Shown here: piece by piece, positions 1 through 64,000 of the stretch
How positions within the stretch are numbered: position 1 is the first letter of the stretch
Layout of the letters: each line of letters starts with the position of its first letter
Assembly: GCA_001779595.1 (NCBI GenBank)
Contig: MFKO01000002.1
Span: 22,279 to 86,278, forward strand
Direction: 5' to 3'
DNA from: Candidatus Kaiserbacteria bacterium RIFCSPHIGHO2_01_FULL_46_22
Lineage (GTDB): Bacteria > Patescibacteriota > Minisyncoccia > Phycocordibacterales > UBA918
Length of the DNA stretch: 64,000 nt
The notes under the pieces: model-generated
The model's input: the letters and a program-made list of their open reading frames with translations, nothing else
Told to the model about the DNA's origin: nothing
Database searches by the model: none
Made by a program: the position numbers and the translations under genes

Positions 1-50
1 ATCTTACAACTCGTTCGGTAGAATTTGTTGAGGTACTTTAGTTCCCAAGT

Positions 51-102
51 AAATTCCAACTTCGTCCAGACGGCCAGTAACAGCTTTTTAGTCTTATTTC
101 CA
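51..102 (+). repeat. Copy 1 of a ~50-nt intergenic repeat (core ...cgtccagacggccagtaacagctttttagtcttattt...), upstream of the peptidase S51 gene
   Basis: About 45/51 identical to 1706..1758 by eye; ends in GGCCAGTRACAGCTTTTTAG. Confidence 0.6.
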
Positions 103-128
103 GCTTAGATTCAGTTCGAGTCTTAGGT

Positions 129-728
129 TTGTTATACTCTCTGCACATGACTAAATATATCCTTCATGGTGGGTACACTAGTCCGGACAACGAATTGAAC
201 CGTACTTTCTACGAAGAGATTGCTCGTGATGTTCCAGATGGAGGCACAATATTACTTTGTTACTTTGCTTCTAAAGATGAAGACAACTCCCGAAGGTTTC
301 AAGAGGATAGTCAAAAACTAAGGGAGCAATCTCATGGTAAGACTTTCAAGTTCATACTTGCAAGCGAGGAAGACTTTTCTGAACAACTGAAGCAATCAGA
401 CGCTCTTCATATACGCGGAGGTAGTACCCCTAAACTTCTTGGGATATTGAATAAATATCCTGATCTCAAGGAAAATCTGAAAAATAAAACAATATCAGGA
501 TCTTCCGCCGGAGCATATGCAATTGGCGCTTATAGCGCTTTTCATGACGATGAATCTGGTGGGAAAATACGCAAAGGAGTCGGGCTTCTCCCAATAAGAG
601 TGGTTTGTCATTACGAAAGTAAAGACTTGCCCCCAAACCCAGAAGCATTAACCTCTTTAATGGAAATGGAGCAAGCACTTGATCTGGTGCTACTCAAAGA
701 CTTTGAATGGAAGGTGTTTAGAGTTTAA
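129..728 (+). CDS. Peptidase family S51 (dipeptidase E / cyanophycinase-like) protein
   Basis: IRGGSTPKLL (GGNT-like motif) and ISGSSAGAYA (GxSAG nucleophile motif); 199 aa. Confidence 0.6.
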   Translation: MLYSLHMTKYILHGGYTSPDNELNRTFYEEIARDVPDGGTILLCYFASKDEDNSRRFQEDSQKLREQSHGKTFKFILASEEDFSEQLKQSDALHIRGGSTPKLLGILNKYPDLKENLKNKTISGSSAGAYAIGAYSAFHDDESGGKIRKGVGLLPIRVVCHYESKDLPPNPEALTSLMEMEQALDLVLLKDFEWKVFRV

Positions 729-741
729 TAAAATTTTTACT

Positions 742-1665
742 ATGAATATGAAATGGCTTCTTATTGCGCTTGGCGCGATCATCGTACTCTTCGCGGGCTT
801 CTTTGCTTTTAACTCCTATATTTACAACGAGAAGCAGGCAGATACGGCAACCGATTATAAAAATGCTGAATATATTATCGACGGACAGCGCGTGAAGCTT
901 GAAGACGGCTTGGCCGAAATCGAAGCGGCACCTGGCTCCGCGTCAAAGATTGTTACTCGTTACTTCGGCAATGAGGTGATCCGAGACCTAAATGGTGACG
1001 GACGCGATGATGTTGTTTTCATTTTGACACAGCAGTCAGGTGGTAGCGGCACTTTCTTCTACGTTGTTGCGGCCCTTAATACTGAGGATGGATACATCGG
1101 ATCGGAAGCGTATCTTCTTGGCGATCGCATCGCTCCCCAGACCACGGAGCTAAGTCAGAACCCGAATCACCAGAATGTCATTGTCGTAAACTATGCAGAT
1201 CGTGCATCCGGCGAGGCTATGACAGTAGCACCTTCTGTGAGTAAGAGTGTATGGCTTAAACTTGATCCGGCCGCGATGCAGTTCGGCATAGTGGAACAGA
1301 ATTTCGAGGGCGAAGCTGAGCCTACTCGTATGTCGCTCGTTATGAAAGATTGGACTTGGATTTCAGCGCTCTACGAAGACGGTCGCAGTATTGAGCCGAA
1401 CCAACCTGATAGCTTCGTTCTTTCCTTTGACGAAGACGGCACTTTTTCTGCAACCACGGATTGTAACGGCGTGGGTGGAAAATATACTGTCAGTGGGAAT
1501 TCCATTTCATTCGGCGAGATGGTTACGACTTTGATGTTCTGTGAAGATTCAAAAGAGACTGAATTTCATCAGATTCTTGAAAACACAGCAGGGTACCACT
1601 TCACTTCGCGCGGCGAGCTGATTCTCGATCTTAAATTCGATAGCGGAACGGCGACGTTCAGATAA
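742..1665 (+). CDS. Membrane-anchored META/HslJ-like (DUF306) domain protein
   Basis: N-terminal TM helix (MNMKWLLIALGAIIVLFAGFF); C-terminal ...TTDCNGVGGKYTVSGNSISFGEMVTTLMFCEDSKETEFHQIL... typical of the META domain; ATG at 742 preferred over the ORF-track start at 679, which overlaps the upstream gene. Confidence 0.55.
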   Translation: MNMKWLLIALGAIIVLFAGFFAFNSYIYNEKQADTATDYKNAEYIIDGQRVKLEDGLAEIEAAPGSASKIVTRYFGNEVIRDLNGDGRDDVVFILTQQSGGSGTFFYVVAALNTEDGYIGSEAYLLGDRIAPQTTELSQNPNHQNVIVVNYADRASGEAMTVAPSVSKSVWLKLDPAAMQFGIVEQNFEGEAEPTRMSLVMKDWTWISALYEDGRSIEPNQPDSFVLSFDEDGTFSATTDCNGVGGKYTVSGNSISFGEMVTTLMFCEDSKETEFHQILENTAGYHFTSRGELILDLKFDSGTATFR

Positions 1666-1705
1666 TGTGGATAAAGAAGGTGGTTTGAGCAAGATTTAGT
1701 AACAA

Positions 1706-1758
1706 AAATTCTAACCTCGTCCCAGGCGGCCAGTGACAGCTTTTTAGGCTTATTTTTC
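1706..1758 (+). repeat. Copy 2 of the ~50-nt intergenic repeat, upstream of the 1791 gene
   Basis: Aligns to 51..102 with about 6 mismatches or indels. Confidence 0.6.
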
Positions 1759-1790
1759 AACGCAAATTACAAAGGTTGCGGTAGGTATTC

Positions 1791-2726
1791 ATGCTAAGAT
1801 TTACGAATATGTTATTAAAAATCACAGGCTCTATACTGCAAGGTTTTGGTCTACTCTACTTCCTCTTGTTCTCAGTTGGTGCTAGCGCGCTTAGCTTGTA
1901 CACATTATTTACAGGTCAATCTGGTGCTGTTACTACTGAACTCGGAGGTCTACTCACCGTACTTTCATTTTTTGGAGCAGTTCCTTTAGGGCTCCTTGTT
2001 GTTGGTTTTATCCTTGTAAAGAATGCAACGGGCAACTCCTACTTTCCCAATAAGGCGTTTGAAACTGTCGGCAAGCTTGCTTTTGTACCTATAAGTATTG
2101 CCCTCGGCAGCTCTTTTTTTATTATTACAGTTCCTTTTCTTATCTATACTTTTTATCGGTACAAAATGGGTGTAGAAACTAACACCGTACGTTTTATTAA
2201 GTGGGCGGTAAAAGACTGGTACATTACACTTTTTATCTATGCCGTTATCGTTGCCTGTACGGCGTTCTTCTTGTTTATTCAGGAGCCACCAACGCAAAGT
2301 AATAATGTGATTACAGAACGCGCTTACGATGTTTCCGAAACTGTGGTTGACTCAGAGCCAACAGATATGAAAAAGGAGTTTGCTAATGAGTACAGCATCA
2401 AAATCTCTAGCATTGATGATTCAAAACTTTATACTCTCGAATCTTCAATTCCAGTTACTTGGAACCTCTCAGGTGAATCTAAGTATCCTAATGTTGATGT
2501 ATGGGTGGGGTTTATGTTAGTTGATGCGGAAACTGGCGAAGAATTTTTTATAACAGATGCTTTATGGGACGAAAGTAGAAGTGTGAACGTTTCCCTGAAG
2601 GAAGCCGTAAGCGGTTCTAGCGTAATTGATACCGGTAAATATCAACTAAAAGCATACATATATGGCTCAGATCAACGCGAGTATCCTTCCGTGCTTAGTA
2701 ATCAATTCAATGTTGTTGTGAATTAA
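1791..2726 (+). CDS. Hypothetical polytopic membrane protein with C-terminal soluble domain
   Basis: Several hydrophobic helices in the first ~170 aa; no recognised domain. Confidence 0.4.
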   Translation: MLRFTNMLLKITGSILQGFGLLYFLLFSVGASALSLYTLFTGQSGAVTTELGGLLTVLSFFGAVPLGLLVVGFILVKNATGNSYFPNKAFETVGKLAFVPISIALGSSFFIITVPFLIYTFYRYKMGVETNTVRFIKWAVKDWYITLFIYAVIVACTAFFLFIQEPPTQSNNVITERAYDVSETVVDSEPTDMKKEFANEYSIKISSIDDSKLYTLESSIPVTWNLSGESKYPNVDVWVGFMLVDAETGEEFFITDALWDESRSVNVSLKEAVSGSSVIDTGKYQLKAYIYGSDQREYPSVLSNQFNVVVN

Positions 2727-2787
2727 TTCAGCCGCCACACTCTCGTTCCAGACAGACAAAAAAAGATCGCCATCATGATGATGGCGA

Positions 2788-3396
2788 TCAAATCCTGGAA
2801 TGCTCTAAGTAACTCAGAAATTTCTTATATTCTGGAGATGTACGCGACCACGGGAAGTAGTAAACGCCGTTTAGTAGGCAGTAGTCCGCCTTTCCTTGGC
2901 CGACATTTACCAGCACCGCGGTCCTGATAGTTGCGCCTTGAAGCGCTTCACGGCCAACCTCAAGTGTCAGACCTTTTGCTACAGCATCGTCTACGAGTAG
3001 TACCCGTTTGCCTTGGATGAACAGTCTGCTTGATTCACTTAGCCCCTTCTGCAAAACAGGTTTGGTAAACCTAAAAAGTATCCACCGAACTGCCAGTCTG
3101 AGAATAGACGGAAGTCTATTAATAAAGGGCATGTTGTAGATATCTCTGCAGACGTAGATGCTTAGGTGGGGGAGGCCTAATATTCTTGATATTTTTTCGC
3201 CTACGTATCGTCCACCGGTATCAATGCTTACGATGCATTCTGGCTCAAAGGTCTCGGTTGCGTAAGCAAGAGCCTTGCAGAGCGAATCGACTTTGAGAAA
3301 CGTAAGTTGTTTACTTCGAAACAACAACATGGACCCGCTCCTTTCTAACGAGAACTGACTAAGACATAAAATGTCACTCTGCCTTAAGTCTGTCAA
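2788..3396 (-). CDS. Phosphoribosyltransferase (type I PRTase) domain protein
   Basis: VLLVDDAVAKGLTL PRPP-binding-like motif. Confidence 0.5.
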   Translation of the reverse strand: MTDLRQSDILCLSQFSLERSGSMLLFRSKQLTFLKVDSLCKALAYATETFEPECIVSIDTGGRYVGEKISRILGLPHLSIYVCRDIYNMPFINRLPSILRLAVRWILFRFTKPVLQKGLSESSRLFIQGKRVLLVDDAVAKGLTLEVGREALQGATIRTAVLVNVGQGKADYCLLNGVYYFPWSRTSPEYKKFLSYLEHSRI

Positions 3397-3459
3397 GCAA
3401 GGCGGGCGTAACCTCGTCTGGGGCGGTCATCCGTGTGAACCTTTTGCTATACTTTTTAA

Positions 3460-3852
3460 ATGGTCAAAGAAATAAAGTCATATAACACAGCTCAGTCTAA
3501 AGAGGACAAAAAGATTTGTAACCTTCTTGCTGAGGTTATTGATACAAATCTCAAGAATGCTGAAAACAAAATTTGGCATCGACATCCGGTGTGGTTTCTT
3601 GAAGGCAACCCTATTGTTGGGTACAGCAAACTTAAAGCGGGTGTTCGGCTGATGTTTTGGAGCGGCGCTGACTTTGACGAAGATGAATTGAAGGTTGGCA
3701 CAGGAAAGTTCAAGGACGCTTCCATCAACTATACCGACGTGAATCAAGTCAGTGAGTCAGATCTAAAACGATGGTTGAAGAAAGCGGTGAAGATCCAGTG
3801 GGACTATAAAAATATAATAAAGAGAAAAGGGAAACTGGAGAGATTAAAATAA
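3460..3852 (+). CDS. DUF1801 (YdhG-like) domain protein
   Basis: Pattern ...NAENKIWHRHPVWFLEGNPIVGYSKLKAGVRLMFW... resembles DUF1801; 130 aa. Confidence 0.4.
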   Translation: MVKEIKSYNTAQSKEDKKICNLLAEVIDTNLKNAENKIWHRHPVWFLEGNPIVGYSKLKAGVRLMFWSGADFDEDELKVGTGKFKDASINYTDVNQVSESDLKRWLKKAVKIQWDYKNIIKRKGKLERLK

Positions 3853-3954
3853 ATTTCTTCATGAAGATTTTTAAATAAGAGAAAACCGTAAGGTCAAGAC
3901 ACTTCATGTAAATTACATGATAAAATTATTGTCAAAGAGGCACGGATTAAGCAA

Positions 3955-3978
3955 GCAGTGCTCCGGCACTGTTTTTTA
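3955..3978 (+). terminator. Rho-independent terminator
   Basis: cagtgc-tccg-gcactg hairpin followed by TTTTTT. Confidence 0.55.
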
Positions 3979-4019
3979 GTTGCTTCTGGATTAGAAATCG
4001 CAGTACAAAAAATAAAATC

Positions 4020-4901
4020 GTGATGAAAGAAGAACATACGCGGACCATCGACTTATCAACTATAATCGGTTTGCGTAATTGGAGCCTAGTGCTCCTATTG
4101 GCGGCAGCTTTGTTTGTGGGATTGCCTGGTGTTGCTGGGGCAACCACGGCTGCAAGTGTTGGCAGTGATTTTTACTACAACTTCAATTCATCTGGCACTT
4201 TGAATGAGTCAGGTAGCATGGATGAAAGCAATAGCCCTTACTTCTATCTAAATTCCGGCGGTCAATTCCTGATAGAAGGGGGTGTGGGCAAGACAATACA
4301 AGACGAATTGGCAGAGTCTACCCAGACTTACTTACTCTATGCTTTGTCTAACGCTCTTGATACTGACGGAGGTCATCAGCCGCAGAATCTATTCAGACTT
4401 TTGACCAGATCGAAGTGGGAAGACGCGTCTAATAAAGTGAGTTGGCGAATAACTGACTTGAACTTATCCTCGTCACCAAACCGCGATGGTCATAACGGCA
4501 TACTGTTGTTCAGTCGTTACCAAGATCAAGATAATCTTTACTATGCTGGTGTTCGAAGTGACGGCTCGGCAATCATTAAAAAGAAGATTGGCGGCACATA
4601 TTACACCTTGGCGAGTGTGCAGGTATTTGGCACTAAAGGAAAGTATGATCGTGATACCACGCCGTCGTTGCTACCTTTAGAGAGGTGGACTGGTATGAAG
4701 CTCGAAACTTACAACCTTAAAAACGGAGGGGTTAGGCTACGCTTGCTCTTGGATAGAGAAAATGATGGATCGTTTGTTTCGATACTGTCAGCAGATGACA
4801 CGGGGTTAAATGGAAATGCCTTTACCGAAGCAGGATATAGCGGAATAAGAACGGACTTTATGGACGTGGAATTCGATAACTATCGCTTGACTGGTATGTA
4901 G
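4020..4901 (+). CDS. Hypothetical secreted/membrane-anchored protein
   Basis: N-terminal hydrophobic segment LVLLLAAALFVGLPGVAGA; no recognised domain. Confidence 0.4.
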   Translation: MMKEEHTRTIDLSTIIGLRNWSLVLLLAAALFVGLPGVAGATTAASVGSDFYYNFNSSGTLNESGSMDESNSPYFYLNSGGQFLIEGGVGKTIQDELAESTQTYLLYALSNALDTDGGHQPQNLFRLLTRSKWEDASNKVSWRITDLNLSSSPNRDGHNGILLFSRYQDQDNLYYAGVRSDGSAIIKKKIGGTYYTLASVQVFGTKGKYDRDTTPSLLPLERWTGMKLETYNLKNGGVRLRLLLDRENDGSFVSILSADDTGLNGNAFTEAGYSGIRTDFMDVEFDNYRLTGM

Positions 4902-4915
4902 CAGAAGATAAAAAA

Positions 4916-4946
4916 CGCCCGGCCGCAAAGCGGCCGGGCGTTTTTT
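4916..4946 (+). terminator. Rho-independent terminator
   Basis: cgcccggccg-caaag-cggccgggcg perfect hairpin followed by TTTTTT. Confidence 0.8.
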
Positions 4947-5004
4947 GCAGTCATTCTAGGCCTATAAATATAGCCTAAGCGGATTATGTTAAAATTAGCT
5001 CACT

Positions 5005-5928
5005 ATGAAATATCTAGTTATTGCAGTTGTAGTGATCTTAGTTCTCGGTGTGGGAGGGTTCTTTGTCTACAAGAACATCGCCAATCGTGCAGACATGGAG
5101 AATGATCGAGCATTTGAGGAAGCGAAGCCTGATACAGCAGCAGAACAGGAAAAAACAGTGGACGATACCAAAACGGTTATCGGTAAGTCAGCAGACGGAC
5201 ACGAGATAACTGCGTATCACTATGGTAAGGGAGACACGAATCTTCTATTTATCGGTGGTATTCACGGCGGTTACTCATGGAATACCGCTCTCGTTGCATA
5301 CGAACTGATGGAATATCTTGAAAAGACTCCTGATGCTATTCCAGAGAATATGCGCGTGACAGTTATTCCAGTTATGAACCCTGATGGACTTAATACCGTC
5401 GTTGGAACCACAAGCCGCTTCTCTATGGCGGATGTTCCAGAAGAATCGGCAGACACTATACCGGGACGTTTTAACTCGAATGAAGTAGATCTCAACCGAA
5501 ACTTTGATTGTGATTGGCAGGCGGAGAGTAAATGGCAGAACCGCACAGTGAGCGGTGGCAGTGAAGCTTTCTCTGAGCCGGAGAGCAAGGCAGTGCGTGA
5601 CTTTATCGCAACAAGCAGTCCGGATGCTGTAGTGGTTTGGTACAGTTCTGCCGGCGGTGTATTTGCATCAAATTGTCACGATGGTGTATTGGCCGAGACG
5701 ACTGAGTTGACGAGCTTGTATGCGGAAGCTTCTGGATACCGCGCGTTTAAAGAATTTAATTTCTACGAGATCACTGGCGATATGGTGAACTGGATGGCAA
5801 AGCAGGGAATCCCAGCCATCAGCGTGCTCCTCACTACTCACCGCGATGTCGAATGGAACAAGAACCGAGCTGGTATTGAAGCGCTATTCAAACACTATTC
5901 CGATGAATCTGCCGACCTTCCTGAATAA
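5005..5928 (+). CDS. M14-family zinc carboxypeptidase-like protein, membrane-anchored (paralogue 1)
   Basis: N-terminal TM; GGIHGGYSWN, PVMNPDG, EVDLNRNFDCDWQ motifs. Confidence 0.6.
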   Translation: MKYLVIAVVVILVLGVGGFFVYKNIANRADMENDRAFEEAKPDTAAEQEKTVDDTKTVIGKSADGHEITAYHYGKGDTNLLFIGGIHGGYSWNTALVAYELMEYLEKTPDAIPENMRVTVIPVMNPDGLNTVVGTTSRFSMADVPEESADTIPGRFNSNEVDLNRNFDCDWQAESKWQNRTVSGGSEAFSEPESKAVRDFIATSSPDAVVVWYSSAGGVFASNCHDGVLAETTELTSLYAEASGYRAFKEFNFYEITGDMVNWMAKQGIPAISVLLTTHRDVEWNKNRAGIEALFKHYSDESADLPE

Positions 5929-6793
5929 AAAAGTTGTCACAGCAGGATTAATACTGCTAGTGATTTGTGTTGGTGTTTTCGTATTCTTCTTTAAGCAGAC
6001 GGAGGAATATATTCCTCAAGTTGTGAATGAACCAGAGGAAGCAATTACAGTTCGACACGAGGTTATAGGCACATCCGTTGAGGGTCGTACTATCGACGCT
6101 TACACTTATGGCGATGGTGAAACACATCTTCTGTTTGTGGGTGGAATCCACGGTGGGTACGAATGGAACAGTGTCGTGCTGGCATACGAAATGATGGATC
6201 ATTTTGAAGAAAATCCAGAGCTTATTCCGCAAAATGTGTCGGTCACTATTGTGCCCTCTGCCAATCCAGACGGTCTCTTTGCTCGGGTTGGTATAGAAGG
6301 CCGCATTACTTCACTCGACGTGCCAGCTGAAACAATAAGTGGCGAGGGACGGTTCAACGCCAATGATGTTGATCTTAATCGCAACTTCGACTGCAAGTGG
6401 CAGCCTGAAAGTATGTGGCGTGGAAAAGTTGTGAGTGCTGGAACAGCTGCATTCTCAGAACCGGAGGCGCAGGCTATACGTGATATCGTTTCTGCAACCA
6501 ACCCTGTGGTTGTGGTGTTCTGGCACAGTCAGGCAAATGCTGTTTACGCATCGGAATGTGAAGAGGGAATTTTGTCTGGCACGCGAGCGGCGATGAATGT
6601 GTATGCAACTGCCGCGGAATATCCGGCAGTGGATGTGTTTGACAGCTATCCGGTCACTGGCGATGCAGAAGGCTGGCTGGCGTCGATCGGCATACCGGCG
6701 ATTACAGTAGAATTGGCGACTCATGAAAGTACTGAATGGAGCCGGAATTTGGCCGGCGTGATTGCGCTAATAGCGTCTTATAAAGGAAACTAA
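5903..6793 (+). CDS. M14-family zinc carboxypeptidase-like protein, membrane-anchored (paralogue 2)
   Basis: Same motif set (GGIHGGYEWN, PSANPDG, DVDLNRNFDCKWQ); ATG at 5903 (MNLPTF...) chosen; overlaps the stop of paralogue 1 by ~26 nt in another frame. Confidence 0.55.
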   Translation: MNLPTFLNKKVVTAGLILLVICVGVFVFFFKQTEEYIPQVVNEPEEAITVRHEVIGTSVEGRTIDAYTYGDGETHLLFVGGIHGGYEWNSVVLAYEMMDHFEENPELIPQNVSVTIVPSANPDGLFARVGIEGRITSLDVPAETISGEGRFNANDVDLNRNFDCKWQPESMWRGKVVSAGTAAFSEPEAQAIRDIVSATNPVVVVFWHSQANAVYASECEEGILSGTRAAMNVYATAAEYPAVDVFDSYPVTGDAEGWLASIGIPAITVELATHESTEWSRNLAGVIALIASYKGN

Positions 6794-6826
6794 CGTTATC
6801 CGTTGGTGGTATATACTTGATTTGTA

Positions 6827-7249
6827 ATGCAAGAATTCTTTAGAAAAATATACGATTTTTTTGAAACTCTCCCTGATCGTCTTTATCCTTTTGCGAGTGA
6901 GATAGAAGGACGTTGGGTTAGAGGAAGGAGGTCTTACCTGCACGCGCTCAATCATGCTGTTCTAACTTATGGCCCGCATCGGTTTGGTTACAAGCTGACC
7001 GTCTATCGCGCTACTTTTCATTTTCTTGGAGCTGTATTATTTATCATATTTGCGGCGTTGATATCTCAAAAACTCCTTGGCAGTGAGGCGGCGCTTTATG
7101 TCCTGTTGGGTGCAGCAATAGTTGCGTTATTTCTTCAAGAATTTCATTTTCATCCAAAGCGGTACGGACAATCCAGACAAAAAGGCGTCATCGACTGGCT
7201 TACGTGGGTAATTCCAATGGTGGTCTATATTTCTATCCATACGTTATAG
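6827..7249 (+). CDS. Hypothetical small membrane protein
   Basis: Two or three hydrophobic helices; no recognised domain. Confidence 0.35.
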   Translation: MQEFFRKIYDFFETLPDRLYPFASEIEGRWVRGRRSYLHALNHAVLTYGPHRFGYKLTVYRATFHFLGAVLFIIFAALISQKLLGSEAALYVLLGAAIVALFLQEFHFHPKRYGQSRQKGVIDWLTWVIPMVVYISIHTL

Positions 7250-7309
7250 AGTCCGAGCAGGTGATTCATACGGTACTGTGAGAAACATCAATAACATTCA
7301 AATAAAAAA

Positions 7310-7344
7310 GCCGGGCGCGTGAGCGTCCGGCGTATTGTTTTTTT
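7310..7344. terminator. Rho-independent terminator (possibly bidirectional)
   Basis: gccgggcgc-gtga-gcgtccggc hairpin (one mismatch) followed by a T-run; sits between convergent ORFs. Confidence 0.65.
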
Positions 7345-7575
7345 GTCGATTCGTCACATCCGGCTCACATAGTGTCGCAATGCCGGAGTATATTCGGTCG
7401 ACATTTCCGCAAACACGACCGCGCTTATTACGAGACTGGCGCCTAGTGCGACCAAGATCAAGTTTCTCATTGGATTCCTCCTGACTTTACTCAGTACACA
7501 CCCGTTCATTGGTTGTGTCAAACACGGTAGTAATAAAAAACCATCGATCACTTCAGACTTAACCTCCATCACCGT

Positions 7576-8550
7576 ATGTTAAAATCGTGGCTAATGAAGA
7601 ATCTACTTCTCGGCATCATTGGATCCTGCGCGGTTGTTTGTATTACATGGTATCCAGCTACCGCTTCGGCCGTGATTTCGGTGCAAAATGAATCTTCACG
7701 CGCTGTCAGTGTTGCTGATGAGAAAAAAATACAAGATGCAACTGTAAATCTTTATTGTCGGACAAAGGTCGGCAACAAAGAAGTCAGCTCAACCGGTAGT
7801 GGCGTACTGATAGATTCTCGGGGCATCATTCTTACAAACGCTCACGTGGCCCAATATTTTCTCTTAAACGGTAAGGATTCGAAACTGACAGCTAATTGCA
7901 GTGTACGCACCGGTTCTCCGGCAAAAACGAGCTATAAAGCAGAAGTACTCTATATGCCAAAGAGTTGGCTGACGGAAAATGCTAGTAAATCAACAAAAGA
8001 ATTTTCTAAGAGCACTGGAGAAAATGATTTTGCCATACTTTACATTTCTGATGCAGAAAAAGGTGAGCTTCCAGAACAGTTTCCAACACTCGCACTTGGT
8101 ATCCTTGTACAGCTGAAGAAAGATGACGCCGCCACTGTGGCGGGGTATCCAGCCGGTAGTCTAAAATTCAATGATGTACGTAATAAATTAAAATTTCTTT
8201 CGGCCAGTACTACGATCACTACGACACAATCTTTTCAGTCCGGCACGGTTGATTTGATCAGTCTTTCTCCTTCCAAAGTAGCAAGTGCTGGAGTTTCAGG
8301 TGGTCCAGTGGTGTCGTCGAGTACTGTGATTGGTCTTGCGACCACTATGGGTACATCAAAAAAGAAAGAAGGAGCGAGCCTGCGTGCCATTACAGTTCCT
8401 TATATTGATAGGGTAGTGCGTGCGGAAACAGGTTTGTCGCTAATGTCTATATACAGCACAGATTTATCCAACCGGGCAGCGACTACACGAGCTGGCCTAT
8501 CAGCCAAAATGTTTACAGCTATCGAAAAACGTCTTCGGGCCACTAGGTAG
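7576..8550 (+). CDS. Secreted trypsin-like serine protease (S1 family)
   Basis: ILTNAHVA (His motif) and GVSGGPVV (GDSGGP-like Ser motif); N-terminal signal/TM. Confidence 0.55.
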   Translation: MLKSWLMKNLLLGIIGSCAVVCITWYPATASAVISVQNESSRAVSVADEKKIQDATVNLYCRTKVGNKEVSSTGSGVLIDSRGIILTNAHVAQYFLLNGKDSKLTANCSVRTGSPAKTSYKAEVLYMPKSWLTENASKSTKEFSKSTGENDFAILYISDAEKGELPEQFPTLALGILVQLKKDDAATVAGYPAGSLKFNDVRNKLKFLSASTTITTTQSFQSGTVDLISLSPSKVASAGVSGGPVVSSSTVIGLATTMGTSKKKEGASLRAITVPYIDRVVRAETGLSLMSIYSTDLSNRAATTRAGLSAKMFTAIEKRLRATR

Positions 8551-8617
8551 TTTTTTTTAAATAGTGCCTGGTTGACGTTGACGTAGTGCAGTAACCGGAC
8601 TTTAATGGATTGAAGTT

Positions 8618-9166
8618 ATGACTTGGATTGAAAGACACTATAGGCTACTTGGGGTTATTGCAGTACTCGTTACCTTAAACGTTTTTTTATTTTTTCTAGG
8701 ACCGCAACAAGTAGTGGATAGTATCGGTGTTAGTAATACTTATCTTATAGTTTTTATTATCGCCACTGTGGGCGGGATGTCCTCCTTCACCGGCGCTACT
8801 TACGCAAGTGCAGTAATTACCTTTACTGCAGGTGGCGCCAATCCTTGGCTGATTGGTCTGTGTGGAGGGGTGGGCGTGTTCATTAGTGACAGTCTGTTCT
8901 ATCTGTTAGCTGAATATGGCCGTCGCGTGGTGCCTCACGACTGGAAGCCAACGCTAGAGAGGGTAGCGAGAAAGATGCGGGTGCTCCCCACCAAGACGGT
9001 GCTTCTTTTAAGCTACGTATATCACTCGTTGCCACTTCCAAGTGATCTGATGATGTTAGCGCTTGTGCTGGGTAAATATAGCTATCGCACAGTAGCGCCG
9101 GTAATTTTCTTGGCCGCGCTAACTTATTCAATTTTGATAGCCCACTTCGGCAGCCTGTGGTCCTGA
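8618..9166 (+). CDS. Hypothetical membrane protein
   Basis: Multiple hydrophobic helices; no recognised domain. Confidence 0.35.
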   Translation: MTWIERHYRLLGVIAVLVTLNVFLFFLGPQQVVDSIGVSNTYLIVFIIATVGGMSSFTGATYASAVITFTAGGANPWLIGLCGGVGVFISDSLFYLLAEYGRRVVPHDWKPTLERVARKMRVLPTKTVLLLSYVYHSLPLPSDLMMLALVLGKYSYRTVAPVIFLAALTYSILIAHFGSLWS

Positions 9167-9178
9167 TTGATCAGTGTC

Positions 9179-9207
9179 TTGACAAGATTGCAATAACGGG
9201 TTAATTT
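9179..9207 (+). promoter_or_regulatory. Sigma-70-like promoter (TTGACA-17 nt-TAATTT) preceding the GC-rich cassette
   Basis: TTGACA at 9179-9184, 17-nt spacer, TAATTT at 9202-9207; a perfect 8-bp hairpin (ctttggcg-acag-cgccaaag) follows at 9214-9237 in the 5' UTR. Confidence 0.45.
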
Positions 9208-9253
9208 ATTGTCACTTTGGCGACAGGCGCCAAAGAAGATGAGGAGTTCTTCA

Positions 9254-9655
9254 ATGACCAAGACCACGCTGCCCCTGTATGCACTTTTGATCTCGACAGT
9301 ATCGTCCGTCGATGGTTCGCCCAAGTCGCTCGAGGACGCGAAGTTCGCGGCGAAACTCGCCGCCAACGGCGAAATCCCGGCCGACAAGCTGCCCGAAGTT
9401 GCGAGTGCCATCGACCAGCAGCTCGGCATGATCGCCGGCGGTGACGGCATCCATGTATGCGAAGCTCACCAGATGCTGATGCAGGCACGCGCGAGCATCA
9501 GCGGCCAGGTCGATTTCTACAAGCAGCAGCTCGATATGTTCGACGATGACAACCAGCTTTCGCTCGGTATCGACAACAAGCTCGGCGCGGCCGCCAGCAT
9601 CATGCCGACCGCCGGCATGATCCGCGATGGCGCGGTGCATCATCCCGCCGAATGA
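9254..9655 (+). CDS. Orphan 133-aa protein encoded in a GC-rich island
   Basis: GAGGAG, 7-nt spacer, ATG; strongly GC-rich third positions unlike the flanks; no family recognised. Confidence 0.4.
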   Translation: MTKTTLPLYALLISTVSSVDGSPKSLEDAKFAAKLAANGEIPADKLPEVASAIDQQLGMIAGGDGIHVCEAHQMLMQARASISGQVDFYKQQLDMFDDDNQLSLGIDNKLGAAASIMPTAGMIRDGAVHHPAE

Positions 9656-9688
9656 TCGGTCCTTGACAGCATTCGCTGTCGCATAACA

Positions 9689-9728
9689 GAGCCTTTCCCG
9701 ATACGTTATCGGGAAAGGCTCACTTTTT
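9689..9728 (+). terminator. Rho-independent terminator
   Basis: gagcctttcccgata-cgt-tatcgggaaaggctc perfect 15-bp stem followed by TTTTT. Confidence 0.8.
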
Positions 9729-9763
9729 AAGTCATACACAAACAAAGGGAGGAGGTGTTTAAA

Positions 9764-9910
9764 ATGTCGCATCCCCGTAATAAGTCCGATGGCGAACCCA
9801 ATCGGGCGAAACGGCGAAAGAAGGAGTTGAAGGAAAAGCAGGGCGGAATCCTGCAGCCGCGTGGCGCACCCGTTGGCCCAGGCAAGAAAAGAAGGGTCAG
9901 GAAGCCTTGA
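9764..9910 (+). CDS. Orphan 48-aa Lys/Arg-rich small protein (MSHPRNKSDGEPNRAKRRKKELKEKQGGILQPRGAPVGPGKKRRVRKP)
   Basis: AAAGGGAGGAGG Shine-Dalgarno 7 nt upstream of the ATG; 17 of 48 residues are K/R; flanked by exact-stem terminators on both sides; not in the ORF track because it is under 60 aa. Confidence 0.35.
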   Translation: MSHPRNKSDGEPNRAKRRKKELKEKQGGILQPRGAPVGPGKKRRVRKP

Positions 9911-9916
9911 TCCACA

Positions 9917-9952
9917 GGCCCGATCGCGATAGCGATCGGGCCATATTTTTTT
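9917..9952. terminator. Rho-independent terminator (bidirectional position)
   Basis: ggcccgatcgc-gata-gcgatcgggcc perfect stem followed by TTTTTTT. Confidence 0.8.
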
Positions 9953-10100
9953 AATCTCTTTTTTCCTTGTTAAACATTTCTCCAATAATCCCAAACATCA
10001 CACCAAGGAAAATGAAGCTCACTACATTATCTGTGAGAATGCCCATTACAGCTCCCACAAATGTACCTATAGCTATTACTGATCCCCAAGGAAGATTCAT
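9951..10100 (-). CDS. Possible small single-TM protein
   Basis: MNLPWGSVIAIGTFVGAVMGILTDNVVSFIFLGVMFGIIGEMF; weak RBS. Confidence 0.25.
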   Translation of the reverse strand: MNLPWGSVIAIGTFVGAVMGILTDNVVSFIFLGVMFGIIGEMFNKEKRD

Positions 10101-10185
10101 ATAAAAAACTGTACGCCTTTTTAGGTGAAGGAATAATGTAGGTATTTCCAATTTGCATCCATTATTTTTGCGTTATTATTGAATT

Positions 10186-10584
10186 ATGGAAAAAATACCG
10201 GCTGATCTTAAAAAAGCGCTTGCATCAGCACAGAAAGCAAAAACTATCTGGGACGGTCTGACACCTATTGCCCGCCGAGACTTCATTAGCTGGATAGAAA
10301 GTGCCAAGCAAGTAGAAACACGTAAGCGTCGCGTTGACAGCGTTCCTTCGAGACTTATATCAGGTAAACGTCGTCCGTGTTGTTACGCGCTGGTGCCGAT
10401 GAATCTTTATAAAGCAATTGGACTTAGCGCAAAAGCGAAAACTACTTGGAAAGCGCTTACTCCGGACGAGCGCAGAAATTTCAATGATTTTGTAAATGGA
10501 GTAAAGAATAAAGATCTGCAGAGTGAACGAATAGCAAAGGTTATTTATATACTGGCCTCCGGCAAGAAAAGTCTAGTGAAGTAA
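10186..10584 (+). CDS. YdeI/OmpD-associated family protein (DUF1905-associated)
   Basis: Duplicated KAKTxW..LTP..RR.F..W motif characteristic of the YdeI-like family. Confidence 0.45.
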   Translation: MEKIPADLKKALASAQKAKTIWDGLTPIARRDFISWIESAKQVETRKRRVDSVPSRLISGKRRPCCYALVPMNLYKAIGLSAKAKTTWKALTPDERRNFNDFVNGVKNKDLQSERIAKVIYILASGKKSLVK

Positions 10585-10666
10585 TGATGAAGATGGTAAT
10601 AGAGATCAGTAGGGGTCGTCATCACTATTGTAGGGAGATAGATTACTAACTAAATAACACGATACT

Positions 10667-10900
10667 ATGTTAAAGAATACGCCAGCCGTATTCTTGGCGG
10701 CGATTGTGGCTGTAATCGTAATAACCAGTCCATTAGGCATCAACTATGCCTCGGCCCGTGCTGTCTCCGACCAAGATATCGACTCCCAAGAGGTTGTTGT
10801 TCGAACCGCATCAAGAGAGATGATTGAAGAGTACACACGGTTGTTGCTCTATATGATCATTTTTAAGTTGGAGACCAGAATAGCGGACCAGCAAAAGTAG
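10667..10900 (+). CDS. Hypothetical small protein with N-terminal TM
   Basis: ORF only. Confidence 0.25.
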   Translation: MLKNTPAVFLAAIVAVIVITSPLGINYASARAVSDQDIDSQEVVVRTASREMIEEYTRLLLYMIIFKLETRIADQQK

Positions 10901-10977
10901 AGATTTGAATTGCAACGTTCACAATCTCCATACGCAAATGATGTTTGTCTAAATACAGTATAGACATCTGTGTAAGC

Positions 10978-11009
10978 AAAAAGCTCGCCTTGCATTGGCG
11001 AGCTTTTTG
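10978..11009 (+). terminator. Rho-independent terminator
   Basis: aaagctcgcc-ttgcattg-gcgagcttt hairpin followed by a T-run. Confidence 0.7.
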
Positions 11010-11085
11010 TATCATAGCCCACTATTTATGGGTAAGATACGCATATAATATTGAAAAGCTGACAAAGAGGTAATATTGTTTCAAT

Positions 11086-11415
11086 ATGACAAACACTAAA
11101 ATTATAGTAGCAACCACTGAAAAGATAGCCGGCAGAGAAGTGACAGAGATTTTAGGACTGGTCCGCGGCAACACCATAAGGGCAAGGCATATTGGCAGTG
11201 ATATCGGAGCGAGCCTGAAGAGTCTGGTCGGAGGAGAAATAAAAGGTTATGTAGTGGCAATGACTGACGCCCGCGAAGAGGCATTGTCCAGAATGCTTGA
11301 TGAAGCATCTTTGCTAGGCGCGGATGCGGTAATCGGAATGCGTTTCACTACTTCACAAATAATGACTGGTGCCGCGGAAGTTCTAGCGTACGGCACAGCG
11401 GTAAAATTAAATTAG
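11086..11415 (+). CDS. YbjQ/UPF0145 (DUF74) family protein
   Basis: 109 aa; ...VRGNTIRARHIGSDIGASLKSLVGGEI..YVVAMTDAREEALSRM...GADAVIGMRF... matches the UPF0145 pattern. Confidence 0.6.
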   Translation: MTNTKIIVATTEKIAGREVTEILGLVRGNTIRARHIGSDIGASLKSLVGGEIKGYVVAMTDAREEALSRMLDEASLLGADAVIGMRFTTSQIMTGAAEVLAYGTAVKLN

Positions 11416-11427
11416 CTTCTGACTAAG

Positions 11428-11787
11428 ATGAGTAATGTGTTCCGGACGGATAAAATGGTGGTACGTTATGACGACTATAAGAAAACCGCTGCTTTTCTAA
11501 GCAGGTGTGTGCTTTGTAATAAATCAGCACTCCAGGATTTTAAGTATTGGCGGATTACTAAAAACGACTTTCCTTACGATCGTATCGCAAAGGTGCACGA
11601 TATGATAATCCCGCTTCGTCACACGAATGAGGCCGGTTTGACTGCCGATGAGACAGCCGAATTGTTGATGATCAAACAGCAGTATTTGCAGGATTATGAA
11701 TACATAATAGAAGCAGCTGAAACACGTCGTTCAATACCGGAACATTTTCACTTACATCTTATACAGAGCAAGACTGAATACACCTAA
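11428..11787 (+). CDS. Hypothetical protein, possibly HIT-like
   Basis: C-terminal EHFHLHLIQ resembles an HxHxHxx histidine triad; N-terminal CxxC. Confidence 0.35.
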   Translation: MSNVFRTDKMVVRYDDYKKTAAFLSRCVLCNKSALQDFKYWRITKNDFPYDRIAKVHDMIIPLRHTNEAGLTADETAELLMIKQQYLQDYEYIIEAAETRRSIPEHFHLHLIQSKTEYT

Positions 11788-11816
11788 ACTTCATAAAGTA
11801 TTACTAGAATAATAAG

Positions 11817-12314
11817 GTGTATAATTTTGGTATGAAACCTACGATCATCATTTTCTTGGCGATGTCGTTGTTAGTGGGTGCAGGTTTTTTAACTTGGAGG
11901 AAAGATACAGCGTCTCTGAATGATGATGCGACAAAGAACATTCAGGCAGAAGATCAAAACCAGAGCTTGGAGTTGGAAGACAATGAGTGGGTGTGGCTCT
12001 ATACCGAACTACAGAATGGACAAAAGGTGACTGCGCCAGAAGGAAACGAATTTGTAATTTCTTTTGATTCAAAAGCCGGACGCATTGTCAGTCGTACAGA
12101 CTGCAATAGCTTGTCAGGTATTTTTGCCAAGGATGGAGAGGTGTTAAGTATGGGTGAATTCGTCTCTACTAAAATGTATTGCGAAGGATCTATGGAAGGC
12201 GTGTACGTCGATCATTTAGCGCTAGTTAACTCATTTGTTATTGAAGGCAAGACACTTCGCCTTATCCAGAATCGTGATTACGGCGTAATGGTTTTTGAGC
12301 TAGTCAGCTCATAA
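11817..12314 (+). CDS. META/HslJ-like (DUF306) domain protein (paralogue of 742..1665)
   Basis: N-terminal TM; ...VISFDSKAGRIVSRTDCNSLSGIFAKDGEVLSMGEFVSTKMYCEG... Confidence 0.5.
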   Translation: MYNFGMKPTIIIFLAMSLLVGAGFLTWRKDTASLNDDATKNIQAEDQNQSLELEDNEWVWLYTELQNGQKVTAPEGNEFVISFDSKAGRIVSRTDCNSLSGIFAKDGEVLSMGEFVSTKMYCEGSMEGVYVDHLALVNSFVIEGKTLRLIQNRDYGVMVFELVSS

Positions 12315-12324
12315 TGTAATTAGT

Positions 12325-12612
12325 ATGGATTGGATATATCAAAGTAATTTGAACGGAGGACCGGAATGGTTTGGTCTTGGTTTGTGGCCAGCCTTAACCA
12401 TTCTGCCATTGATTCTCTGGGGCTTAGGATGGAAAGGTTGGGCTATGTGGTTGGCAGCTCGGCGGGGAGAAACACCGTGGTTTATCGCCTTGCTCATCAT
12501 CAACACAGCTGGTCTTTTGGAAATCTTCTACATTTTTGTGATTGCCAAAAGAAAAGATACGGAAGAAGAAGCATTGAAAGTAGTGCCAGAGGAACAGTCT
12601 AATAAATCATAA
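12325..12612 (+). CDS. Hypothetical small membrane protein
   Basis: Two hydrophobic helices. Confidence 0.3.
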   Translation: MDWIYQSNLNGGPEWFGLGLWPALTILPLILWGLGWKGWAMWLAARRGETPWFIALLIINTAGLLEIFYIFVIAKRKDTEEEALKVVPEEQSNKS

Positions 12613-12616
12613 ATCT

Positions 12617-13195
12617 ATGAAAATTTTTGCTTTCATCGCGATAATAGTTGCGGCTATCGGTGTGTGGTATATCTGGGCGGCGATGCTAAATGGCGGTAGT
12701 AGTTTAGTCGATATAAATCCTGATCCATCACCGCAGGATATACGTTCTTTCGAGGATTGTGAGAAGGCTGGTTATCCGGTGATGGAAAGTTATCCTCGTC
12801 AGTGTGCCGTGCCAGACGGTCGCACTTATACAGAAGAAATTGTGGTTGAGGCCACTTATGAAAATGCCGATGAGGATATGATTGTAGTTGACCTACCTAA
12901 TCCTGGCGCAGTGGTAGGGAAGGAATTTAAAGTAATTGGTGAGGCGCGCGGCAATTGGTTTTTTGAAGCGTCGTTTCCTGTAGAAGTTGTGGCGGATAAC
13001 GGAACAGTGTTAGCGCGTACTTATGCCACAGCCGTCGGGGACTGGATGACAACTGAATTTGTAGATTTTACCTCTGATATCAAAGTTCCTGATTCATATA
13101 TTGGCCCAGCTACTTTGATATTGCGAAAAGATAATCCTTCAGGTTTGCCAGAAAATGACGCGTCGGTTTCTTTCCCGATTGTGATTGAGTACTAA
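12617..13195 (+). CDS. Gmad2 immunoglobulin-like domain protein, membrane-anchored
   Basis: ...GKEFKVIGEARGNWFFEASFPVEVVADNGTVLARTYATAVGDWMTTEFVDF... pattern of the Gmad2 domain. Confidence 0.45.
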   Translation: MKIFAFIAIIVAAIGVWYIWAAMLNGGSSLVDINPDPSPQDIRSFEDCEKAGYPVMESYPRQCAVPDGRTYTEEIVVEATYENADEDMIVVDLPNPGAVVGKEFKVIGEARGNWFFEASFPVEVVADNGTVLARTYATAVGDWMTTEFVDFTSDIKVPDSYIGPATLILRKDNPSGLPENDASVSFPIVIEY

Positions 13196-13210
13196 TAGAG
13201 AGGTATTAAG

Positions 13211-13507
13211 GTGAAAAATTTATCGTTCAAAGCAAAGGTATGGCTGTGGCCTGGGGAATCAGCTAGTTGGCATTTCACATCAGTGCCTAAGGAAGAAAGT
13301 GTTAAGTTGCGTGAGAAGTATAAAGGGCTACACCGCGGCTGGAACTCTATTAAAGTACAAGCAAAGGTTGGAAAAACAGTATGGGAAACATCCATCTTTT
13401 TCGACAGTAAGAGTGCGCAGTATATGTTGCCGCTCAAAGCTTCTGTCCGTAAAGCGGAAGGGATATTTCACGGTGATCCAATTCAGGTTAAACTAAAGAT
13501 TCTATAA
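13211..13507 (+). CDS. DUF1905 domain protein
   Basis: 98 aa; ...VWLWPGESASWHFTSVP... beta-rich small domain; GTG start likely. Confidence 0.45.
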   Translation: MKNLSFKAKVWLWPGESASWHFTSVPKEESVKLREKYKGLHRGWNSIKVQAKVGKTVWETSIFFDSKSAQYMLPLKASVRKAEGIFHGDPIQVKLKIL

Positions 13508-13508
13508 A

Positions 13509-14387
13509 TTGAAACTGTCAGATATGTTGAAGCCGGAAAATCGAACGGTTAAAGGATGGTCAGACTACGCCCTTTTGGACAGTGGTGAAGGAATGAAGTT
13601 GGAACGTTTTGGTGATCTCACTTTGGCGCGTCCAGACACCCAGGCGATTTGGCAAAAGCATTCTCCTAAAGAATGGCGTGAGGCCGACGCAACTTTCAGC
13701 TTGAAAGAAGGTAAGGGGCGATGGCAGAAAAAAGCATCCGCGCCGGAACGTGCTTTGATGAGCTTTGGCGATGTGCAGTTCAGTATTCGTCTTGGTAGCT
13801 TTAAACACATTGGTGTATTTCCTGAGCAAGCTGATAACTGGCGGTTCATCAAAGAACAAGTAGAAAAGCAGAAGGAGCCAAAGGTATTAAATCTTTTTGG
13901 TTATACCGGTGTAGCTACTTTGGTGGCAGCAAAAGCTGGCGCACACGTTACTCACGTTGATGCGTCTAAGCAATCTCTAGACTTGGCGAGTGCTAATGCT
14001 GGTTTATCGGAGTTGCCTAAAGATCGCGTGCGGTGGATTCCAGACGACGCTTTAGCATTTGTAAAGCGTGAGGCTCGACGCGGTACTCGTTACGACGGCA
14101 TTGTACTCGATCCACCAGCCTTCGGCCGTGGCGCCAAGGGACAGGTGTGGCATATTGAGCAGGATCTACCAAAGCTTTTAGTTGTTCTCAAAGACCTGCT
14201 ATCTGAAAAGCCCAGCTCGTTTTTGGTATTAAATGGGTATGCGGCCGGTTATAGCGCAACAACATTTTCTCAGCTAGTACTGGAACAGTTTCCGACTCTG
14301 AAGGGCACGTACGGCGAGCTACTACTGGCTGAAGAAAACGGAAATCGTCAGTTGCCGAGTGGTATCTATGTGCGTGGTCAGATATGA
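13509..14387 (+). CDS. Class I SAM-dependent rRNA methyltransferase (RlmI/RlmK-like)
   Basis: LNLFGYTGVATLVAAKAGAHVTHVD (SAM-binding) and IVLDPPAFGRG motifs. Confidence 0.6.
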   Translation: MKLSDMLKPENRTVKGWSDYALLDSGEGMKLERFGDLTLARPDTQAIWQKHSPKEWREADATFSLKEGKGRWQKKASAPERALMSFGDVQFSIRLGSFKHIGVFPEQADNWRFIKEQVEKQKEPKVLNLFGYTGVATLVAAKAGAHVTHVDASKQSLDLASANAGLSELPKDRVRWIPDDALAFVKREARRGTRYDGIVLDPPAFGRGAKGQVWHIEQDLPKLLVVLKDLLSEKPSSFLVLNGYAAGYSATTFSQLVLEQFPTLKGTYGELLLAEENGNRQLPSGIYVRGQI

Positions 14388-14710
14388 AGCGGAAAGTATT
14401 AGGAAAAACTTTTTCTGAAAGAGTAGTCGAACTAGCCTGTAGCGTGCCTTCAGGCCGAGTGACAACCTATGGTGACTTGGCGAGAGCGGCTGGCGGTACA
14501 CCAATGACAGCACAGGGGATTTCGGGAATTTTAGGTAAGGCAGAAAAAAACGGTGTGAAAGGTATTCCTTGGCATCGGATTGTTTATAGTGACGGTCGAG
14601 TTTGGCTTGATGAAGAACATCGAGATGCTCGATTGAAGCTTTATAAAAAAGAAAAAATTAAACTTGATGAAAAGAATCGAGTGATTGATTTTGATTTAAA
14701 AAGGTTTTAA
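14384..14710 (+). CDS. Alkyltransferase-like (ATL) protein: MGMT DNA-binding domain with Trp replacing the active-site Cys
   Basis: ...VTTYGDLARAAGG...GIPWHRIVYSDGRV; PWHR in place of PCHR. Confidence 0.6.
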   Translation: MKRKVLGKTFSERVVELACSVPSGRVTTYGDLARAAGGTPMTAQGISGILGKAEKNGVKGIPWHRIVYSDGRVWLDEEHRDARLKLYKKEKIKLDEKNRVIDFDLKRF

Positions 14711-14790
14711 CCTCGGTTTAATCGTGATAGGGTGTTTATAGAAGGACAGACTCGCTGTACTTCGCAAAAACCTGTACAAGGAGAATAGAA

Positions 14791-15144
14791 ATGTTACCTG
14801 ATTGGACAGGAAAGGCTGTGGCAGGTGCCGCAGTGGGCGCCGTAGCTGCTATGATCGTCGGCTTCGCGTGGGGTGGTTGGATGACCAGTGGGTCGGCTGC
14901 GACGATGGCGAAAGCCGAATCGCAGAAGGCAGTAGTTGCTGCCCTTACTCCGATCTGCGTCAAGCAGGCGGAAGTTGATCCGGAACGCACGGTGAAGCTC
15001 GCGGCGTTGGGCGCGTTATCTTCGTACCAGCGGAGCGACGAGCTCGTGAAGACCGGCTGGGCAACAATGCCTGGTCACGACAAGCCGGCCGACAGGGCCG
15101 TCATCTCAGCTTGTCTCAACGAACTGGCCAAGAGTCTGAAGTAG
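14791..15144 (+). CDS. Orphan 117-aa protein in GC-rich island; N-terminal Gly/Ala-rich TM helix
   Basis: AAGGAG, 7-nt spacer, ATG; GC-rich; GKAVAGAAVGAVAAMIVGFAWGGW helix; no family recognised. Confidence 0.4.
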   Translation: MLPDWTGKAVAGAAVGAVAAMIVGFAWGGWMTSGSAATMAKAESQKAVVAALTPICVKQAEVDPERTVKLAALGALSSYQRSDELVKTGWATMPGHDKPADRAVISACLNELAKSLK

Positions 15145-15163
15145 TTCAGACGAGAACACAATA

Positions 15164-15203
15164 GTGCGCCGTTCGGTTATACCGAACGGCGCATATTTTA
15201 TTT
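15164..15203. terminator. Rho-independent terminator (bidirectional position)
   Basis: gcgccgttcgg-ttata-ccgaacggcgc perfect stem followed by a T-run. Confidence 0.8.
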
Positions 15204-15935
15204 GTATGGGTCCTTTTGAGCGTAAATGGAGACGGTGCGACGCTTGCGGGCTTTGCCGTGAGCGCGATGCTTGTGTGAACGGTATATCTTTTTGACGATG
15301 AATTTTTCGGACAGAAATTCAAGCAACTCATTTTCGCCATAGGCGTGTTCGGGCACACCGATCACTGGGTGGATGTAGCTTCCAGGTTCATTGGCTGGAA
15401 ATTCTTTGAGTAATCGTATCGTGTGGAGGTCGTCGTCACGCAAGAAAGTTTTCATAAACAACCAACCACCTGGTCGTAAAACTCGATGTATTTCATTTCG
15501 TAGCACTTCGCGTTCGGACGCAACTAAAAAGTGCGATGTCATCATATCGAGAACAAGATCTTGCGAAGCGTCGGGAAGATCAATTGTTCCTGCAATACTG
15601 CGGGCCTCGTAAGTGATTGGCAGGCCTGAAGACAAGCGTTTAGCCTCAGCCACAGCCGCGGTTGAAAGGTCATAACCTACACCAGTGACGCCAAACTCAC
15701 GTGCCAAAAAAATGAGGTTACGGCCGTTGCCGCTGCCTAGGTCTAGAGCCTTGGCGTGCTTATTTAATGCCAGCTCATTTTTTTGGCGCGAGAGCCAACG
15801 TGTAAATTTGGCAAAGTCCTCGCTCTCGTCTTCTGACAACGCCAAATGCTCCCCGCCAGAGGCGTACTCGCTGTCCCAGAAAGTAACACCGTGTTGCTTT
15901 CGCTTCTGTTTTCGTATGAAAGGTCTCTTGGCCAT
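15198..15935 (-). CDS. Class I SAM-dependent methyltransferase
   Basis: ALDLGSGNGRNLIFLAREFGVTGVGYDLS motif I; basic C-terminal tail. Confidence 0.6.
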   Translation of the reverse strand: MAKRPFIRKQKRKQHGVTFWDSEYASGGEHLALSEDESEDFAKFTRWLSRQKNELALNKHAKALDLGSGNGRNLIFLAREFGVTGVGYDLSTAAVAEAKRLSSGLPITYEARSIAGTIDLPDASQDLVLDMMTSHFLVASEREVLRNEIHRVLRPGGWLFMKTFLRDDDLHTIRLLKEFPANEPGSYIHPVIGVPEHAYGENELLEFLSEKFIVKKIYRSHKHRAHGKARKRRTVSIYAQKDPYK

Positions 15936-15977
15936 ATAACAAGGCGAATCCTACCATATTATGCTAGGATTTGGCGG

Positions 15978-16721
15978 ATGGAAATCTATATATATGGCCG
16001 CCATGCCGTCGAAGAGGCTTTACAGCGCCGGCCTGACATTGTGCTTGGTGTGCATTTGGCGAGCGCTATCGCTATCGACCCGGATTTGTTAGGTGAATAC
16101 TTAAAGAAGGGAGGACGGGCTGATGACCTGACTAAGCGCGCATTATCGGAGATTCCTAAAGATGCCGCGCACCAGGGAGCAGTGGCTCGCCTCAATATCG
16201 ATAAATTCCTTATACCTTTTAAGGAGTTTAAGAATGATTTTGTCCCGACCCAGGACACCTCGATCATTGTGTTGGGTGAATTGACTGATCCACATAACGT
16301 TGGCGCGATTATTCGTTCCGCCGCCGCATTCGGCGTTAGTGCTGTGTTGATACCAGAGCACCGTCAGGCTCCGATTAACGGTACGGTTATAAAGGTATCA
16401 ACCGGCACCGCTTTTAGTATCCCGCTCGTTTTGGTTGGCAATGTGAACAGCGCACTTCGTGATCTCAAAGATAAAGGTTGCTGGGTCTATGGGCTCGATA
16501 TGGAAGGAGACGCTCCTTTACCAACTGAAGATTTCCGCCGGCCAAGTGTCTTTGTGGTAGGCAATGAAGGCAAGGGAATCCGTGAAAAGACAGTTGCATT
16601 GTGCGATTCAATTTTGACCATCCCTATTCATTCACGAGCGGAGTCATTAAACGCCGCAGCCGCAGCCGCGACAGTTATGTACGCCTGGAGTGCTCGACAC
16701 CCTGATGCTGTTAAGAAATAA
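15978..16721 (+). CDS. TrmH/SpoU family RNA 2'-O-methyltransferase (RlmB-like)
   Basis: DPHNVGAIIRSAAAFGV, VFVVGNEGKGI, IPIHSRAESLNAAAAAATVMY SpoU motifs; ATG at 15978 preferred over 15846. Confidence 0.7.
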   Translation: MEIYIYGRHAVEEALQRRPDIVLGVHLASAIAIDPDLLGEYLKKGGRADDLTKRALSEIPKDAAHQGAVARLNIDKFLIPFKEFKNDFVPTQDTSIIVLGELTDPHNVGAIIRSAAAFGVSAVLIPEHRQAPINGTVIKVSTGTAFSIPLVLVGNVNSALRDLKDKGCWVYGLDMEGDAPLPTEDFRRPSVFVVGNEGKGIREKTVALCDSILTIPIHSRAESLNAAAAAATVMYAWSARHPDAVKK

Positions 16722-16739
16722 GTTATAATATTTGTCATT

Positions 16740-17369
16740 ATGCTAAAGAAACATTTTTGGAAGATCGCCGCTCTTATTGCTGTTTTGGCTTTAGGCGGAG
16801 CAATTTATTACTCAAAACAAGCCTCAGAGAAAGCCAATGAAGGGGTAACTATTTCTTCTCACATCAAAGGCAATCCGGAAGCAAGAGTTGAACTTGTTGA
16901 GTATAGTGACTTTCAGTGTCCAGCCTGCGCTCAGTTCTATCCTTATGTAAAAGACTTGCTGGACGAACACGGATCATCAATACGTTTTGAATACCGACAC
17001 TTCCCGCTGGTGACAGTTCACCCCGTAGCTATCCCGGCAGCACGTGCCGCCGAAGCCGCCAGTCAGCAAGGCAAGTTTTGGGAAATGCATGACAAGTTGT
17101 TTGAAAACCAAAGTGCTTGGAGTAAGGCAAGTAATGCAAACGCACTTTTTGTTCAGTATGCCGAAGAACTTGATCTTGACGTCTCGTTATTCAAGAGTCA
17201 TATGAACGCTTCACTAATCGACGAAGCTATCAGCAAGAGCTTTGAGGACGCACGCACTCGCGGTTTCTCCGGTACTCCTACCTTCCTCCTAAACGGAGAA
17301 CTGATGCAGTTCACAACCTTCGACGAATTCCGAACAGCTATCGAGGAAGCAATTGCAGAGGCTTCATAG
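16740..17369 (+). CDS. DsbA-like thiol:disulfide oxidoreductase, membrane-anchored
   Basis: N-terminal TM; CPAC CxxC motif in a thioredoxin-like context. Confidence 0.6.
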   Translation: MLKKHFWKIAALIAVLALGGAIYYSKQASEKANEGVTISSHIKGNPEARVELVEYSDFQCPACAQFYPYVKDLLDEHGSSIRFEYRHFPLVTVHPVAIPAARAAEAASQQGKFWEMHDKLFENQSAWSKASNANALFVQYAEELDLDVSLFKSHMNASLIDEAISKSFEDARTRGFSGTPTFLLNGELMQFTTFDEFRTAIEEAIAEAS

Positions 17370-17459
17370 AGGTTTTTAGACTTTCAAAGAAAGCGTGTCC
17401 TAATGCGGGTGGAGTACAAGACCGTGTTAGGATTTTGCACACTTTAGCTATTGAACTAT

Positions 17460-18743
17460 ATGCCCAAGGCCAAAAAGAACATCATAGCCTATGTCTCCAG
17501 AGTGCCGTTGGAAGCGGTCGTCGATATTCGTGCTTGGGAAAAAGAAACCGGCGAGAAGTATCGGATAATGCTGATAGAGAATTCAGTCCGCAAATTAACC
17601 AAAAGGCAAAGCGGGGCTTCGCTATCAGGCGTTGATATCGTTTTATCTTTAGACTTTGACAGCGAGGATTCTTTGCAGGAAGGTATTGCTCCTTATCAAG
17701 ATCAGCTTTGTGCCATTTCGAGTCGAGTCGAGTCGTATTTGGCTGATTTCATAAAGATAATCCCCTTCGTACCGTATCTACATACACCAACACCTGAGTC
17801 TCTAAAGTGGGCTAGTGACAAACGCTTAATGCGTCGTCATTTCAAGATTGCCGATTCATCCCTTTCACCAAAATATACTTTGGTTAAAAGCGCGGAAGAT
17901 GCGGAGTTGGATAGGGTTATTAATAAGGTTGGCTTGCCACTTATTGTAAAACCCACCAACTTAGCTCAGAGCTTGCTGATCACTGTATGTCACCATCGTG
18001 ATGAACTGCGAAAAGCTGTAAAGGACATACTTAAAAATATCGACAAGGTGTACGAAGAAAACGGTCGTACCGAAAAACCACGTGTTATTGCCGAGCATTA
18101 TATGGAGGGCCTGCAGTATTCTATTGATGCGTACGTATCGGCTCGCGGAAAGGTTATTTGTTGCCCTCTGGTAAGACAAAAGACCGGTCACGATATAGGC
18201 CGTGATGATTTCTTTGGTTATTTGCAGTCAACTCCAACTGCTCTATCTTCTGCGACTGTCAACAAAGCGGAAGATGTTGTCCGAAGAGGAGTTTATGCTC
18301 TTGGTCTTCGCAATACCACCGTGCACGTAGAGTTGATGAGGATAGATAACGATTGGAAAATTATAGAAATTGGCGCACGTATAGGTGGTTTTCGGCCGCA
18401 GCTGCACCGACTCTCTTGTGGTATCAATCACGGCATGAACGACATCTTAGTTAGAATGGGTAAACCACCAGTGGTACCTCGTCGTTGCAAGCGTTTCTCT
18501 GCAGCAATCAAATACTATGCGAAAGAGGAGGGTGAAATAGTCAGTATTCTTGGTTTGAAGAAAATTGAAAAGCTGAACTCCTTTCACCAGATAGAAATGC
18601 GTAAAAAGCGTGGAGATAAAAGTGTGTTTGCCAAAAACGGCGGCGGCGCCATATTTGTCCTATATTTGGTTAATGACAGCCGCGCGGAACTTCTAGCTGA
18701 TATTCGTCGCGTTGAAGCAACAGTGAAAGTGGAAGTAGATTAG
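17460..18743 (+). CDS. ATP-grasp domain protein with N-terminal extension
   Basis: ...VGLPLIVKPTNLAQSLLITV..., ...VHVELMRIDNDWKIIEIGARIGG... ATP-grasp fold signatures; alternative TTG start at 17451. Confidence 0.5.
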   Translation: MPKAKKNIIAYVSRVPLEAVVDIRAWEKETGEKYRIMLIENSVRKLTKRQSGASLSGVDIVLSLDFDSEDSLQEGIAPYQDQLCAISSRVESYLADFIKIIPFVPYLHTPTPESLKWASDKRLMRRHFKIADSSLSPKYTLVKSAEDAELDRVINKVGLPLIVKPTNLAQSLLITVCHHRDELRKAVKDILKNIDKVYEENGRTEKPRVIAEHYMEGLQYSIDAYVSARGKVICCPLVRQKTGHDIGRDDFFGYLQSTPTALSSATVNKAEDVVRRGVYALGLRNTTVHVELMRIDNDWKIIEIGARIGGFRPQLHRLSCGINHGMNDILVRMGKPPVVPRRCKRFSAAIKYYAKEEGEIVSILGLKKIEKLNSFHQIEMRKKRGDKSVFAKNGGGAIFVLYLVNDSRAELLADIRRVEATVKVEVD

Positions 18744-18764
18744 TTTTACTCGTATCCATTATTT

Positions 18765-19640
18765 ATGAAAATCGCACTAGTTGCTGCTCGTCCGATATTC
18801 GAAATCAAAGAACTTCACAAAGAGTTGTCTTCGCGTGGACACGAAGTGGTCATGTGGCCTTTGGATGATCTGACACCGGAACAATTTGTAAATGGAAGCC
18901 TAGTTGAGGCCTGGAGCGGATTTGATTTGATCTATTACCGGTCGGGGATGTCAGACGCAGGAATCGAGATGTTGCCACGTCTTCTTGGAGACAGGCCAGA
19001 TCGACTCGTAAACCAGGTGTTCATAAAGTACCCTTTATCTCGACATAAAATTTACCAAGCGTTTGCAGCGATAGAGGGAGGTCTGCCTGTACCACCAATG
19101 TTTATAGGGCGTAATGTTCCATTCGCCAAGCTGACAGCCGAACTAGGATTACCTTTCATTGTTAAGGGTGCGCAAGGGATACAAGGTAACAGAGTATTCT
19201 TGGCTTCTGATGAACAAAACTATACGACTTTACTTGAAACTGTCGAAGGTGATGTTTTGATGCAAAAGTTCATCCCTAATAATGGTGACTATCGAGTCTT
19301 TACAATCGGAGGAGAAGTCTATCAGATATTTAAACGGGTAGCAGAGAACGGAAGTTTCAAAAACAACATGTCACTTGGTGCTAAAGGTGAACCAGTGGTT
19401 GACCTTGAACTGCGAGAGCGACTTGGCAACATAGCGACCAAGATTGTACGTGCTCTAAATATCGAAATCGGCGGCGTCGATATCATCGAGTCCGCAGTTG
19501 ATGGAAACTTGTTCTTCTTGGAGGTTAATGTGAACCCAGGTTGGGCTGGGCTTGATTCTACACTAGGTACAAATACCGCTTCAGCTATTGCTGACTATTT
19601 TGAATCTCGCATCAAATCATCTAGTACTGCTACGCTGTAG
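18765..19640 (+). CDS. RimK-like ATP-grasp ligase (alpha-L-glutamate ligase family)
   Basis: ...LPFIVKGAQGIQGNRVFL..., GDYRVFTIGGEV, FFLEVNVNPGW. Confidence 0.6.
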   Translation: MKIALVAARPIFEIKELHKELSSRGHEVVMWPLDDLTPEQFVNGSLVEAWSGFDLIYYRSGMSDAGIEMLPRLLGDRPDRLVNQVFIKYPLSRHKIYQAFAAIEGGLPVPPMFIGRNVPFAKLTAELGLPFIVKGAQGIQGNRVFLASDEQNYTTLLETVEGDVLMQKFIPNNGDYRVFTIGGEVYQIFKRVAENGSFKNNMSLGAKGEPVVDLELRERLGNIATKIVRALNIEIGGVDIIESAVDGNLFFLEVNVNPGWAGLDSTLGTNTASAIADYFESRIKSSSTATL

Positions 19641-20500
19641 GTTTTCTCTAGATCAAAGCCAACAAAAGGATTAAATATATCCATCTGTGGTGCCTTGTTA
19701 ACTTCAAACACTAAAGGTCCACGCGGAGAACGGACCAGATCTACACCAGCTAGACGCAACTGTGCTATCTCCGCTGCTTTGATGCATATATCGCGCTCTT
19801 GCTCGGAGATCTCTGCCTTTTCACCCTGACCGCCTTGTGAGAGGTTGTTATAGAAGCCATCTGCGCTACTTCTCCTTACAGCGGCTATTACCTTTCCATC
19901 CAATACGAAGACGCGTAAGTCGTAATCGTTTTCTATGTACTCCTGAATAAGTGTAAGGTTGTCGTCGGTTCCTAGTTTTTCTTCGAGCTCAGCCAGAGTA
20001 TTAACTTTCCAAACCTGCTTACCTTTCGAGCCGGTTTTTTTGATCACAGAAGGGAAGGTCAGATGAGTGGAGAGAAACTGCTGGTTTACTTTGTATGAGT
20101 GATTTGTCAATAAGATTGACTTCGGTACTTGTATGCCTGAAAGGGGTAGAAGGACACCGATTGTCATTTTGTCGGCAGTCTTGTCCGAAAGCAGATTTGC
20201 GTTGTCGATATAAGCAGGAGCTTGTTTGCTGAGGATTGTAGCAATCAGATAGGTTCGATAAGTGTCCTGATTGGTTCGTCTAAATACAAAACCGGTGTCT
20301 TTAGTGACTAAGGGAAGGTTGTTGTAGATGACGGAGACAGCCTTATTGTCCTCATTATGACCAATAGTTATAAGACAGTCTTTAGTGTCGATGTTCTCTG
20401 TAGTCAGACTCCGGGCAGCGGCTGCTTCGTGAAAAGTAGAAATGAAATGTTCCAGGTCACCGGCGTTCAATACAACTATTTGTTTCAACATAATGGTCAA
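19595..20500 (-). CDS. RimK-like ATP-grasp ligase (second, convergent copy)
   Basis: DYDLRVFVLDGKVIAAVRR, GVDLVRSPRGPLVFEVNKAPQM; 3' end overlaps the previous gene by 46 nt. Confidence 0.6.
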   Translation of the reverse strand: MTIMLKQIVVLNAGDLEHFISTFHEAAAARSLTTENIDTKDCLITIGHNEDNKAVSVIYNNLPLVTKDTGFVFRRTNQDTYRTYLIATILSKQAPAYIDNANLLSDKTADKMTIGVLLPLSGIQVPKSILLTNHSYKVNQQFLSTHLTFPSVIKKTGSKGKQVWKVNTLAELEEKLGTDDNLTLIQEYIENDYDLRVFVLDGKVIAAVRRSSADGFYNNLSQGGQGEKAEISEQERDICIKAAEIAQLRLAGVDLVRSPRGPLVFEVNKAPQMDIFNPFVGFDLEKTYSVAVLDDLMRDSK

Positions 20501-20549
20501 ATCTTATGTTTATTATGAAGGATGGTCAATCTTTTGTTATAATAGCCAT

Positions 20550-21101
20550 ATGATACGCACGCGTGATTTTTTGCTGTTTGGAGCAGTCGTGCTCTTTCTT
20601 TTTACTGGCCTAAGCGTGACTGTGTTGATGGATGCATGGCAGGAAGGAGGTCAATTGGCTACTGTGGTTGAATTTGAACGACCTAAGGAAGTTGCGGGCG
20701 CTGAGGCAGAAGATCAAGTTAAAGACTACGAAGGCAATGCTGAACGTTTACGGGGCAAAATTGCACAAGGGGAAGGTATCGTAGCAGGCGGTCCGGTGTT
20801 TACATCGGTCGATGACTTGATGGCTGCGTCCAGCACGACAATTACCGATCAGACTGCGCCGACTTCAATTTTGATCGGACAAACAATGGATGGTTCACCT
20901 TTATCGAGCGATGAGCTTTGGCGCTATGTGGGTTTTACACAAACCGATCAAATTGGTGTTGCGATAAATGGTTACCCGATCTTCGGTTCTCATTCGAACG
21001 TGGCAGTACTTGATGCTTGCGGGGGAGTTGATGAGGGATCAGGTTATCGTTACTACATACAGCCGGGCAAAGAGGTTGCTGAGGGGTGCTTTGTGAAGTA
21101 A
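20550..21101 (+). CDS. Hypothetical membrane-anchored protein
   Basis: N-terminal TM (FLLFGAVVLFLFTGLSVTVLM); ATG at 20550 preferred. Confidence 0.35.
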   Translation: MIRTRDFLLFGAVVLFLFTGLSVTVLMDAWQEGGQLATVVEFERPKEVAGAEAEDQVKDYEGNAERLRGKIAQGEGIVAGGPVFTSVDDLMAASSTTITDQTAPTSILIGQTMDGSPLSSDELWRYVGFTQTDQIGVAINGYPIFGSHSNVAVLDACGGVDEGSGYRYYIQPGKEVAEGCFVK

Positions 21102-21130
21102 TATCCCAGATTGATTTAGTATTGTAAATG

Positions 21131-21139
21131 TGTTATAAT
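21131..21139 (+). promoter_or_regulatory. Extended -10 promoter element (TGtTATAAT)
   Basis: TG at 21131-21132, TATAAT at 21134-21139, ~17 nt upstream of AGGAGG. Confidence 0.45.
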
Positions 21140-21167
21140 ACAGAAAGTCTGCACGCAGGAGGAAAAA

Positions 21168-21668
21168 TTGGATTGGATCAATGTACGTCCACTGAGCAAG
21201 CCTGAAAAATTGGCTGACGTCGCAATGGCTCCGTTGATGCGAGTCATTTCTGGAGCACCCAGTGAAGTTCCCCAAAGTACGCATCGTTGGAACAATGCAA
21301 AGCTAGATGCTGAGATTTGTTCCAGTTTTCGTGATGATTGTATGGTCGAGATCGCTGGTGACCCGGCCGCCAAGAGAATGTGGTACGGCTCACTCCCTCT
21401 TTTTCATTTACCCATTCTGGGTGGATGGAAAAGATATGTTGTACTTCAGTCAGAAAGACCACACATCAAATGGTATGTGGGCTGGATAACACAGGAAGTT
21501 TGCGGCTACTCGAGAATACCGAGTCTAGGAGCAACGCGATCATTGATTGGACCGGGGAATGTGAAATTCTTTGGTCTGAACGCCGCTGGTCTCCAGATAC
21601 CAATCCGCATGGTCGGTGAGGGAAAGATCGGCGACGGTGGGGAGTGGCGGAATTTGCCGCTACGCTGA
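21168..21668 (+). CDS. Orphan 166-aa ORF (TTG start) of uncertain coding status
   Basis: AGGAGG then a 5-nt spacer then TTG; Trp/Cys-rich sequence without recognisable domain; region carries overlapping 60-85-aa ORFs on both strands. Confidence 0.3.
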   Translation: MDWINVRPLSKPEKLADVAMAPLMRVISGAPSEVPQSTHRWNNAKLDAEICSSFRDDCMVEIAGDPAAKRMWYGSLPLFHLPILGGWKRYVVLQSERPHIKWYVGWITQEVCGYSRIPSLGATRSLIGPGNVKFFGLNAAGLQIPIRMVGEGKIGDGGEWRNLPLR

Positions 21669-21673
21669 GGTTG

Positions 21674-21702
21674 GGGCGCGAGAAAATACTCGCGCCCTTT
21701 TA
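21674..21702 (+). terminator. Rho-independent terminator
   Basis: gggcgcgag-aaaata-ctcgcgccc perfect stem followed by TTTT. Confidence 0.75.
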
Positions 21703-21718
21703 CGTATCAGGCATCTGC

Positions 21719-21724
21719 TATAAT
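21719..21724 (+). promoter_or_regulatory. -10 box (TATAAT) 6 nt upstream of the GH1 ATG; possible leaderless transcript
   Basis: TATAAT at 21719-21724, ATG at 21731. Confidence 0.3.
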
Positions 21725-21730
21725 TTTGCT

Positions 21731-22960
21731 ATGCAAAGTAAGCGAATTTTTCCGGAAGGCTTTTATTGGGGTTCTGCAACATCAAGTTTTCAGACAGAGG
21801 GTGGCGTGGAAAATATGGACTGGGCCAAAGGCGCAAAGGAGGGCCGAGTACCAATGATTGGACGTGCTTGTGATTTCTACAATCGTTATGAAAGTGATTT
21901 TGATATCGTAAAGGAGCTTGGGCATAACTGTCATCGTATTTCCATAGAGTGGGCTCGAGTCGAGCCAGAGGAGGGAAAATTTGACGAAAATGAAATTCAG
22001 CACTATTTGAAAGTGTTGGCCGCAATGCGAGAGCGTCGTATTAAACCTTTTATAACCATTTGGCATTTTTCACTACCGCTTTGGTTTTCTGAGAGTGGCG
22101 GTTTTGAACGCAGTGATTCTCCTGAGATTTTTGCTCGTTTTTGCGGTTATGTAGCCAAAAAGCTTGGCAATGACTGTCGCCATTTTTCTACCATCAATGA
22201 ACCCACTGTTTTAGCCAGCAATGGTTGGGTGCGTGGTACCTGGCCGCCATTTAAGGAAGTGCCAGGTATGGGTTGGGCATTATCTAATGTTCCTGGACAT
22301 CAAGAAAACAAAAAAGATAAGGGCTGGCGAAATTTGTTTTTATACTTGCGTGTGCTCAAAAATCTTGCCCGTGCCCATAACGCCGCTTACGACGCAATAA
22401 AGAAAAATGCTTTCGGCGCTGAAGTGAGTATTGTGCATCACATTATCCTTTTTCATGCCAATTGGAATCCGATAAATAAATTCAAAGCTTGGTTTATGAA
22501 TTGGTTTTGGACGCACCGCTTTATTAAGCAAGTGTACAAAAAATGCGATTCAATCGGTGTTAACTATTACTTACACAAGAAGTTTGGAGGCACAGAAACT
22601 TACGCCAAGACTGATATGAATTGGGATGTCTACCCTGAAGGTTTGTGTGGCGCACTAAAGATGGTTGGTAGATACGGAAAACCGCTTTGGGTGGCGGAGG
22701 CTGGAGTGGCTGATGCTGATGACGATATTCGCGGTGACTACATCAAGGGTTTAGTGAGCTGTATGTATACCGCAATTGAACAAGGTGTCGATCTACGCGG
22801 CTATATGTACTGGTCTCTTCTTGATAACTACGAATTGGCACACGGATACGACAAGCGTTTTGGTCTAGTTGAAATTGATTACGATACTTTGGAGCGAAAG
22901 ATTCGTCCGTCTGCATATGTGTACAAGCAGATAATTGAGAACAACGGGTTGGTAGAATAG
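21731..22960 (+). CDS. Glycoside hydrolase family 1 (beta-glucosidase-like)
   Basis: FYWGSATSSFQTEGG N-terminal signature, TINEP acid/base motif, ...WVAEAGVAD nucleophile region. Confidence 0.75.
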   Translation: MQSKRIFPEGFYWGSATSSFQTEGGVENMDWAKGAKEGRVPMIGRACDFYNRYESDFDIVKELGHNCHRISIEWARVEPEEGKFDENEIQHYLKVLAAMRERRIKPFITIWHFSLPLWFSESGGFERSDSPEIFARFCGYVAKKLGNDCRHFSTINEPTVLASNGWVRGTWPPFKEVPGMGWALSNVPGHQENKKDKGWRNLFLYLRVLKNLARAHNAAYDAIKKNAFGAEVSIVHHIILFHANWNPINKFKAWFMNWFWTHRFIKQVYKKCDSIGVNYYLHKKFGGTETYAKTDMNWDVYPEGLCGALKMVGRYGKPLWVAEAGVADADDDIRGDYIKGLVSCMYTAIEQGVDLRGYMYWSLLDNYELAHGYDKRFGLVEIDYDTLERKIRPSAYVYKQIIENNGLVE

Positions 22961-22966
22961 ATCTAA

Positions 22967-23899
22967 ATGTCTTGGATTCTTCTTGCGACCAGCGCGCAGT
23001 TTATAAACGCGGTTGTTGCTGTTGCAGATAAATACTTAGTGTCGGACGAGAAGCGGATGCCTCGGCCGTTTGTTTATGCTTTTTACACCTGTCTAGTGAC
23101 GGGGTTTTGGCTTGTCATTTATCTTTTTGGGTTTATACCGGGCTTGTCGGCGTTAGGAGTGCCTAGTTTTTCCAACATCAAAATTCCTACCCTAGAGGTA
23201 GTGGCGCTTTCTTTCTTTGCAGCGTACACATTCTTCATTGCTGTCGTGTCTCTGTACGGTAGTTTGAAACGGGCAGACACTTCTGATGTGATGCCGGTAA
23301 TTGGTGCTATATCTGCCGCTGCCTCTTTTGGCCTGACTTATATCTTCTGGGAGGTCAGCTATTCGCCAAATTTTATTTGGGGCATAGTGCTATTAGCGAC
23401 AGGCACTTTTGCTGTTTCTAGTATTCGCTTTTCTACCAATATCGCTCTGGCGGCCATTCATAGCGGTTTATTTTTTGCACTCCACTACATTGCAATGAAA
23501 GGGTTGTTTGAAACGAGCAATTTTGATAACGGATTTTTCTGGTCTCGGGTGGCGTTAGTACTGTTCGCCCTATCTTGGCTCTTGGTACCTAATTATCTAG
23601 AGCTTATAAAAGAACAAAACCAGAAGACAAGCAAACGCACGGGGATGTTGGTGTTTGGTACCAAGATTCTTGCTGGCGTGGCTGCATTTATGATTCTTAA
23701 AGCAACTGATCTGGGTGACGTGGCCGTTGTACAGGCTTTGGATGGCGTGAAATTTGTATTTATCCTGTTCATTACTTTCTTCTTGGGACGATGGCTTCCG
23801 GAGTCTGTTGGTGAACGCTACAGTGACTCCAAAACATTAGTACAAAAATTTGTTTACGTTACCATTATCTGTCTAGGGTTTACTCTTTTGTTTTTATAA
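22967..23899 (+). CDS. Polytopic membrane protein (possibly DMT/EamA-like transporter)
   Basis: About 10 predicted hydrophobic helices, 310 aa; assignment to DMT is weak. Confidence 0.35.
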   Translation: MSWILLATSAQFINAVVAVADKYLVSDEKRMPRPFVYAFYTCLVTGFWLVIYLFGFIPGLSALGVPSFSNIKIPTLEVVALSFFAAYTFFIAVVSLYGSLKRADTSDVMPVIGAISAAASFGLTYIFWEVSYSPNFIWGIVLLATGTFAVSSIRFSTNIALAAIHSGLFFALHYIAMKGLFETSNFDNGFFWSRVALVLFALSWLLVPNYLELIKEQNQKTSKRTGMLVFGTKILAGVAAFMILKATDLGDVAVVQALDGVKFVFILFITFFLGRWLPESVGERYSDSKTLVQKFVYVTIICLGFTLLFL

Positions 23900-23902
23900 A
23901 CA

Positions 23903-24919
23903 ATGAAGAAAAACAAAAAAACTAATAAATGGTTCTGGTGGATTGCGGTTCCGGTTTTGGTACTCGCCTTGATAGCCGTGTTTGTATGGTGGTTATCAGA
24001 GAAGCCAGTGCCTAAAAAAATAGTGTACGGAATGTCGTTTAATACACTTTACGCCAGAGAGCTCAATCTGGATTGGCGAGAAGTTTACGACGCTATTCTT
24101 GATGATCTTGGAGTGCGCCATCTTCGTTTGGCCGCGCATTGGCCGATGGTTGAACCCTCGCCTGGAGTTTATAACTGGACGGAACTTGATTACCAGATTG
24201 AGAAAGCGGAGGCAGTAAATGCCGATGTGATTTTTGCTGTTGGTCGTCGTTTGCCGCGCTGGCCAGAATGCCATGTACCGGAATGGGGTACTAATTTATC
24301 CTGGGATGAGCAAAAGGAAGAAATCCGTGAATATCTCAAAGCGGTTGTAGAACGATATAAAGACAGCCCGGCCATTGTGTATTGGCAAGTAGAAAACGAA
24401 CCTTATCTAGAAGTGTTTGCAAAAGAACACTGTAATGAATTGGACGAAGAATTTCTAATTGAAGAAATTAAACTTGTCCGCGCACTTGATCCGACTAGAC
24501 CGGTCCTCGTGACTGATAGTGGTAACTTAGGTTTATGGGCAGATGCGTACAAACATGGTGATGCTTTTGGGACGAGTGTCTATGTTTATTTTTGGAATCC
24601 GGAGCTAGGTCAGTTCAAAACAGCGTTGCCGCCGTGGTTTTATCGAGTAAAAGAAAATTTCATTAAACTTTTCTACGGTGATAAGCCGACTTTTCTAATC
24701 GAATTATCTGCCGAACCGTGGTTGGTGGAGCCGATAACGAATGTCGATTTGGAGACTCAATATTCCCGAATGGATCTAAGTAAAATTAATGAGATCATTG
24801 ATTATGCAAGGGAAACCCGTTACGATAAACAATATCTATGGGGAGCCGAATGGTGGTACTGGCTTAAGGTTCAGGGGCATACAGAAATTTGGGATAGAGG
24901 AAAAGAGTTGTATAAATAA
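23903..24919 (+). CDS. Membrane-anchored TIM-barrel glycoside hydrolase (GH5-like, ENEP motif)
   Basis: N-terminal TM; ...WQVENEPYLE... catalytic acid motif. Confidence 0.5.
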   Translation: MKKNKKTNKWFWWIAVPVLVLALIAVFVWWLSEKPVPKKIVYGMSFNTLYARELNLDWREVYDAILDDLGVRHLRLAAHWPMVEPSPGVYNWTELDYQIEKAEAVNADVIFAVGRRLPRWPECHVPEWGTNLSWDEQKEEIREYLKAVVERYKDSPAIVYWQVENEPYLEVFAKEHCNELDEEFLIEEIKLVRALDPTRPVLVTDSGNLGLWADAYKHGDAFGTSVYVYFWNPELGQFKTALPPWFYRVKENFIKLFYGDKPTFLIELSAEPWLVEPITNVDLETQYSRMDLSKINEIIDYARETRYDKQYLWGAEWWYWLKVQGHTEIWDRGKELYK

Positions 24920-24938
24920 TTAAAAGCAGAAATTTAAA

Positions 24939-26087
24939 ATGAAAAACCAAACTTTAAGATTTGCACTAGCGGGCGGCAGTATTTGCCTGTCGATCGGTAT
25001 AGTGGCCGCTTTTATGCTGGCCATTGTTCCACTTTACGCGTCAGCCGAGACAGTGGTTCGTACTGGTGGAGATGTATCAATAAACGCCGGGCAAGTTGTA
25101 GAGAATGATTTTTATGCAGCAGGCGGAGGAGTCGTGCATTCTGGTGAAGTGCAAGGTGATATGTATGTTGCCGCTGGTTCGGTCACAGTGAATGGCGAGG
25201 TTGGTGAGGACTTGACGGTGCTCGGCGGAACGATAAACGTACATAACACTATCGGTGACGACTTGCGAGTAGTAGGCGGAGAAGCTGTTATTGCTGGAGA
25301 AGTTAAGGACGACGTTTTTGTTCTGGGTGGCAAATTACACATCCTATCTACAGCTAAGATTGGCGGTAATGTTTATTTCTATGGTGGGGAAGCAGTGATA
25401 GATGGTGAAGTATTGGGTACTGTAATGGGTCACGCAGAGCGCTTCACTATCAATTCTGCTGTTAGTGGCGTTGATGTGGTTGGCGTTTTAGAGTTGCAGG
25501 ACAATGCTTCAGTTAAAGGCGATGTTCGCTACCAAAGTGAAAAGGAAATTACTCGTTCACAGAGTGCAGCAGTATCAGGACAGATAGTTCGTGGAGACGC
25601 TGCTGATGCGGAAAGTAGTAAGAAAAGTAATTTTGGTTTGTTTGCTTTGTTGGCATGGTTTTTCACAACACTTTGTTTGTTTTTCTTGTTCCGAGGTAAG
25701 CTCGAACAACTTTGGCGTCGTCTTCGACGAGAGCCAGCAAAAAGTGGCATCTTTGGTTTGGTCGCCATTATCGCTGGGCCGATCCTAACCTTTATTTTAT
25801 TTGTGACTGTTTTAGGTGCTTGGCTCGGCTTACTTACTTTGATAGCACTGACCGCATTAATACTTGTAGGTATGCTGTTGTTGCCAATAATGTTGGGCCG
25901 ACTAACTGTTTCGATTTTCCCACAATGGGACAAAATGAATTTTGGTACGGTTTTGGTTGGTTTTATTGGTACCGCTCTTCTTTGCTCTTTGCCTTGGTTT
26001 GGAGGGTTGTTGATCTTCGCAGCTCTAGTGATAACTATGGGCGGCTTATTGCTTGTTGTGTATCGGGGCATTAAAGACCAGTTTTAG
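24939..26087 (+). CDS. Bactofilin/CcmA-like beta-helical repeat protein with C-terminal TM segments
   Basis: Repeated GGxVxVxGEVxGD units (…GDMYVAAGSVTVNGEVGEDLTVLGGTINVHNTIGDDLRVVGGEAVIAGEVKDDVFVLGG…); 4-5 C-terminal hydrophobic helices. Confidence 0.45.
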   Translation: MKNQTLRFALAGGSICLSIGIVAAFMLAIVPLYASAETVVRTGGDVSINAGQVVENDFYAAGGGVVHSGEVQGDMYVAAGSVTVNGEVGEDLTVLGGTINVHNTIGDDLRVVGGEAVIAGEVKDDVFVLGGKLHILSTAKIGGNVYFYGGEAVIDGEVLGTVMGHAERFTINSAVSGVDVVGVLELQDNASVKGDVRYQSEKEITRSQSAAVSGQIVRGDAADAESSKKSNFGLFALLAWFFTTLCLFFLFRGKLEQLWRRLRREPAKSGIFGLVAIIAGPILTFILFVTVLGAWLGLLTLIALTALILVGMLLLPIMLGRLTVSIFPQWDKMNFGTVLVGFIGTALLCSLPWFGGLLIFAALVITMGGLLLVVYRGIKDQF

Positions 26088-26212
26088 GAAGGACTGAGTG
26101 AATTGGTATCAGGTTGTTAAAGTAGCATTGACTTTAGTCATTTTTTGATTTAGTGTTCGTTACAGACCATTCCATGAGGAGTGGCAAATGCACCTAGAAA
26201 AGGAGAATATCA

Positions 26213-26593
26213 ATGGGGATACTTATTAGGAGGTCAGATGGACTTCGGATTCGTGTGACCGGCACCGGCGTGGATGGTGACCCGATCGGTGAGGTTATCG
26301 ACGATCAGGACAGCATCGTCACGGTCCGTCGCCTCAACTTGGCCGAAAGGGACGCCTACTACCGCGCCCAGAAAAGCGGGAAGATAGAAGTTGCGGTTAT
26401 CAAACACCACAACGGCGTCATCAAGACTCAGCGCTACTGGAGCCCGAGCAGCGGGAAACGTTCCGTTGCTCCGCAGAGATCTTCTCTGCGGAGCAACAAA
26501 TCCTCGACCACTTACAGGGTCGTCGAGATCGAAAGCCAGTTTTCTGTGCGGATCGGCACCAAGCACTTGGACTTTCCGAAGGGTCTCTATTGA
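26213..26593 (+). CDS. Orphan 126-aa protein in GC-rich island
   Basis: AGGAG, 7-nt spacer, ATG; GC-rich; contains a 15-bp-arm inverted repeat; no family recognised. Confidence 0.4.
   Translation: MGILIRRSDGLRIRVTGTGVDGDPIGEVIDDQDSIVTVRRLNLAERDAYYRAQKSGKIEVAVIKHHNGVIKTQRYWSPSSGKRSVAPQRSSLRSNKSSTTYRVVEIESQFSVRIGTKHLDFPKGLY
26465..26497 (+). repeat. Perfect inverted repeat inside the orphan ORF (15-bp arms, 3-nt spacer)
   Basis: gttgctccgcagaga-tct-tctctgcggagcaac. Confidence 0.8.
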
Positions 26594-26653
26594 TCTGATT
26601 CCAAGCTTACTGAGGTAAGCGCAAAGCCATTCGGTTTTTGCTACAATTATTGT

Positions 26654-27340
26654 ATGCAGAAACCGGTGGCTTTTTTTGATATAGATGGAACGGTCTTTCG
26701 CTCAAGCTTATTAATTGAGTTGGTAGAGAAGCTGGTAGAACATAAAATCTTTCCGGCCGAGGCCGAGGAATATTATTTAGAGGCTAAACAGAACTGGATT
26801 GATCGTGAAGGCGACTACGAAACATACATTGATGCAGTTGTAGAGTCTTTTCGGCATAATATCAAAGGCGTTTTTTATGGTGACTTGGCAGACATAGGTC
26901 GCGAAGTCGTTTCACTTCATAGTAAACGCGTTTACCGCTATACTCGTGACTTAATCGCTTCACTTAAAAGGGAAGGTTACTACTTAGTTGCTATATCGCA
27001 GTCGCCAAAAACTGTGCTGGATGAGTTTTGTCGTCAGTACGGTTTTGATAAGGTCTATGGCCGCATTTATGAAATTGGTCCACAGGATCGCTTTACCGGC
27101 GTGGTAGAAGGCGAGCATTTGATTGCCAACAAAGCCAATATAGTAGCCCGTGTTTTAAGTGAAGAAGGATTAACAGACAAAGGCTCAATTGGAGTTGGAG
27201 ATACTGAAGGTGATATGTCTTTGCTTGAAGCTGTAGAAAATCCGATTTGTTTCAATCCCAACCAAACGCTTTTCACTCACGCAAAACGTCGCAACTGGAA
27301 AGTTGTAGTGGAAAGAAAGGACGTGATTTATGAACTATAG
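26654..27340 (+). CDS. HAD-superfamily hydrolase (HAD-IB / SerB-like)
   Basis: FFDIDGTV motif I, GVGDTEGDMSLLE motif IV. Confidence 0.65.
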   Translation: MQKPVAFFDIDGTVFRSSLLIELVEKLVEHKIFPAEAEEYYLEAKQNWIDREGDYETYIDAVVESFRHNIKGVFYGDLADIGREVVSLHSKRVYRYTRDLIASLKREGYYLVAISQSPKTVLDEFCRQYGFDKVYGRIYEIGPQDRFTGVVEGEHLIANKANIVARVLSEEGLTDKGSIGVGDTEGDMSLLEAVENPICFNPNQTLFTHAKRRNWKVVVERKDVIYEL

Positions 27341-27355
27341 TTTACAATTAGTTCT

Positions 27356-28021
27356 ATGGAGATCGATAGGCACCAGAAACATAAATCGCAGGCAGGAATG
27401 AAGTCGTTGCCGGCCCGTACCTACATCATCAGGACTCTGACTGCTAATGATGTGGCATTCTGGGGCGCGGATGCATTTGTGTCAGTAGCACTGGCCCTGT
27501 TTGTAGTTTCTTTTATTGAAGGCGCAACAATACTTAATGTTGGTGTTGCTTTGATGATACATCGAGTGGTTGGAGCGTTTGCAGCGATTCCGATCGGGCG
27601 TTGGTTTGATAAACATAAAGGTCATCTGGACGAAGTCTGGGGCTTGTCTATTGCGTGTATGTTAGGTGGCTTCACTTACGTACTGCTTAGTTTTTCTACA
27701 GCGGTTTGGCAACTGTACGTAGCGATGTTCTTTTTGGGCATTTTTGCGGTCGTCAATCTTGCCTCTTGGCGCATTCTTTTTTATAGCAACGTCGATAGTG
27801 ATCAATTTGGACAAACAGTAGGTATTTATCAGACGATGTATTCCTTTGGCATTGGTCTTTTTTTGGTGATTGGAGGTTTTACCGGGGAACGTTTCGGCTA
27901 CGACACTGTACTGCTTGTGGGCGGATTGTTAATGGTTTTTGGCAGCACCTTGCCACTTCTGATCAGGGGATATTTCGATGAAGGAAACAAGAGTCATCGT
28001 CGGTCGAAGCGTTTAAAGTAA
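27356..28021 (+). CDS. Hypothetical membrane protein (about 6 TM)
   Basis: Hydrophobic helices; start uncertain. Confidence 0.35.
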   Translation: MEIDRHQKHKSQAGMKSLPARTYIIRTLTANDVAFWGADAFVSVALALFVVSFIEGATILNVGVALMIHRVVGAFAAIPIGRWFDKHKGHLDEVWGLSIACMLGGFTYVLLSFSTAVWQLYVAMFFLGIFAVVNLASWRILFYSNVDSDQFGQTVGIYQTMYSFGIGLFLVIGGFTGERFGYDTVLLVGGLLMVFGSTLPLLIRGYFDEGNKSHRRSKRLK

Positions 28022-28056
28022 TTTCATTTTGCCAGTGGCATTAATTGCATCCAACA

Positions 28057-28593
28057 ATGAACCTACTCAACTTACGACAATCTGCAAAAGGCTTCACTTT
28101 GATCGAATTGCTGGTGGTTATTGCAATTATTGGCATCTTAGCGAGTGTGGTAGTAGCGAGTCTTAGTACTGCCAGAGCAAAAAGTCGAGATGCCTGGAAG
28201 AAGAGCCAGCTTAAAACCATGCAAACTGCATTGGAGTTGTATTTTACTGACAACGGTCGTTATCCTGCGGGTGGTTGCGACAACGGTTCATGGTCACGAT
28301 CTTCTGATTGTCCGACAACATATATAACCGGTTTATCTTCTCAAATGTCTACGTTGCCTACTGGTCTGCAAACCGGCCACTCTTTCTTGTACTCTGCGCG
28401 TGCCAGCGACAATTATCAGAGCTATAAGTTGATGTACAGTCTTCCAGAAACAGAAACAGTTGATGGATCGCATCCTTTGGCTCGTTGTTCAAGTTCCTGC
28501 GCCGCAGGCACGTGGTGTATAACCACTGGTCTTTCTAGTAACCCGAGTTACTACGCAGTCGCAGCTGGAACAAATGCTGCTTGTAACTACTAA
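28057..28593 (+). CDS. Type IV pilin / pseudopilin (prepilin N-terminal methylation domain)
   Basis: AKG|FTLIELLVVIAIIGILASVVVASL class III signal peptide. Confidence 0.7.
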   Translation: MNLLNLRQSAKGFTLIELLVVIAIIGILASVVVASLSTARAKSRDAWKKSQLKTMQTALELYFTDNGRYPAGGCDNGSWSRSSDCPTTYITGLSSQMSTLPTGLQTGHSFLYSARASDNYQSYKLMYSLPETETVDGSHPLARCSSSCAAGTWCITTGLSSNPSYYAVAAGTNAACNY

Positions 28594-28602
28594 GGTTCAA
28601 AA

Positions 28603-28636
28603 AAGCCGCCGCGTCTGACGCGGCGGCTTTTTATTT
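28603..28636. terminator. Rho-independent terminator between convergent pilin and RNase J genes
   Basis: agccgccgcgtc-tga-cgcggcggct followed by TTTTT. Confidence 0.8.
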
Positions 28637-28644
28637 GTTTAAAT

Positions 28645-30672
28645 TTAGATACCAATCAGTACTGGAATCACCATCGGAGTCTTGTTGGTCTTTTGCATTA
28701 GGAAGCCAGAAACAGTGTTGGAAAGTTCATCCTTCACATAATCTAGATCAAGAGGATGCATTTTCTCAGTATGCTTCTCAACAGTTTTTTTGATGAGAAT
28801 GCGGGCTTCTGATAGTAGCTGTTGGTTCTCACGCAAGTAAACGAAGCCACGAGAAATAATGTCAGGCGACTTACGCAGCTTTCCGTTCTTGGTATTGACG
28901 GTCGCGATGATAACGAACATACCGTCTTCAGCGAGTGTCTGGCGGTCACGCAGCACCACTTCCTGCTTGGTGCCCACTGTGAAGCCATCTACCATCACAA
29001 GTTCGGTAGGGGCCTTTGCTTTTTGTACGGTCATCTCACCATTCTTGAAGTCGATTAGGAAGCCGTTGTCTGGTACCACAATGTTTTCGCGAGGGAAACC
29101 GTTTTCGATTGCCGTATACATATGGCTCTTCAAGTGGTAATGGTGGCCGTGTACTGGGATCAAGAATTTCGGACGAATCGCCTGACGTACCCAATTTAGT
29201 TCACCAGCATTACCGTGGCCAGAGGAGTGCACTGCCGCGCTGCGGTAGTTGATAACCTTCACATTCTTGCGGTAGATATTGTCCTTTAATTTCTGAACAG
29301 CAATCTCGTTACCGGGAATCACCGATGAAGACAACACAATAGTGTCGCGTTCAGTTAGTGTGATCTGCTTATGCTTATCGGTTGCGATTCGCATCAGAGC
29401 AGCAAATTCCTCACCCTGCGCACCAGTGGAAAGGATAACGATGCGATCTGATGGGTAGTCGCCCATATCACCAGCATTGATAAATATTTTATCGTCAACT
29501 TCCAATAGTTTTGCTGTCCGAGCGATGTCTATGTTGGTTTTGATACTGCGACCTTCCAGTACGACTTTTTTGCCGTATTTCTCGCAGGATTTTATGATCG
29601 AAGTTAGTCGCTCAAATTGTGAAGCAAACGTACCAATGATCATACGGCCGGTACTGTTTTTGATGATGGCATCAAGATTTGAAAGAACCAAACCTTCCGA
29701 TGCAGAAAATCCCTCACGGTCAGCATTGGTCGAGTCACAAATCAAAACTAGGTTGTTGTTTTTGCCCATCTTCTCCCAGCTCTCACGTTCATCCAAATCC
29801 ACTTCACCATCTTCATGAGTAAGGCGGATGTCACCAGTGATTACAATATCGCCCTGGTTGGTCTCCACAGATACTCCCATCGCGTCAGGAATTGAGTGAG
29901 TGACAGGGAAGGTTTTGATTCTCATCTTGCCAACAGTGAAAGAATCACCCTCTTTGACAACGTGCATATCAACAGGGTCTAGATGAGGAAATTCTTCTTG
30001 ACGCTTCTTGATCATTAGTGAGGTCAAGTACTGGGTGTAAATTGGCGGGTTACCAATACGTTCCATTACAAATGGAATACCACCGATGTGATCGAGGTGT
30101 CCGTGAGTGACTACTAGAGCTCGGATCTTATGCTTTCGTTCCTCGACATACTGAGTATTAGGCAAGATGTAGTTGATACCTGGAGCGTTAGATTCTTCGG
30201 ATACGAATTGAAAACCAATGTCGAAAATAACCATGTCGTCCTTTGTTTCAACCACTGTCATGTTACGACCGATTTCTTCAACGCCGCTCATCGGAATCAC
30301 ACGTACAGTCTCGTCATCAGTAATTTCTGGCAGGCGAGGAGATTTCTCGTCAGTGACAGAAATACGGTGTTGAAGAGCCGGCGCTTTGTTGGAGCGGCGT
30401 TTGTTCGCAAAGCGAGAAGGACGGCGAGAGCCACCGCGTCGCTCGCCGGCACTGTCATTGGTGCGGCCAGCAGGGCGGGGTGCGGCGCTTTTTGTTTCTG
30501 TGCTGACACCAGTAGCACTACCTGTGCCTGTACCAGCTACATTGTTGCGGGAGGGCGCACCACGATAGTTACTGCGTGAGCCAAAACGGGTTCGGCTTCC
30601 GCCGCTACCACCAAATGGACGTCGGCGACTACCGCCTGTGGCCTTTGGTCCATTATTTTGATTATTATCCAT
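28645..30672 (-). CDS. rnj: Ribonuclease J (beta-CASP metallo-beta-lactamase) with ~110-aa Arg/Gly/Ser-rich N-terminal extension
   Basis: VTHGHLDHIGGIP HxHxDH motif and beta-CASP region; N-terminus MDNNQNNGPKATGGSRRRPFGGSGGSRTRFGSRSNYRGAPSRN... Confidence 0.8.
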   Translation of the reverse strand: MDNNQNNGPKATGGSRRRPFGGSGGSRTRFGSRSNYRGAPSRNNVAGTGTGSATGVSTETKSAAPRPAGRTNDSAGERRGGSRRPSRFANKRRSNKAPALQHRISVTDEKSPRLPEITDDETVRVIPMSGVEEIGRNMTVVETKDDMVIFDIGFQFVSEESNAPGINYILPNTQYVEERKHKIRALVVTHGHLDHIGGIPFVMERIGNPPIYTQYLTSLMIKKRQEEFPHLDPVDMHVVKEGDSFTVGKMRIKTFPVTHSIPDAMGVSVETNQGDIVITGDIRLTHEDGEVDLDERESWEKMGKNNNLVLICDSTNADREGFSASEGLVLSNLDAIIKNSTGRMIIGTFASQFERLTSIIKSCEKYGKKVVLEGRSIKTNIDIARTAKLLEVDDKIFINAGDMGDYPSDRIVILSTGAQGEEFAALMRIATDKHKQITLTERDTIVLSSSVIPGNEIAVQKLKDNIYRKNVKVINYRSAAVHSSGHGNAGELNWVRQAIRPKFLIPVHGHHYHLKSHMYTAIENGFPRENIVVPDNGFLIDFKNGEMTVQKAKAPTELVMVDGFTVGTKQEVVLRDRQTLAEDGMFVIIATVNTKNGKLRKSPDIISRGFVYLRENQQLLSEARILIKKTVEKHTEKMHPLDLDYVKDELSNTVSGFLMQKTNKTPMVIPVLIGI

Positions 30673-30713
30673 ATTAGTTAGTTAAATTTTTAATTAAGTT
30701 GATTTTCAATAAG

Positions 30714-32450
30714 TTAGTTTTGCTCGGTAAAAAATGGCCAAACTCCATTCTCGTTGGTGTACCATTTTGTTACGTTGGCGAATCGTTCGCTCGGTCGCTG
30801 CAATCGTTTCATCTCCGTAGTCTTGATGCGAGAACTTACAACGTATTCAAAAGAGGGAGCAAATAAGAAGGTGGCCGGTTGTTCATTGGCGATCTCGGTA
30901 GCAAAGCGTCCTAATAGATCGTTGCGTGAATCGCTGGATGTGGCAGTACGTAGTTCTGCTACTAGTTGATCAACTGCGATGTTGGCGTAAAGAGAGACGT
31001 TCAGTCCTGGGTCTTCTCTTTGTGATGAGTGCCAAAACGGATAGAGATCAAGCGAGCGTCCAATGTCAGCTCCGAAAAGCAAAACCTGATAGTCACGTGG
31101 TCGAATGATAGTTTGCACTAGGTCACTCTGTTCGTATAGTTCCACTGATACATCTACTCCTAGTTCCTGCCAGACCCTTGTCAGATAGCTGCTAACCGTT
31201 TCGAAAAGCAGACTGTTTCCTGAACGCATAGTCAATGTTAGCGGAGTGTCGATGTCGTCGATATTCTTTTCATAGCGGCCGTTTTCACCGATTGACCAAC
31301 CGCCAGCTTCAAGGATTTGTCGAGCGGCCTGTATACGTTCTTCTTCTGTGGAATAACCTGATTCCGTCTCTGGTATATCAGTGAAGTCAGGAGGAAGAGG
31401 AGAGTTGGCGACTCGGCCATAACCGTTCACAGCAAGCTTGAGTAACTCGTTGCGGTCAACCACTACAGATAGTGCTTCACGAACCGCCTTGTCTCGCAGG
31501 GCAGAGTTTTTGTTCTGGTTATAAAAAACTGAAAAGATGCGCGGAAGTGGTTCGCTGATGAAATTAAAATCAGCTCGGGGTACCTCTGGAAGCCAACGTT
31601 CCGTCAGAGCCGCAGTGGCGTTGATCTCGCCTTCTTTAAGTGCATTTAAAATTGCTTCTTCGTTTTGATAGAAACGAATAGTTATATGATTGAGATTGGT
31701 TTTCTCATTGTAGTGCGGCGATACGCGTAGCTTGTATTCAGATACCAATCCGGCTGGATTACGGCCGATTTCTTCAACTTCGTAAGGACCGCTACCAATT
31801 GGCTCGATATTGCGTTGGCTGAATGGCAACTCTTCATCAGACAATGTCTCCCAGATGTGTTTTGGCAAGATGCCAACAGTTAGGTTTTCTGCGAACGGCG
31901 CATAGGGGTTTTCCAACACAAAGTTTATTTCGTGTCGCCCAATTAGTTCTACCGTCACGCCGCTCCAGTTGCCCAAAAGCGGGGATTTCAAACTAGGATT
32001 CTGAATTAAGGCCACTGTGTAAGCGACGTCTTCAGCCGTTACTGATGAACCGTCATGCCATTTGCGATCTTGGCGCAAAATAACGTTATAGACCCTTCCA
32101 TCATCTGAGACTGTGACTGACTCAGCCAAATCATTCTCGAACTCACCCGTTGGAGACAGCTTTAGGATTCCGCTGTAAGTGAGCGCGACTAAGTCATGAT
32201 CAGCGCGGGTAATTGCAAGGACAGGATTAATGAAACGCGGACTACCTACAGAGCCTTCTACCAAACGTCCACCATCTTCGGGAACGCTCACCAAAAAGGA
32301 CCGGTTGAGAGAAACAACGTTGATGATAAGTGAGACAAAAAAGATCAGAAATAACGCACCGAAAATTAGTCGGTCGAAAGGTCTTAGTTGGTCAAGATAG
32401 TTGAACCAGCGGTCCAACCAGCTTGAGCGAGGGAGTAGGGGCAGGCTCAT
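30714..32450 (-). CDS. ABC transporter substrate-binding protein, family 5 (peptide/nickel type), membrane-anchored
   Basis: Size, N-terminal TM and overall SBP_bac_5-like pattern. Confidence 0.55.
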   Translation of the reverse strand: MSLPLLPRSSWLDRWFNYLDQLRPFDRLIFGALFLIFFVSLIINVVSLNRSFLVSVPEDGGRLVEGSVGSPRFINPVLAITRADHDLVALTYSGILKLSPTGEFENDLAESVTVSDDGRVYNVILRQDRKWHDGSSVTAEDVAYTVALIQNPSLKSPLLGNWSGVTVELIGRHEINFVLENPYAPFAENLTVGILPKHIWETLSDEELPFSQRNIEPIGSGPYEVEEIGRNPAGLVSEYKLRVSPHYNEKTNLNHITIRFYQNEEAILNALKEGEINATAALTERWLPEVPRADFNFISEPLPRIFSVFYNQNKNSALRDKAVREALSVVVDRNELLKLAVNGYGRVANSPLPPDFTDIPETESGYSTEEERIQAARQILEAGGWSIGENGRYEKNIDDIDTPLTLTMRSGNSLLFETVSSYLTRVWQELGVDVSVELYEQSDLVQTIIRPRDYQVLLFGADIGRSLDLYPFWHSSQREDPGLNVSLYANIAVDQLVAELRTATSSDSRNDLLGRFATEIANEQPATFLFAPSFEYVVSSRIKTTEMKRLQRPSERFANVTKWYTNENGVWPFFTEQN

Positions 32451-32539
32451 TTAAGTAAGCGAAGTTGTTAACAAAACCCGTTTAGGGTCAATACAATACA
32501 TTCCAAGGAAATTCGACCGTCTGCCGAAGGGAAATTGGT

Positions 32540-32782
32540 CTAGAAGGCTATGTTGAGGAGTGCGGAAAGCACAAACAAAACCGCCAAGACTATGGTAAGA
32601 CGGAAAAGGAAAAGTTCACTGCCGCGGCGCTTATGAAAAGCCGCAGAGAAATTATCACCTCCAAAAGCTCCGCCCAAGCTCGATCCGCGTTGCTGCAATA
32701 GAATAGTTGCAATCAATAATACGGAGAGAGCGATCTGGATGTAAGGCAGTACCGGAAGTACGACTGATCGGACGAATTCCAT
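32540..32782 (-). CDS. secG: Preprotein translocase subunit SecG
   Basis: ...ILLQQRGSSLGGAFGG... and second TM ...RLTIVLAVLFVLSALL...; internal Met chosen as start (81 aa). Confidence 0.65.
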   Translation of the reverse strand: MEFVRSVVLPVLPYIQIALSVLLIATILLQQRGSSLGGAFGGDNFSAAFHKRRGSELFLFRLTIVLAVLFVLSALLNIAF

Positions 32783-32965
32783 GTCGTTGACAACGATATC
32801 ATAGCGACTTAAAAACGGCAAACGAACAAGGGGTGGTCAAAATATACCCGGAAATATTGAGATCGTTGAGAGTTTATACAGTTTCAACTATAATCAGTGC
32901 GCTACGGTGGAGTGTGTCCGAAATGTCTTGGTCTACCGAGTATTAAAATTAAAACTTTTTTATCT

Positions 32966-33277
32966 ATGTCAGAAATCAATCTCAAGCCACTCGCTGATCG
33001 TGTTGTGGTCCGTCCGCTGACCGATGAAGAAGCGGGAAACGTGTCTGCATCCGGAATCATTATTCCTGATACTGCAAAGGAGGAAAAACCAGAGCAGGGT
33101 GTGGTAATGGCAGTAGGTGCTGGTAAGTGGGACGAAGATGGCGAAAAGCGTTTGCCACTCGATGTAAAGGTGGGTGACCGGATAGTGTTTTCGAAGTATG
33201 GCTACGACGAAGTGAAGTTGAGCGGTGAAAAGTACTATATTCTGTCTGAAACAAGTATCTTAGCGATTATTAACTAG
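32966..33277 (+). CDS. groES: Co-chaperonin GroES
   Basis: MSEINLKPLADRVVVRP...GDRIVFSKYG; directly upstream of groEL. Confidence 0.85.
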   Translation: MSEINLKPLADRVVVRPLTDEEAGNVSASGIIIPDTAKEEKPEQGVVMAVGAGKWDEDGEKRLPLDVKVGDRIVFSKYGYDEVKLSGEKYYILSETSILAIIN

Positions 33278-33304
33278 ACCTGAAAGTAAAACCAAATAAA
33301 AAAT

Positions 33305-34960
33305 ATGGCAAAGCAGGTTATTTTCGATGAAGAGGTAAAGAAGAAGCTCAAGGCTGGTGTTGATACTGTCGCCAATGCTGTGAAAGTAACACTGGGTCCG
33401 CGCGGCCGTAATGTGGTTCTTGATAAAGGTTATGGCGGCCCTACTATCACGAACGATGGTGTTTCGATTGCTAAAGAGATCACTCTCCGCGACAAATTTG
33501 AAAATATGGGTGCGGAGATTGTGAAGGAAGTTGCCAACAAGACCAATGAACAAGCTGGCGACGGTACTACTACTGCTACTGTTCTGACTCAGGCATTGGT
33601 ACACGAAGGTCTGCGGCAGACTTCGATGGGCCTTAATTCAATGGCGGTTCGTCATGGAATGGAGCATGCGGCCGCTGACGTGGTAGAGACTTTGCGTAAG
33701 ATGGCGACGCAGGTTTCAAATTCCGACGAGATCAAACAAGTCGCTACCATCTCAGCAGAATCAGCCGAGATTGGTGAGAAGATTGCTGAAACCATTGAAA
33801 AGGTTGGTAAAGACGGTGTGGTAACTGTAGAGGAAGGCCAGACAATGGGCATCGAAACTGAATACACCGAAGGAATGGAATTCGATAAGGGATTTGTCTC
33901 GGCTTATATGGTGACCAATACCGAGAGAATGGAAGCTGAGTACAAAGACGCGCAAATTCTGATTACTGACAAGAAGGTTTCCAGTGTTAAAGATATCTTG
34001 CCACTATTGGAAAAGGTGGCGCAGGCTGGCCGCAAAGAACTCGTCATTATTGCTGACGATGTTGATGGGGAAGCACTGACCACTTTTGTTGTGAATAAGT
34101 TGAAAGGTGGATTCTCAGTATTGGCTATCAAGGCCCCGGGCTATGGCGACCGAAAGAAAGAGATGTTGCAAGACATCGCGGCTTTAACTGGAGGTCAGTT
34201 GGTCAGCGAAGAACTTGGCCGTAAGCTTGAAAACACGGAACTTTCCGATCTTGGTCGGGCCGATCGTGTTACCTCTAATAAAGACAAAACCATTATCGTT
34301 GGTGGCGCAGGTGACAAGAAAGCAATCGAAGACCGGGTGGCTTCTTTGCGAAAGATATTGGAGGATACAACTTCCAAATACGATAAAGAAAAACTAGAAG
34401 AACGGATTGCAAAACTCACGGGCGGAGTGGCTGTACTTCGAGTTGGTGCTGCGACTGAGACAGAAATGAAGTATCTAAAGCTCAAGATCGAAGATGCTGT
34501 TAATGCTACTAAGGCAGCTCTCGAAGAAGGTATTGTGCCAGGCGGCGGTATTGCGCTCACTCGTGCCGCGGCGATCGTTGAAAAAGAAATTCTTGATAAA
34601 AAAGATCTAGAGCGTGAAGAGATGGTTGGTTACAACATTGTGCTAAAGGCACTTGAAGTGCCTTTGCGACAGATTGCAGACAACACCGGCAAGATTGACG
34701 GTGCCGTCGTGGTGCAAAAAGTTAAAGAATCCGGTGGCAACAGTGGTTACGATGCTTACAAAGGCGAGTTTGTGGAAGATATGATTGCAGCTGGCATCAT
34801 TGACCCAGTTAAGGTAGAACGCGCGGCGGTACAAAATGCTGTGTCGGCCGCTGCTATACTGCTCACTTCGGAAGTGGCGATTGCTGATGAGCCGGAAGAT
34901 TCTAAACATTCACATGGTGGAGGCGGTGGAGGAATGCAAGATATGGGTGGGATGTATTAA
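33305..34960 (+). CDS. groEL: Chaperonin GroEL
   Basis: [10 protein letters not shown]...[11 protein letters not shown]...; C-terminal [14 protein letters not shown] tail. Confidence 0.95.
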
Positions 34961-35102
34961 AACTTTCAAAATCCGCCCATAAGCACCAGTTTCGGAAATT
35001 TTACTCGGTCAATGTAGGAGCCTCTACACCTCCCTCATAAAATTTCCTCCAACTGGCACTTCTGCATCCAATTTTGAAAGCTTTAAAATTTGAGAATAAT
35101 AA

Positions 35103-35146
35103 AACGGGGCGAGACTCATCTGAGTCCGCCCCGTTTGCGTTTATTC
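35103..35146. terminator. Rho-independent terminator (bidirectional position)
   Basis: acggggcgagactca-tc-tgagtccgccccgt stem with one bulge, followed by a T-rich run. Confidence 0.75.
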
Positions 35147-35587
35147 TCGCGCGATCCTTGCGATTGTCTCGGCAAGAACCTTTGAGACGACCGGAGTTCG
35201 TATGAACTCAACTCTTGCCTTGTTGAAGTCAAAGTTGAACAATGTCTCCCTTTCGGGGGTCATAAAGAGAATCGGTCCATCCTTCCAATTTGTGTTTCGT
35301 AGATGTTGGATGTCCCTTATGCCGACCTGCCGACTGGCGATCCAGTCGTAAACGACAACCAATTTAAACTCGCCGAACGCGGTGGTTTCGGTGAGTTCGA
35401 TCAGTTTCTCCGCTACTTCTCCGGAGGGACTGAAAACAACCCTACAACCTACATTGGACAGGTTGGTTTGTGCCTCGTGCGATTCTCCAATGCATAAGAC
35501 TTTGACCATTTGCTCAAACATCGCGCATTCTCCTTGTTGCGAGGTGACAATCTGGCCGTATCGTACAATAACTTGCATTTGTGTCAA
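35141..35587 (-). CDS. Possible receiver (REC)-like domain protein, likely pseudo-receiver
   Basis: KVLCIGES...KLVVVYDW...ILFMTP... follows the REC-fold spacing but with Glu in place of the first acidic pair. Confidence 0.35.
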   Translation of the reverse strand: MTQMQVIVRYGQIVTSQQGECAMFEQMVKVLCIGESHEAQTNLSNVGCRVVFSPSGEVAEKLIELTETTAFGEFKLVVVYDWIASRQVGIRDIQHLRNTNWKDGPILFMTPERETLFNFDFNKARVEFIRTPVVSKVLAETIARIARE

Positions 35588-35634
35588 AAATGCTAAAATG
35601 AAGGTATTAAAATAATTTCCTAATAATTCTCTCT

Positions 35635-36222
35635 ATGAGCCCAATGATTATTGCTGTAGTTGTCCTAGTTGTTGTTGGAGTGTGGATAGTTTGGGCGTAC
35701 AACCGTTTTGTTCGTTTGGTTCAACACACTAGCGAAGCTTGGGCGGACATTGATGTGCAGTTGAAGCGACGTTACGACCTCATTCCAAACTTGATCGAGT
35801 CGGTAAAAGGTTATATGGGTCATGAGCGAGGAACTTTGGATGATGTTACTGAAGCACGCGCCAAGGCTACTCAAGTTCATGTTGATCCAACTAACATAAC
35901 TCCAGATCAGATTAGAGCCATGGCAGAGTCAGAAGGTGCTCTATCTGCTTCGCTTGGAAAGTTGCTGGCAGTAGCGGAAAGTTACCCTGACCTTAAAGCC
36001 AGTCAGAACTTCGTTGAGCTGCAACGGGAACTTACCGATACTGAAAACAAAATCCAAGCTGCTCGCCGCTTTTACAACGGCAATGTGCGCGACCTTGGTA
36101 TTGCACTAGAGTCATTCCCAAATAATATCATCGGCAATGCATTCAACTTCAAAGGTCGAGAATACTTTGAACTTGGTGAAAACGAAGAAGCTGCTCGTGA
36201 ACCAGTGAAGGTACAATTCTAA
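35635..36222 (+). CDS. lemA: LemA family protein
   Basis: N-terminal TM then ...AWADIDVQLKRRYDLIPNLIESVKGY...NFVELQRELTDTENKIQAARRFYN... Confidence 0.8.
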   Translation: MSPMIIAVVVLVVVGVWIVWAYNRFVRLVQHTSEAWADIDVQLKRRYDLIPNLIESVKGYMGHERGTLDDVTEARAKATQVHVDPTNITPDQIRAMAESEGALSASLGKLLAVAESYPDLKASQNFVELQRELTDTENKIQAARRFYNGNVRDLGIALESFPNNIIGNAFNFKGREYFELGENEEAAREPVKVQF

Positions 36223-36228
36223 TCAGTT

Positions 36229-36654
36229 ATGAAGCGCTACACGGTAGGGTTGATATTTAACTCAACTTTAACTGAGGTGGTGTTGATGGATAAGACTCAT
36301 CCTGATTGGCAGAAAGGAAAGCTAAATGGAATCGGTGGTCGCATTGAGGATGGAGAGTCTAGCGTAGATTGTATTGTGCGCGAAACAAGGGAGGAGACTG
36401 ATCTGGAAACCATATCTTCGAATTGGCAGTTGTTTGCAACTATCGCAGAAGGTGACTCCGAGGTTGATTTTTTTGGTTTAGTACATTTTGGCTCAAAAGA
36501 TGATATCAAAACAGTTACTGATGAAAAAGTGAGTTGGTATCCAGTCAAAGCAATACCTGAAAATGCGATCATGAACATACATTGGCTTATTCCGATGGCG
36601 ATGGAAAAGTTGAAGGGAGGAATTTTTGATATTGCAAAAATAAAGTATAAATAG
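36229..36654 (+). CDS. NUDIX hydrolase
   Basis: Nudix box GIGGRIEDGESSVDCIVRETREETDL. Confidence 0.7.
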   Translation: MKRYTVGLIFNSTLTEVVLMDKTHPDWQKGKLNGIGGRIEDGESSVDCIVRETREETDLETISSNWQLFATIAEGDSEVDFFGLVHFGSKDDIKTVTDEKVSWYPVKAIPENAIMNIHWLIPMAMEKLKGGIFDIAKIKYK

Positions 36655-36657
36655 AAT

Positions 36658-37557
36658 ATGGCCACTCTATATACACAACAGTCAAAGAATGTGCGAAAGA
36701 CTTGGTTCTTGATGGCAATGTTTTTTGCGATCGTGATAGCAATTGGATATTTTCTCAATTGGTACTATGGCAATCCATTAATAATGTATGTGGCGATTGG
36801 TTTTGCTCTCTTTATGAACATCGCGAGCTACTGGTGGAGTGACAAGCTCGTTATAAAGATGACTGGTGCAAAGGAGGCTGATCCGCGCGAGCATTATGAT
36901 CTTATTAAAGTGGTAGAAAATCTTTCTATTACTGCCGGCCTGCCAATGCCTAAGGTGTACTTTGTAGAAGATCCTGCACCTAATGCTTTTGCGACTGGTC
37001 GTGATCCTAAACATGCTGTAGTGGCTGCAACCACAGGCCTTTTGGCTATTCTTGATCGCACCGAATTGGAAGGGGTGATGGCACACGAACTTTCGCACGT
37101 TGGTAACCGCGATATGCTAGTTTCCACAGTGGCGGTTGTGCTAGCTGGCTTTGTAGCGATAGTGGCGGATATGTTTATGCGCTCAATGCTGTGGGGCGGC
37201 AATGACCGAGATAACAAAGCAGGCGCAATCCTACTTATAGTAGGCATTGTCGGTATCATTCTTGCACCGATCGCCGCGCAACTCATACAAATGGCGATTT
37301 CACGAAAGCGTGAGTATTTGGCTGATGCGACTGGTGCACTGCTTACTCGTTATCCAGAAGGTTTGGCTTCGGCTCTTGAAAAGATCAATGCCTATGGCCG
37401 ACCGATGGCCCGCGCTAACAACGCCACCGCACACCTTTTTATCGCTGACCCTTTTGGTCCAGAAAAGCACACATTGGGGCAGAAGATTTCCAATCTTTTC
37501 CAGACGCATCCGCCAGCAGGCGAACGTATTCGTATTCTTCGCGAAATGAATCATTGA
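36658..37557 (+). CDS. htpX: Zinc metalloprotease HtpX (M48)
   Basis: HELSHVGNRD HExxH motif; TM topology; C-terminal ...HPPAGERIRIL... Confidence 0.85.
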   Translation: MATLYTQQSKNVRKTWFLMAMFFAIVIAIGYFLNWYYGNPLIMYVAIGFALFMNIASYWWSDKLVIKMTGAKEADPREHYDLIKVVENLSITAGLPMPKVYFVEDPAPNAFATGRDPKHAVVAATTGLLAILDRTELEGVMAHELSHVGNRDMLVSTVAVVLAGFVAIVADMFMRSMLWGGNDRDNKAGAILLIVGIVGIILAPIAAQLIQMAISRKREYLADATGALLTRYPEGLASALEKINAYGRPMARANNATAHLFIADPFGPEKHTLGQKISNLFQTHPPAGERIRILREMNH

Positions 37558-37714
37558 GATTGGTGAAAATCGCGATCTGCGTCGTTGAGCTACGGAAAAT
37601 AACACTCACTGAACAGTCCTAGTTCACCTCGTGTTATTTTCCTTACTCGCCTTGCATCTCATCGATTTTCAACAATCTCAAACATAAGATGCCTTTGTGT
37701 TATAAAGTAAGTAT

Positions 37715-38068
37715 ATGGTCCGCCGCCACAGCATAAAAAGAGAAAAAGTCCTGAACGTGCTTCAACGTCACCACGGTGCTCTTTCTGCGGCAGAGATTCA
37801 CTTGAAGCTTAAAGATATGGACATCACTACGGTTTACCGTAATCTCGAATTGTTCGTAAAAGATGGGACAATCAAGAAGTTAAACCTGGGAGGAGATGAG
37901 GCGCAGTACGAATACACAAAAGAACCGCACCATCACGCGATTTGCAGTGACTGCAATAGAGTTCTACATTTTTCAGTGCCTACAGATATGTTGAAAGAAT
38001 TGCTCAAGCTGCCGGACTTTGAAACCAAATCAATAGAAATCACAGTCCGTGGGAACTGCAAGCATTAA
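37715..38068 (+). CDS. Fur-family transcriptional regulator
   Basis: Winged-helix N-terminus and HHHAICSDCNRV metal-site motif. Confidence 0.75.
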   Translation: MVRRHSIKREKVLNVLQRHHGALSAAEIHLKLKDMDITTVYRNLELFVKDGTIKKLNLGGDEAQYEYTKEPHHHAICSDCNRVLHFSVPTDMLKELLKLPDFETKSIEITVRGNCKH

Positions 38069-38079
38069 GAAAATAAAGA

Positions 38080-38112
38080 AAACCGCCGCATCAGATGCGG
38101 CGGTTTTCTTCG
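38080..38112. terminator. Rho-independent terminator
   Basis: aaccgccgcatc-aga-tgcggcggtt followed by TTCTT. Confidence 0.75.
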
Positions 38113-38123
38113 CTGTAATTGAG

Positions 38124-38510
38124 CTACATAAAGTACGCACTCCAGGTGAGATACACACCGATTATAGCTATTATCGCGCTGGCGATAATAAGCATTTGAG
38201 AATTTTCAGTCATCCACTTGCCAGAGCGCTCGGCCCAGGCCGGCATTATTGTGCAAGCCAAACCTTTGAGTAGAAGAAGCCAACCGAAAAGACTCAACAG
38301 CATTTCCGGTAATGTCTCCCACATATTATGTGCATTGATTTGGGCTACACCGATGACAATCGCCGCCATACCAAACAACCAGACTGCGAATGGTTCTCTT
38401 CCGAATTCACGATAGATTTTTATGTAGTGGTCACGATTGATAAACATACCAAGTCCTACGGCCAACATAGCTGGTCCCCAGAGCCCGGCGAGGAACATAG
38501 TTATCTCCAT
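38124..38510 (-). CDS. Hypothetical membrane protein (4 TM)
   Basis: Hydrophobic helices; no recognised domain. Confidence 0.35.
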   Translation of the reverse strand: MEITMFLAGLWGPAMLAVGLGMFINRDHYIKIYREFGREPFAVWLFGMAAIVIGVAQINAHNMWETLPEMLLSLFGWLLLLKGLACTIMPAWAERSGKWMTENSQMLIIASAIIAIIGVYLTWSAYFM

Positions 38511-38692
38511 ACGTTTGAAATTAGTTTTTAATATCCGTCACTTATATTTTAATCCTTTCATCACACGAATTATGCTTTCGCAAGTTGGAAAGTGTGCATA
38601 AGTCACGAGTAATTTCATGCACTCTTCATGCTTGTTGCTCATTTAGTGCATGCTAATCTGATAACAGGAAAGAAAATTCAAGGGAGGAGTAG

Positions 38693-39004
38693 ATGATTCA
38701 TGTCTACGTACAAATAATCGATGTGCCTCCCGGCTTTGCTCCGCCGGAAATCAGGGAGCAGTGGAAGAAGATTGTTCTTCCTGTAATTACTGAGAGTGAA
38801 ATGGCGACTAATCCTCCCAATACGAGATACGGGGTGGACGCCGCAAATGTGGGAGGGTTTACAGTGTCTAGACCCAGGGCAGTGGCCGCTTTAACAAAGC
38901 GTGGCAGAAGCGAAGCCGCTGGATTTTGGACAGGATTCCCATTTGGTCCTTATTTGCAGTTCAGGAAAGATGTCTGTCGGGTGATAAGAGTGGTCAGCCG
39001 ATGA
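38693..39004 (+). CDS. Orphan 103-aa protein next to tRNA-Ser
   Basis: GGGAGGAG Shine-Dalgarno immediately upstream; own terminator; no family recognised. Confidence 0.3.
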   Translation: MIHVYVQIIDVPPGFAPPEIREQWKKIVLPVITESEMATNPPNTRYGVDAANVGGFTVSRPRAVAALTKRGRSEAAGFWTGFPFGPYLQFRKDVCRVIRVVSR

Positions 39005-39022
39005 AAGGTCTGCACAAAGTTA

Positions 39023-39056
39023 AAACCGCCGGCAAGCTTACCGGCGGTTTATGTTT
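39023..39056 (+). terminator. Rho-independent terminator
   Basis: aaccgccgg-caagctta-ccggcggtt followed by TTATGTTT. Confidence 0.65.
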
Positions 39057-39057
39057 G

Positions 39058-39072
39058 GCGGAGGGTGAGGGA
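39058..39072 (-). repeat. 15-nt direct copy of the tRNA-Ser 3' end (gcggagggtgaggga)
   Basis: Identical to 39216..39230. Confidence 0.6.
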
Positions 39073-39146
39073 ACTTTTCTCTTACAGAGCAGTACACCTT
39101 TTGGCTAAAATTTTCTTAAAATTAATTTTAGCTCAAAAGGTTTTCA

Positions 39147-39170
39147 AATCCCTCCCGTCTCACTCAAAAT
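39147..39170 (+). repeat. Degenerate inverted fragment resembling the tRNA-Ser T-arm/acceptor (gttttcaaatccctcccgtctcac)
   Basis: 12/12 match to TTCAAATCCCTC of the tRNA in the opposite orientation. Confidence 0.45.
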
Positions 39171-39216
39171 ATAATCACACAAAACTCCAGATGTTCGTTT
39201 TGTGTTCATTATTTTG

Positions 39217-39303
39217 CGGAGGGTGAGGGATTTGAACCCTCGAAGGAGTTTCCCCCTTACCGCCTTTCCAAGGCGGCGCACTAGACCACTATGCGAACCC
39301 TCC
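39217..39303 (-). tRNA. tRNA-Ser (anticodon GGA), type II with long variable arm
   Basis: Reverse complement folds as a cloverleaf: acceptor GGAGGGT/ACCCTCC, anticodon stem CCGCC/GGCGG with loop TTGGAAA, long variable arm, T-arm GGGTTCAAATCCC; CCA not encoded. Confidence 0.8.
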
Positions 39304-39394
39304 TAATGTTGCGGTCGTTATGATAGCGCAAAGTAGTTCCTTTACCAACCTTGAGAAGGGTAGATTCGTTTGTACTCAATGTATAATTTACCTA

Positions 39395-39961
39395 ATGAAA
39401 CGTGATGATTGGATGCTCCTTACTCTGACCTTCTTAACTGGTGCAGCGATTGGAATGTATATGTATGTTGCGGTCTGGAAGCCGGTTTATTTTCCTGAAG
39501 ATTTAGGAAATGAAGAAGCAGAGGCTTCTGATTGGAGTATCGTCGGTGAAAGACGGCAAGGTGGAGCCACCGAAGCTTCTTTCCGACTTCTTTCGGATGG
39601 TAGTTATAGTTATATAGCCATTGACGATCTCTCTGGTGAGCCAGAAGCGCGCAAAGAAGGATCAATCAAGAAAACGCTGGTTAAGGAATTGATGGTGTCG
39701 GAAGATGAGATTGCTTCTTACGAAGAAGAAACAGAGTGTCTGGCATCAGATAAAGTTGAATATGAGTATCGTTTTACAATCGACAACTACACTTATTTGC
39801 TCGATACTTGCAACACTGAACTTGGACACGACACCGAGTTGTCTCTCTTATTGAAAAAAGCGTGGCATCAAATGGAAGGTAGTGTTGACGGAACTGCTAC
39901 GCCGTCAGAATGGCTAACGAACTGGCTTAACGAAAGGATTGGAGCAAATAAAAATAATTGA
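39395..39961 (+). CDS. Hypothetical membrane-anchored protein
   Basis: N-terminal TM (MLLTLTFLTGAAIGMYMYVAVW); ATG at 39395 preferred. Confidence 0.35.
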   Translation: MKRDDWMLLTLTFLTGAAIGMYMYVAVWKPVYFPEDLGNEEAEASDWSIVGERRQGGATEASFRLLSDGSYSYIAIDDLSGEPEARKEGSIKKTLVKELMVSEDEIASYEEETECLASDKVEYEYRFTIDNYTYLLDTCNTELGHDTELSLLLKKAWHQMEGSVDGTATPSEWLTNWLNERIGANKNN

Positions 39962-39971
39962 AAGTAAGTAC

Positions 39972-40004
39972 AAAGCCGGCCACGTCTAACGTGGCCGGCT
40001 TTTG
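39972..40004 (+). terminator. Rho-independent terminator
   Basis: agccggccacg-tcta-acgtggccggct followed by TTTT. Confidence 0.8.
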
Positions 40005-40104
40005 AAATACAAAATATATCTGTGCGTAACAATAACCGAGGCGATCAGGATAATGCAGATCAATCGCCTTTCCGTAACGCAGAGTTAATCAATATTTCAT
40101 CTCT

Positions 40105-40758
40105 ATGAACTTAAGATCAGTATTAATCCCAGTGGCAGCGTTTGCTGTTACTGTGACTGGCGCTAGCGCCTTTAATAGCGAGCTCTTGCAAAAAGCAGGA
40201 CTCACAGAGGATCAAATCAGTGCTTTCGAGGAAGCCAAAGAACTTCGTGAAGCAGGTGATTTAGATGCGGCCCGAGATGTGCTCGAAGAAGCTGGAGTTG
40301 ATGAGGGTGTAATGGAGCGACTTCGCGACACGATGCACGGCCACCATAAAGCACTCAGGGCTGCGATCGAGGACAATGATTACGAAGCTTTCCGTGAAGC
40401 AATCGAAGGCTCACCTCTTGCTGACATCATTAATACTGAGGAAGAATTCGAACGTTTCGTTGAGGCTCACAATCTAATTAAGAATGGTGACAAAGAGTCT
40501 GCCAAAGAAATTTTTGATGATCTAGGAATCGAAGGTCCAGGTAAGCACATCAAAATGTTCAACGGTGACAAGGAACCTCCATTCTTTGAACAGTTAACAG
40601 ATGAACAAAAAGAAGAGCTTAAAGCAGCTTTTGAGTCACGTGATCACGACAAAGTGAAGGAACTACTCGCTTCGTATGGCATAGAATTGCCGGAGAAATC
40701 AGAAGGGAAAGGCTTTGGTTTTGGTCGGGGAATGCATAAAGAAATGAATAACGATTAG
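40105..40758 (+). CDS. Secreted acidic alpha-helical protein (hypothetical)
   Basis: Signal peptide MNLRSVLIPVAAFAVTVTGASA; E/D-rich. Confidence 0.4.
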   Translation: MNLRSVLIPVAAFAVTVTGASAFNSELLQKAGLTEDQISAFEEAKELREAGDLDAARDVLEEAGVDEGVMERLRDTMHGHHKALRAAIEDNDYEAFREAIEGSPLADIINTEEEFERFVEAHNLIKNGDKESAKEIFDDLGIEGPGKHIKMFNGDKEPPFFEQLTDEQKEELKAAFESRDHDKVKELLASYGIELPEKSEGKGFGFGRGMHKEMNND

Positions 40759-40928
40759 GCAACCGATCGACTTAATAAAAAGGCCGGCAACCTGCGGGGT
40801 GGAGACTTCTGCGACTCCATCTCGCGGGCTGCCGGCTTTTTTGTAATTTAGTGGACAATACGATGATTTTAATGTAGGATTTCGTGCACTTACAGCTGTG
40901 CCCGAGGGCACTTTTTCTTTTTTTGATT

Positions 40929-42710
40929 ATGGAAATACGCAATATCGCAATCATCGCTCACGTGGACCACGGTAAGACAACCCTTACTGATGCTTTAATG
41001 GAGCAGACCGGCGCCCGTGCCGAAGGACAGTCAATGGACTCAAACGCTCTTGAAAAGGAACGCGGCATTACTATTTATGCCAAAAACACCTCCATTGAGT
41101 ACAAGGGTACCAAGATCAACATCGTTGACACTCCAGGCCACGCCGACTTCGGCAGTGAAGTGGAGCGTGTTTTGCGTTCGATCGACTCTGTTTTGCTCGT
41201 AGTGGACGCTCAGGAAGGTCCGATGCCACAGACACGTTTCGTACTTAAAAAGTCGCTTGAGCTTGGTCTTAAGCCGATTGTGGTCATTAATAAGATCGAC
41301 AAGCCTGCCGCTAACCCACATCACGCTGAGGAGCAGGTTCTCGAACTCTTCCTAGAACTTGGCGCAAATGATGAACAGTCCAATTTCACTACCGTATTTG
41401 CTATCGGACGTGAGGGTATCGCTAAGCGGTCTCTTGAAGACGATTCAAAGGACCTTTCACCACTCCTAGACGTCATCTTGGAGCAGGTACCAGCAGCTAA
41501 GGCCTACGTAGAGGGCGAGCCGCTAGCAGCTCAGGTCTTCAATCTTGGTTACGACAACTTCCTCGGCCGTTTGGCAGTAGCGCGTGTTTACAGCGGAAAG
41601 TTGAGCAAGGGACAGACTTTGTTTGTTGCTGCGGAAGGAAAGGAAAAATGGAGTAGCAAGGTAGTTAAAATTTCTACCTTCAAAGGCACTAGTCAGGTGG
41701 AATCCGATACCGTTTACGCTGGTGATATCGCATTGATCGCTGGTTTTTCTAAAATCGACATCGGTGAGACATTGGTGGACAACGAAGCGACTGAACCGCT
41801 AACTGCCATTCACGTTGATGAGCCGACTATCGGCCTCAGCTTTATGCCAAATGCTTCGCCTTTCGCTGGGCGAGAAGGTAAGTTTGTTACTGGTCGCCAG
41901 ATCAGAGAGCGTCTTGAAAAGGAACTCGAAATTAACGTGGGTCTTAAAGTAGACTTTTCAAAGGGAGACTTTTTTGAAGTATACGGACGTGGAGAAATGC
42001 ACATCTCTATCTTGTTGGAAAACATGCGTCGAGAAGGTTACGAAATGGCCGTGTCTCAGCCGCAAGTAATCATTAAGGAGGAAAACGGACAAAAAACTGA
42101 ACCGTTTGAAGAAGTAGTTGCTGATATTCCGTCTGAATTCCAGGGACCGGTAATCGAAAAGTTATCGAACCGTGGTTTCGTGATGCAGAATATGATCACT
42201 CACGAAAATCAGGTTCGTTTGGTCTTCGTTGGTCCTACACGAGGTCTTCTTGGTTACAAAGGTCAGTTCATTATCGACACCAGAGGTGAAGGAATTTTGG
42301 CTTCACAATTCGTTGGCTTCCGTCCATACGCTGGTGAGATCAAGAAGCGTCAGGCTGGCAGTATGGTTTCAATGACGGCAGGTAAAGCACTTGGATTTTC
42401 ACTTTGGAATTTGCAAGATCGCGGACAGCTCTACATCAACCCAGCCACAGAAGTATATGAGGGTATGGTGATCGGAAATACTTCTAAGGGTGAAGAAATG
42501 ATGGTAAACCCGACTAAGGGTAAGCAGCTCACCAACATGCGCTCTTCGGGAGCTGATGAGGCAATCAACCTTACTCCACCACGAATCCTTAGTATTGAAA
42601 TCGGTTTGGAAACAATGGCTGACGATGAGTATTTGGAAGTAACACCACAAAGTGTACGTTTGCGTAAAGCTCTTTTGAAAGAGAGTGAGCGTAGGAAGGG
42701 TGGTAAATAA
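40929..42710 (+). CDS. typA: Translational GTPase TypA/BipA
   Basis: [23 protein letters not shown]1 motif, [13 protein letters not shown]. Confidence 0.9.
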
Positions 42711-42722
42711 TATTGGGTATTA

Positions 42723-42757
42723 AAACAGCCGGCCCCGAAGGGGCCGGCTGTTTTAAT
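42723..42757 (+). terminator. Rho-independent terminator
   Basis: acagccggcccc-gaa-ggggccggctgt followed by TTTT. Confidence 0.85.
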
Positions 42758-42859
42758 ACCCATACACAACGGCCACATTGACACTTTTTAATACTGTAAT
42801 ACTCTGGTTGGTACCAGGCAATAACGCACTGGTAACGCCAACCAAAAAGGAGTTTTTCG

Positions 42860-43003
42860 ATGACCTGGAAAACGCATTTTTCGGCCAACTTCAGCCCCCA
42901 TATCGGCGACACCACTTCTTTGGCCCGCGCGCAGAATTCGCACAGCGTCGCTATCGGCACCGGCGTGTCGGACGGTTCGGTCAAGGACATCTCCAAGAAC
43001 TGA
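42860..43003 (+). CDS. Orphan 47-aa ORF in GC-rich island (MTWKTHFSANFSPHIGDTTSLARAQNSHSVAIGTGVSDGSVKDISKN)
   Basis: AAGGAG, 7-nt spacer, ATG; GC-rich; followed by a second SD-like site (AAAGGGGA, 7 nt, ATG at 43040) and a 21-codon ORF (43040..43105). Confidence 0.3.
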   Translation: MTWKTHFSANFSPHIGDTTSLARAQNSHSVAIGTGVSDGSVKDISKN

Positions 43004-43196
43004 TTCAAGGCCAGGGTCTCCCAGAAAGGGGAAACGCACATGTCTATCCGCAAGGGTATGGTGAGACGATATTCGTCTCAAGGTGATCAGGTTCTTTCTG
43101 TCTGAAATTTTTCAGACTCGAGCACAAAAGGGCGATCGTGAGTTATCTCCGAACGCCCTTTATTATTTTTTTATACCCTCACTTCGGCGAGGTTTT

Positions 43197-43898
43197 TTAA
43201 ACCATCCCCAACGCTTTCAAAAAATCTTTAAGCTCTTTTCCAACAATCTTTCTATATTGATTCGGTTTCAGTTTGCCTAGTTCAATATTCACAATGCGAA
43301 CACGTTTCAAATTATCTACTTGCCAGCCGAGAGCGGCGCACATTCGTCTGATTTGGTGTTTTTTGCCCTCAGTCAGTACCAGACGAAAGACATTTCGTCC
43401 TTTTGGTACTGCTAGCGCTGGCTTAGTCTTGTAACCTTCAATGTTCACACCAAGCGCCAGTTGTTTCAATAGACCAATTGTCACCGGTTTATCTACGGTC
43501 ACTTCGTACTCTTTCTCGTTGTCATTTTCAGAGTCTAGAAGTGGTCCGGTAATGAGACCGTCGTCAGTAATGATAAGAAGACCTTCTGAAGCTTTATCTA
43601 GTCGACCGATCGGGAAAAGACCAGACAGTCCGTAGTCTTTCTTGAGGCGAGTGATTACATCAACTTCGCCCTCGCTCGGTGAGTGGGTAATGATACTAAC
43701 GCCTTTGTAGTAGGCGAGATAGGTGCGCGGCTTGGTAGCGCCGGGAGCCAGGCGAACTATGTCGTCATCTCCAATTTGTTGCCCTAGGGTGGCCTTTTTA
43801 CCGTTTACCAGCACCTTGCCTTCGGCAATCAGTCTATCTGCTTCGCGCCTAGAAGCGAGTTTTCTATCCGCCAAATATTTATTCAAACGAACAGCCAT
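43197..43898 (-). CDS. rRNA pseudouridine synthase (RsuA/RluB family) with S4 domain
   Basis: N-terminal S4 (...LNKYLADRKLASRREADRLIAEGKVLVNGK...), catalytic GRLDKASEGLLIITDDG. Confidence 0.8.
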   Translation of the reverse strand: MAVRLNKYLADRKLASRREADRLIAEGKVLVNGKKATLGQQIGDDDIVRLAPGATKPRTYLAYYKGVSIITHSPSEGEVDVITRLKKDYGLSGLFPIGRLDKASEGLLIITDDGLITGPLLDSENDNEKEYEVTVDKPVTIGLLKQLALGVNIEGYKTKPALAVPKGRNVFRLVLTEGKKHQIRRMCAALGWQVDNLKRVRIVNIELGKLKPNQYRKIVGKELKDFLKALGMV

Positions 43899-43934
43899 CG
43901 CAGTATTCTAGCACTAATAGATTGAAATATTTAC

Positions 43935-44531
43935 TTGAGAAAAGCGTATAATTTCAAGATGGCCGCAGAGACAGCATCGCCCTCGGACAACGAGGTAGTC
44001 AAACTAGCGCTCGAAGAGCGGTCGTCCTTTGGCCTTATCGTAGAGCGGTATCAGGAAAAGTTGTCCCGTTATGTTACCCGTCTCGGAATCAAGGATTCGG
44101 ACGACCGCGATGATGTTCTTCAGGAAGTGTTTATAAAAGTTTATCGCAACTTAAATGATTACGATGAGCATTACTCATTTTCTGCTTGGATTTACCGCAT
44201 TGCGCACAACGAGGCAATTTCTTGGTATCGTAAGAAGAAGGTAAGGCCAGAGGGCAACTTGGTGGTGGACAGTGAAGAGGTTTTGGCTTTTTTAAATAAT
44301 AATGAAGAAGACGCCGCTGTGCGTCTTGATCAAAAAATCAACGCTGCATATTTAGAGGACGCGCTTGCAAAGCTTGATCCTAAATACCAAGCCGTATTAA
44401 TTCTCCGATATTTTGAACATCTTGAGTATGAAGAAATATCTGATGTGCTTGAGTTGCCGACCGGTACAGTTGGCACTTTAATTCATCGTGCCAAGAAGCA
44501 GCTTCGTGAAGCCTTAGAAAAATATGAGTGA
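43935..44531 (+). CDS. ECF-type RNA polymerase sigma factor (sigma-70 family)
   Basis: Region 2 (...VFIKVYRNLNDYDEHYSFSAWIYRIAHNEAISWYRKK...) and region 4 (...EEISDVLELPTGTVGTLIHRAKKQLRE...). Confidence 0.75.
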   Translation: MRKAYNFKMAAETASPSDNEVVKLALEERSSFGLIVERYQEKLSRYVTRLGIKDSDDRDDVLQEVFIKVYRNLNDYDEHYSFSAWIYRIAHNEAISWYRKKKVRPEGNLVVDSEEVLAFLNNNEEDAAVRLDQKINAAYLEDALAKLDPKYQAVLILRYFEHLEYEEISDVLELPTGTVGTLIHRAKKQLREALEKYE

Positions 44532-45477
44532 TACACAAAAACAACCAAATAAAGACTTAAAAGAAAGTGTTCTTTCACGCTTGGAGAAAGAGGGAATTGA
44601 GCCCCGCTCACGCCTTTATTGGCTTTCACACGAATACGCCCTTTGGGGCGCTTGGGGTCTTGCGGTATTGTGCGGCGCCTTGGCGCTTTCGGTAGCTTCT
44701 TTTGCCTCTTTGCACATAGGCTACGCACTATATGAGGCTTCACATAACGATTTTCTAACCTTCGTCTTTGACGCCCTGCCTTATCTCTGGCTGGTAGCTT
44801 TCTTCTTACTAATAGCTGTTTCCTATTTCAATCTCAGGCACACTAAAAGAGGCTATCGCTACCCGATCATTCTAGTGGTGGGCAGTAGTATTGGTTTTAG
44901 TGTTCTTGGCGGTGGTTTCCTTCACTGGCTGGGTGCTGGTTGGTATTTTGATCAAATGTTGGGTGAAATAGTGCCTGCGTATCAATCAAGGGCTAAGTTT
45001 GAAGAGGAAATCTGGCAAAAACCGATGGCGGGACGTTTAGTTGGTAAAGTGGTTCAGCAGCCCGAAGAAGTTGATTATGCTGCTTTTGTAGATGCAGAAG
45101 GAGAGTATTGGCGTCTTAATACTGAAGAGTTGCGTGAACATGACGTTGATTTACTTCAAAGCGGTCGAAAGGTCCGCATCTTGGCCGCTACCTCCAGCGA
45201 GTTCGCTGAAGGTTCGCTTTATGTCTGTGCCGTTTTTCCTTGGATACTCGACCACGCTCCCGGTCTCAAGGAATGGCGCGCTGATCGGGCAGGGTTTATC
45301 GAAGACGTAAAGGCGTCTAAGGAAATGATCCACATCATACGTACTCCATCAGGTGAGGGCAGACCAAACGATATTCCTCCACCTGAAGTGATGGAAAAAG
45401 TTGCTTCAGAAACCTCTTCACGTTGCTACAACTTGTCCGTTTTCAAACGCGCCAGGCCGGGCATTGTGGCGGAATAG
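44524..45477 (+). CDS. Putative membrane-spanning anti-sigma factor (by position)
   Basis: Start overlaps the sigma stop by 8 nt; 4-5 TM helices; no recognisable domain. Confidence 0.35.
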   Translation: MSDTQKQPNKDLKESVLSRLEKEGIEPRSRLYWLSHEYALWGAWGLAVLCGALALSVASFASLHIGYALYEASHNDFLTFVFDALPYLWLVAFFLLIAVSYFNLRHTKRGYRYPIILVVGSSIGFSVLGGGFLHWLGAGWYFDQMLGEIVPAYQSRAKFEEEIWQKPMAGRLVGKVVQQPEEVDYAAFVDAEGEYWRLNTEELREHDVDLLQSGRKVRILAATSSEFAEGSLYVCAVFPWILDHAPGLKEWRADRAGFIEDVKASKEMIHIIRTPSGEGRPNDIPPPEVMEKVASETSSRCYNLSVFKRARPGIVAE

Positions 45478-45694
45478 TGCCAAAAAGTACGGCAAAGAAA
45501 ACATAGTCACGACTTAATTATGGATTACTGTCAAGCTTACTAAGTTCTGGCGTACTGCTAGAATGCAGACATTATGAACGCAGAACTCATACCTCTTCGG
45601 GGGTCTGTTTTACGAAAGCATCTCGGCATTTTTTAATTGCCTAGATGCTTTTTGCGTTCAAATATCCAAATTTAAAAATTTTTATACCAATTAT

Positions 45695-48600
45695 ATGAAT
45701 TCCCACACCGCGCACTTCTTGAACCGAGTTCTTTCATTTGTGACCATAATCGCTCTCGTTTTGGTCATGGTGCCGGTTTGGCCACAGATAGCACATGCAG
45801 ATAATCTTTTTTCCACGAGCTTCGAAGGAACTCCGCCACTTGATGAATGGACAAGTGACGATCCTCATTGGGGAGTAAACGCGAGTGATTCAAGAACTGG
45901 CTCAAAGCAGGCGCAAGCAGTGGGAAGTAATTCTGGCGCCGGGACTCTTCTCAAAGAAGTCAGTACGGAGGGCTACGAAAACATCTCTCTAAGTTTTTGG
46001 TACAAACAGCTAGGCATGGACGTTGGCGATAGTATTACAGTGGAATGGTTTGATGGATCAAGTTGGAACCCTGTAACCGCAATCAATGGGCTTGAACTTG
46101 AGGCGGACGACGATGCTGTGTGGGTTGAGTGGTCAGGACTTCTGGGTTCCGAAGCTGACGACAACACCGCCTTTGCCGTAAGGTTTGTGTCGAATATGAA
46201 TTCCGCTGGGAACGATAAGTTTTTCTTAGAGGACGTTAATCTAGAGGGTGAAGAGGAAGAAGTTGTGGGGCCTGTTCCAGATTGTAGTCTCACAGACAGC
46301 GTGTCGATGACTACTTTTGACACTTTTGCTACAGGTACTGTAAATGCGCAAAACTCATGGAGCTCAACTGGCTCTTATGACCAGGAGGTTGTTCCAAATA
46401 CTTATGGCTTTGAAGAGTTCGGTTGTAAATCACTTCGCATCTCAAATGCTGTAACAAGCGGTGCTTTCGGGAATCAGACGTTTGCCGCTCCAACTGCGGG
46501 TACAGCAGGCGAATCAAGTGTTGCGGCCAATAATCATTTTGAGGCAGAGTTTGATATTGCTTCAACAATGCCTGGTTTGCAGTCAGGTCTGACACTTTCA
46601 GTGTCTCCTGATGACGGAAATGGTTCACGTATGAGCTATTTGAGCTTCACTGACACCGCAGATGGTATCGATGTGGTCTTTTATGACGTAACAAACACCG
46701 GCCCTCTTCCGAGCGTAACTTCATGGAATGATACAGAAGTTGCAACACTTGATCGCGATGAGTCCCATACAATCAAATTTGTAATGGACTTCGTAGATGG
46801 TCCAGGTAACGATGTTGTGAAGATTTATATAGATGACGTACTTGCACATACAGGCACCAGCTGGGAGGACTATTATCGCTATGACGCAGAACAAAACGGC
46901 AACGGAAACGCATTGTTCGGAGTAGATACTCTTATCTTCCGTGCTGGAGGGACAGCTGTTCCTGCAAACGATAGCAACGGTTTCCTGTTCGACAATATGT
47001 CTATGTCAGTTTCAGACATTAGTTCTGGCAGCAGTACTTCTGAAACCATAGTGGTTTCCAGCAACACATCTGCAGGTGAGAATCTACCAGGATGGATGTT
47101 CAACCGTGATCCAGGCACAGATACTCCATTTGTGTTCAACACTGATCAATCATCTATCGGTGCTGGTAGTCTCTACGTGTTGCCGATTGGCTCATCTAGC
47201 CCAAGCGATAAATTTATCGCGGAGAACTTCATCAATGCACCAATTGCCGATGTCGATTCTATTTCTTACGACTTTATGATCGGCAGTGGCGGCGAGAACA
47301 CTGATGAGGAACAGTTCTATATGAATGTATACGCCAACTTCGGCGTATCTGACGACAATAAGTTTTACGACTGTCGATACAACATCGTGCCAACAACTGG
47401 TTCTACTGGCGGATTTACGACTGTTACATTTGACCCAAATCAGAGCTATCCAGTTACCACCCGAACCGGAGGCTCTGCGTCACCATTTACCTGTCCTTCT
47501 GTACCAGCTCAGATGGATAACTTAAGTCCAGGCTCCAATATCCGTGTCTTCTCCCTAAATCTTGGTGATACCACCGTGAGCGATGAAGGTATAGACGGTT
47601 ACTTTGATCGAGTGGTTACAGTTATTGACGATGGAGACAATACTCATACCACCACTTATGATTTCGATCCTGAATCTGAAGCTCCAACTGCCGCTGTAAC
47701 AATGTGTAAGTACAATCCATCTGAACAGACAATGGATGGTTGGACTTTGATGTTGGAGGGTGAACATATAGAAGACGTTGTTGTGCCAGCTGGCGCTATT
47801 GGAGGTATAGACACCACCGCTTCTCTTGAGGCTGGTAAGTCCTACTTCGCGGTAGTAAATGGCGTATGGCTAAACGATCGTACTCCTGACAATCACGTGG
47901 ATGCAGAGTACTCAACTGAAGACAGTTGGCTTACTCAAATGGACGGATTCACTGGTTACGGTGAAAACATTCTTGATCTACAAGTAGGAGAAGAGTTTGT
48001 AGAATGGGGTCCATACAACAGCACTCATACTTACTCAGCATCATTCACTCCAAGTGTTGATGGCTCTGTGAACTTCCGTATCTTTGACGGTACAGGCGAC
48101 ACACCGAATGCTTCTTGGTACGGAGATAACTCTGGTTCACTCAGCGTATCTATTTATGAAGGTTTTGCCGGAGTAACTGACGATGGTTGTGTTACTTTCG
48201 ATGCTGTACCTTACGGTTCCTATGAAGTTGACGAAGTGATGCAGGAAGGTTGGGTCAACACATTTGGTCTTGTAGAGGTTGAAGTAGATGAACCGACTGA
48301 AGAGTTCAATGTAGTAAACGATGAGATTGGCGAACCAGAAATGTGTTACGTGACAGTTGTTTCAGATGAGAGCAACTATGTAGAAGAAACTGAAGACGAT
48401 GCGGAATTGACTTGGGCGCATCCAGCCTGGACTGCTGTGATCGACTTGGCTGAATGGATCTGGGGTACTGAAAATGTAGAAGATCCAACTGTTACTGAAG
48501 TACAGACTTTTGTTAAAACATTTGAATGGAGCGGCGGTGTTGCATCTTCATCACTTGTAATCGCTACTGATAACTTCTATGAAGTTTACCTAAACGGCAA

Positions 48601-50524
48601 CTTCGTAGCTTCGAGTACAGAAGCCAGCCTCTTCACTGATGCAAACAAGGACACGATTGATGTTTCTGGCTTTATTGAGATGGGAGAAAACACTTTGGAG
48701 ATCAAGGTTACCAACCTCGGTGTTCCAGGCAGCTCACCTACCAGCAATCCAGCTGGTTTGAAATACAACCTCACTGTTGTATCAGACGAAGAGGGTGAAG
48801 ATTGTATGTATGCTCCTGACGAACCTAGTCTTGAGATCACTAAGCCAGAAATAGATGACATGGTACTGGCTGGTATTTACACCTTTGAAGCTGAATACGT
48901 TGATGCAGATGAAAACCCTGATCCTGTACAGTGGGCGATCCGTGCTGGTACTTGTAACGCAGGTACAAACACTGTTGCAGGAAACGTTGATGGATTCTTT
49001 AGCTCATCAACACCACACACATGGAATGGAGCAAGCTTCTCTAGCACCATTGATATGAGTGACTGGGATGATGGCGAATACTGTTTCGTCGTTAATCCAA
49101 CTGAAGATGGCGGCACAAACTTCCGTGAGACTCGTCTATTTACTCTTGAAAACGCTGCACCTACACAATGTCTAGTAGTGAGCGACACAAGTACTGTAGT
49201 GGTAGAGAACAACAATTACGCTGTTGCTACTTGGGATGAGCATCATAACTGGACTCATGACATTCTTGGAGCTACTTGGATCTGGGATAACCTCTACGTT
49301 GTAGATCCTGAGGCTACAACCACGTTAACCTTCAAAGAATCATTTACTGCAACTGATATTGAAGAAGCGTCGTTTGAAATCGCAACCGACAATGCATACA
49401 AGGTATTCATTAACGGTGTATTGCGATATGAGCAGTCAAACTCCAACAACTTCCAAACTCCTGATGAGCATGAGGACGTCCTCGACTTCCTAACTGAAGG
49501 AGAAAACGAACTACTTGTAGAAGTGACCAACTTCGCAGTGGAAGACAGTATTCCTAAGACCAACCCAGCTGGAGCGTTGTTCAAACTAGATATGGAAGTT
49601 GGTGGTGTTTGTGAAATCACTACTGACCTAGAGGATGAATCAGAACCTCAGCCTGAAATCGGAGAGAATGAAGTCTTTGGCTTCGTCTGGGTGGACGATA
49701 ATGAAGATACCTCTAAGAATAACGACGAAGACTATCGCTCAGGTATCGGTATTTCGATTAATAATGGTTCAACCACAGTTTCTACCAGCACTGATGCAGG
49801 TGGTCGTTACTTCTTTAACATCGATGATGGTAGCTGGACTATCAGTGCCACAACTGGAGGAGAGTGGAGTCTAACTTACCCGTCTGATAACGGTGGTGAA
49901 CACGACGTCAGTGTAAGCACTAGCTCTGGTCCTTATGACTTCGGTATTGTCGAAAACGGTTCTACCGATGGAGGTGGTGACGGTGATGGGGATGGCAATG
50001 GCGATGGGGACGGTGATGGCGACGAAGGTGGCGGAACTGGTGGTGGCGACACAACTATCGATTCACCTAGTGGCGATGCCGGCGGTAACCCACAAATAGC
50101 TGGCGTTACGACAAGTGGCGGCCTCTTCTCACGTGGAGATTCTGGTCCGGACGAAAAGGTATTGGGTGAAAGTACTTCGACCGAAGATGGAACAGATGAC
50201 TCTATTGAAGAATCGACATCCACAGCAAAAGCTTTGACTGCAATGGTAGATTGGATTGATGAGTGCTGGTACTGGTGGCTCTTGGTCTTCGCTTGGATCG
50301 TATCAAGCGGCGTTGTTTACTACTGGAAAGGTTGGAGCAATGAACCAATTTCTCTAATGAGCGTTGAACTATTGTTCAGTATTCTTGGATTGCTTGGACT
50401 GATGTCCTACCTAGTGTTTGGCTTACATTGTGCATTGTGGCCTTCTCTAATCACTATGTTGGGCTCAGCGATACTGTACTATGTCAATAACCGTGAGATC
50501 CCTTCGTCCAAGACCGTGCTATGA
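45695..50524 (+). CDS. Giant (1609 aa) cell-surface protein with N-terminal signal/TM, internal duplicated beta-rich domains, DG/NG repeat and C-terminal TM anchor
   Basis: Signal-like N-terminus; two ~120-aa paralogous segments; (DG)n/(NG)n low-complexity; C-terminal hydrophobic helices. Confidence 0.6.
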   Translation: MNSHTAHFLNRVLSFVTIIALVLVMVPVWPQIAHADNLFSTSFEGTPPLDEWTSDDPHWGVNASDSRTGSKQAQAVGSNSGAGTLLKEVSTEGYENISLSFWYKQLGMDVGDSITVEWFDGSSWNPVTAINGLELEADDDAVWVEWSGLLGSEADDNTAFAVRFVSNMNSAGNDKFFLEDVNLEGEEEEVVGPVPDCSLTDSVSMTTFDTFATGTVNAQNSWSSTGSYDQEVVPNTYGFEEFGCKSLRISNAVTSGAFGNQTFAAPTAGTAGESSVAANNHFEAEFDIASTMPGLQSGLTLSVSPDDGNGSRMSYLSFTDTADGIDVVFYDVTNTGPLPSVTSWNDTEVATLDRDESHTIKFVMDFVDGPGNDVVKIYIDDVLAHTGTSWEDYYRYDAEQNGNGNALFGVDTLIFRAGGTAVPANDSNGFLFDNMSMSVSDISSGSSTSETIVVSSNTSAGENLPGWMFNRDPGTDTPFVFNTDQSSIGAGSLYVLPIGSSSPSDKFIAENFINAPIADVDSISYDFMIGSGGENTDEEQFYMNVYANFGVSDDNKFYDCRYNIVPTTGSTGGFTTVTFDPNQSYPVTTRTGGSASPFTCPSVPAQMDNLSPGSNIRVFSLNLGDTTVSDEGIDGYFDRVVTVIDDGDNTHTTTYDFDPESEAPTAAVTMCKYNPSEQTMDGWTLMLEGEHIEDVVVPAGAIGGIDTTASLEAGKSYFAVVNGVWLNDRTPDNHVDAEYSTEDSWLTQMDGFTGYGENILDLQVGEEFVEWGPYNSTHTYSASFTPSVDGSVNFRIFDGTGDTPNASWYGDNSGSLSVSIYEGFAGVTDDGCVTFDAVPYGSYEVDEVMQEGWVNTFGLVEVEVDEPTEEFNVVNDEIGEPEMCYVTVVSDESNYVEETEDDAELTWAHPAWTAVIDLAEWIWGTENVEDPTVTEVQTFVKTFEWSGGVASSSLVIATDNFYEVYLNGNFVASSTEASLFTDANKDTIDVSGFIEMGENTLEIKVTNLGVPGSSPTSNPAGLKYNLTVVSDEEGEDCMYAPDEPSLEITKPEIDDMVLAGIYTFEAEYVDADENPDPVQWAIRAGTCNAGTNTVAGNVDGFFSSSTPHTWNGASFSSTIDMSDWDDGEYCFVVNPTEDGGTNFRETRLFTLENAAPTQCLVVSDTSTVVVENNNYAVATWDEHHNWTHDILGATWIWDNLYVVDPEATTTLTFKESFTATDIEEASFEIATDNAYKVFINGVLRYEQSNSNNFQTPDEHEDVLDFLTEGENELLVEVTNFAVEDSIPKTNPAGALFKLDMEVGGVCEITTDLEDESEPQPEIGENEVFGFVWVDDNEDTSKNNDEDYRSGIGISINNGSTTVSTSTDAGGRYFFNIDDGSWTISATTGGEWSLTYPSDNGGEHDVSVSTSSGPYDFGIVENGSTDGGGDGDGDGNGDGDGDGDEGGGTGGGDTTIDSPSGDAGGNPQIAGVTTSGGLFSRGDSGPDEKVLGESTSTEDGTDDSIEESTSTAKALTAMVDWIDECWYWWLLVFAWIVSSGVVYYWKGWSNEPISLMSVELLFSILGLLGLMSYLVFGLHCALWPSLITMLGSAILYYVNNREIPSSKTVL
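48419..48790 (+). repeat. Intragenic domain repeat, copy 1 (…HPAWTAVIDLAEWIWG…TNPAGLKYNLTV…)
   Basis: Shares WxxxxxxxxxWIW, …FExxxxxxxSSLxIATDNxYxVxxNGxxV…, …KDTxDxSxFxxxGENxLxxxVTNxxV…TNPAG… with copy 2; approximate coordinates. Confidence 0.55.
49240..49615 (+). repeat. Intragenic domain repeat, copy 2 (…HHNWTHDILGATWIWD…TNPAGALFKLDM…)
   Basis: See copy 1; approximate coordinates. Confidence 0.55.
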
Positions 50525-50547
50525 TTTAGGAGACATTAGTCTCCACT

Positions 50548-51537
50548 ATGAAGGATTATTCTAGGCGTCTATTCGTTCCGAACGAAGCCAATAATTTCCA
50601 ACCCCACAGTCTGCAGAAAGCAGCTATGGTAGGGATGTTGGTGTTGACCCTGATTACCTTCTCAGTAGTGAATTTACAGTCGATACTTTGGCTGGCATCT
50701 GAATATTTGGTGGCCGCTGTACTGCCAGCTGTCGTACTCGAAGAGACAAATGCGTCGCGTGAACGCGAGCAACTACCGACGCTTCGAAGAAATTCAGAGC
50801 TCGATGAAGCGGCGCGTTTAAAGGCAGAGAATATGGCCGAGGTAGGATACTTCTCACACTGGAGTCCGGATGGTATTTCTCCGTGGCATTGGTTTGAAGA
50901 GGTAGGATATAGCTACGCTCATGCAGGAGAAAATTTAGCCGTGCACTTCACTGATTCTACCGCGGTCGTGGATGCCTGGCTCAATTCTCCTTCGCACCGC
51001 GCCAATATATTGAACGAGCAGTACACAGAAATGGGAATCGGTACGGCAGTAGGGCAGTTTGAAGGTTATGACACAGTGTTCGTGGTCCAATTGTTCGGTG
51101 CGCCCGCGGCGGCCATACCGGTCGTGGAGCCCGCTGATACCCTAGGCGCTACGGCGGATACTCCCCTTACGGAGGACGTGGCCGCCGCAGGCGCACCGAC
51201 AATCGCTGGAGAAAGTGATGATGTAAGAAATGTCGAATTAACAGAATCTGGGACAGTGGTTTTGGAAAGTTTTGCTACCACTTCCGACAAGACAGCTCTG
51301 GCTGCCACAGCAGCCCCGTCTGGATTTTGGAAGTTAGCCACATCTCCGCGTATGGTTCTGCAGATTGTGTATTCGATGATCGGACTGTTTGTAATGGGTG
51401 CGCTACTAATGGCTCTGGTACTCGAATGGCGACGGCATCATCCAATACAGATCGCTTACAGCGCAGCGCTACTTGCTGTAATGATCGTACTTTTTGAGAT
51501 ACACCTAGTTTTCTCTGGTGCCGTTACGATAGCTTAA
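50548..51537 (+). CDS. CAP/SCP (cysteine-rich secretory protein-like, YkwD-type) domain protein with C-terminal TM anchor
   Basis: ...GYFSHWSPDG...YAHAGENLA...AWLNSPSHRANIL...EMGIG... CAP motifs. Confidence 0.65.
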   Translation: MKDYSRRLFVPNEANNFQPHSLQKAAMVGMLVLTLITFSVVNLQSILWLASEYLVAAVLPAVVLEETNASREREQLPTLRRNSELDEAARLKAENMAEVGYFSHWSPDGISPWHWFEEVGYSYAHAGENLAVHFTDSTAVVDAWLNSPSHRANILNEQYTEMGIGTAVGQFEGYDTVFVVQLFGAPAAAIPVVEPADTLGATADTPLTEDVAAAGAPTIAGESDDVRNVELTESGTVVLESFATTSDKTALAATAAPSGFWKLATSPRMVLQIVYSMIGLFVMGALLMALVLEWRRHHPIQIAYSAALLAVMIVLFEIHLVFSGAVTIA

Positions 51538-51576
51538 TGACTTAGGTAGCAAGACGCGGAGGAGCTCTAATCTTAT

Positions 51577-51879
51577 ATGGGAAAGGTTTTTAACGTGATG
51601 AAAGACGAAACGAATGATCGACCTCTCGACATTCATGACTACTTAGTAAAACATCCAGCCTCCACATTTTTTATGAAGATGGAAGGAGACGGTCCTGAAG
51701 GAAGTGGTATTGAGGAAGGAGATGTATTGGTAGTTGATCGCTCTGTAACCGCAAAGCGCGGCAGTATTGTTGTGATGACTGAAGATGGTGAATTAAAGGT
51801 CACTAAATTTCCTTCATCAGATGACTCTGCAGAGTCATCTTTGTGGGGTGTAGTAATAGGATTACTGCGTAATTTTTAA
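51577..51879 (+). CDS. umuD: UmuD'-like (peptidase S24 C-terminal domain) protein lacking N-terminal arm and with Gly at the nucleophile position
   Basis: Aligns to E. coli UmuD from about residue 30: KHPASTFFMKMEGDGPEGSGIEEGDVLVVD vs [30 protein letters not shown]; Ser of GDSM is Gly here; Lys (KVTKF) retained. Confidence 0.6.
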   Translation: MGKVFNVMKDETNDRPLDIHDYLVKHPASTFFMKMEGDGPEGSGIEEGDVLVVDRSVTAKRGSIVVMTEDGELKVTKFPSSDDSAESSLWGVVIGLLRNF

Positions 51880-51895
51880 AGCGTATAATTCCTAG

Positions 51896-53155
51896 GTGAA
51901 TCTTTTTGGATTGGTGGATTGTAATAATTTTTTCGTCTCGTGTGAGCGGTTGTTTAGACCTGACCTAATTGGTCGGCCGGTAGTCGTACTCGGTAGTAAT
52001 GATGGCGTAGTGGTGTCGCGAAGCGAAGAAGCCAAAAAGTTTGGCGTGCCGATGGGCGTTCCGTTTTTTAAAGTGAGAGATATTGTGAAAGATAATAAGA
52101 TCACTCTTTTCTCATCCAACTTTGAACTATATCGAGATGTGTCCGACCGGATTATGTTTGTGCTCCAAGAAGAGCTTGGTGAAATTTACCAATACTCTGT
52201 CGACGAAGCGTTTTTTCAGTTTACAGAGAAAAGCAGCGCCGTGGCGAAAATACAACTCACCGATTTAAAACAGACTATTGAAAAGAAAATTGGAGTACCT
52301 GTCTCGCTTGGTGCTGGCAAAACCATGACAATCGCCAAGTACGCTAGTGAAATGGAAAAAAGAAAAAGTGGCGTATGTGTTCTTTCAGGCACGGCGTGGC
52401 AAAAGTTAACGCCGCAGATACCACTTAGTGAAATTTGGGGCATTGGTGGGAAAACCTCCGTTAATATGCGTAATCATAAACTCAACTTCGTAGCGGATTT
52501 GTTATCCGCACCTGAAAGTTTCATTAAGGAAGAGTATGGCGTGCACGGGCTCCGACTTCGTTCAGAATTGTCCGAAAATCCTGCCCATCAACCTACTGAA
52601 CGTGAAGGACTGCAGAAAAGTATTATGCATACTCGGTCGTTTTCTAAAACGACAGAATCCTTAGCCGCCTTAGAAACTGCTGTGACATTCCATATTGAGC
52701 GGGCGGCCGAAGAACTGAGAGCTATTGGAGGAAAGGCTGGGTCACTTTCGGTGCAAATTCAAACGAGCCGTCATGGTGATTGGCTTCTTCAGAGCGGTAG
52801 ACAAGAAATAATTCTGCCAGCACCGATGTCTGACACCAGAACTTTGTTGCGCTATGCGTTGTCTTTGACAAAAGCTCTGTATCGCAGTGGGGTGCCGTAC
52901 AAAAAAGCTGGTGTCGTGTTGGGCCGCATCATATCCGAAAATTTTGTACCGGTATCACTGTGGGATCAGTATGAAAAAACTGATGAAGATGCGCTGCTGA
53001 TGAATGTTATAGATAATCTAAATGCAGAATGGGGGAATGACGCAGTAACTTTCGGTCGTCTGAAAAAAGGGGGTCAACTGGATCACGATCAACATCGTTC
53101 ACCCAGGTACACTACTAGCTGGAATGAAGTGCGAAAAGTTGAAAGAAAAATATGA
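51896..53155 (+). CDS. umuC: Y-family DNA polymerase (UmuC/DinB-like)
   Basis: MNLFGLVDCNNFFVSCERLFRPDLIGRPVVVLGSNDGVVV... Y-family N-terminal signature; immediately downstream of umuD'. Confidence 0.8.
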   Translation: MNLFGLVDCNNFFVSCERLFRPDLIGRPVVVLGSNDGVVVSRSEEAKKFGVPMGVPFFKVRDIVKDNKITLFSSNFELYRDVSDRIMFVLQEELGEIYQYSVDEAFFQFTEKSSAVAKIQLTDLKQTIEKKIGVPVSLGAGKTMTIAKYASEMEKRKSGVCVLSGTAWQKLTPQIPLSEIWGIGGKTSVNMRNHKLNFVADLLSAPESFIKEEYGVHGLRLRSELSENPAHQPTEREGLQKSIMHTRSFSKTTESLAALETAVTFHIERAAEELRAIGGKAGSLSVQIQTSRHGDWLLQSGRQEIILPAPMSDTRTLLRYALSLTKALYRSGVPYKKAGVVLGRIISENFVPVSLWDQYEKTDEDALLMNVIDNLNAEWGNDAVTFGRLKKGGQLDHDQHRSPRYTTSWNEVRKVERKI

Positions 53156-53159
53156 AAGG

Positions 53160-53197
53160 CTAACGGCCGGCCTGCAGGCCGGCCGTTAACTAATTTT
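53160..53197 (+). terminator. Rho-independent terminator
   Basis: taacggccggcctgcaggccggccgtta perfect palindrome followed by a T-rich run. Confidence 0.8.
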
Positions 53198-53255
53198 TAT
53201 TCACTAAATAATTATCCACTGCAAAAAATAATTTTATAAGCATTACATTTGTATA

Positions 53256-54284
53256 ATGAATGCAATAGTTATGCGCGCTCTTCTTTCGTTTGGTTTTGCA
53301 AGTCTACTACTCTCTCCTTTTTTTGCGCTTGCACAGATTGCCGAAATAACACCGGAAGAACTTTATGCTGGAGGCCCTGAAGCGCCGACCATTTTATCTT
53401 CTACCCACCCAGATCCTGATCGTTGGTATAAAAGCGGGCCGGTAGAATTCAGCTGGGATTTGCCATCAGATATAACTGCTATTGCGGCGGACATCTTTAT
53501 ATCCTCGGGCCGTGAGCCGATGCAGCCGTATCGGCCTGCAGTCGACACTCTTTCATTCACGGCTGAGGATCTGTCTGAAGGAATCAACTACTTAGTTGTT
53601 CAATTTCGTAACTTTGACAAGTGGGGAATGATCGCAGAACGGACAATTAAGATTGACGACACTGCTCCGAGCGTACCGGTTATAGATGTCAGTCAATTTG
53701 ATAAAGAAGGGGGTATGTTGGTTAAACTAACAGCTAGTGACCAATTGTCCGGCTTATCTCATTTTGAATTAGCTTTTGGAGATCGCCAGTCAAAACGATT
53801 GGATGTAGCAGAGGCGTCGCGCGGACATCTACTCACGCTGACTCCAGGACAATCTTCTCGACTGCAGGTCACTGCTTACGACCAGGCTGGTAACAGTAGT
53901 GAAGCCTCGCTCATTGTCTGGCCAACGTCCTATAACGCATCCTCTATCGCCGCTACAATGGCAGATGAGCCGGCTTCCTTCTTGGTCACGTTGCTGACCT
54001 TTCTCTTAACTTTGATGTTTGGATACTTAATTTACGAACGCCTGCGATACGCTCGGGCACTCGCTGCATTGCGTAAAGAAACAGCCGATGTTCATAATCA
54101 AATGATTCGTATCTTTACCGCTCTTCGTGAAGAGATATATGATCAAATACGTGGTATCTCAAAGAAATCCCGTCTGTCCAAAGGCGAGAAACAGGCTGTT
54201 GATGGGTTAAATCAGGCTTTAGCCGTGTCAGAATCTCTTCTTGAAAAAGAGGTTAAGGATGTAAAGAAGCTTCTGGCTCCGTAA
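53256..54284 (+). CDS. Hypothetical secreted protein with C-terminal TM and coiled-coil tail
   Basis: Signal peptide; TM near residue 240; no recognised domain. Confidence 0.35.
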   Translation: MNAIVMRALLSFGFASLLLSPFFALAQIAEITPEELYAGGPEAPTILSSTHPDPDRWYKSGPVEFSWDLPSDITAIAADIFISSGREPMQPYRPAVDTLSFTAEDLSEGINYLVVQFRNFDKWGMIAERTIKIDDTAPSVPVIDVSQFDKEGGMLVKLTASDQLSGLSHFELAFGDRQSKRLDVAEASRGHLLTLTPGQSSRLQVTAYDQAGNSSEASLIVWPTSYNASSIAATMADEPASFLVTLLTFLLTLMFGYLIYERLRYARALAALRKETADVHNQMIRIFTALREEIYDQIRGISKKSRLSKGEKQAVDGLNQALAVSESLLEKEVKDVKKLLAP

Positions 54285-55373
54285 TTGCGCTTTTGGCCGA
54301 ATAGGCTACTATTTCAAATAAATATGCTACTGAATCGGATGGTTGAATACGTTTTCTTTTTCGGCCTGATGGCCGTGATTGGTTATTTGATATGGCTGAT
54401 GTTTTCTCCTTTTATCACGGCGCTGGCCTTGTCAGCGGTGATTGTGACCATTTGTTACCCGATATACGAATATATTCAAAAGAGAATACCTCGTCAGAAC
54501 GAAACAGCTGCTGCATTTCTCACCACCATTCTAGTCTTAACGATCGTGGTCCTTCCTTTGGTTTGGCTTACTTCAATTTTGGTTAGCGAAGCGGTATCTA
54601 TTTATAAGATATTGGGCAACGGACAATACTCGTTGGTAGGTACCTTGAATGACCTAGAAGAGTTAGCAAGAACGCTGGTTCCTGGACTTGAGCTGGATTT
54701 GGCAAGTTATTTACGTCAGGGTGCCCGCTGGTTTGCTGGTAATCTCGGGGCAATCTTTGCTGGTACTGCAGCTACTTTGTTTTCGTTTTTTATTGCCTTG
54801 ATCGGCTCTTTCTACTTTTTTCGAGATGGTAAGCGCTTCACCAAGTCATTAGTTAAGATTAGTCCACTTTCTGATCTAGATGACACTTTGATTTTGCACA
54901 GAATGGCTATGGCGGTGCGTGGAGTAGCAACAGGAACTGTTTTGATCGCCATTATTCAAGGCACTTCAGCGGCCATCGGCTTCACTTTGTTTGGTTTTGA
55001 GCGAGCTGTCTTATTTGGCACAGTTGTAGCGCTAACTGCCTTGGTGCCTGGGATTGGTGCATCGGCTGTCTTTTTGCCAGCTGCTGGATATTTGGCATTT
55101 ACAGGCGAATACGTCGCTGCGGGTGGATTGTTGGTATGGTGGCTTTTGGCAGTTTCTATTGTAGACAATATCCTAGGTCCATACTTAATGAGCCGTTCAC
55201 ATCCAATGCATCCTTTTTTGGTTCTACTTTCAGTGCTTGGTGGTTTGGTGTTGTTTGGACCAATCGGTTTCATTGTTGGTCCCGTGGTGACAAGTGTCTT
55301 CTTGGTGTTGTTGGAGATTTATGCCTTACATATCGCTCCAGACAAAGTGGATGACGATGAGTTAGTTGCTTGA
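54285..55373 (+). CDS. AI-2E family transporter (PerM/YhhT-like)
   Basis: 8 TM, ~350 aa, ...IGSFYFFRDGKRF... signature region. Confidence 0.6.
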   Translation: MRFWPNRLLFQINMLLNRMVEYVFFFGLMAVIGYLIWLMFSPFITALALSAVIVTICYPIYEYIQKRIPRQNETAAAFLTTILVLTIVVLPLVWLTSILVSEAVSIYKILGNGQYSLVGTLNDLEELARTLVPGLELDLASYLRQGARWFAGNLGAIFAGTAATLFSFFIALIGSFYFFRDGKRFTKSLVKISPLSDLDDTLILHRMAMAVRGVATGTVLIAIIQGTSAAIGFTLFGFERAVLFGTVVALTALVPGIGASAVFLPAAGYLAFTGEYVAAGGLLVWWLLAVSIVDNILGPYLMSRSHPMHPFLVLLSVLGGLVLFGPIGFIVGPVVTSVFLVLLEIYALHIAPDKVDDDELVA

Positions 55374-55815
55374 TTCTATTATGATCGATCGCAGTTACCT
55401 TGAAAGAATATTGAAGATGAATGGCTCGTCTCCGACTGCGCCAGATGAGGAAATACGTTCTGTTTTAATTTCTGCCCGCTGGAAGAAGGATGATGTTGAA
55501 AGCGCGATCACTGTTTTGCGTGAAAACGTAAACACTCACCAGAGTCGAATTGAGCGTGTTGACAATGTGTTTCTTACCGACAAAAGACTTAGCCCTGAGG
55601 CTATTCACGCTCTCTTAGGTATAGACGTTAAAGTAAATGCTGAAGACCTCTCTACGCTTCGGGCTCGTCAAAGCTTTATGTATTGGGCACAGGTTAGTTC
55701 TATTTTTGTGATAGCTTTTGTTATAGCGGCGGCATCCTTGCTGGGCGTTATGTATGCACAAGGTGTTGGAATCTTTCATCCTTCATCCTCTAGCCATTTT
55801 CCTGCTAATAAGTAA
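55366..55815 (+). CDS. Hypothetical protein with C-terminal TM
   Basis: ORF with start overlapping the previous stop. Confidence 0.3.
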   Translation: MLDSIMIDRSYLERILKMNGSSPTAPDEEIRSVLISARWKKDDVESAITVLRENVNTHQSRIERVDNVFLTDKRLSPEAIHALLGIDVKVNAEDLSTLRARQSFMYWAQVSSIFVIAFVIAAASLLGVMYAQGVGIFHPSSSSHFPANK

Positions 55816-55827
55816 GATAGCTGTCAA

Positions 55828-56904
55828 ATGAATATTTCATTGTTCAAGACCATTTTGCTGGGAGTCTCTATAGTTTTACTTTTTTCGGCCACTGCTGTAG
55901 TTGGCTATTCTTTTTACCAACTTCATTTTAAAACTCTGGTTGGTGAATCACTTTCTATTAAACAAGGATTTTTGGAAGTTGTTTATAATTCTGCCGAAGA
56001 AGATGACGAAAAAATTATCCTTACAGGCGACATAATGCTGGCGCGAGATGTAGAGAGGCGACAGTCTCTGCTGTCGCCAGGGCACTCGCTGAGCGAACTA
56101 GAAGACTTGTTTAAGTCCAGCATTGTTGTCGGCAACTTTGAGGCCAGCATTCCAGTTCTTCATGAGCCTACACCTAGTATGGTTATGAAATTTTCTGTGA
56201 CGCCACAGAATCTCGATATTCTCGTTCAGGGAGGACTCACACACCTATCGCTCGCTAACAATCATTCGCTTGATCATGGTTTGCTTGGTTACGAAAATAC
56301 TTTAACTGAACTGCATGAACGTGGTTTTGTTGCAGGAGGTTACCCGGTCGGTTTGTCTAGCTCCTCAGTTTCCTATGTGGAAGCAAATGATAAAAAATTC
56401 GCGTTGGTTTTTATAAACGCCACTTTCAGTTACCCTGATACGGCAATTTGGCATCCGTTTATAAAACAGGCTGAATCAAGTAGCGATGCTGTAATTGTTT
56501 ATATTCATTGGGGAGACGAATATGAACTAATACACAACAATGCGCAGGAAAGGCTGGCCCATGAGCTTATTGATGCCGGAGTTGATTTAATTGTTGGGCA
56601 TCATCCCCATGTGGTGCAGGATATTGAGCTGTATAAGGGTAGATTAGTTTTTTATTCTCTTGGCAATTTGGTTTTTGATCAGTATTGGAACAATGATGTC
56701 TCTGAAGGTCTAATATTAGAGCTGGAGAAGGTTGATGCTATGTGGCGGGCTGAACTCCATCCTGTGGAAAGTCGTACGGTTAAGACACAGCCACAGGAAA
56801 TGACGGCGGAAGAAAGCCAAGCTTTCTTCCGCCGCCTCGCAGAGCGCAGTGACGAGGCACTTTATGAGCAAATCCTCGACGGTTCTCTCTCGTTGCAATT
56901 TTAG
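55828..56904 (+). CDS. CapA/PGA_cap family metallophosphatase-like protein, membrane-anchored
   Basis: ...ILTGDIMLARDV..., LSLANNHSLDHG, IVYIHWGDEY, LIVGHHPHVVQ, SLGNLVFDQ. Confidence 0.7.
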   Translation: MNISLFKTILLGVSIVLLFSATAVVGYSFYQLHFKTLVGESLSIKQGFLEVVYNSAEEDDEKIILTGDIMLARDVERRQSLLSPGHSLSELEDLFKSSIVVGNFEASIPVLHEPTPSMVMKFSVTPQNLDILVQGGLTHLSLANNHSLDHGLLGYENTLTELHERGFVAGGYPVGLSSSSVSYVEANDKKFALVFINATFSYPDTAIWHPFIKQAESSSDAVIVYIHWGDEYELIHNNAQERLAHELIDAGVDLIVGHHPHVVQDIELYKGRLVFYSLGNLVFDQYWNNDVSEGLILELEKVDAMWRAELHPVESRTVKTQPQEMTAEESQAFFRRLAERSDEALYEQILDGSLSLQF

Positions 56905-56930
56905 ACAGTCTATTCTATTCTGATGCCATT

Positions 56931-57473
56931 ATGTTAAAGCTGAACAAATATGAAGCGGCGGGTATAGGTTTGTCGATCGGTGCGATGGCCCTAGCTCTGT
57001 TCGTTATGCGATTTGACGGTACTTTAGAAAATCAAGTTGCTCTAATAGATCGTTTGTTTGCTGAAAATCAGACAGCTGGAGTTGTCTTTTCCGAAGGGGG
57101 AGTTGAGGGCGCACCAGCTGCACTAGCGAGCGCTATGTCTGGCAATCGAGTTGCGAAGCTTGTTGTTACTGACGTTAAGATTGGTAGCGGCGATGCTGTG
57201 GCAAAAGGAGACACTGTTGAGGTGAACTTCATCGGTACTTTGCAGAACGGTCAGGAGTTCGACAACACTTACAAAAAGGGTGAGACTTTTACATTCACCG
57301 TAGGTGATGAAAAAGTAATCAAGGGTTGGGAAGAAGGTGTGGTTGGTATGCAGTTGGGTGGTCAGCGTATCTTGGTCATTCCATCGGAAATGGCCTACGG
57401 CAGTGAAGGTTATGGCCAGATCCCAGGCAACGCCACTGTTGTCTACGCAATTGAACTGGTTTCTATTAAGTAA
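56931..57473 (+). CDS. FKBP-type peptidyl-prolyl cis-trans isomerase, membrane-anchored
   Basis: GDTVEVNFIGTLQNGQEFDNTYKKGETFTFTVGDEKVIKGWEEGVVGMQLGGQRILVIPSEMAYG. Confidence 0.8.
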   Translation: MLKLNKYEAAGIGLSIGAMALALFVMRFDGTLENQVALIDRLFAENQTAGVVFSEGGVEGAPAALASAMSGNRVAKLVVTDVKIGSGDAVAKGDTVEVNFIGTLQNGQEFDNTYKKGETFTFTVGDEKVIKGWEEGVVGMQLGGQRILVIPSEMAYGSEGYGQIPGNATVVYAIELVSIK

Positions 57474-58681
57474 TGCAGCAAACTCCGATCTCATTTGAAA
57501 TAGTGAAGCGTCAGCCCGGGTCTATGGCCCGGGCTGGTGTTATTCATACTCCACACGGCGACATTGAAACGCCGGCCTTTGTGACTGTTGGTACCAAAGC
57601 GACAGTAAAGGCCCTCAAGTCAGAAGATTTGAAAGACTGGGTAGGTGCTCAAGTTGCCTTAGCTAATACCTATCATCTTTATTTGCAGCCAGGTCACGAA
57701 ATAATTAAAGAAGCTGGAGGATTGCAGAAATTCGCCAATTGGGATTTGCCGACCATGACCGATAGTGGTGGCTTTCAAGTGTTTTCGCTTGGAGCGGCTT
57801 TTGGTAAAGGTGTTACCAAATTTGCCAAAGGCGAAGTGGAAGATGATGAAAAGCCACACGTGCATGGACTCAATGTGTATTCACGAGCCTTGGCAGAGAG
57901 TCACGGCAAACTTTGTGTAGTTGATGAGGAAGGTGTGACGTTTACTTCGCATCACGACGGTTCTATGCATCGCTTTACAGCTGAGCGTTCGATTGAAATT
58001 CAGCACGCAATCGGTGCGGATATCATTGTTGCTTTTGACGAATGTACCAGCCCGACTGCAGATTTTGATTATCAAAAAGAAGCGATGGAGCGTACGCATC
58101 GTTGGGCAAAGCGCTCAATAATGGCTCATAAGCAAAACTACGAAGCCCTAAAGAAACAAGGGCTTTACGGTGTGGTGCAAGGCGGACGCTTTCTAGACCT
58201 CCGTCTAGAAAGCGCCCGTACCCTCGCTTCTATGGACTTCGACGGCTTCGGCATTGGTGGGAGTTTCTCCAAAGAAGACTTAGGTGATGCTCTTAAGGTT
58301 GTGAATGAAAACCTGCCGGAAGATAAGCCACGGCACTTGCTTGGTATCGGTGAGCCAGAAGATATTATGGAGGGAGTACGACTCGGTTGCGATACTTTCG
58401 ACTGTGTGGCGCCTACGCGTATTGGACGCACTGGTACTATCTATATCCATACCAGAGACGGAATTAAAAAAGTCAGTATCAAGAAAAGCGAATACGCACG
58501 GGACTTCAGTAAGTTGGACGAGGGTTGTGACTGTATGGTTTGCCAACGTTATACAAAGGCTTACGTATCGCACTTAGTACGCTCAGGTGAGATTTTAGGT
58601 GGCCATCTTTGTTCGATTCATAATCTTTATACGATAGTCAATTTCACCAAGCAGCTGCGTGAGAGTATTTTGCGCTCCTAA
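57473..58681 (+). CDS. tgt: Queuine tRNA-ribosyltransferase
   Basis: ...LANTYHLYLQPG..., catalytic region, zinc site CDCMVCQRYTKAYVSHL. Confidence 0.9.
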   Translation: MQQTPISFEIVKRQPGSMARAGVIHTPHGDIETPAFVTVGTKATVKALKSEDLKDWVGAQVALANTYHLYLQPGHEIIKEAGGLQKFANWDLPTMTDSGGFQVFSLGAAFGKGVTKFAKGEVEDDEKPHVHGLNVYSRALAESHGKLCVVDEEGVTFTSHHDGSMHRFTAERSIEIQHAIGADIIVAFDECTSPTADFDYQKEAMERTHRWAKRSIMAHKQNYEALKKQGLYGVVQGGRFLDLRLESARTLASMDFDGFGIGGSFSKEDLGDALKVVNENLPEDKPRHLLGIGEPEDIMEGVRLGCDTFDCVAPTRIGRTGTIYIHTRDGIKKVSIKKSEYARDFSKLDEGCDCMVCQRYTKAYVSHLVRSGEILGGHLCSIHNLYTIVNFTKQLRESILRS

Positions 58682-58773
58682 CAAACATGCTAGACTTTAT
58701 ATGTAACCGAGGACCTGGGCCCGCCATGGCCCTTCCGCCCTCGGTCGCAGAGCATACCAACCTACGAATCCTG

Positions 58774-58807
58774 GCGGGCAACTCAAATTGCCCGTCTTTT
58801 TTTATTG
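58774..58807 (+). terminator. Rho-independent terminator
   Basis: ggcgggcaa-ctcaaa-ttgcccgtc (one G.U pair) followed by TTTTTTTTAT. Confidence 0.75.
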
Positions 58808-58832
58808 CCCAACTTCGGATACACTGAGGCCA

Positions 58833-60866
58833 ATGAAATTTGAGCTCGCAACTGACAAAACACCAGCTGGTGATCAGCCACAAGCTATAGAGAAGCTAAT
58901 CGCTGGATTGAAGGCTGGAGCAGAACACCAGACCCTACTTGGTGTGACTGGCTCCGGTAAGACCTTTACCGCGGCCAATGTGATAGCTTCTGTGCAGAAG
59001 CCTACTTTGGTGATCGCCCATAACAAAACTTTGGCTGCTCAGCTAGCGCAAGAATATCGTGACTTTTTTCCTAATAACGCAGTGCACTACTTCGTTTCTT
59101 ATTACGACTACTACCAGCCGGAAGCCTATATGCCGGTGTCCGACACCTATATTGAGAAAGAAGCTCAAATCAATAAGGAAATCGACCGCCTACGTCATGC
59201 TAGTACTCAGGCATTGCTGACGCGCAAGGATGTAATTATCGTAGCTTCGGTTTCTTGTATCTATGGTTTAGGTTCACCGATTGAGTACGAAAAAGTACAT
59301 AAAAAATTTGAGAAAGGTTTTAAAACCAATCGAGCAGAACTTTTGCGCACTTTAGTTTCGATGTATTTTGAACGAACTACCGCTGATCTGATGCCGGGCC
59401 ATTTTCGCGCTGTCGGCAACACTGTGGAAATAATGCCCACCAACGAGAAGGCAATCTATCGCCTAAGCTTTGATGGTGATGTCGTCTCCAGTATCACTAA
59501 GATTGATGCAACGACGCGAGCTATCATTGAAGAATCGGAAAACTTTTTTCTTTTTCCTGCTAAGCATTTCGTTACTCCAGAAGCAGAAAGAGCACGAGCG
59601 ATTGAAGACATTAAGTTAGAACTAGACGAGCAGCTAAAGAAATTTAAGAAGGAAGAAAAGCTGTTGGAAACAGAGCGTTTAAAGCGTCGTACTGACTACG
59701 ACCTCGCAATGATTCGAGAGATCGGTTACTGCAATGGCATTGAGAACTACTCAAGGCATTTCGATGGACGACAGGTGGATGAACCGCCTTATACCTTGCT
59801 CGATTATTTCCCACACAAAGCGGATGGATCTGCAGACTTTCTAACCATTATCGATGAGTCGCACGTAACTATTCCTCAGATCGGTGGTATGTACGCTGGA
59901 GACCGCGCGCGCAAGGATACTTTGGTTGACTATGGTTTTCGCTTGCCAAGTGCAAAAGATAACCGACCGCTGAAGTTTGATGAGTTTGAAAAACGAGTTG
60001 GTCAGCGTATTTACACCTCTGCAACGCCAGGCAAATACGAGTTTGAGAAAGCAGAGACCACGGGATTTCCGATGGTTGAGCAAATCATCCGCCCGACTGG
60101 CTTGGTAGATCCAGAAATTGACCTGCGACCGATTGTTGAGAAAGGCAGTTACCCCGGACAGGTAAAGGATTTCATTGAGGAAGCTGAAAAAATAATCAAA
60201 GGGGGAGCACGCGTGCTTACTACTGTACTCACCAAACAGATGGCTGAAGACTTGGCTGAATTCCTTGAAGGAAAAGGAATCAAAACCAAATACATTCACA
60301 GCGATGTTGAGACATTGGAGCGAATTGAAATTTTGACAGACTTCCGCAAAGGAGTGTTTGACTGTCTCGTTGGAGTGAACCTACTTCGTGAAGGACTCGA
60401 CTTACCAGAGGTTGAGCTTGTGGCAATTCTAGATGCTGACAAGACGGGTTTCTTGCGCAGTGAGACGGCCTTGATTCAGACTATCGGTCGTGCCGCACGT
60501 AACGTAAATGGTCGCGTGATTCTATATGCTGACGAAATCACAAAAGCTCTAGAATTTGCGATAGGCGAGACTAATCGCCGCCGTAGCATCCAGCTGGCTT
60601 ACAACAAAGAACACGGCATTACACCGCAAACCATCAAGAAAGAAATAAAATCAATTGCCGATCAACTCCGAACTGTACACGACGAAACTGTTCATACGCT
60701 GCTTACTGTAGATATGGATTTGTTTAAAAAGAATCCTAAGAAAGTTCTGAAAGAAAAACGCCAGCAAATGAACGAGGCGGTTTCTCTTCTCGACTTCGAA
60801 ACCGCCGCCATCATTCGAGACGAGATCAAAGTTTTGGAGGAGTCTGCCAATCGCAAGAAAAAATAA
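58833..60866 (+). CDS. uvrB: Excinuclease ABC subunit B
   Basis: ...LLGVTGSGKTFTAANVIA... Walker A, helicase motifs, C-terminal UvrB/UvrC-interaction helix; ATG at 58833 preferred. Confidence 0.9.
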   Translation: MKFELATDKTPAGDQPQAIEKLIAGLKAGAEHQTLLGVTGSGKTFTAANVIASVQKPTLVIAHNKTLAAQLAQEYRDFFPNNAVHYFVSYYDYYQPEAYMPVSDTYIEKEAQINKEIDRLRHASTQALLTRKDVIIVASVSCIYGLGSPIEYEKVHKKFEKGFKTNRAELLRTLVSMYFERTTADLMPGHFRAVGNTVEIMPTNEKAIYRLSFDGDVVSSITKIDATTRAIIEESENFFLFPAKHFVTPEAERARAIEDIKLELDEQLKKFKKEEKLLETERLKRRTDYDLAMIREIGYCNGIENYSRHFDGRQVDEPPYTLLDYFPHKADGSADFLTIIDESHVTIPQIGGMYAGDRARKDTLVDYGFRLPSAKDNRPLKFDEFEKRVGQRIYTSATPGKYEFEKAETTGFPMVEQIIRPTGLVDPEIDLRPIVEKGSYPGQVKDFIEEAEKIIKGGARVLTTVLTKQMAEDLAEFLEGKGIKTKYIHSDVETLERIEILTDFRKGVFDCLVGVNLLREGLDLPEVELVAILDADKTGFLRSETALIQTIGRAARNVNGRVILYADEITKALEFAIGETNRRRSIQLAYNKEHGITPQTIKKEIKSIADQLRTVHDETVHTLLTVDMDLFKKNPKKVLKEKRQQMNEAVSLLDFETAAIIRDEIKVLEESANRKKK

Positions 60867-60921
60867 AGAGTCTTTTTGCTGGATTGAAAAAAGACTCTAA
60901 AAGGGAAAGAACAAACAGTTT

Positions 60922-61641
60922 CTATTGAGTAAAGGCTGACGCTGAACCGTAGCTTACAGCAGCTATGTTGGTCCGGCGAAAGTCGAACTCCAGTTGTTTT
61001 TTACGGAAACGGAAGACCGGCGCGCATGAGAAGACGCCGTCAGCATCGGGAGCATACTCGTCTCCGGCAAAGTCTATCCAGAGGTCGTTGTTATCCTCTA
61101 CAAATTCTGGGAAACGTTCCGGATGAGTGAGTAGTATAATGCCGCCCGCAAATGCACCAAGTCCGAATTCGTTGTGAGCGAATTTTTCCCGCGAAAGACG
61201 AGTGGAATGTCCGCGGTACTTTATGCCTGTTTGTGCCGGGAGCAGAATAACATTGCTTTTCTGTTTTCGGCCCAACCTTCTCCAGGCATTTTCAGACCTT
61301 ACAGACTGCCGAAGCTCACCTTTGCCAAATGAATACTTCTGGTAATTGTAGAAATTACCATCGTAGCGTTTTTCCAGCTTATCCAGCAGCATTTTTAATG
61401 CTTCGTTGTAGCTGGGTGAAAACGTCTCGAATCTAGGGATCAGAAACGCCCCGTCTGCACCGGGCGCGCTGTAGTTTGCGTCCAGATTGCCAGTGACGTG
61501 TTCGATGCCTGTAAATTCCTTCCGCAAAATCCGCATTTGCTCTGCTAAAGGCTTCGGTTTGTATTCCGACGGGTATTTGTACTCCGAGGCCACGTGCTCA
61601 CTCTCGAACTTTCCGGTGGTATTTTGTACAACCTTGTTCAT
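60922..61641 (-). CDS. Hypothetical protein
   Basis: 239 aa from internal Met (MNKVVQ...); no recognised domain. Confidence 0.4.
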   Translation of the reverse strand: MNKVVQNTTGKFESEHVASEYKYPSEYKPKPLAEQMRILRKEFTGIEHVTGNLDANYSAPGADGAFLIPRFETFSPSYNEALKMLLDKLEKRYDGNFYNYQKYSFGKGELRQSVRSENAWRRLGRKQKSNVILLPAQTGIKYRGHSTRLSREKFAHNEFGLGAFAGGIILLTHPERFPEFVEDNNDLWIDFAGDEYAPDADGVFSCAPVFRFRKKQLEFDFRRTNIAAVSYGSASAFTQ

Positions 61642-61800
61642 AGCGCATCTCCGTTTCTGTTGTAAGGTACCGCCTAGTAAAAATATGAACCTTATACATT
61701 TAAGCGTCAAGTCTCTCCTCATCTGTGCCAGAAAAAACACTTTATGCTATACTCGCTTCCGTAATAAAACCTTCGGCTCCAACCGGAGGCGGTGTGCTAT

Positions 61801-64000
61801 ATGGCTGTAAAAAAGACCAAAACAGAGATGAACGAAAGAAGCGAGAAAATCGTGGTGCGTGGTGCGCGTACCCATAATTTGAAGAACATTGACGTTGAGA
61901 TGCCTCGCGGGAAAATGATTGCCATCACCGGACCATCTGGTAGCGGCAAGTCTTCGCTGGCATTCGACACCATTTTTGCTGAAGGACAGCGTCGTTATGT
62001 GGAATCGCTTTCGCCTTACGCACGACAGTTTTTGAACAAACTGCAAAAGCCAGATGTCGATGAGATCAGCGGTCTTTCACCGGCTATCTCGATCGATCAG
62101 AAGTCTGCTAGCCGCAACCCGCGCTCCACTGTTGCAACTATTACGGAGATTTATGATTACCTTCGTATTCTTTATGCTCGAGTTGGTCAACCATACTGTC
62201 TTACCGAAGATGTGGCGATCGAGAAGCTTTCACAAGATGAGATTCTTGGCATTGTACTGAAGTCAATCGAAGAGCATGAAGTGAAGGACGCGAAGAAGGA
62301 AAAAGTGTTGGGAATTGAAGTTTCGAAAGGAAAGGTGGCAATTTTTGCACCATTGGTTGTTGGTCGTAAAGGCGAGTACTACCAGTTGCTTTATGATTTG
62401 CTCAACAAAGGTTACGAAACAGTGAAGATCGACGGACAAGTTAAACAACTTCGTGAACGAATTGAACTGAAGAAAAATCAACGACACGATATCGACGTGA
62501 TGATTGATGCTATTTACGTGAGCGAATTCACTGATGATGCCCGAGGTTCACGCGAACGATTGTCAGAAGCAGTCGAATTGGCACTCAAAGAATCGAATGG
62601 TTTGGTAAAAGTGGAGCGACCGGATGGTACTGACCGAACGCTTTCAGCCAAATTCATTTGCCCTATTGACGGCTCGTCTTTTCCAGAGGTTGAACCGCGA
62701 CTCTTTTCATTCAACTCACCTTACGGAGCTTGTCCAGAATGTAACGGTCTTGGAGTCGTAGGTATTTTCCAATCTGATGAGTGTCCGGCCTGTAAGGGTG
62801 CACGTCTGCGTCCAGAAGCCCTTCGTGTTTATCTAGGTGGTGGACCGAAAGACGGAAAGAACGTCGTTGATTTCACTAATATGTCGGTCAATGAGGCGAG
62901 TGACTTTATTGCAAAGTTAAAACTCACTAAGCAACAGCAGGATATCGCTTGGCCAGCCTTGCGCGAGATCATTGAACGCCTAGAGTTTATGAAAAACGTC
63001 GGTATCCAATACCTGACTCTCAATCGTCGTGCCAACACACTTTCTGGCGGCGAGGCACAACGTATTCGTCTTGCTTCTCAGTTAGGAAGTGGATTAGTTG
63101 GCGCGCTTTACGTGCTTGATGAACCTACTATTGGTCTTCACCAACGTGATAATGATCGTTTGATCAGCACGCTCACTTCACTCCGCGATCTCGGCAACAC
63201 CATCATTGTGGTGGAGCACGATGAGGACACTATTTACGCTGCAGACTACCTCATCGATATTGGTCCTGGCGCCGGTGTACATGGAGGAGAAGTAGTAGTA
63301 GCTGATTACTTGGAAAAACTACTCTCTGATAAGAAGAATGAGTCTGGTTCAATTACACTCGATTACTTGCGTGGAGATAAAAAGATCGAGATACCAGAGC
63401 GTCGAGACAGCGAGAAGGGCAAGATTCAGATTAAAGGCGGCAAGGCTTTTAATATCAAGAACTTAAATGTCGATATTCCTCTTGGTCGGTTGATTGCAAT
63501 CACTGGCGTGTCTGGTAGTGGCAAGTCCACTTTTATGTACGAGATTTTGCATAAAAATCTTTTGGCGCGGCTGGAGCGTCGTTATCGTACGGCGAAAACA
63601 TTCAACGTAGCTTCGATCACTGGCACCGAATACCTTGGCCGTTCAGTTCTTATTGACCAATCACCGATCGGACGAACACCACGTTCGAACCCGGCTACAT
63701 ACACCGGTGCCTTCACTCATATACGAGATATGTTTGCCGCTACGGGAGAAGCACGAGCCCGCGGTTGGAAACCTGGACGCTTCTCATTCAATGTTAAAGG
63801 CGGACGCTGTGAGGCTTGTCAGGGTAATGGCGAGATTGCAGTTGAGATGCACTTTTTGCCAACTGTGTATGTGACCTGTGATGTTTGTGACGGAAAACGA
63901 TTTACAAAGGAAACTCTCGAGGTTACTTATCGTAAGAAAAATATTTACGAAGTTCTTCATCTTACTATTGAAGAGGCTTACAACTTTTTTAATGATGTTC
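61801..64000 (+). CDS. uvrA: Excinuclease ABC subunit A, 5' part (continues past window end)
   Basis: MAVKKTKTEMNERSEKIVVRGARTHNLKNIDVEMPRGKMIAITGPSGSGKSSLAFDTIFAEGQRRY...; later LSGGEAQRIRLASQLGSGL and GVSGSGKST; no in-frame stop seen to 64000 (absent from the ORF track, presumably because it is open-ended). Confidence 0.9.
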   Translation, partial: MAVKKTKTEMNERSEKIVVRGARTHNLKNIDVEMPRGKMIAITGPSGSGKSSLAFDTIFAEGQRRYVESLSPYARQFLNKLQKPDVDEISGLSPAISIDQKSASRNPRSTVATITEIYDYLRILYARVGQPYCLTEDVAIEKLSQDEILGIVLKSIEEHEVKDAKKEKVLGIEVSKGKVAIFAPLVVGRKGEYYQLLYDLLNKGYETVKIDGQVKQLRERIELKKNQRHDIDVMIDAIYVSEFTDDARGSRERLSEAVELALKESNGLVKVERPDGTDRTLSAKFICPIDGSSFPEVEPRLFSFNSPYGACPECNGLGVVGIFQSDECPACKGARLRPEALRVYLGGGPKDGKNVVDFTNMSVNEASDFIAKLKLTKQQQDIAWPALREIIERLEFMKNVGIQYLTLNRRANTLSGGEAQRIRLASQLGSGLVGALYVLDEPTIGLHQRDNDRLISTLTSLRDLGNTIIVVEHDEDTIYAADYLIDIGPGAGVHGGEVVVADYLEKLLSDKKNESGSITLDYLRGDKKIEIPERRDSEKGKIQIKGGKAFNIKNLNVDIPLGRLIAITGVSGSGKSTFMYEILHKNLLARLERRYRTAKTFNVASITGTEYLGRSVLIDQSPIGRTPRSNPATYTGAFTHIRDMFAATGEARARGWKPGRFSFNVKGGRCEACQGNGEIAVEMHFLPTVYVTCDVCDGKRFTKETLEVTYRKKNIYEVLHLTIEEAYNFFNDV

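Follow-up and report, generated by a model that had tools for sequence, protein, structure and literature searches.

A lineage-specific, GC3-rich segment with a short open reading frame at the typA junction of a Kaiserbacteria genome

What fills the space between the convergent typA and pseudouridine synthase genes of Candidatus Kaiserbacteria bacterium RIFCSPHIGHO2_01_FULL_46_22, and should it be read as a small gene, as a regulatory leader or as the residue of something larger? In the stretch of 64,000 nucleotides that was analyzed (the window), typA, which encodes GTP_EFTU and BipA_C domains, occupies positions 40884 to 42710 of the plus strand, and the synthase gene, with S4 and PseudoU_synth_2 domains, occupies 43197 to 43898 of the minus strand, leaving an interval of 486 bp between them. 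A search with typA led to genomes of the Patescibacteria (CPR), the best match, at 96% amino acid identity, being that of the nearest relative, Candidatus Kaiserbacteria RIFOXYB1_FULL_46_14 (L001). A sequence-only reading had described the interval as a GC-rich insert with two tiny open reading frames (ORFs), each preceded by a Shine-Dalgarno (SD) motif, and had offered a small-protein gene, a leader peptide or a remnant of a larger foreign gene as possible explanations. From typA toward the synthase gene, the elements follow one another in the order typA hairpin, TTGACA box, 5' stem-loop, SD motif, 47-codon ORF, 21-codon ORF, 3' hairpins and terminator. The explanation that we prefer, and to which we would give about an even chance of being correct, is that of a recently gained, compositionally foreign and self-contained mini-gene on the plus strand, its ORF probably truncated and decaying and its expression and function putative.

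The designation of this DNA as an insert was borne out by comparison with L001. Two blastn blocks, in which window positions 39055 to 42758 align with L001 positions 2144 to 5850 and window positions 43193 to 45792 with L001 positions 5851 to 8425, are contiguous in the relative at 5850/5851, and window positions 42759 to 43192 therefore lack a counterpart in L001; blastn and global alignment define a lineage-specific segment of ~434 bp (42759 to 43192, plus strand) that is absent from this relative. In L001 and in its metagenomic twin, L081, typA and the synthase gene lie 45 bp apart with one shared terminator hairpin in between, and this hairpin is homologous to the one at 42714 to 42762 of the window, from which it is separated by three compensated stem changes (GCCGGCCCC/GGGGCCGGC versus GCCGCCGGC/GCCGGCGGC). 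The hairpin of the window is a putative bidirectional typA terminator with a perfect 23-bp stem and A/T-rich feet (-45.2 kcal/mol, z -9.6), and the homology marks it as the apparent ancestral element of the junction. The presence or absence of the segment is thus a polymorphism between lineages, and the segment would have been gained in this one at the foot of the typA terminator.

The sequence-only reading had recommended that the same interval be compared across relatives, and we surveyed the junction in the 29 in which both genes still converge. The gap spans 45 to 108 bp in six loci (five further lineages besides L001/L081) and 385 to 2350 bp in the remaining ~20 relatives, where unrelated ORFs lie inside it; the segment is not conserved, and the other cargo is unrelated to it. 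Because gap size and cargo differ so widely across the 29 relatives, we take the junction to be a recurrent site of gain and loss, one that behaves as a hotspot in Kaiserbacteria-like CPR bacteria, with cargo in the window that is unique to its species. Six same-species loci from independent ENA, JGI and Logan assemblies carry the segment; five are 100% identical to the window and the sixth (L166) has one unlocated mismatch over 6474 bases. Since five of the six independently assembled loci are identical, the segment is not an assembly artefact; the same loci carry essentially no variation for an analysis of selection or polymorphism. Contigs of the organism occur in groundwater samples (SRR3989344, SRR2090153, JGI 3300025323 and ERZ28563803). 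The segment has no second copy in the 64 kb of the window, where the palindrome of the typA terminator and a weak 75-nucleotide match at 15134 to 15207 are the only repeats, and neither DNA comparison nor the translated search that had been proposed earlier matched it to any of 170 related loci (1.26 Mb).

The manner of insertion may have left a trace. A repeat search found an imperfect 11-bp direct repeat, TTTT(A/T)ATACCC, with its left copy (TTTTAATACCC) at 42751 to 42761 on the plus strand and its right copy (TTTTTATACCC) at 43168 to 43178, flanking positions 42762 to 43167; the sequence is of low complexity and the repeat could be due to chance. It hints, with little weight, at a possible target duplication or at microhomology. 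The only inverted match to the ends of the segment is the arm of the typA hairpin itself.

Gain of the segment, rather than its repeated loss elsewhere, would be preferred by parsimony only, and the opposite history has to be considered: a gene may once have stood at the junction in the ancestor, been deleted in L001 and in the lineages with short gaps and been kept here as a decayed piece. Many relatives do carry 0.4 to 2.3 kb of cargo at this site, and the ORF looks truncated, as such a remnant might. Nevertheless, the cargo of the ~20 relatives resembles the segment at neither the DNA nor the protein level, the minimal state with a single hairpin is found not only in the closest relative but also in five or more other lineages, and a third-position GC content (GC3) of 0.79, far from the composition of the host, speaks against long residence. 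We consider an ancestral remnant improbable.

The GC enrichment reported for the insert is real but modest: the core (42850 to 43063) has a GC content of 0.56 against 0.42 in its flanks, which places it in the top 2% of 214-nucleotide windows, the mean of the window being 0.455. The first of the two small ORFs was confirmed as described, with AAGGAG located 7 nucleotides upstream of the ATG at 42860 and 47 codons that extend to a TGA (42860 to 43003, plus strand; MTWKTHFSANFSPHIGDTTSLARAQNSHSVAIGTGVSDGSVKDISKN, with THFSANFSPHIGDTTSLAR and AQNSHSVAIGTGVSDGSVK in the product). Its GC content at the three codon positions is 0.42/0.52/0.79, and its GC3 of 79% is the highest among 67 ORFs of the window, for which the median is 44%. 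The core is strongly 3-periodic, with a GC content of 0.75 to 0.90 at coordinates congruent to 1 mod 3 from ~42850 to ~43063, and the periodicity over 42860 to 43063 is significant by permutation (p <5e-5) and lies in the top 0.7% of 204-nucleotide windows. The composition statistics that the earlier reading had called for thus uphold the compositional distinctness of the insert.

The GC-rich phase corresponds to the third codon position both in the 47-codon frame and in one minus-strand frame, and the assignment of a coding strand had to be made on other grounds. Position-1 purines amount to 0.66 in the plus frame, as in typA and rluB, against 0.53 in the minus frame, and the RNY pattern is correct in the plus frame only, in which GC1 is atypically lower than GC2. 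Two other GC3-rich ORFs of the window served to train a position-specific composition model, under which the plus frame as a whole scored +11.5 nats and the best minus frame +2.4, a preference of ~9 nats, while the four other frames were negative; for the 47-codon ORF alone, the score was +8.8 nats and each other frame reached +2.0 or less. The GC-rich block also begins exactly at the SD-led ATG. Purines, log-likelihood and the start of the block at the ATG favor the plus strand as the coding strand of the core, and the 47-codon ORF, as the best scoring of the six frames, is its best-supported coding frame. By these statistics, the core at 42850 to 43063 probably is, or recently was, protein coding, and we infer from its composition that it is of foreign origin.

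The same evidence bears on the possibility that coding lies on the minus strand, either because a 150-residue ORF there (42589 to 43041) is real or because the core represents the 5' portion of a foreign gene on that strand. This frame is open for 154 codons, its third position is likewise GC rich, GC1 exceeds GC2, secondary-structure prediction gives its translation an amphipathic-helical look, and gene finders called the ORF in five of the six assemblies. It nevertheless has no SD motif, crosses the typA terminator hairpin together with 122 nucleotides of typA antisense, has T at position 1 at a frequency of 0.28 to 0.30, as against 0.10 to 0.14 in real genes, and falls 9 nats short of the plus frame. 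Its only homolog among 5.8 billion proteins is itself (P0001), and an exhaustive HMMER search against 1.84 billion representatives returned only itself and P0002, a spurious ORF that represents a translated tandem repeat and that we rejected as a homolog; an AlphaFold2 model from the single sequence (pLDDT 41.5) was uninformative about its fold. We judge the ORF to be spurious, and minus-strand coding in either form is very doubtful. ORFs of about 100 residues had been reported on both strands and are indeed present (102 residues on the plus strand; 97 and 154 on the minus strand), but they are the usual by-product of GC-rich DNA, with no homologs and poor frame statistics.

If the plus strand encodes a protein, the question becomes one of where the coding sequence ends. 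The second small ORF of the earlier description is also present, with AAAGGGGA located 7 nucleotides before an ATG at 43040 and 21 codons (43040 to 43105, plus strand) that encode MSIRKGMVRRYSSQGDQVLSV. Both small ORFs belong to a single reading frame, with the TGA at 43001 to 43003 and 12 codons between them, a relationship that was missed earlier. Beyond this TGA, the next 20 codons (43004 to 43063, plus strand), in the same phase as the ORF, remain coding-like: 16 of the 20 third positions are G or C (permutation p 0.018, before allowing for the matching phase), and the highest score, +3.9 nats, is again that of the same plus frame. The read-through frame ends, in contrast, in 14 codons that are AT rich and not coding-like (43064 to 43105, -6.5 nats). 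The first 8 codons of the 21-codon ORF are therefore the continuation of the 47-codon frame, with the rest lying in AT-rich hairpins (it overlaps those at 43062 to 43080 and at 43100 to 43117); at -4.5 nats, it does not hold up as a separate gene and is the tail of the same frame.

No uninterrupted ORF crosses the coding-like region, which consists of the 47 codons, the TGA and then the 20 coding-like codons. Because the coding signal persists in frame for 20 codons past the stop, the ORF looks truncated; most likely, it once had at least 68 codons and was cut to 47 by a nonsense change, in keeping with the earlier suggestion that a remnant of a larger foreign gene might be involved. The TGA at 43001 would then allow, at best, the production of a disordered N-terminal peptide of 47 residues. 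Other readings of the TGA were set aside. An alternative genetic code in which TGA is a sense codon (codes 4 and 25) was rejected because TGA serves here as a normal stop, ending 9 of 42 long ORFs, and because typA and other conserved genes are full length under table 11; selenocysteine or another form of recoding was dismissed on account of the frequency of TGA as a stop and the lack of a convincing stem-loop 3' of it.

The main rival of truncation is that the 47-codon ORF is an intact, native and functional small-protein gene with its own promoter and that the periodicity beyond the stop is a residue or a coincidence. A good deal of the local architecture is as one would expect of such a gene, with a consensus SD motif (AAGGAG, 42847 to 42852, plus strand) at the optimal spacing, a 5' stem-loop, downstream terminators and the top score of all six frames. 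AAGGAG-N7-ATG occurs seven times on the two strands of the 64-kb window and is informative here, since four of the seven open ORFs of at least 80 residues; it also starts ORFs at 14791 and 26213. A similar SD-led ORF of 48 codons with a terminator, at 9764 to 9910, indicates that tiny genes recur in this genome, and the segment is the same in the six same-species loci apart from the mismatch in L166. A promoter-like box, TTGACA-N16-TACTCT, can be read directly from the sequence at 42778 to 42805 on the plus strand, and boxes of the form TTGAC(A/T)-N17-TAnnnT also precede small GC3-rich ORFs at 9179 and 26137; a consensus promoter scan did not call the box, and TTGACA is not enriched in the 64-kb window. 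As a promoter of plus-strand transcription, the box is a weak candidate.

Against an intact gene stand the 20 coding-like codons that follow the TGA in the same frame (p ~0.02), a peptide that is a featureless predicted coil with no homolog, and the absence of the ORF from the NCBI annotation of this genome. The 47-residue product is polar (rich in S, T, G, N and H) with no hydrophobic stretch, and AlphaFold2 rendered it from the single sequence as coil (pLDDT 63), a result that is uninformative about fold. Gene calling picked up the ORF in a single assembly (L161), and the database protein that represents the plus frame (P0003) originates from ENA-sourced calls only. We regard an intact gene as unlikely, though worthy of serious attention. 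A type I toxin-antitoxin system was also considered and rejected, the peptide being polar, devoid of a hydrophobic stretch and predicted to be coil.

Truncated or not, the ORF is embedded in structured flanks. A hairpin of 38 nucleotides (42806 to 42843, plus strand; -21.4 kcal/mol, z -5.6), unique in the window, lies directly before the SD motif and is a putative 5' untranslated region stem-loop. A perfect 8-bp hairpin (43062 to 43080, plus strand; -10.4 kcal/mol, z -4.3), likewise unique in the window, borders the GC-rich core on its 3' side, and beyond it is a 3' module (43100 to 43175, plus strand) of two folds, in which GTCTGAA-N4-TTCAGAC is followed by a 12-nucleotide spacer, a terminator hairpin and a T-run. 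The small hairpin at 43100 to 43117 folds at -8.2 kcal/mol. The larger one, at 43127 to 43161 (AAGGGCG...CGCCCUU; -20.4 kcal/mol, z -5.8), is the hairpin with a T-run of the earlier description and is present as stated; with its G+C-rich stem-loop followed by TTTATTATTTTTTT, it has the makeup of an intrinsic terminator, its putative function. A last, weak hairpin, CCUCAC-UUCG-GCGAGG plus T6 (43176 to 43196, plus strand; -5.5 kcal/mol, z -1.6), is marginal and abuts the stop codon of the synthase gene. The hairpins at 43062 to 43080, 43100 to 43117 and 43127 to 43161 are independent stems in minimum free energy (MFE) and centroid folds, and a non-exhaustive look revealed no evident alternative pairing among the 3' hairpins. 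As a plus-strand unit, the segment would comprise, in order, the promoter-like box, the stem-loop, the SD motif, the ORF and three hairpins that include the intrinsic terminator.

A further possibility is that a noncoding transcript of ~365 nucleotides, on either strand, acts as a small RNA (sRNA), its small ORFs being incidental. Over its full length, the interval is more stably folded than shuffled sequence on both strands (z -4.8), it lies between a promoter-like box and terminators, and it has no protein homologs. The core (42846 to 43059, 214 nucleotides), on the other hand, folds worse than shuffled sequence (z +1.62), with 194 of 200 shuffles at least as stable, and the fold signal of the whole interval stems only from the flanking hairpins. 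Strong codon-like periodicity is unexpected of an RNA gene, and the segment is found in no relatives. With Rfam 15 at the gathering threshold, the whole window yielded only a tRNA-Ser, with nothing in 42650 to 43250; at E of 10 or less, this interval gave sub-threshold hits on the typA terminator (at most 30 bits) and none in the core. ARAGORN found no tmRNA or tRNA in the interval. An sRNA is, in our estimation, a remote prospect.

A leader peptide or attenuator that controls a downstream gene was likewise considered, and small ORFs with SD motifs ahead of hairpins and a terminator do bear a superficial likeness to an attenuator, as in the Thr operon leader (RF00506), where a tiny SD-led ORF precedes hairpins and a T-run. 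The proposal fails on the orientation of the genes: the next gene (43197 to 43898) is on the opposite strand and convergent, typA on the upstream side has a terminator of its own, the unit is closed before the convergent gene by up to three plus-strand elements of hairpin plus T-run, of which the last is weak, and a leader-peptide role is excluded because there is nothing downstream to regulate. Unlike the known leaders, the insert has no codirectional downstream gene and no Rfam match over its ORFs; the sub-threshold match to Thr_leader (29.9 bits against a gathering score of 55) falls on the typA terminator, and the segment is absent from the sister species with the same flanking genes. We attach next to no probability to this explanation.

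Searches for the origin of the recently gained mini-gene that we prefer were uniformly negative. Protein searches covered up to 5.8 billion sequences, and the plus-strand read-through frame, searched against proteins with a word-indexed tool only, retrieved a self-hit (P0003) alone. No frame had a match in Pfam, PHROGs, NCBIfam or PADLOC, and nothing meaningful was found in plasmid and phage DNA (blastn) or in viral contigs. With no homolog in any frame, neither a donor nor a longer ancestral ORF appears to be traceable. A literature search returned general studies of orphan genes, none of them concerned with this locus or with comparable cassettes in CPR bacteria. In the prokaryotic survey of Vakirlis and Kupczok (Genome Res 2024; PMC11293555), species-specific orphan genes (SSOGs) match their host closely in GC and GC3, and de novo candidates are lower in GC. 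Like SSOGs, the ORF of the insert is short, predicted to be disordered, lacking at the orthologous site of the sister species and without a homolog outside its species, the only hits being to itself (P0003 for the plus frame and P0001 for the minus frame). Unlike SSOGs, it has a GC3 of 0.79 against a host median of 0.44, and because this is so far above the host, acquisition from outside is favored over native de novo birth.

Two other types of element invite comparison. Small horizontally acquired islets at intergenic hotspots are the classic "strain-specific loops" of bacterial genome comparisons, and the insert resembles them in its presence or absence at a fixed junction, in the lineage-specific variation of cargo there and in its atypical composition. 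It differs in being only ~434 bp long with one mini-ORF and in having no integrase, tRNA target or recognizable mobility gene; moreover, atypical islets are usually AT rich, whereas the present insert is GC rich. MITE-like and REP-like elements, for example Correia or ERIC, are intergenic and land beside terminators, and the insert is similarly a few hundred bases long, hairpin rich and located at a terminator, possibly with an 11-bp flanking direct repeat. Unlike these elements, it lacks terminal inverted repeats of its own and has no other copy in the 64 kb or the 170 loci, its core is coding-like and unstructured, and only the 75-nucleotide 3' module has a relative, and a weak one.

That relative lies within the same window, among further small ORFs with a high GC3. 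After the 47-codon ORF, the three highest GC3 values belong to ORFs at 9254 to 9655 (0.765, measured on the ORF with a TTG start at 9209 in the same frame), 26213 to 26593 (0.69) and 14791 to 15144 (0.67), all others being at 0.55 or lower, and these three lie in the other GC-rich patches to which the earlier reading had alluded. An SD-led, basic and GC-rich ORF of 48 codons with its own terminator is located at 9764 to 9910. The patch at 14711 to 15197 (ins2) fills a 487-bp gap between convergent genes, a site that measures only 30 to 120 bp in two relatives, L169 and L170. The patch at 26088 to 26653 (ins3) is missing in L167, and at its site L169 has an ORF with 35% identity; this homolog implies that the ins3 ORF, at least, is a real, fast-evolving gene. 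NCBI annotates the small GC3-rich ORFs of both ins2 and ins3 as genes, and AAGGAG-N7-ATG starts the ORFs of ins2, ins3 and the present insert. A match of ins2 in L160 (E 0.039) was dismissed, as it falls across frames.

The 3' module at 43100 to 43175 resembles the 3' end of ins2 (15134 to 15207), with 69% identity over 75 nucleotides (pairwise E 7.7e-4). TCTGAA-N2-8-TTCAGA, expected 0.04 times in the window, was found twice, and the small hairpin encloses the stop codon of the ORF in ins2 and in the present insert alike. When the window and 83 related loci were scanned with a covariance model of the module, no third copy emerged, and the link between the two inserts, drawn from two sequences, is suggestive. 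The two also occupy gaps of nearly identical size (486 and 487 bp), both between convergent genes. These likenesses raise the possibility, which we put forward very tentatively and think rather unlikely, that the insert is one of a class of self-contained, GC3-rich mini-gene cassettes in the intergenic junctions of this genome. The class would take in the ORFs at 9254 to 9655, 9764 to 9910, 14791 to 15144, 26213 to 26593 and 42860 to 43003, with strong SD motifs and terminators of their own; three of these sites allowed a comparison with relatives, and in every case at least one relative has no such cassette at the orthologous position.

The insert is, then, a product of ordinary genome flux and neither a regulatory leader nor a structured RNA. 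Its importance is chiefly one of annotation, as automatic callers place a spurious 150-residue ORF on the minus strand in most assemblies. Taken alone, this orphan and probably decaying mini-gene illustrates, on a small scale, gene flux at a variable junction. It also adds one instance to a wider pattern, in which this reduced CPR genome carries several tiny ORFs with a GC3 of 0.67 to 0.79 against a genomic norm of 0.44, at least some of them recent, site-specific gains. If the cassette class is real, it would point to a common donor or to a shared, so far undescribed means by which tiny genes reach a streamlined CPR genome, with a GC-richer host or a mobile element as a possible source. Cassettes that shared a donor could thus provide a handle on the unknown host or the mobile elements of Kaiserbacteria.

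GC content at codon position 3 (GC3) sets a class of small ORFs apart from the other ORFs of the window. Across the whole window, four ORFs have GC3 values of 0.67 to 0.79, namely, the 47-codon ORF at 42860 in the insert between typA and the convergent pseudouridine-synthase gene (42759-43192), a TTG-start ORF at 9209, and the ORFs at 26213 and 14791, whereas the remaining 63 have values of at most 0.55, with a median of 0.44. All four are small and encoded on the plus strand, and no family match was found for any of them.

The ORF at 9209 shares its frame with a 133-aa ORF (9254-9655; GAGGAG-N7-ATG start) in the first GC-rich patch (9179-9960), where a TTGACA box is located at 9179. The 133-aa ORF and a second SD-led ORF encoding a very basic product of 48 aa (9764-9910; MSHPRNKSDGEPNRAKRRKKELKEKQGGILQPRGAPVGPGKKRRVRKP) are each provided with their own terminator hairpin, and the patch as a whole is without family matches. 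Long overlapping ORFs on both strands of the patch, such as that at 9251-9994 on the minus strand, look like GC-driven artefacts. The second GC-rich insert (14711-15197) fills the 487 bp that separate a convergent DNA_binding_1 gene from a methyltransferase gene and carries a 117-aa ORF (14791-15144; NCBI OGG41763.1, hypothetical) with a hydrophobic N terminus; at the corresponding site, the related loci L169 and L170 have just 30 to 120 bp and one hairpin. The 3' end of this insert (15134-15207) is similar to the 3' end of the insert at 42759-43192.

The third GC-rich insert (26088-26653) contains a 126-aa ORF (26213-26593; OGG41775.1). The insert is absent from L167, which has a 35-bp spacer at that site, and the equivalent site of L169 (17372-17713) contains a 113-aa ORF that is 35% identical to it across 68 aa. 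Because this similar ORF lies at the same site, we conclude that the ORF at 26213-26593 is a real small gene that is fast-evolving and patchily distributed.

Unlike that of the inserts, the GC richness of an N-terminal extension of about 110 residues in the RNase J gene (28645-30672, minus strand; extension at 30317-30656) is amino acid driven: the extension, which precedes the metallo-beta-lactamase domain, is rich in Gly, Ser, and Arg, and GC is enriched at the first two codon positions rather than at the third. Elsewhere, a tRNA-Ser(GGA) gene (39216-39303, minus strand) was the sole Rfam/ARAGORN match in the 64 kb, and no Pfam match was recorded for a 1,609-aa ORF (45695-50524) lying downstream of an ECF sigma factor gene (43935-44531) and a 317-aa ORF.

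Between the typA terminator hairpin (42714-42762) and its counterpart in the sister species L001 (5810-5850), there are three base-pair changes, all fully compensated, which makes this a clean, if small, case of selection acting on the stem of an intrinsic terminator. Downstream, among loci L001 to L160, Paceibacteria-like genomes show a hypervariable typA/pseudouridine-synthase junction. The two genes are separated by as little as 45 bp or as much as 2.35 kb, and the cargo between them can be anything from one small membrane-like ORF (about 172 to 176 aa; those in L082, L085, L089, and L091 resemble one another) to a multigene insert. Most of the more distant relatives do not have the synthase gene next to typA at all.

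Follow-up and report, generated by a model that had tools for sequence, protein, structure and literature searches.

The window, that is the whole 64-kb stretch of Candidatus Kaiserbacteria DNA that was analysed, carries on its forward strand a short umuD-like gene, here called mini-umuD', which is followed by a gene for a UmuC-type Y-family DNA polymerase and preceded by a gene for a CAP-domain membrane protein. The elements of the locus are as follows:

50548..51537, + strand: CAP-domain membrane protein gene (Pfam CAP, 1.2e-16), with its stop 39 nt 5' of mini-umuD'
51558..51563, + strand: GGAGGA, a Shine-Dalgarno-like sequence 14 nt 5' of the mini-umuD' ATG (direct sequence reading)
51568..51570, + strand: in-frame TAA stop, three codons 5' of the mini-umuD' start (direct sequence reading)
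51577..51879, + strand: mini-umuD' gene, encoding a pre-truncated 100-aa S24-fold protein without catalytic dyad and without beta-hairpin
51896..53155, + strand: umuC, encoding the 419-aa UmuC-type Y-family DNA polymerase; it starts with GTG, 16 nt downstream of the mini-umuD' stop
52997..53137, + strand: C-terminal extension of UmuC (DUF4113, residues 368-414), with the RecA-NT-like motif LLMNVIDNLNAEWG and the tail SPRYTTSWNEV
53161..53188, + strand: strong intrinsic terminator (a 12-14-bp GC-rich stem, then a T run) directly 3' of umuC, ending the co-directional array

No terminator-like site was found between the CAP gene and mini-umuD'. The sole match of the Rfam/tRNA scans in the window is a tRNA-Ser (39216-39303).

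Mini-UmuD' scores 41.2 bits on Pfam Peptidase_S24 (PF00717; cut-off 23.3), and its best PDB sequence matches are UmuD' and UmuD (E ~2e-13), with LexA following only at E ~1e-2. The AF2 monomer is of moderate confidence (pLDDT 73); its top Foldseek matches are UmuD' (1umu, 1ay9 and 8gmt; TM 0.67-0.70), and a viral fold library returned merely weak matches to CI, LexA and UmuD. In NCBIfam, the protein stays below the cut-offs of both the 'Pol V autoproteolytic subunit' model (NF007621; 67.6 bits, cut-off 110) and the HumD model (NF051876; 38.7 bits, cut-off 120). The alignments establish that mini-UmuD' is homologous to S24/UmuD and begins at the N-terminus of UmuD'. Two other assignments were considered and rejected. 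A LexA repressor does not fit a protein of only 100 aa that has no LexA_DNA_bind match and meets TIGR00498 in the C-terminal domain only (30.7 against 110.95 bits), and membership of the YolD/YqjX family is not borne out either, as PF00717 is the only match and PF08863 gives none. In GenBank the protein is labelled 'hypothetical protein'. Its features are, in order:

51577..51624, + strand: N-terminal arm, residues 1-16 (MGKVFNVMKDETNDRP), predicted disordered, yet conserved
51691..51696, + strand: Gly39-Pro40, replacing the Ser60-Met61 nucleophile motif of UmuD (GDSM -> GDGP) in an ungapped alignment; 53/53 invariant
51784..51795, + strand: D70-G71-E72-L73, corresponding to UmuD D91, G92, E93 and F94, including RecA*-groove contact residues; retained
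51802..51804, + strand: Thr76 where UmuD has the general base Lys97, in the same alignment register
51811..51840, + strand: acidic linker, residues 79-88 (PSSDDSAESS), replacing the ~18-20-aa UmuD beta-hairpin (~residues 100-120) at an alignment gap
51835..51867, + strand: C-terminal strand, residues 87-97 (SLWGVVIGLLR), predicted as strand (E87-97) and homologous to DVFGVVIHVVK of UmuD'

In the register of the PDB sequence alignment, residue 1 of mini-UmuD' equals UmuD residue 22 and F5 equals F26, which puts the start 3-4 residues ahead of the UmuD' N-terminus. Both in length and in N-terminus, mini-UmuD' corresponds to the cleaved product UmuD' of E. coli; unlike E. coli UmuD, it lacks residues 1-21 and the Cys/Ala-Gly cleavage site, together with the whole N-terminal segment of ~24 residues that precedes this site. 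Given the TAA at 51568-51570 and the end of the upstream gene at 51537, an N-terminal extension is excluded. Could the truncation nonetheless be an artefact of gene calling or assembly, hiding a longer and cleavable protein that arises from an upstream start, from a frameshift or by readthrough? Start calling is indeed noisy within the family: 6 of 53 members have calls that are shorter by 7-16 residues, and a few have longer ones (P0042, 110 aa; P0060, 111 aa). Against this stand the stop codon and the nearby end of the preceding gene; moreover, the start MGKVF is kept among the short-form relatives compared across differing upstream contexts, and independent assemblies with different upstream sequence all begin M-G/A-K-V-F. 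Even an extended protein would still lack the catalytic Ser and Lys, and we consider the chance of such an artefact to be close to negligible.

The N-terminal arm has low model confidence (pLDDT <50 for residues 1-11 of the AF2 model). Within the family, F5 is present in 48/48 sequences that have a residue there and K9 in 50/52; position 2 holds G, A, P or S in 47/47. Removal of the initiator Met is expected from this small second residue. The arm aligns with the PAA|GFPAPGDD arms of canonical UmuDs, and F5 with F26 of UmuD'.

The alignment of mini-UmuD' with UmuD (PDB sequence match) is ungapped over 65 residues at an offset of +21, and lays G37-D38-G39-P40 on UmuD G58-D59-S60-M61; G39 (codon ggt, nt 51691-51693) stands at the position of the Ser60 nucleophile. 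The second member of the dyad is UmuD K97, whose identity is confirmed by the K97A chain 8gmt_B among the PDB matches. Its column is occupied by T76 in mini-UmuD' and across the family by E in 30 members and Q in 11, but never by K. Compared with E. coli UmuD, Ser60 has therefore become Gly and Lys97 has become Thr (Glu/Gln in most relatives), and the Ser-Lys dyad is absent. Gly39-Pro40, in turn, is invariant in all 53 protein clusters of the family, and this strictness speaks for a constraint beyond the mere loss of catalysis. Additionally, ~18 aa are deleted in comparison with both E. coli UmuD and canonical relatives, in the region of the beta-hairpin (UmuD ~100-120): 24 residues follow the K97 column in mini-UmuD' versus 42 in canonical UmuDs. 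The deletion of the hairpin could alter the contacts of mini-UmuD' with UmuC or within the dimer.

What is shared with E. coli UmuD' is the helix, the TFF strand, the GD.LVVD strand, the DGE(L/F) strand and the C-terminal WGVV strand. F31 (UmuD Y52) is found in 53/53 family members, and W90, G91, G95 and R98 are invariant across the family; the C-terminal strand is a candidate dimer-interface strand, judging from its homology to that of UmuD'. The residues by which UmuD contacts the RecA* groove have been described (PMC9926225), and the corresponding positions are conserved in the short family: D/E70 in 50/53, G71 in 52/53, E72 in 47/53 and L73 in 47/53.

Several of these points had been raised by a sequence-only reading of this DNA, which took UmuD to be pre-truncated, with Gly at the catalytic serine position, and concluded that it cannot and need not self-cleave. 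The truncation holds, as the start is that of UmuD' and no upstream in-frame extension was found when looked for. The ungapped alignment confirms the Gly, and the S24-domain alignment has no Ser at the nucleophile position in any of the 53 family members, all of which carry Gly. Because cleavage site, Ser and Lys are all missing, mini-UmuD' cannot cleave itself; that it need not do so is plausible, given its linkage to umuC and an alignment that begins at the UmuD' N-terminus. The loss of Lys97, the hairpin deletion and the precedent of phage P1 HumD (see below) go beyond that reading.

A comparison of relatives revealed the same truncation in 53 homologous protein clusters, with an intact ORF of ~100 aa and 13 invariant residues. 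In the short family pN is 0.15-0.29 versus a pS of 0.69-0.94, synonymous sites being saturated, and the sole unsaturated pair gives a dN/dS of ~0.10; neither a dN/dS near 1 nor frequent frameshifts or stops were seen among the relatives. By these substitution patterns, mini-UmuD' is under purifying selection, and the short form is, on comparative grounds, a conserved variant of a known system and not a case of decay. One might still view mini-umuD' as a decaying umuD remnant beside a UmuC that works alone or is dispensable, considering the loss of dyad, hairpin and N-terminus, the 'hypothetical protein' label in GenBank and the scores below the NCBIfam cut-offs. We judge this very improbable: it would have to accommodate 53 clusters with an intact ORF and invariant residues, a low pN at saturated synonymous sites, a disordered arm that is nevertheless conserved, and the recurrence of the same architecture beside umuC in unrelated clusters. 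Indeed, dyad-less mini S24 clusters that are independent of the window family lie directly 5' of umuC in 4 of the 5 cases checked, and mini proteins without dyad adjoin umuC in other metagenomic lineages. Ser and Lys are both kept in merely one of 54 mini representatives, and loss of the hairpin coincides with loss of the dyad in 53 of the 54, a coincidence that shows which parts of UmuD serve self-processing alone. No description of a short UmuD form in CPR/Patescibacteria was found in the literature searched, and the variant is apparently undescribed.

The polymerase partner looks intact. UmuC matches the Pfam families IMS (8e-33), IMS_C (5e-17) and DUF4113 (1e-10), and among NCBIfam models PRK03609 UmuC scores highest, its 256.6 bits staying below the cut-off of 431. 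In an alignment with Pol IV structures, D8 and D103-E104 fall on the catalytic residues, which UmuC, by this comparison, keeps intact. When UmuC is aligned with an annotated E. coli plasmid UmuC and with relatives, both the LMxVIDxLN..G motif and the SPRYTT tail find their counterparts. In E. coli UmuC, the C-terminal tail is the UmuD'-binding site, and the role of the RecA-NT-like motif has likewise been described (PMC6511836).

The neighbourhood of the pair is conserved. A CAP gene precedes umuD in 7 of 8 loci of the short clade and in 16 canonical loci of Patescibacteria, and every short-clade locus that extends far enough has a umuC gene downstream in the same orientation. Mini-umuD' and umuC are separated by 0.3-3 kb of unrelated genes in most relatives, so that the two do not always form a tight operon. 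These intervening genes (GH18, NUDIX, PG-binding/DUF4398, acetyltransferase and similar) vary by locus and were rejected as a third component. Sister Patescibacteria, among them Ca. Kaiserbacteria RIFCSPLOWO2_01_FULL_45_25 (L071) and further loci from L012 to L076, have a canonical, cleavable-looking UmuD at the orthologous locus, in the order CAP, umuD, (insert), umuC. As the canonical form is kept at the same locus, the short form evolved in place. The sister proteins, 138-188 aa as called, have the PAA|GFPAPGDD arm, GDSM, VVKRL and the hairpin, all four of which have been lost in the window's clade; identity with mini-UmuD' is ~36-44% over the core, and the UmuC partners are 37-62% identical.

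In the textbook account, the most mutagenic of the bacterial polymerases is secured after translation by a safety catch, the RecA*-stimulated cleavage of UmuD. How is the polymerase controlled without it? Within the 64-kb window neither lexA nor recA gave a tblastn match. SOS boxes of the Gram-positive type (GAAC-N4-GTTC), of the E. coli type (CTGT-N8-ACAG) and of the repeat found 5' of Dojkabacteria lexA (GTATAC-N3-GTATAC), any of which may differ from the motif of the host lineage, occur at or below chance in the window and nowhere near the operon; unlike E. coli umuD, mini-umuD' has none of the three motif types detected upstream. The regions 5' of umuD were compared at 9 loci of the short clade and 16 canonical ones, with spacers to the CAP gene of mostly 5-40 nt; no conserved operator or intergenic motif was found. 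A search with the Dojkabacteria LexA (from L067) against a database of 5.8 billion proteins listed 120 matches, all of them Dojkabacteria-type LexAs, and is uninformative on Kaiserbacteria. The sequence-only reading had also noted the lack of lexA and of an obvious SOS box in the window, which the tblastn search and the three motif scans corroborate. Its further suggestion, that translesion synthesis is not gated by RecA-mediated processing, stands for the cleavage step but not beyond it: RecA-dependent activation of the polymerase probably persists, because the RecA-NT-like motif of UmuC and the RecA*-groove contact residues are kept. The RecA*-coprotease gate would thus be gone, and RecA-dependent activation through UmuC probably remains.

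Taken together, we think it likely that mini-UmuD' is a naturally pre-processed, catalytically dead and minimised UmuD'-type subunit of the adjacent UmuC, in a Pol V-like translesion enzyme; the roles of the UmuD' arm, the UmuC tail and RecA-NT that underlie this proposal have been described (PMC12926913, PMC6511836). The conserved arm (G/A-K/R-V/A-F...), with its Met removed, would insert into UmuC as the arm of UmuD' does. Dimerisation could take place via the retained helix and the C-terminal strand, both conserved, and the UmuC tail might bind mini-UmuD', in keeping with the conservation of the SPRYTT tail and of the arm. With arm insertion, dimer and tail binding, the polymerase would be preassembled in its activated form, and would have the 'activated' composition from translation onward. 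Control could then be exerted through transcription, since the pair looks co-transcribed with the upstream envelope genes, and probably also through RecA-ATP transfer to UmuC.

The UmuD checkpoint and the Lon and ClpXP degron functions reside in the N-terminal 24 residues, and uncleaved UmuD is a brake on UmuC in E. coli. RecA*-stimulated autocleavage, the UmuD-specific checkpoint and the Lon/ClpXP degron functions would play no role in the proposed system. Alternatively, mini-UmuD' may be functional but non-activating: it could bind RecA* filaments, modulate recombination, put a brake on UmuC or act as a decoy for some other S24 protein. Such a role would agree with the conserved RecA*-groove contact positions, with the many relatives in which mini-umuD' stands apart from umuC behind unrelated genes and is coupled more closely to the upstream CAP gene, and with the invariance of Gly39-Pro40, which hints at a new constraint. 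It is, however, unlikely in our view, as mini-UmuD' is devoid of the N-terminal 24 residues on which the inhibitory and checkpoint behaviour of uncleaved UmuD depends, the conserved arm aligns with that of UmuD' and UmuC keeps its UmuD'-binding tail. Moreover, the genes of other mini forms overlap umuC or directly adjoin it, and no other UmuD was seen at the short-clade loci.

A pre-activated UmuD'-type subunit can be set against several known systems. To E. coli UmuD/UmuD' mini-UmuD' is tied by the same fold, by sequence homology (E ~2e-13; TM ~0.68) and by a gene directly 5' of umuC. Phage P1 HumD, together with the N15 gp26 and phiKO2 Gp23 type, is the precedent for a pre-truncated UmuD': its ORF is already truncated, starting M-GFPSPAADY at the UmuD' N-terminus, and the GenBank record of P1 humD states that the product 'functionally complements E. 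coli UmuD''. Unlike mini-UmuD', however, HumD (129 aa) keeps the Ser (AADSH), the Lys (RIKRY) and a full-length C-terminal half with its hairpin region; it has an annotated LexA site and no cognate umuC, using that of the host, and its gene resides on a phage or plasmid whereas mini-umuD' is chromosomal and syntenic. With YolD/YqjX of the Gram-positive YqjW/UvrX polymerases, mini-UmuD' shares the concept of a small non-proteolytic accessory subunit. In that case an unstructured N-terminal arm is inserted into the polymerase and the core has an SH3-like beta-barrel (PMC6511836, PMC12926913); the two are not homologous in sequence, mini-UmuD' being a derived S24 domain. Finally, tandem double-S24 proteins such as WP_050486416.1 of Bacteroides ovatus (262 aa), the gene of which type abuts a Y-family polymerase gene, have an N-terminal half of the same hairpin-less and dyad-less mini domain type. 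They differ in the fusion of a second, canonical domain with Ser, Lys and hairpin and in the retention of a QA|GFPSP site, an arrangement that is a covalent pseudo-dimer and may still undergo processing, whereas mini-UmuD' is a stand-alone mini domain.

The Kaiserbacteria-clade bacteria are episymbionts with reduced genomes. Here, the RecA*-cleavage catch has been removed at the level of the gene in a chromosomal lineage, which has also discarded the protease apparatus and the hairpin. The mini forms thereby provide a natural deletion series from which the accessory core that is seemingly needed can be read: the arm, the helix, four or five strands and the C-terminal strand. More speculatively, mini-UmuD' proteins (~90-115 aa, with neither leader, dyad nor hairpin), arisen repeatedly from cleavable UmuD, could make up a widespread new class of accessory subunits, and the Kaiserbacteria pair, transcribed with envelope genes and not from an SOS promoter, could be an error-prone polymerase free of both the LexA and the RecA*-cleavage gates; this wider view seems to us possible but doubtful. 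The finding of mini-UmuD' itself predicts cleavage-independent, possibly constitutive, translesion synthesis in the Candidate Phyla Radiation, with a bearing on mutation rates and genome evolution. Pol V systems may also be under-counted in genome surveys, because the NCBIfam UmuD and HumD models miss the mini forms and the GenBank label is 'hypothetical protein'.

The sequence-only reading had described an operon in which UmuD is encoded already truncated near the start of UmuD' and has Gly at the position of the catalytic Ser, and both observations held. The following features are involved:

51577-51879, forward strand: mini-umuD', 100 aa
51896-53155, forward strand: umuC, 419 aa, with IMS, IMS_C and DUF4113 domains
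53161-53188: strong terminator, 3' of umuC

The first product (the mini protein) is an exact match to GenBank OGG41799.1, annotated as 'hypothetical protein A2837_01125' of Ca. Kaiserbacteria RIFCSPHIGHO2_01_FULL_46_2x, and its sole Pfam domain is Peptidase_S24 (41.2 bits, cut-off 23.3). Among all PDB sequences, UmuD'/UmuD were the top matches (E ~2e-13; LexA E ~1e-2), aligning over 65 residues without a gap at an offset of +21. In this register residue 1 falls on residue 22 of UmuD, F5 on F26 and G37-D38-G39-P40 on G58-D59-S60-M61, while T76 occupies the position of K97, the identity of the catalytic Lys having been checked by the K97A chain 8gmt_B. Because Gly39 lies on Ser60 and Thr76 on Lys97, the dyad is wholly absent. 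When E. coli UmuD and longer relatives are aligned with the mini protein, a gap of ~18 residues also appears at UmuD ~100-120, the β-hairpin. A hidden N-terminal arm is ruled out: an in-frame TAA (51568-51570) lies upstream of the start, and the preceding gene stops at 51537. The AF2 model made from the family alignment (pLDDT 73) has a disordered arm (residues 1-11), a single helix (19-25) and five strands; among PDB folds it comes closest to UmuD' (1umu, 1ay9) and UmuD (8gmt) at TM 0.67-0.70, and the C-terminal domains of LexA and lambda CI rank below them. Without dyad or cleavage site, and with 67.6 bits against a cut-off of 110 for its best NCBIfam model (Pol V autoproteolytic subunit), the mini protein differs from the UmuD autopeptidases, and at 38.7 bits (cut-off 120) it also stays below the HumD equivalog model. 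Mini UmuD' proteins escape current annotation models.

The truncation is shared by relatives. We found 52 other 90%-identity clusters with the same architecture, mostly 98-103 aa long and 55-77% identical to the mini protein. Gly39 and Pro40 are unchanged in all 53 clusters of this short family, leaving no Ser at the nucleophile position. Such strict conservation of Gly39-Pro40 (window 51691-51696) where catalysis is gone points to a constraint that the loss alone does not explain; the neighbouring residues 37-38 vary freely. The K97 column holds Glu in 30 clusters, Gln in 11 and Lys in none. The arm is conserved though predicted to be disordered (F5 in 48/48 clusters with a residue at that position, K9 in 50/52), and position 2 admits just G, A, P or S, from which excision of the initiator Met is predicted. 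In codon comparisons pN was 0.15-0.29 with pS saturated at 0.69-0.94, and the sole unsaturated pair gave a dN/dS of ~0.10. Moreover, an M-G/A-K-V-F start is common to independent assemblies with unrelated upstream spacers. An origin of the mini protein by artefact or decay was rejected on the conservation of the 53 clusters, the low pN and the shared start.

Since substrate bond, nucleophile and base are all missing, the mini protein cannot self-cleave, as had been proposed from the sequence; by alignment it corresponds in extent to UmuD'. In the current model of Pol V, the UmuC C-terminus holds one UmuD' subunit, and the N-terminal arm of the second lies between palm and little finger, near the active site (PMC12926913). 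Taking these points together, we infer that the mini protein would be a born-activated accessory subunit, whose conserved arm and core may be used as in the UmuD' of Pol V. By analogy, it would work like UmuD' or HumD; the HumD ORF of P1 starts M-GFPSP, and the humD annotation records functional complementation of E. coli UmuD', a functional precedent. A phage precedent for the pre-truncated form reportedly dates from 1999, and Nohmi et al. 1988 (PNAS 85:1816) reportedly found Ser60 to be dispensable for mutagenesis in an engineered UmuD'.

The partner gene starts 16 nt past mini-umuD'. UmuC is the best NCBIfam model for this Y-family polymerase, and in alignment its D8 and D103-E104 fall on the catalytic carboxylates of Pol IV enzymes with solved structures. 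Aligned with the annotated UmuC of an E. coli plasmid, its C-terminal extension keeps both the tail SPRYTTSWNEV and the helix-Gly motif LLMNVIDNLNAEWG. The first ~30 residues of DUF4113 form a RecA-NT-like motif, a proposed RecA binder, and the last ~28 residues of UmuC are the main UmuD'-binding site (PMC6511836). The window UmuC retains the RecA-NT-like motif by alignment. In the RecA-UmuD cryo-EM structure, UmuD Y52, F94, D91 and E93 contact the RecA* groove (PMC9926225); at these positions the short family has F31 (53/53), L73 (47/53), D/E70 (50/53) and E72 (47/53). Because motif and groove-contact positions are conserved, RecA is probably still involved with this polymerase. The earlier suggestion that RecA gating had been lost thus stands for the coprotease cleavage step, yet RecA-ATP-dependent activation through UmuC may persist.

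In a scan of GTDB species genomes, the short form occurred in just four species representatives, labelled Kaiserbacteria, Nomurabacteria, Patescibacteria UBA6201 and 'Saccharibacteria'. Some 20 other Patescibacteria genomes, including Ca. Kaiserbacteria RIFCSPLOWO2_01_FULL_45_25, encode a fully canonical homologue (~36-44% identity) with leader, PAA|GFPAPGDD site, GDSM, VVKRL and hairpin. This canonical umuD sits at the orthologous locus, immediately 3' of a CAP-domain gene and 5' of a umuC whose product is 37-62% identical to that of the window (30-37% in other phyla). The short form thus arose in place, at the CAP-umuD-umuC locus, from a cleavable UmuD; in four steps the leader and the hairpin were lost, Ser became Gly and the Lys gave way to a variable residue. 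F5 of the short family falls on the Phe after the cleavage-site Gly (UmuD F26), and the mature N-terminus would be G-K-V-F as against G-F in UmuD'. This chromosomal, lineage-wide, protease-stripped and hairpin-less CPR form is a natural experiment on what UmuD' requires.

The mini protein is one of a broader, seemingly unnamed population of reduced UmuD derivatives. A short-family profile was run against 1.84 billion representative proteins; 54 of the best 150 clusters, a list biased by the query profile and possibly containing fragments, were mini forms without leader or hairpin. Both dyad residues are lost in 39 of the 54, one in 14 and none in a single cluster; judged by these sequences (P0078-P0224), hairpin loss and dyad loss correlate strongly. 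The remaining clusters were canonical (48), full-length with the dyad partly or wholly missing (30) or tandem double-S24 proteins (18). Several mini forms (P0109, P0137, P0132, P0116) begin at a GFPSP-type arm, and four of five other mini representatives checked sit directly 5' of umuC. Full-length, dyad-less homologues also lie beside umuC in Balneolaceae (~0.6 kb upstream) and in Ferruginibacter and a Spirochaetia MAG (0-68 nt); these UmuDs (L045, L046, L061, L075) keep the leader, carry Ala or Gly for Ser and Arg for Lys, and are apparently non-cleavable, in non-CPR phyla. The tandem proteins (P0079-P0118, P0202, P0207) have 220-285 aa, and one comes from a cultured organism:

L096 2387-3175, plasmid NZ_CP041396.1: WP_050486416.1, 262 aa, Bacteroides ovatus

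A mini domain lacking hairpin and dyad, with a QA|GFPSP site, makes up its first half and a canonical Ser/Lys/hairpin domain its second, and a Y-family polymerase gene lies directly 3'; the protein looks like a UmuD pseudo-dimer joined by covalent fusion. The literature searched (many subscription papers lie outside it) covers UmuD', HumD, UmuDAb and YolD/YqjX, and no stand-alone, dyad-less, hairpin-less UmuD' was found described there.

As to regulation, tblastn found no match to lexA, as had been noted, or to recA in the 64 kb window. Three operator types (GAAC-N4-GTTC, CTGT-N8-ACAG, GTATAC-N3-GTATAC), which may not be the LexA motif of this lineage, occur at or below chance there and never near the operon, and relatives' loci have no intergenic motif in common. 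The surroundings comprise:

43935-50524: stretch with an ECF-type sigma factor gene (43935-44531) and a 317-aa gene, both 5' of the 1609-aa gene
50548-51879: CAP-umuD coupling without a terminator in between, also in loci L012-L076, L001-L010, L088 and L089
umuD-umuC inserts in relatives: L001 10304-11940; L004 6310-8451; L005 6307-8831; L006 6304-8233; also L012-L076

From ~45.7 kb, genes for a 1609-aa surface protein, the CAP protein, mini-umuD' and umuC form an array with short spacers that ends at the terminator after umuC, and neither a terminator nor a sigma-70-like promoter was seen between the CAP-domain gene and mini-umuD'. Such a layout fits joint transcription with envelope genes but is no proof of constitutive expression. 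The giant protein heading this co-directional array is secreted or anchored; a 317-aa gene also 5' of it might, as a guess, encode an anti-sigma factor, and sigma factor, 317-aa gene and giant gene follow the same order in L001. In Patescibacteria of the Paceibacteria type, a CAP/SCP-domain membrane protein gene nearly always precedes umuD, whether canonical or mini, usually by 5-40 nt at short-clade and canonical loci alike. This conserved coupling of an envelope protein gene to that of a translesion-synthesis subunit is unexplained.

The umuD-umuC gap is a variable cargo slot in relatives: 16 nt in the window (51880-51895), -3 nt in L011, 18 nt in L089 and 0.3-3 kb at other loci. At canonical loci it holds GH18 chitinase-like and NUDIX genes, and at short-clade loci PG-binding/DUF4398, acetyltransferase, DUF924, EamA, DUF2103 or OmdA genes; umuD and umuC adjoin in bacteria outside the CPR. 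Some 6-9 kb past umuC, on the same strand, lie uvrB and the start of uvrA (58788-60866 and 61792-64000), whose upstream regions showed no operator-like motif in common; the synteny is kept in L001, where TGT is followed by UvrB. LexA is present in some Patescibacteria, as at a Dojkabacteria locus with lexA-umuD-umuC (L067 5080-7700). The umuD there reads GSGM, thus without Ser, but keeps a Lys. Upstream of this lexA lie the near-palindrome GGTATAC-CCC-GTATACC and a third GTATAC, a candidate LexA operator for the Dojkabacteria class.
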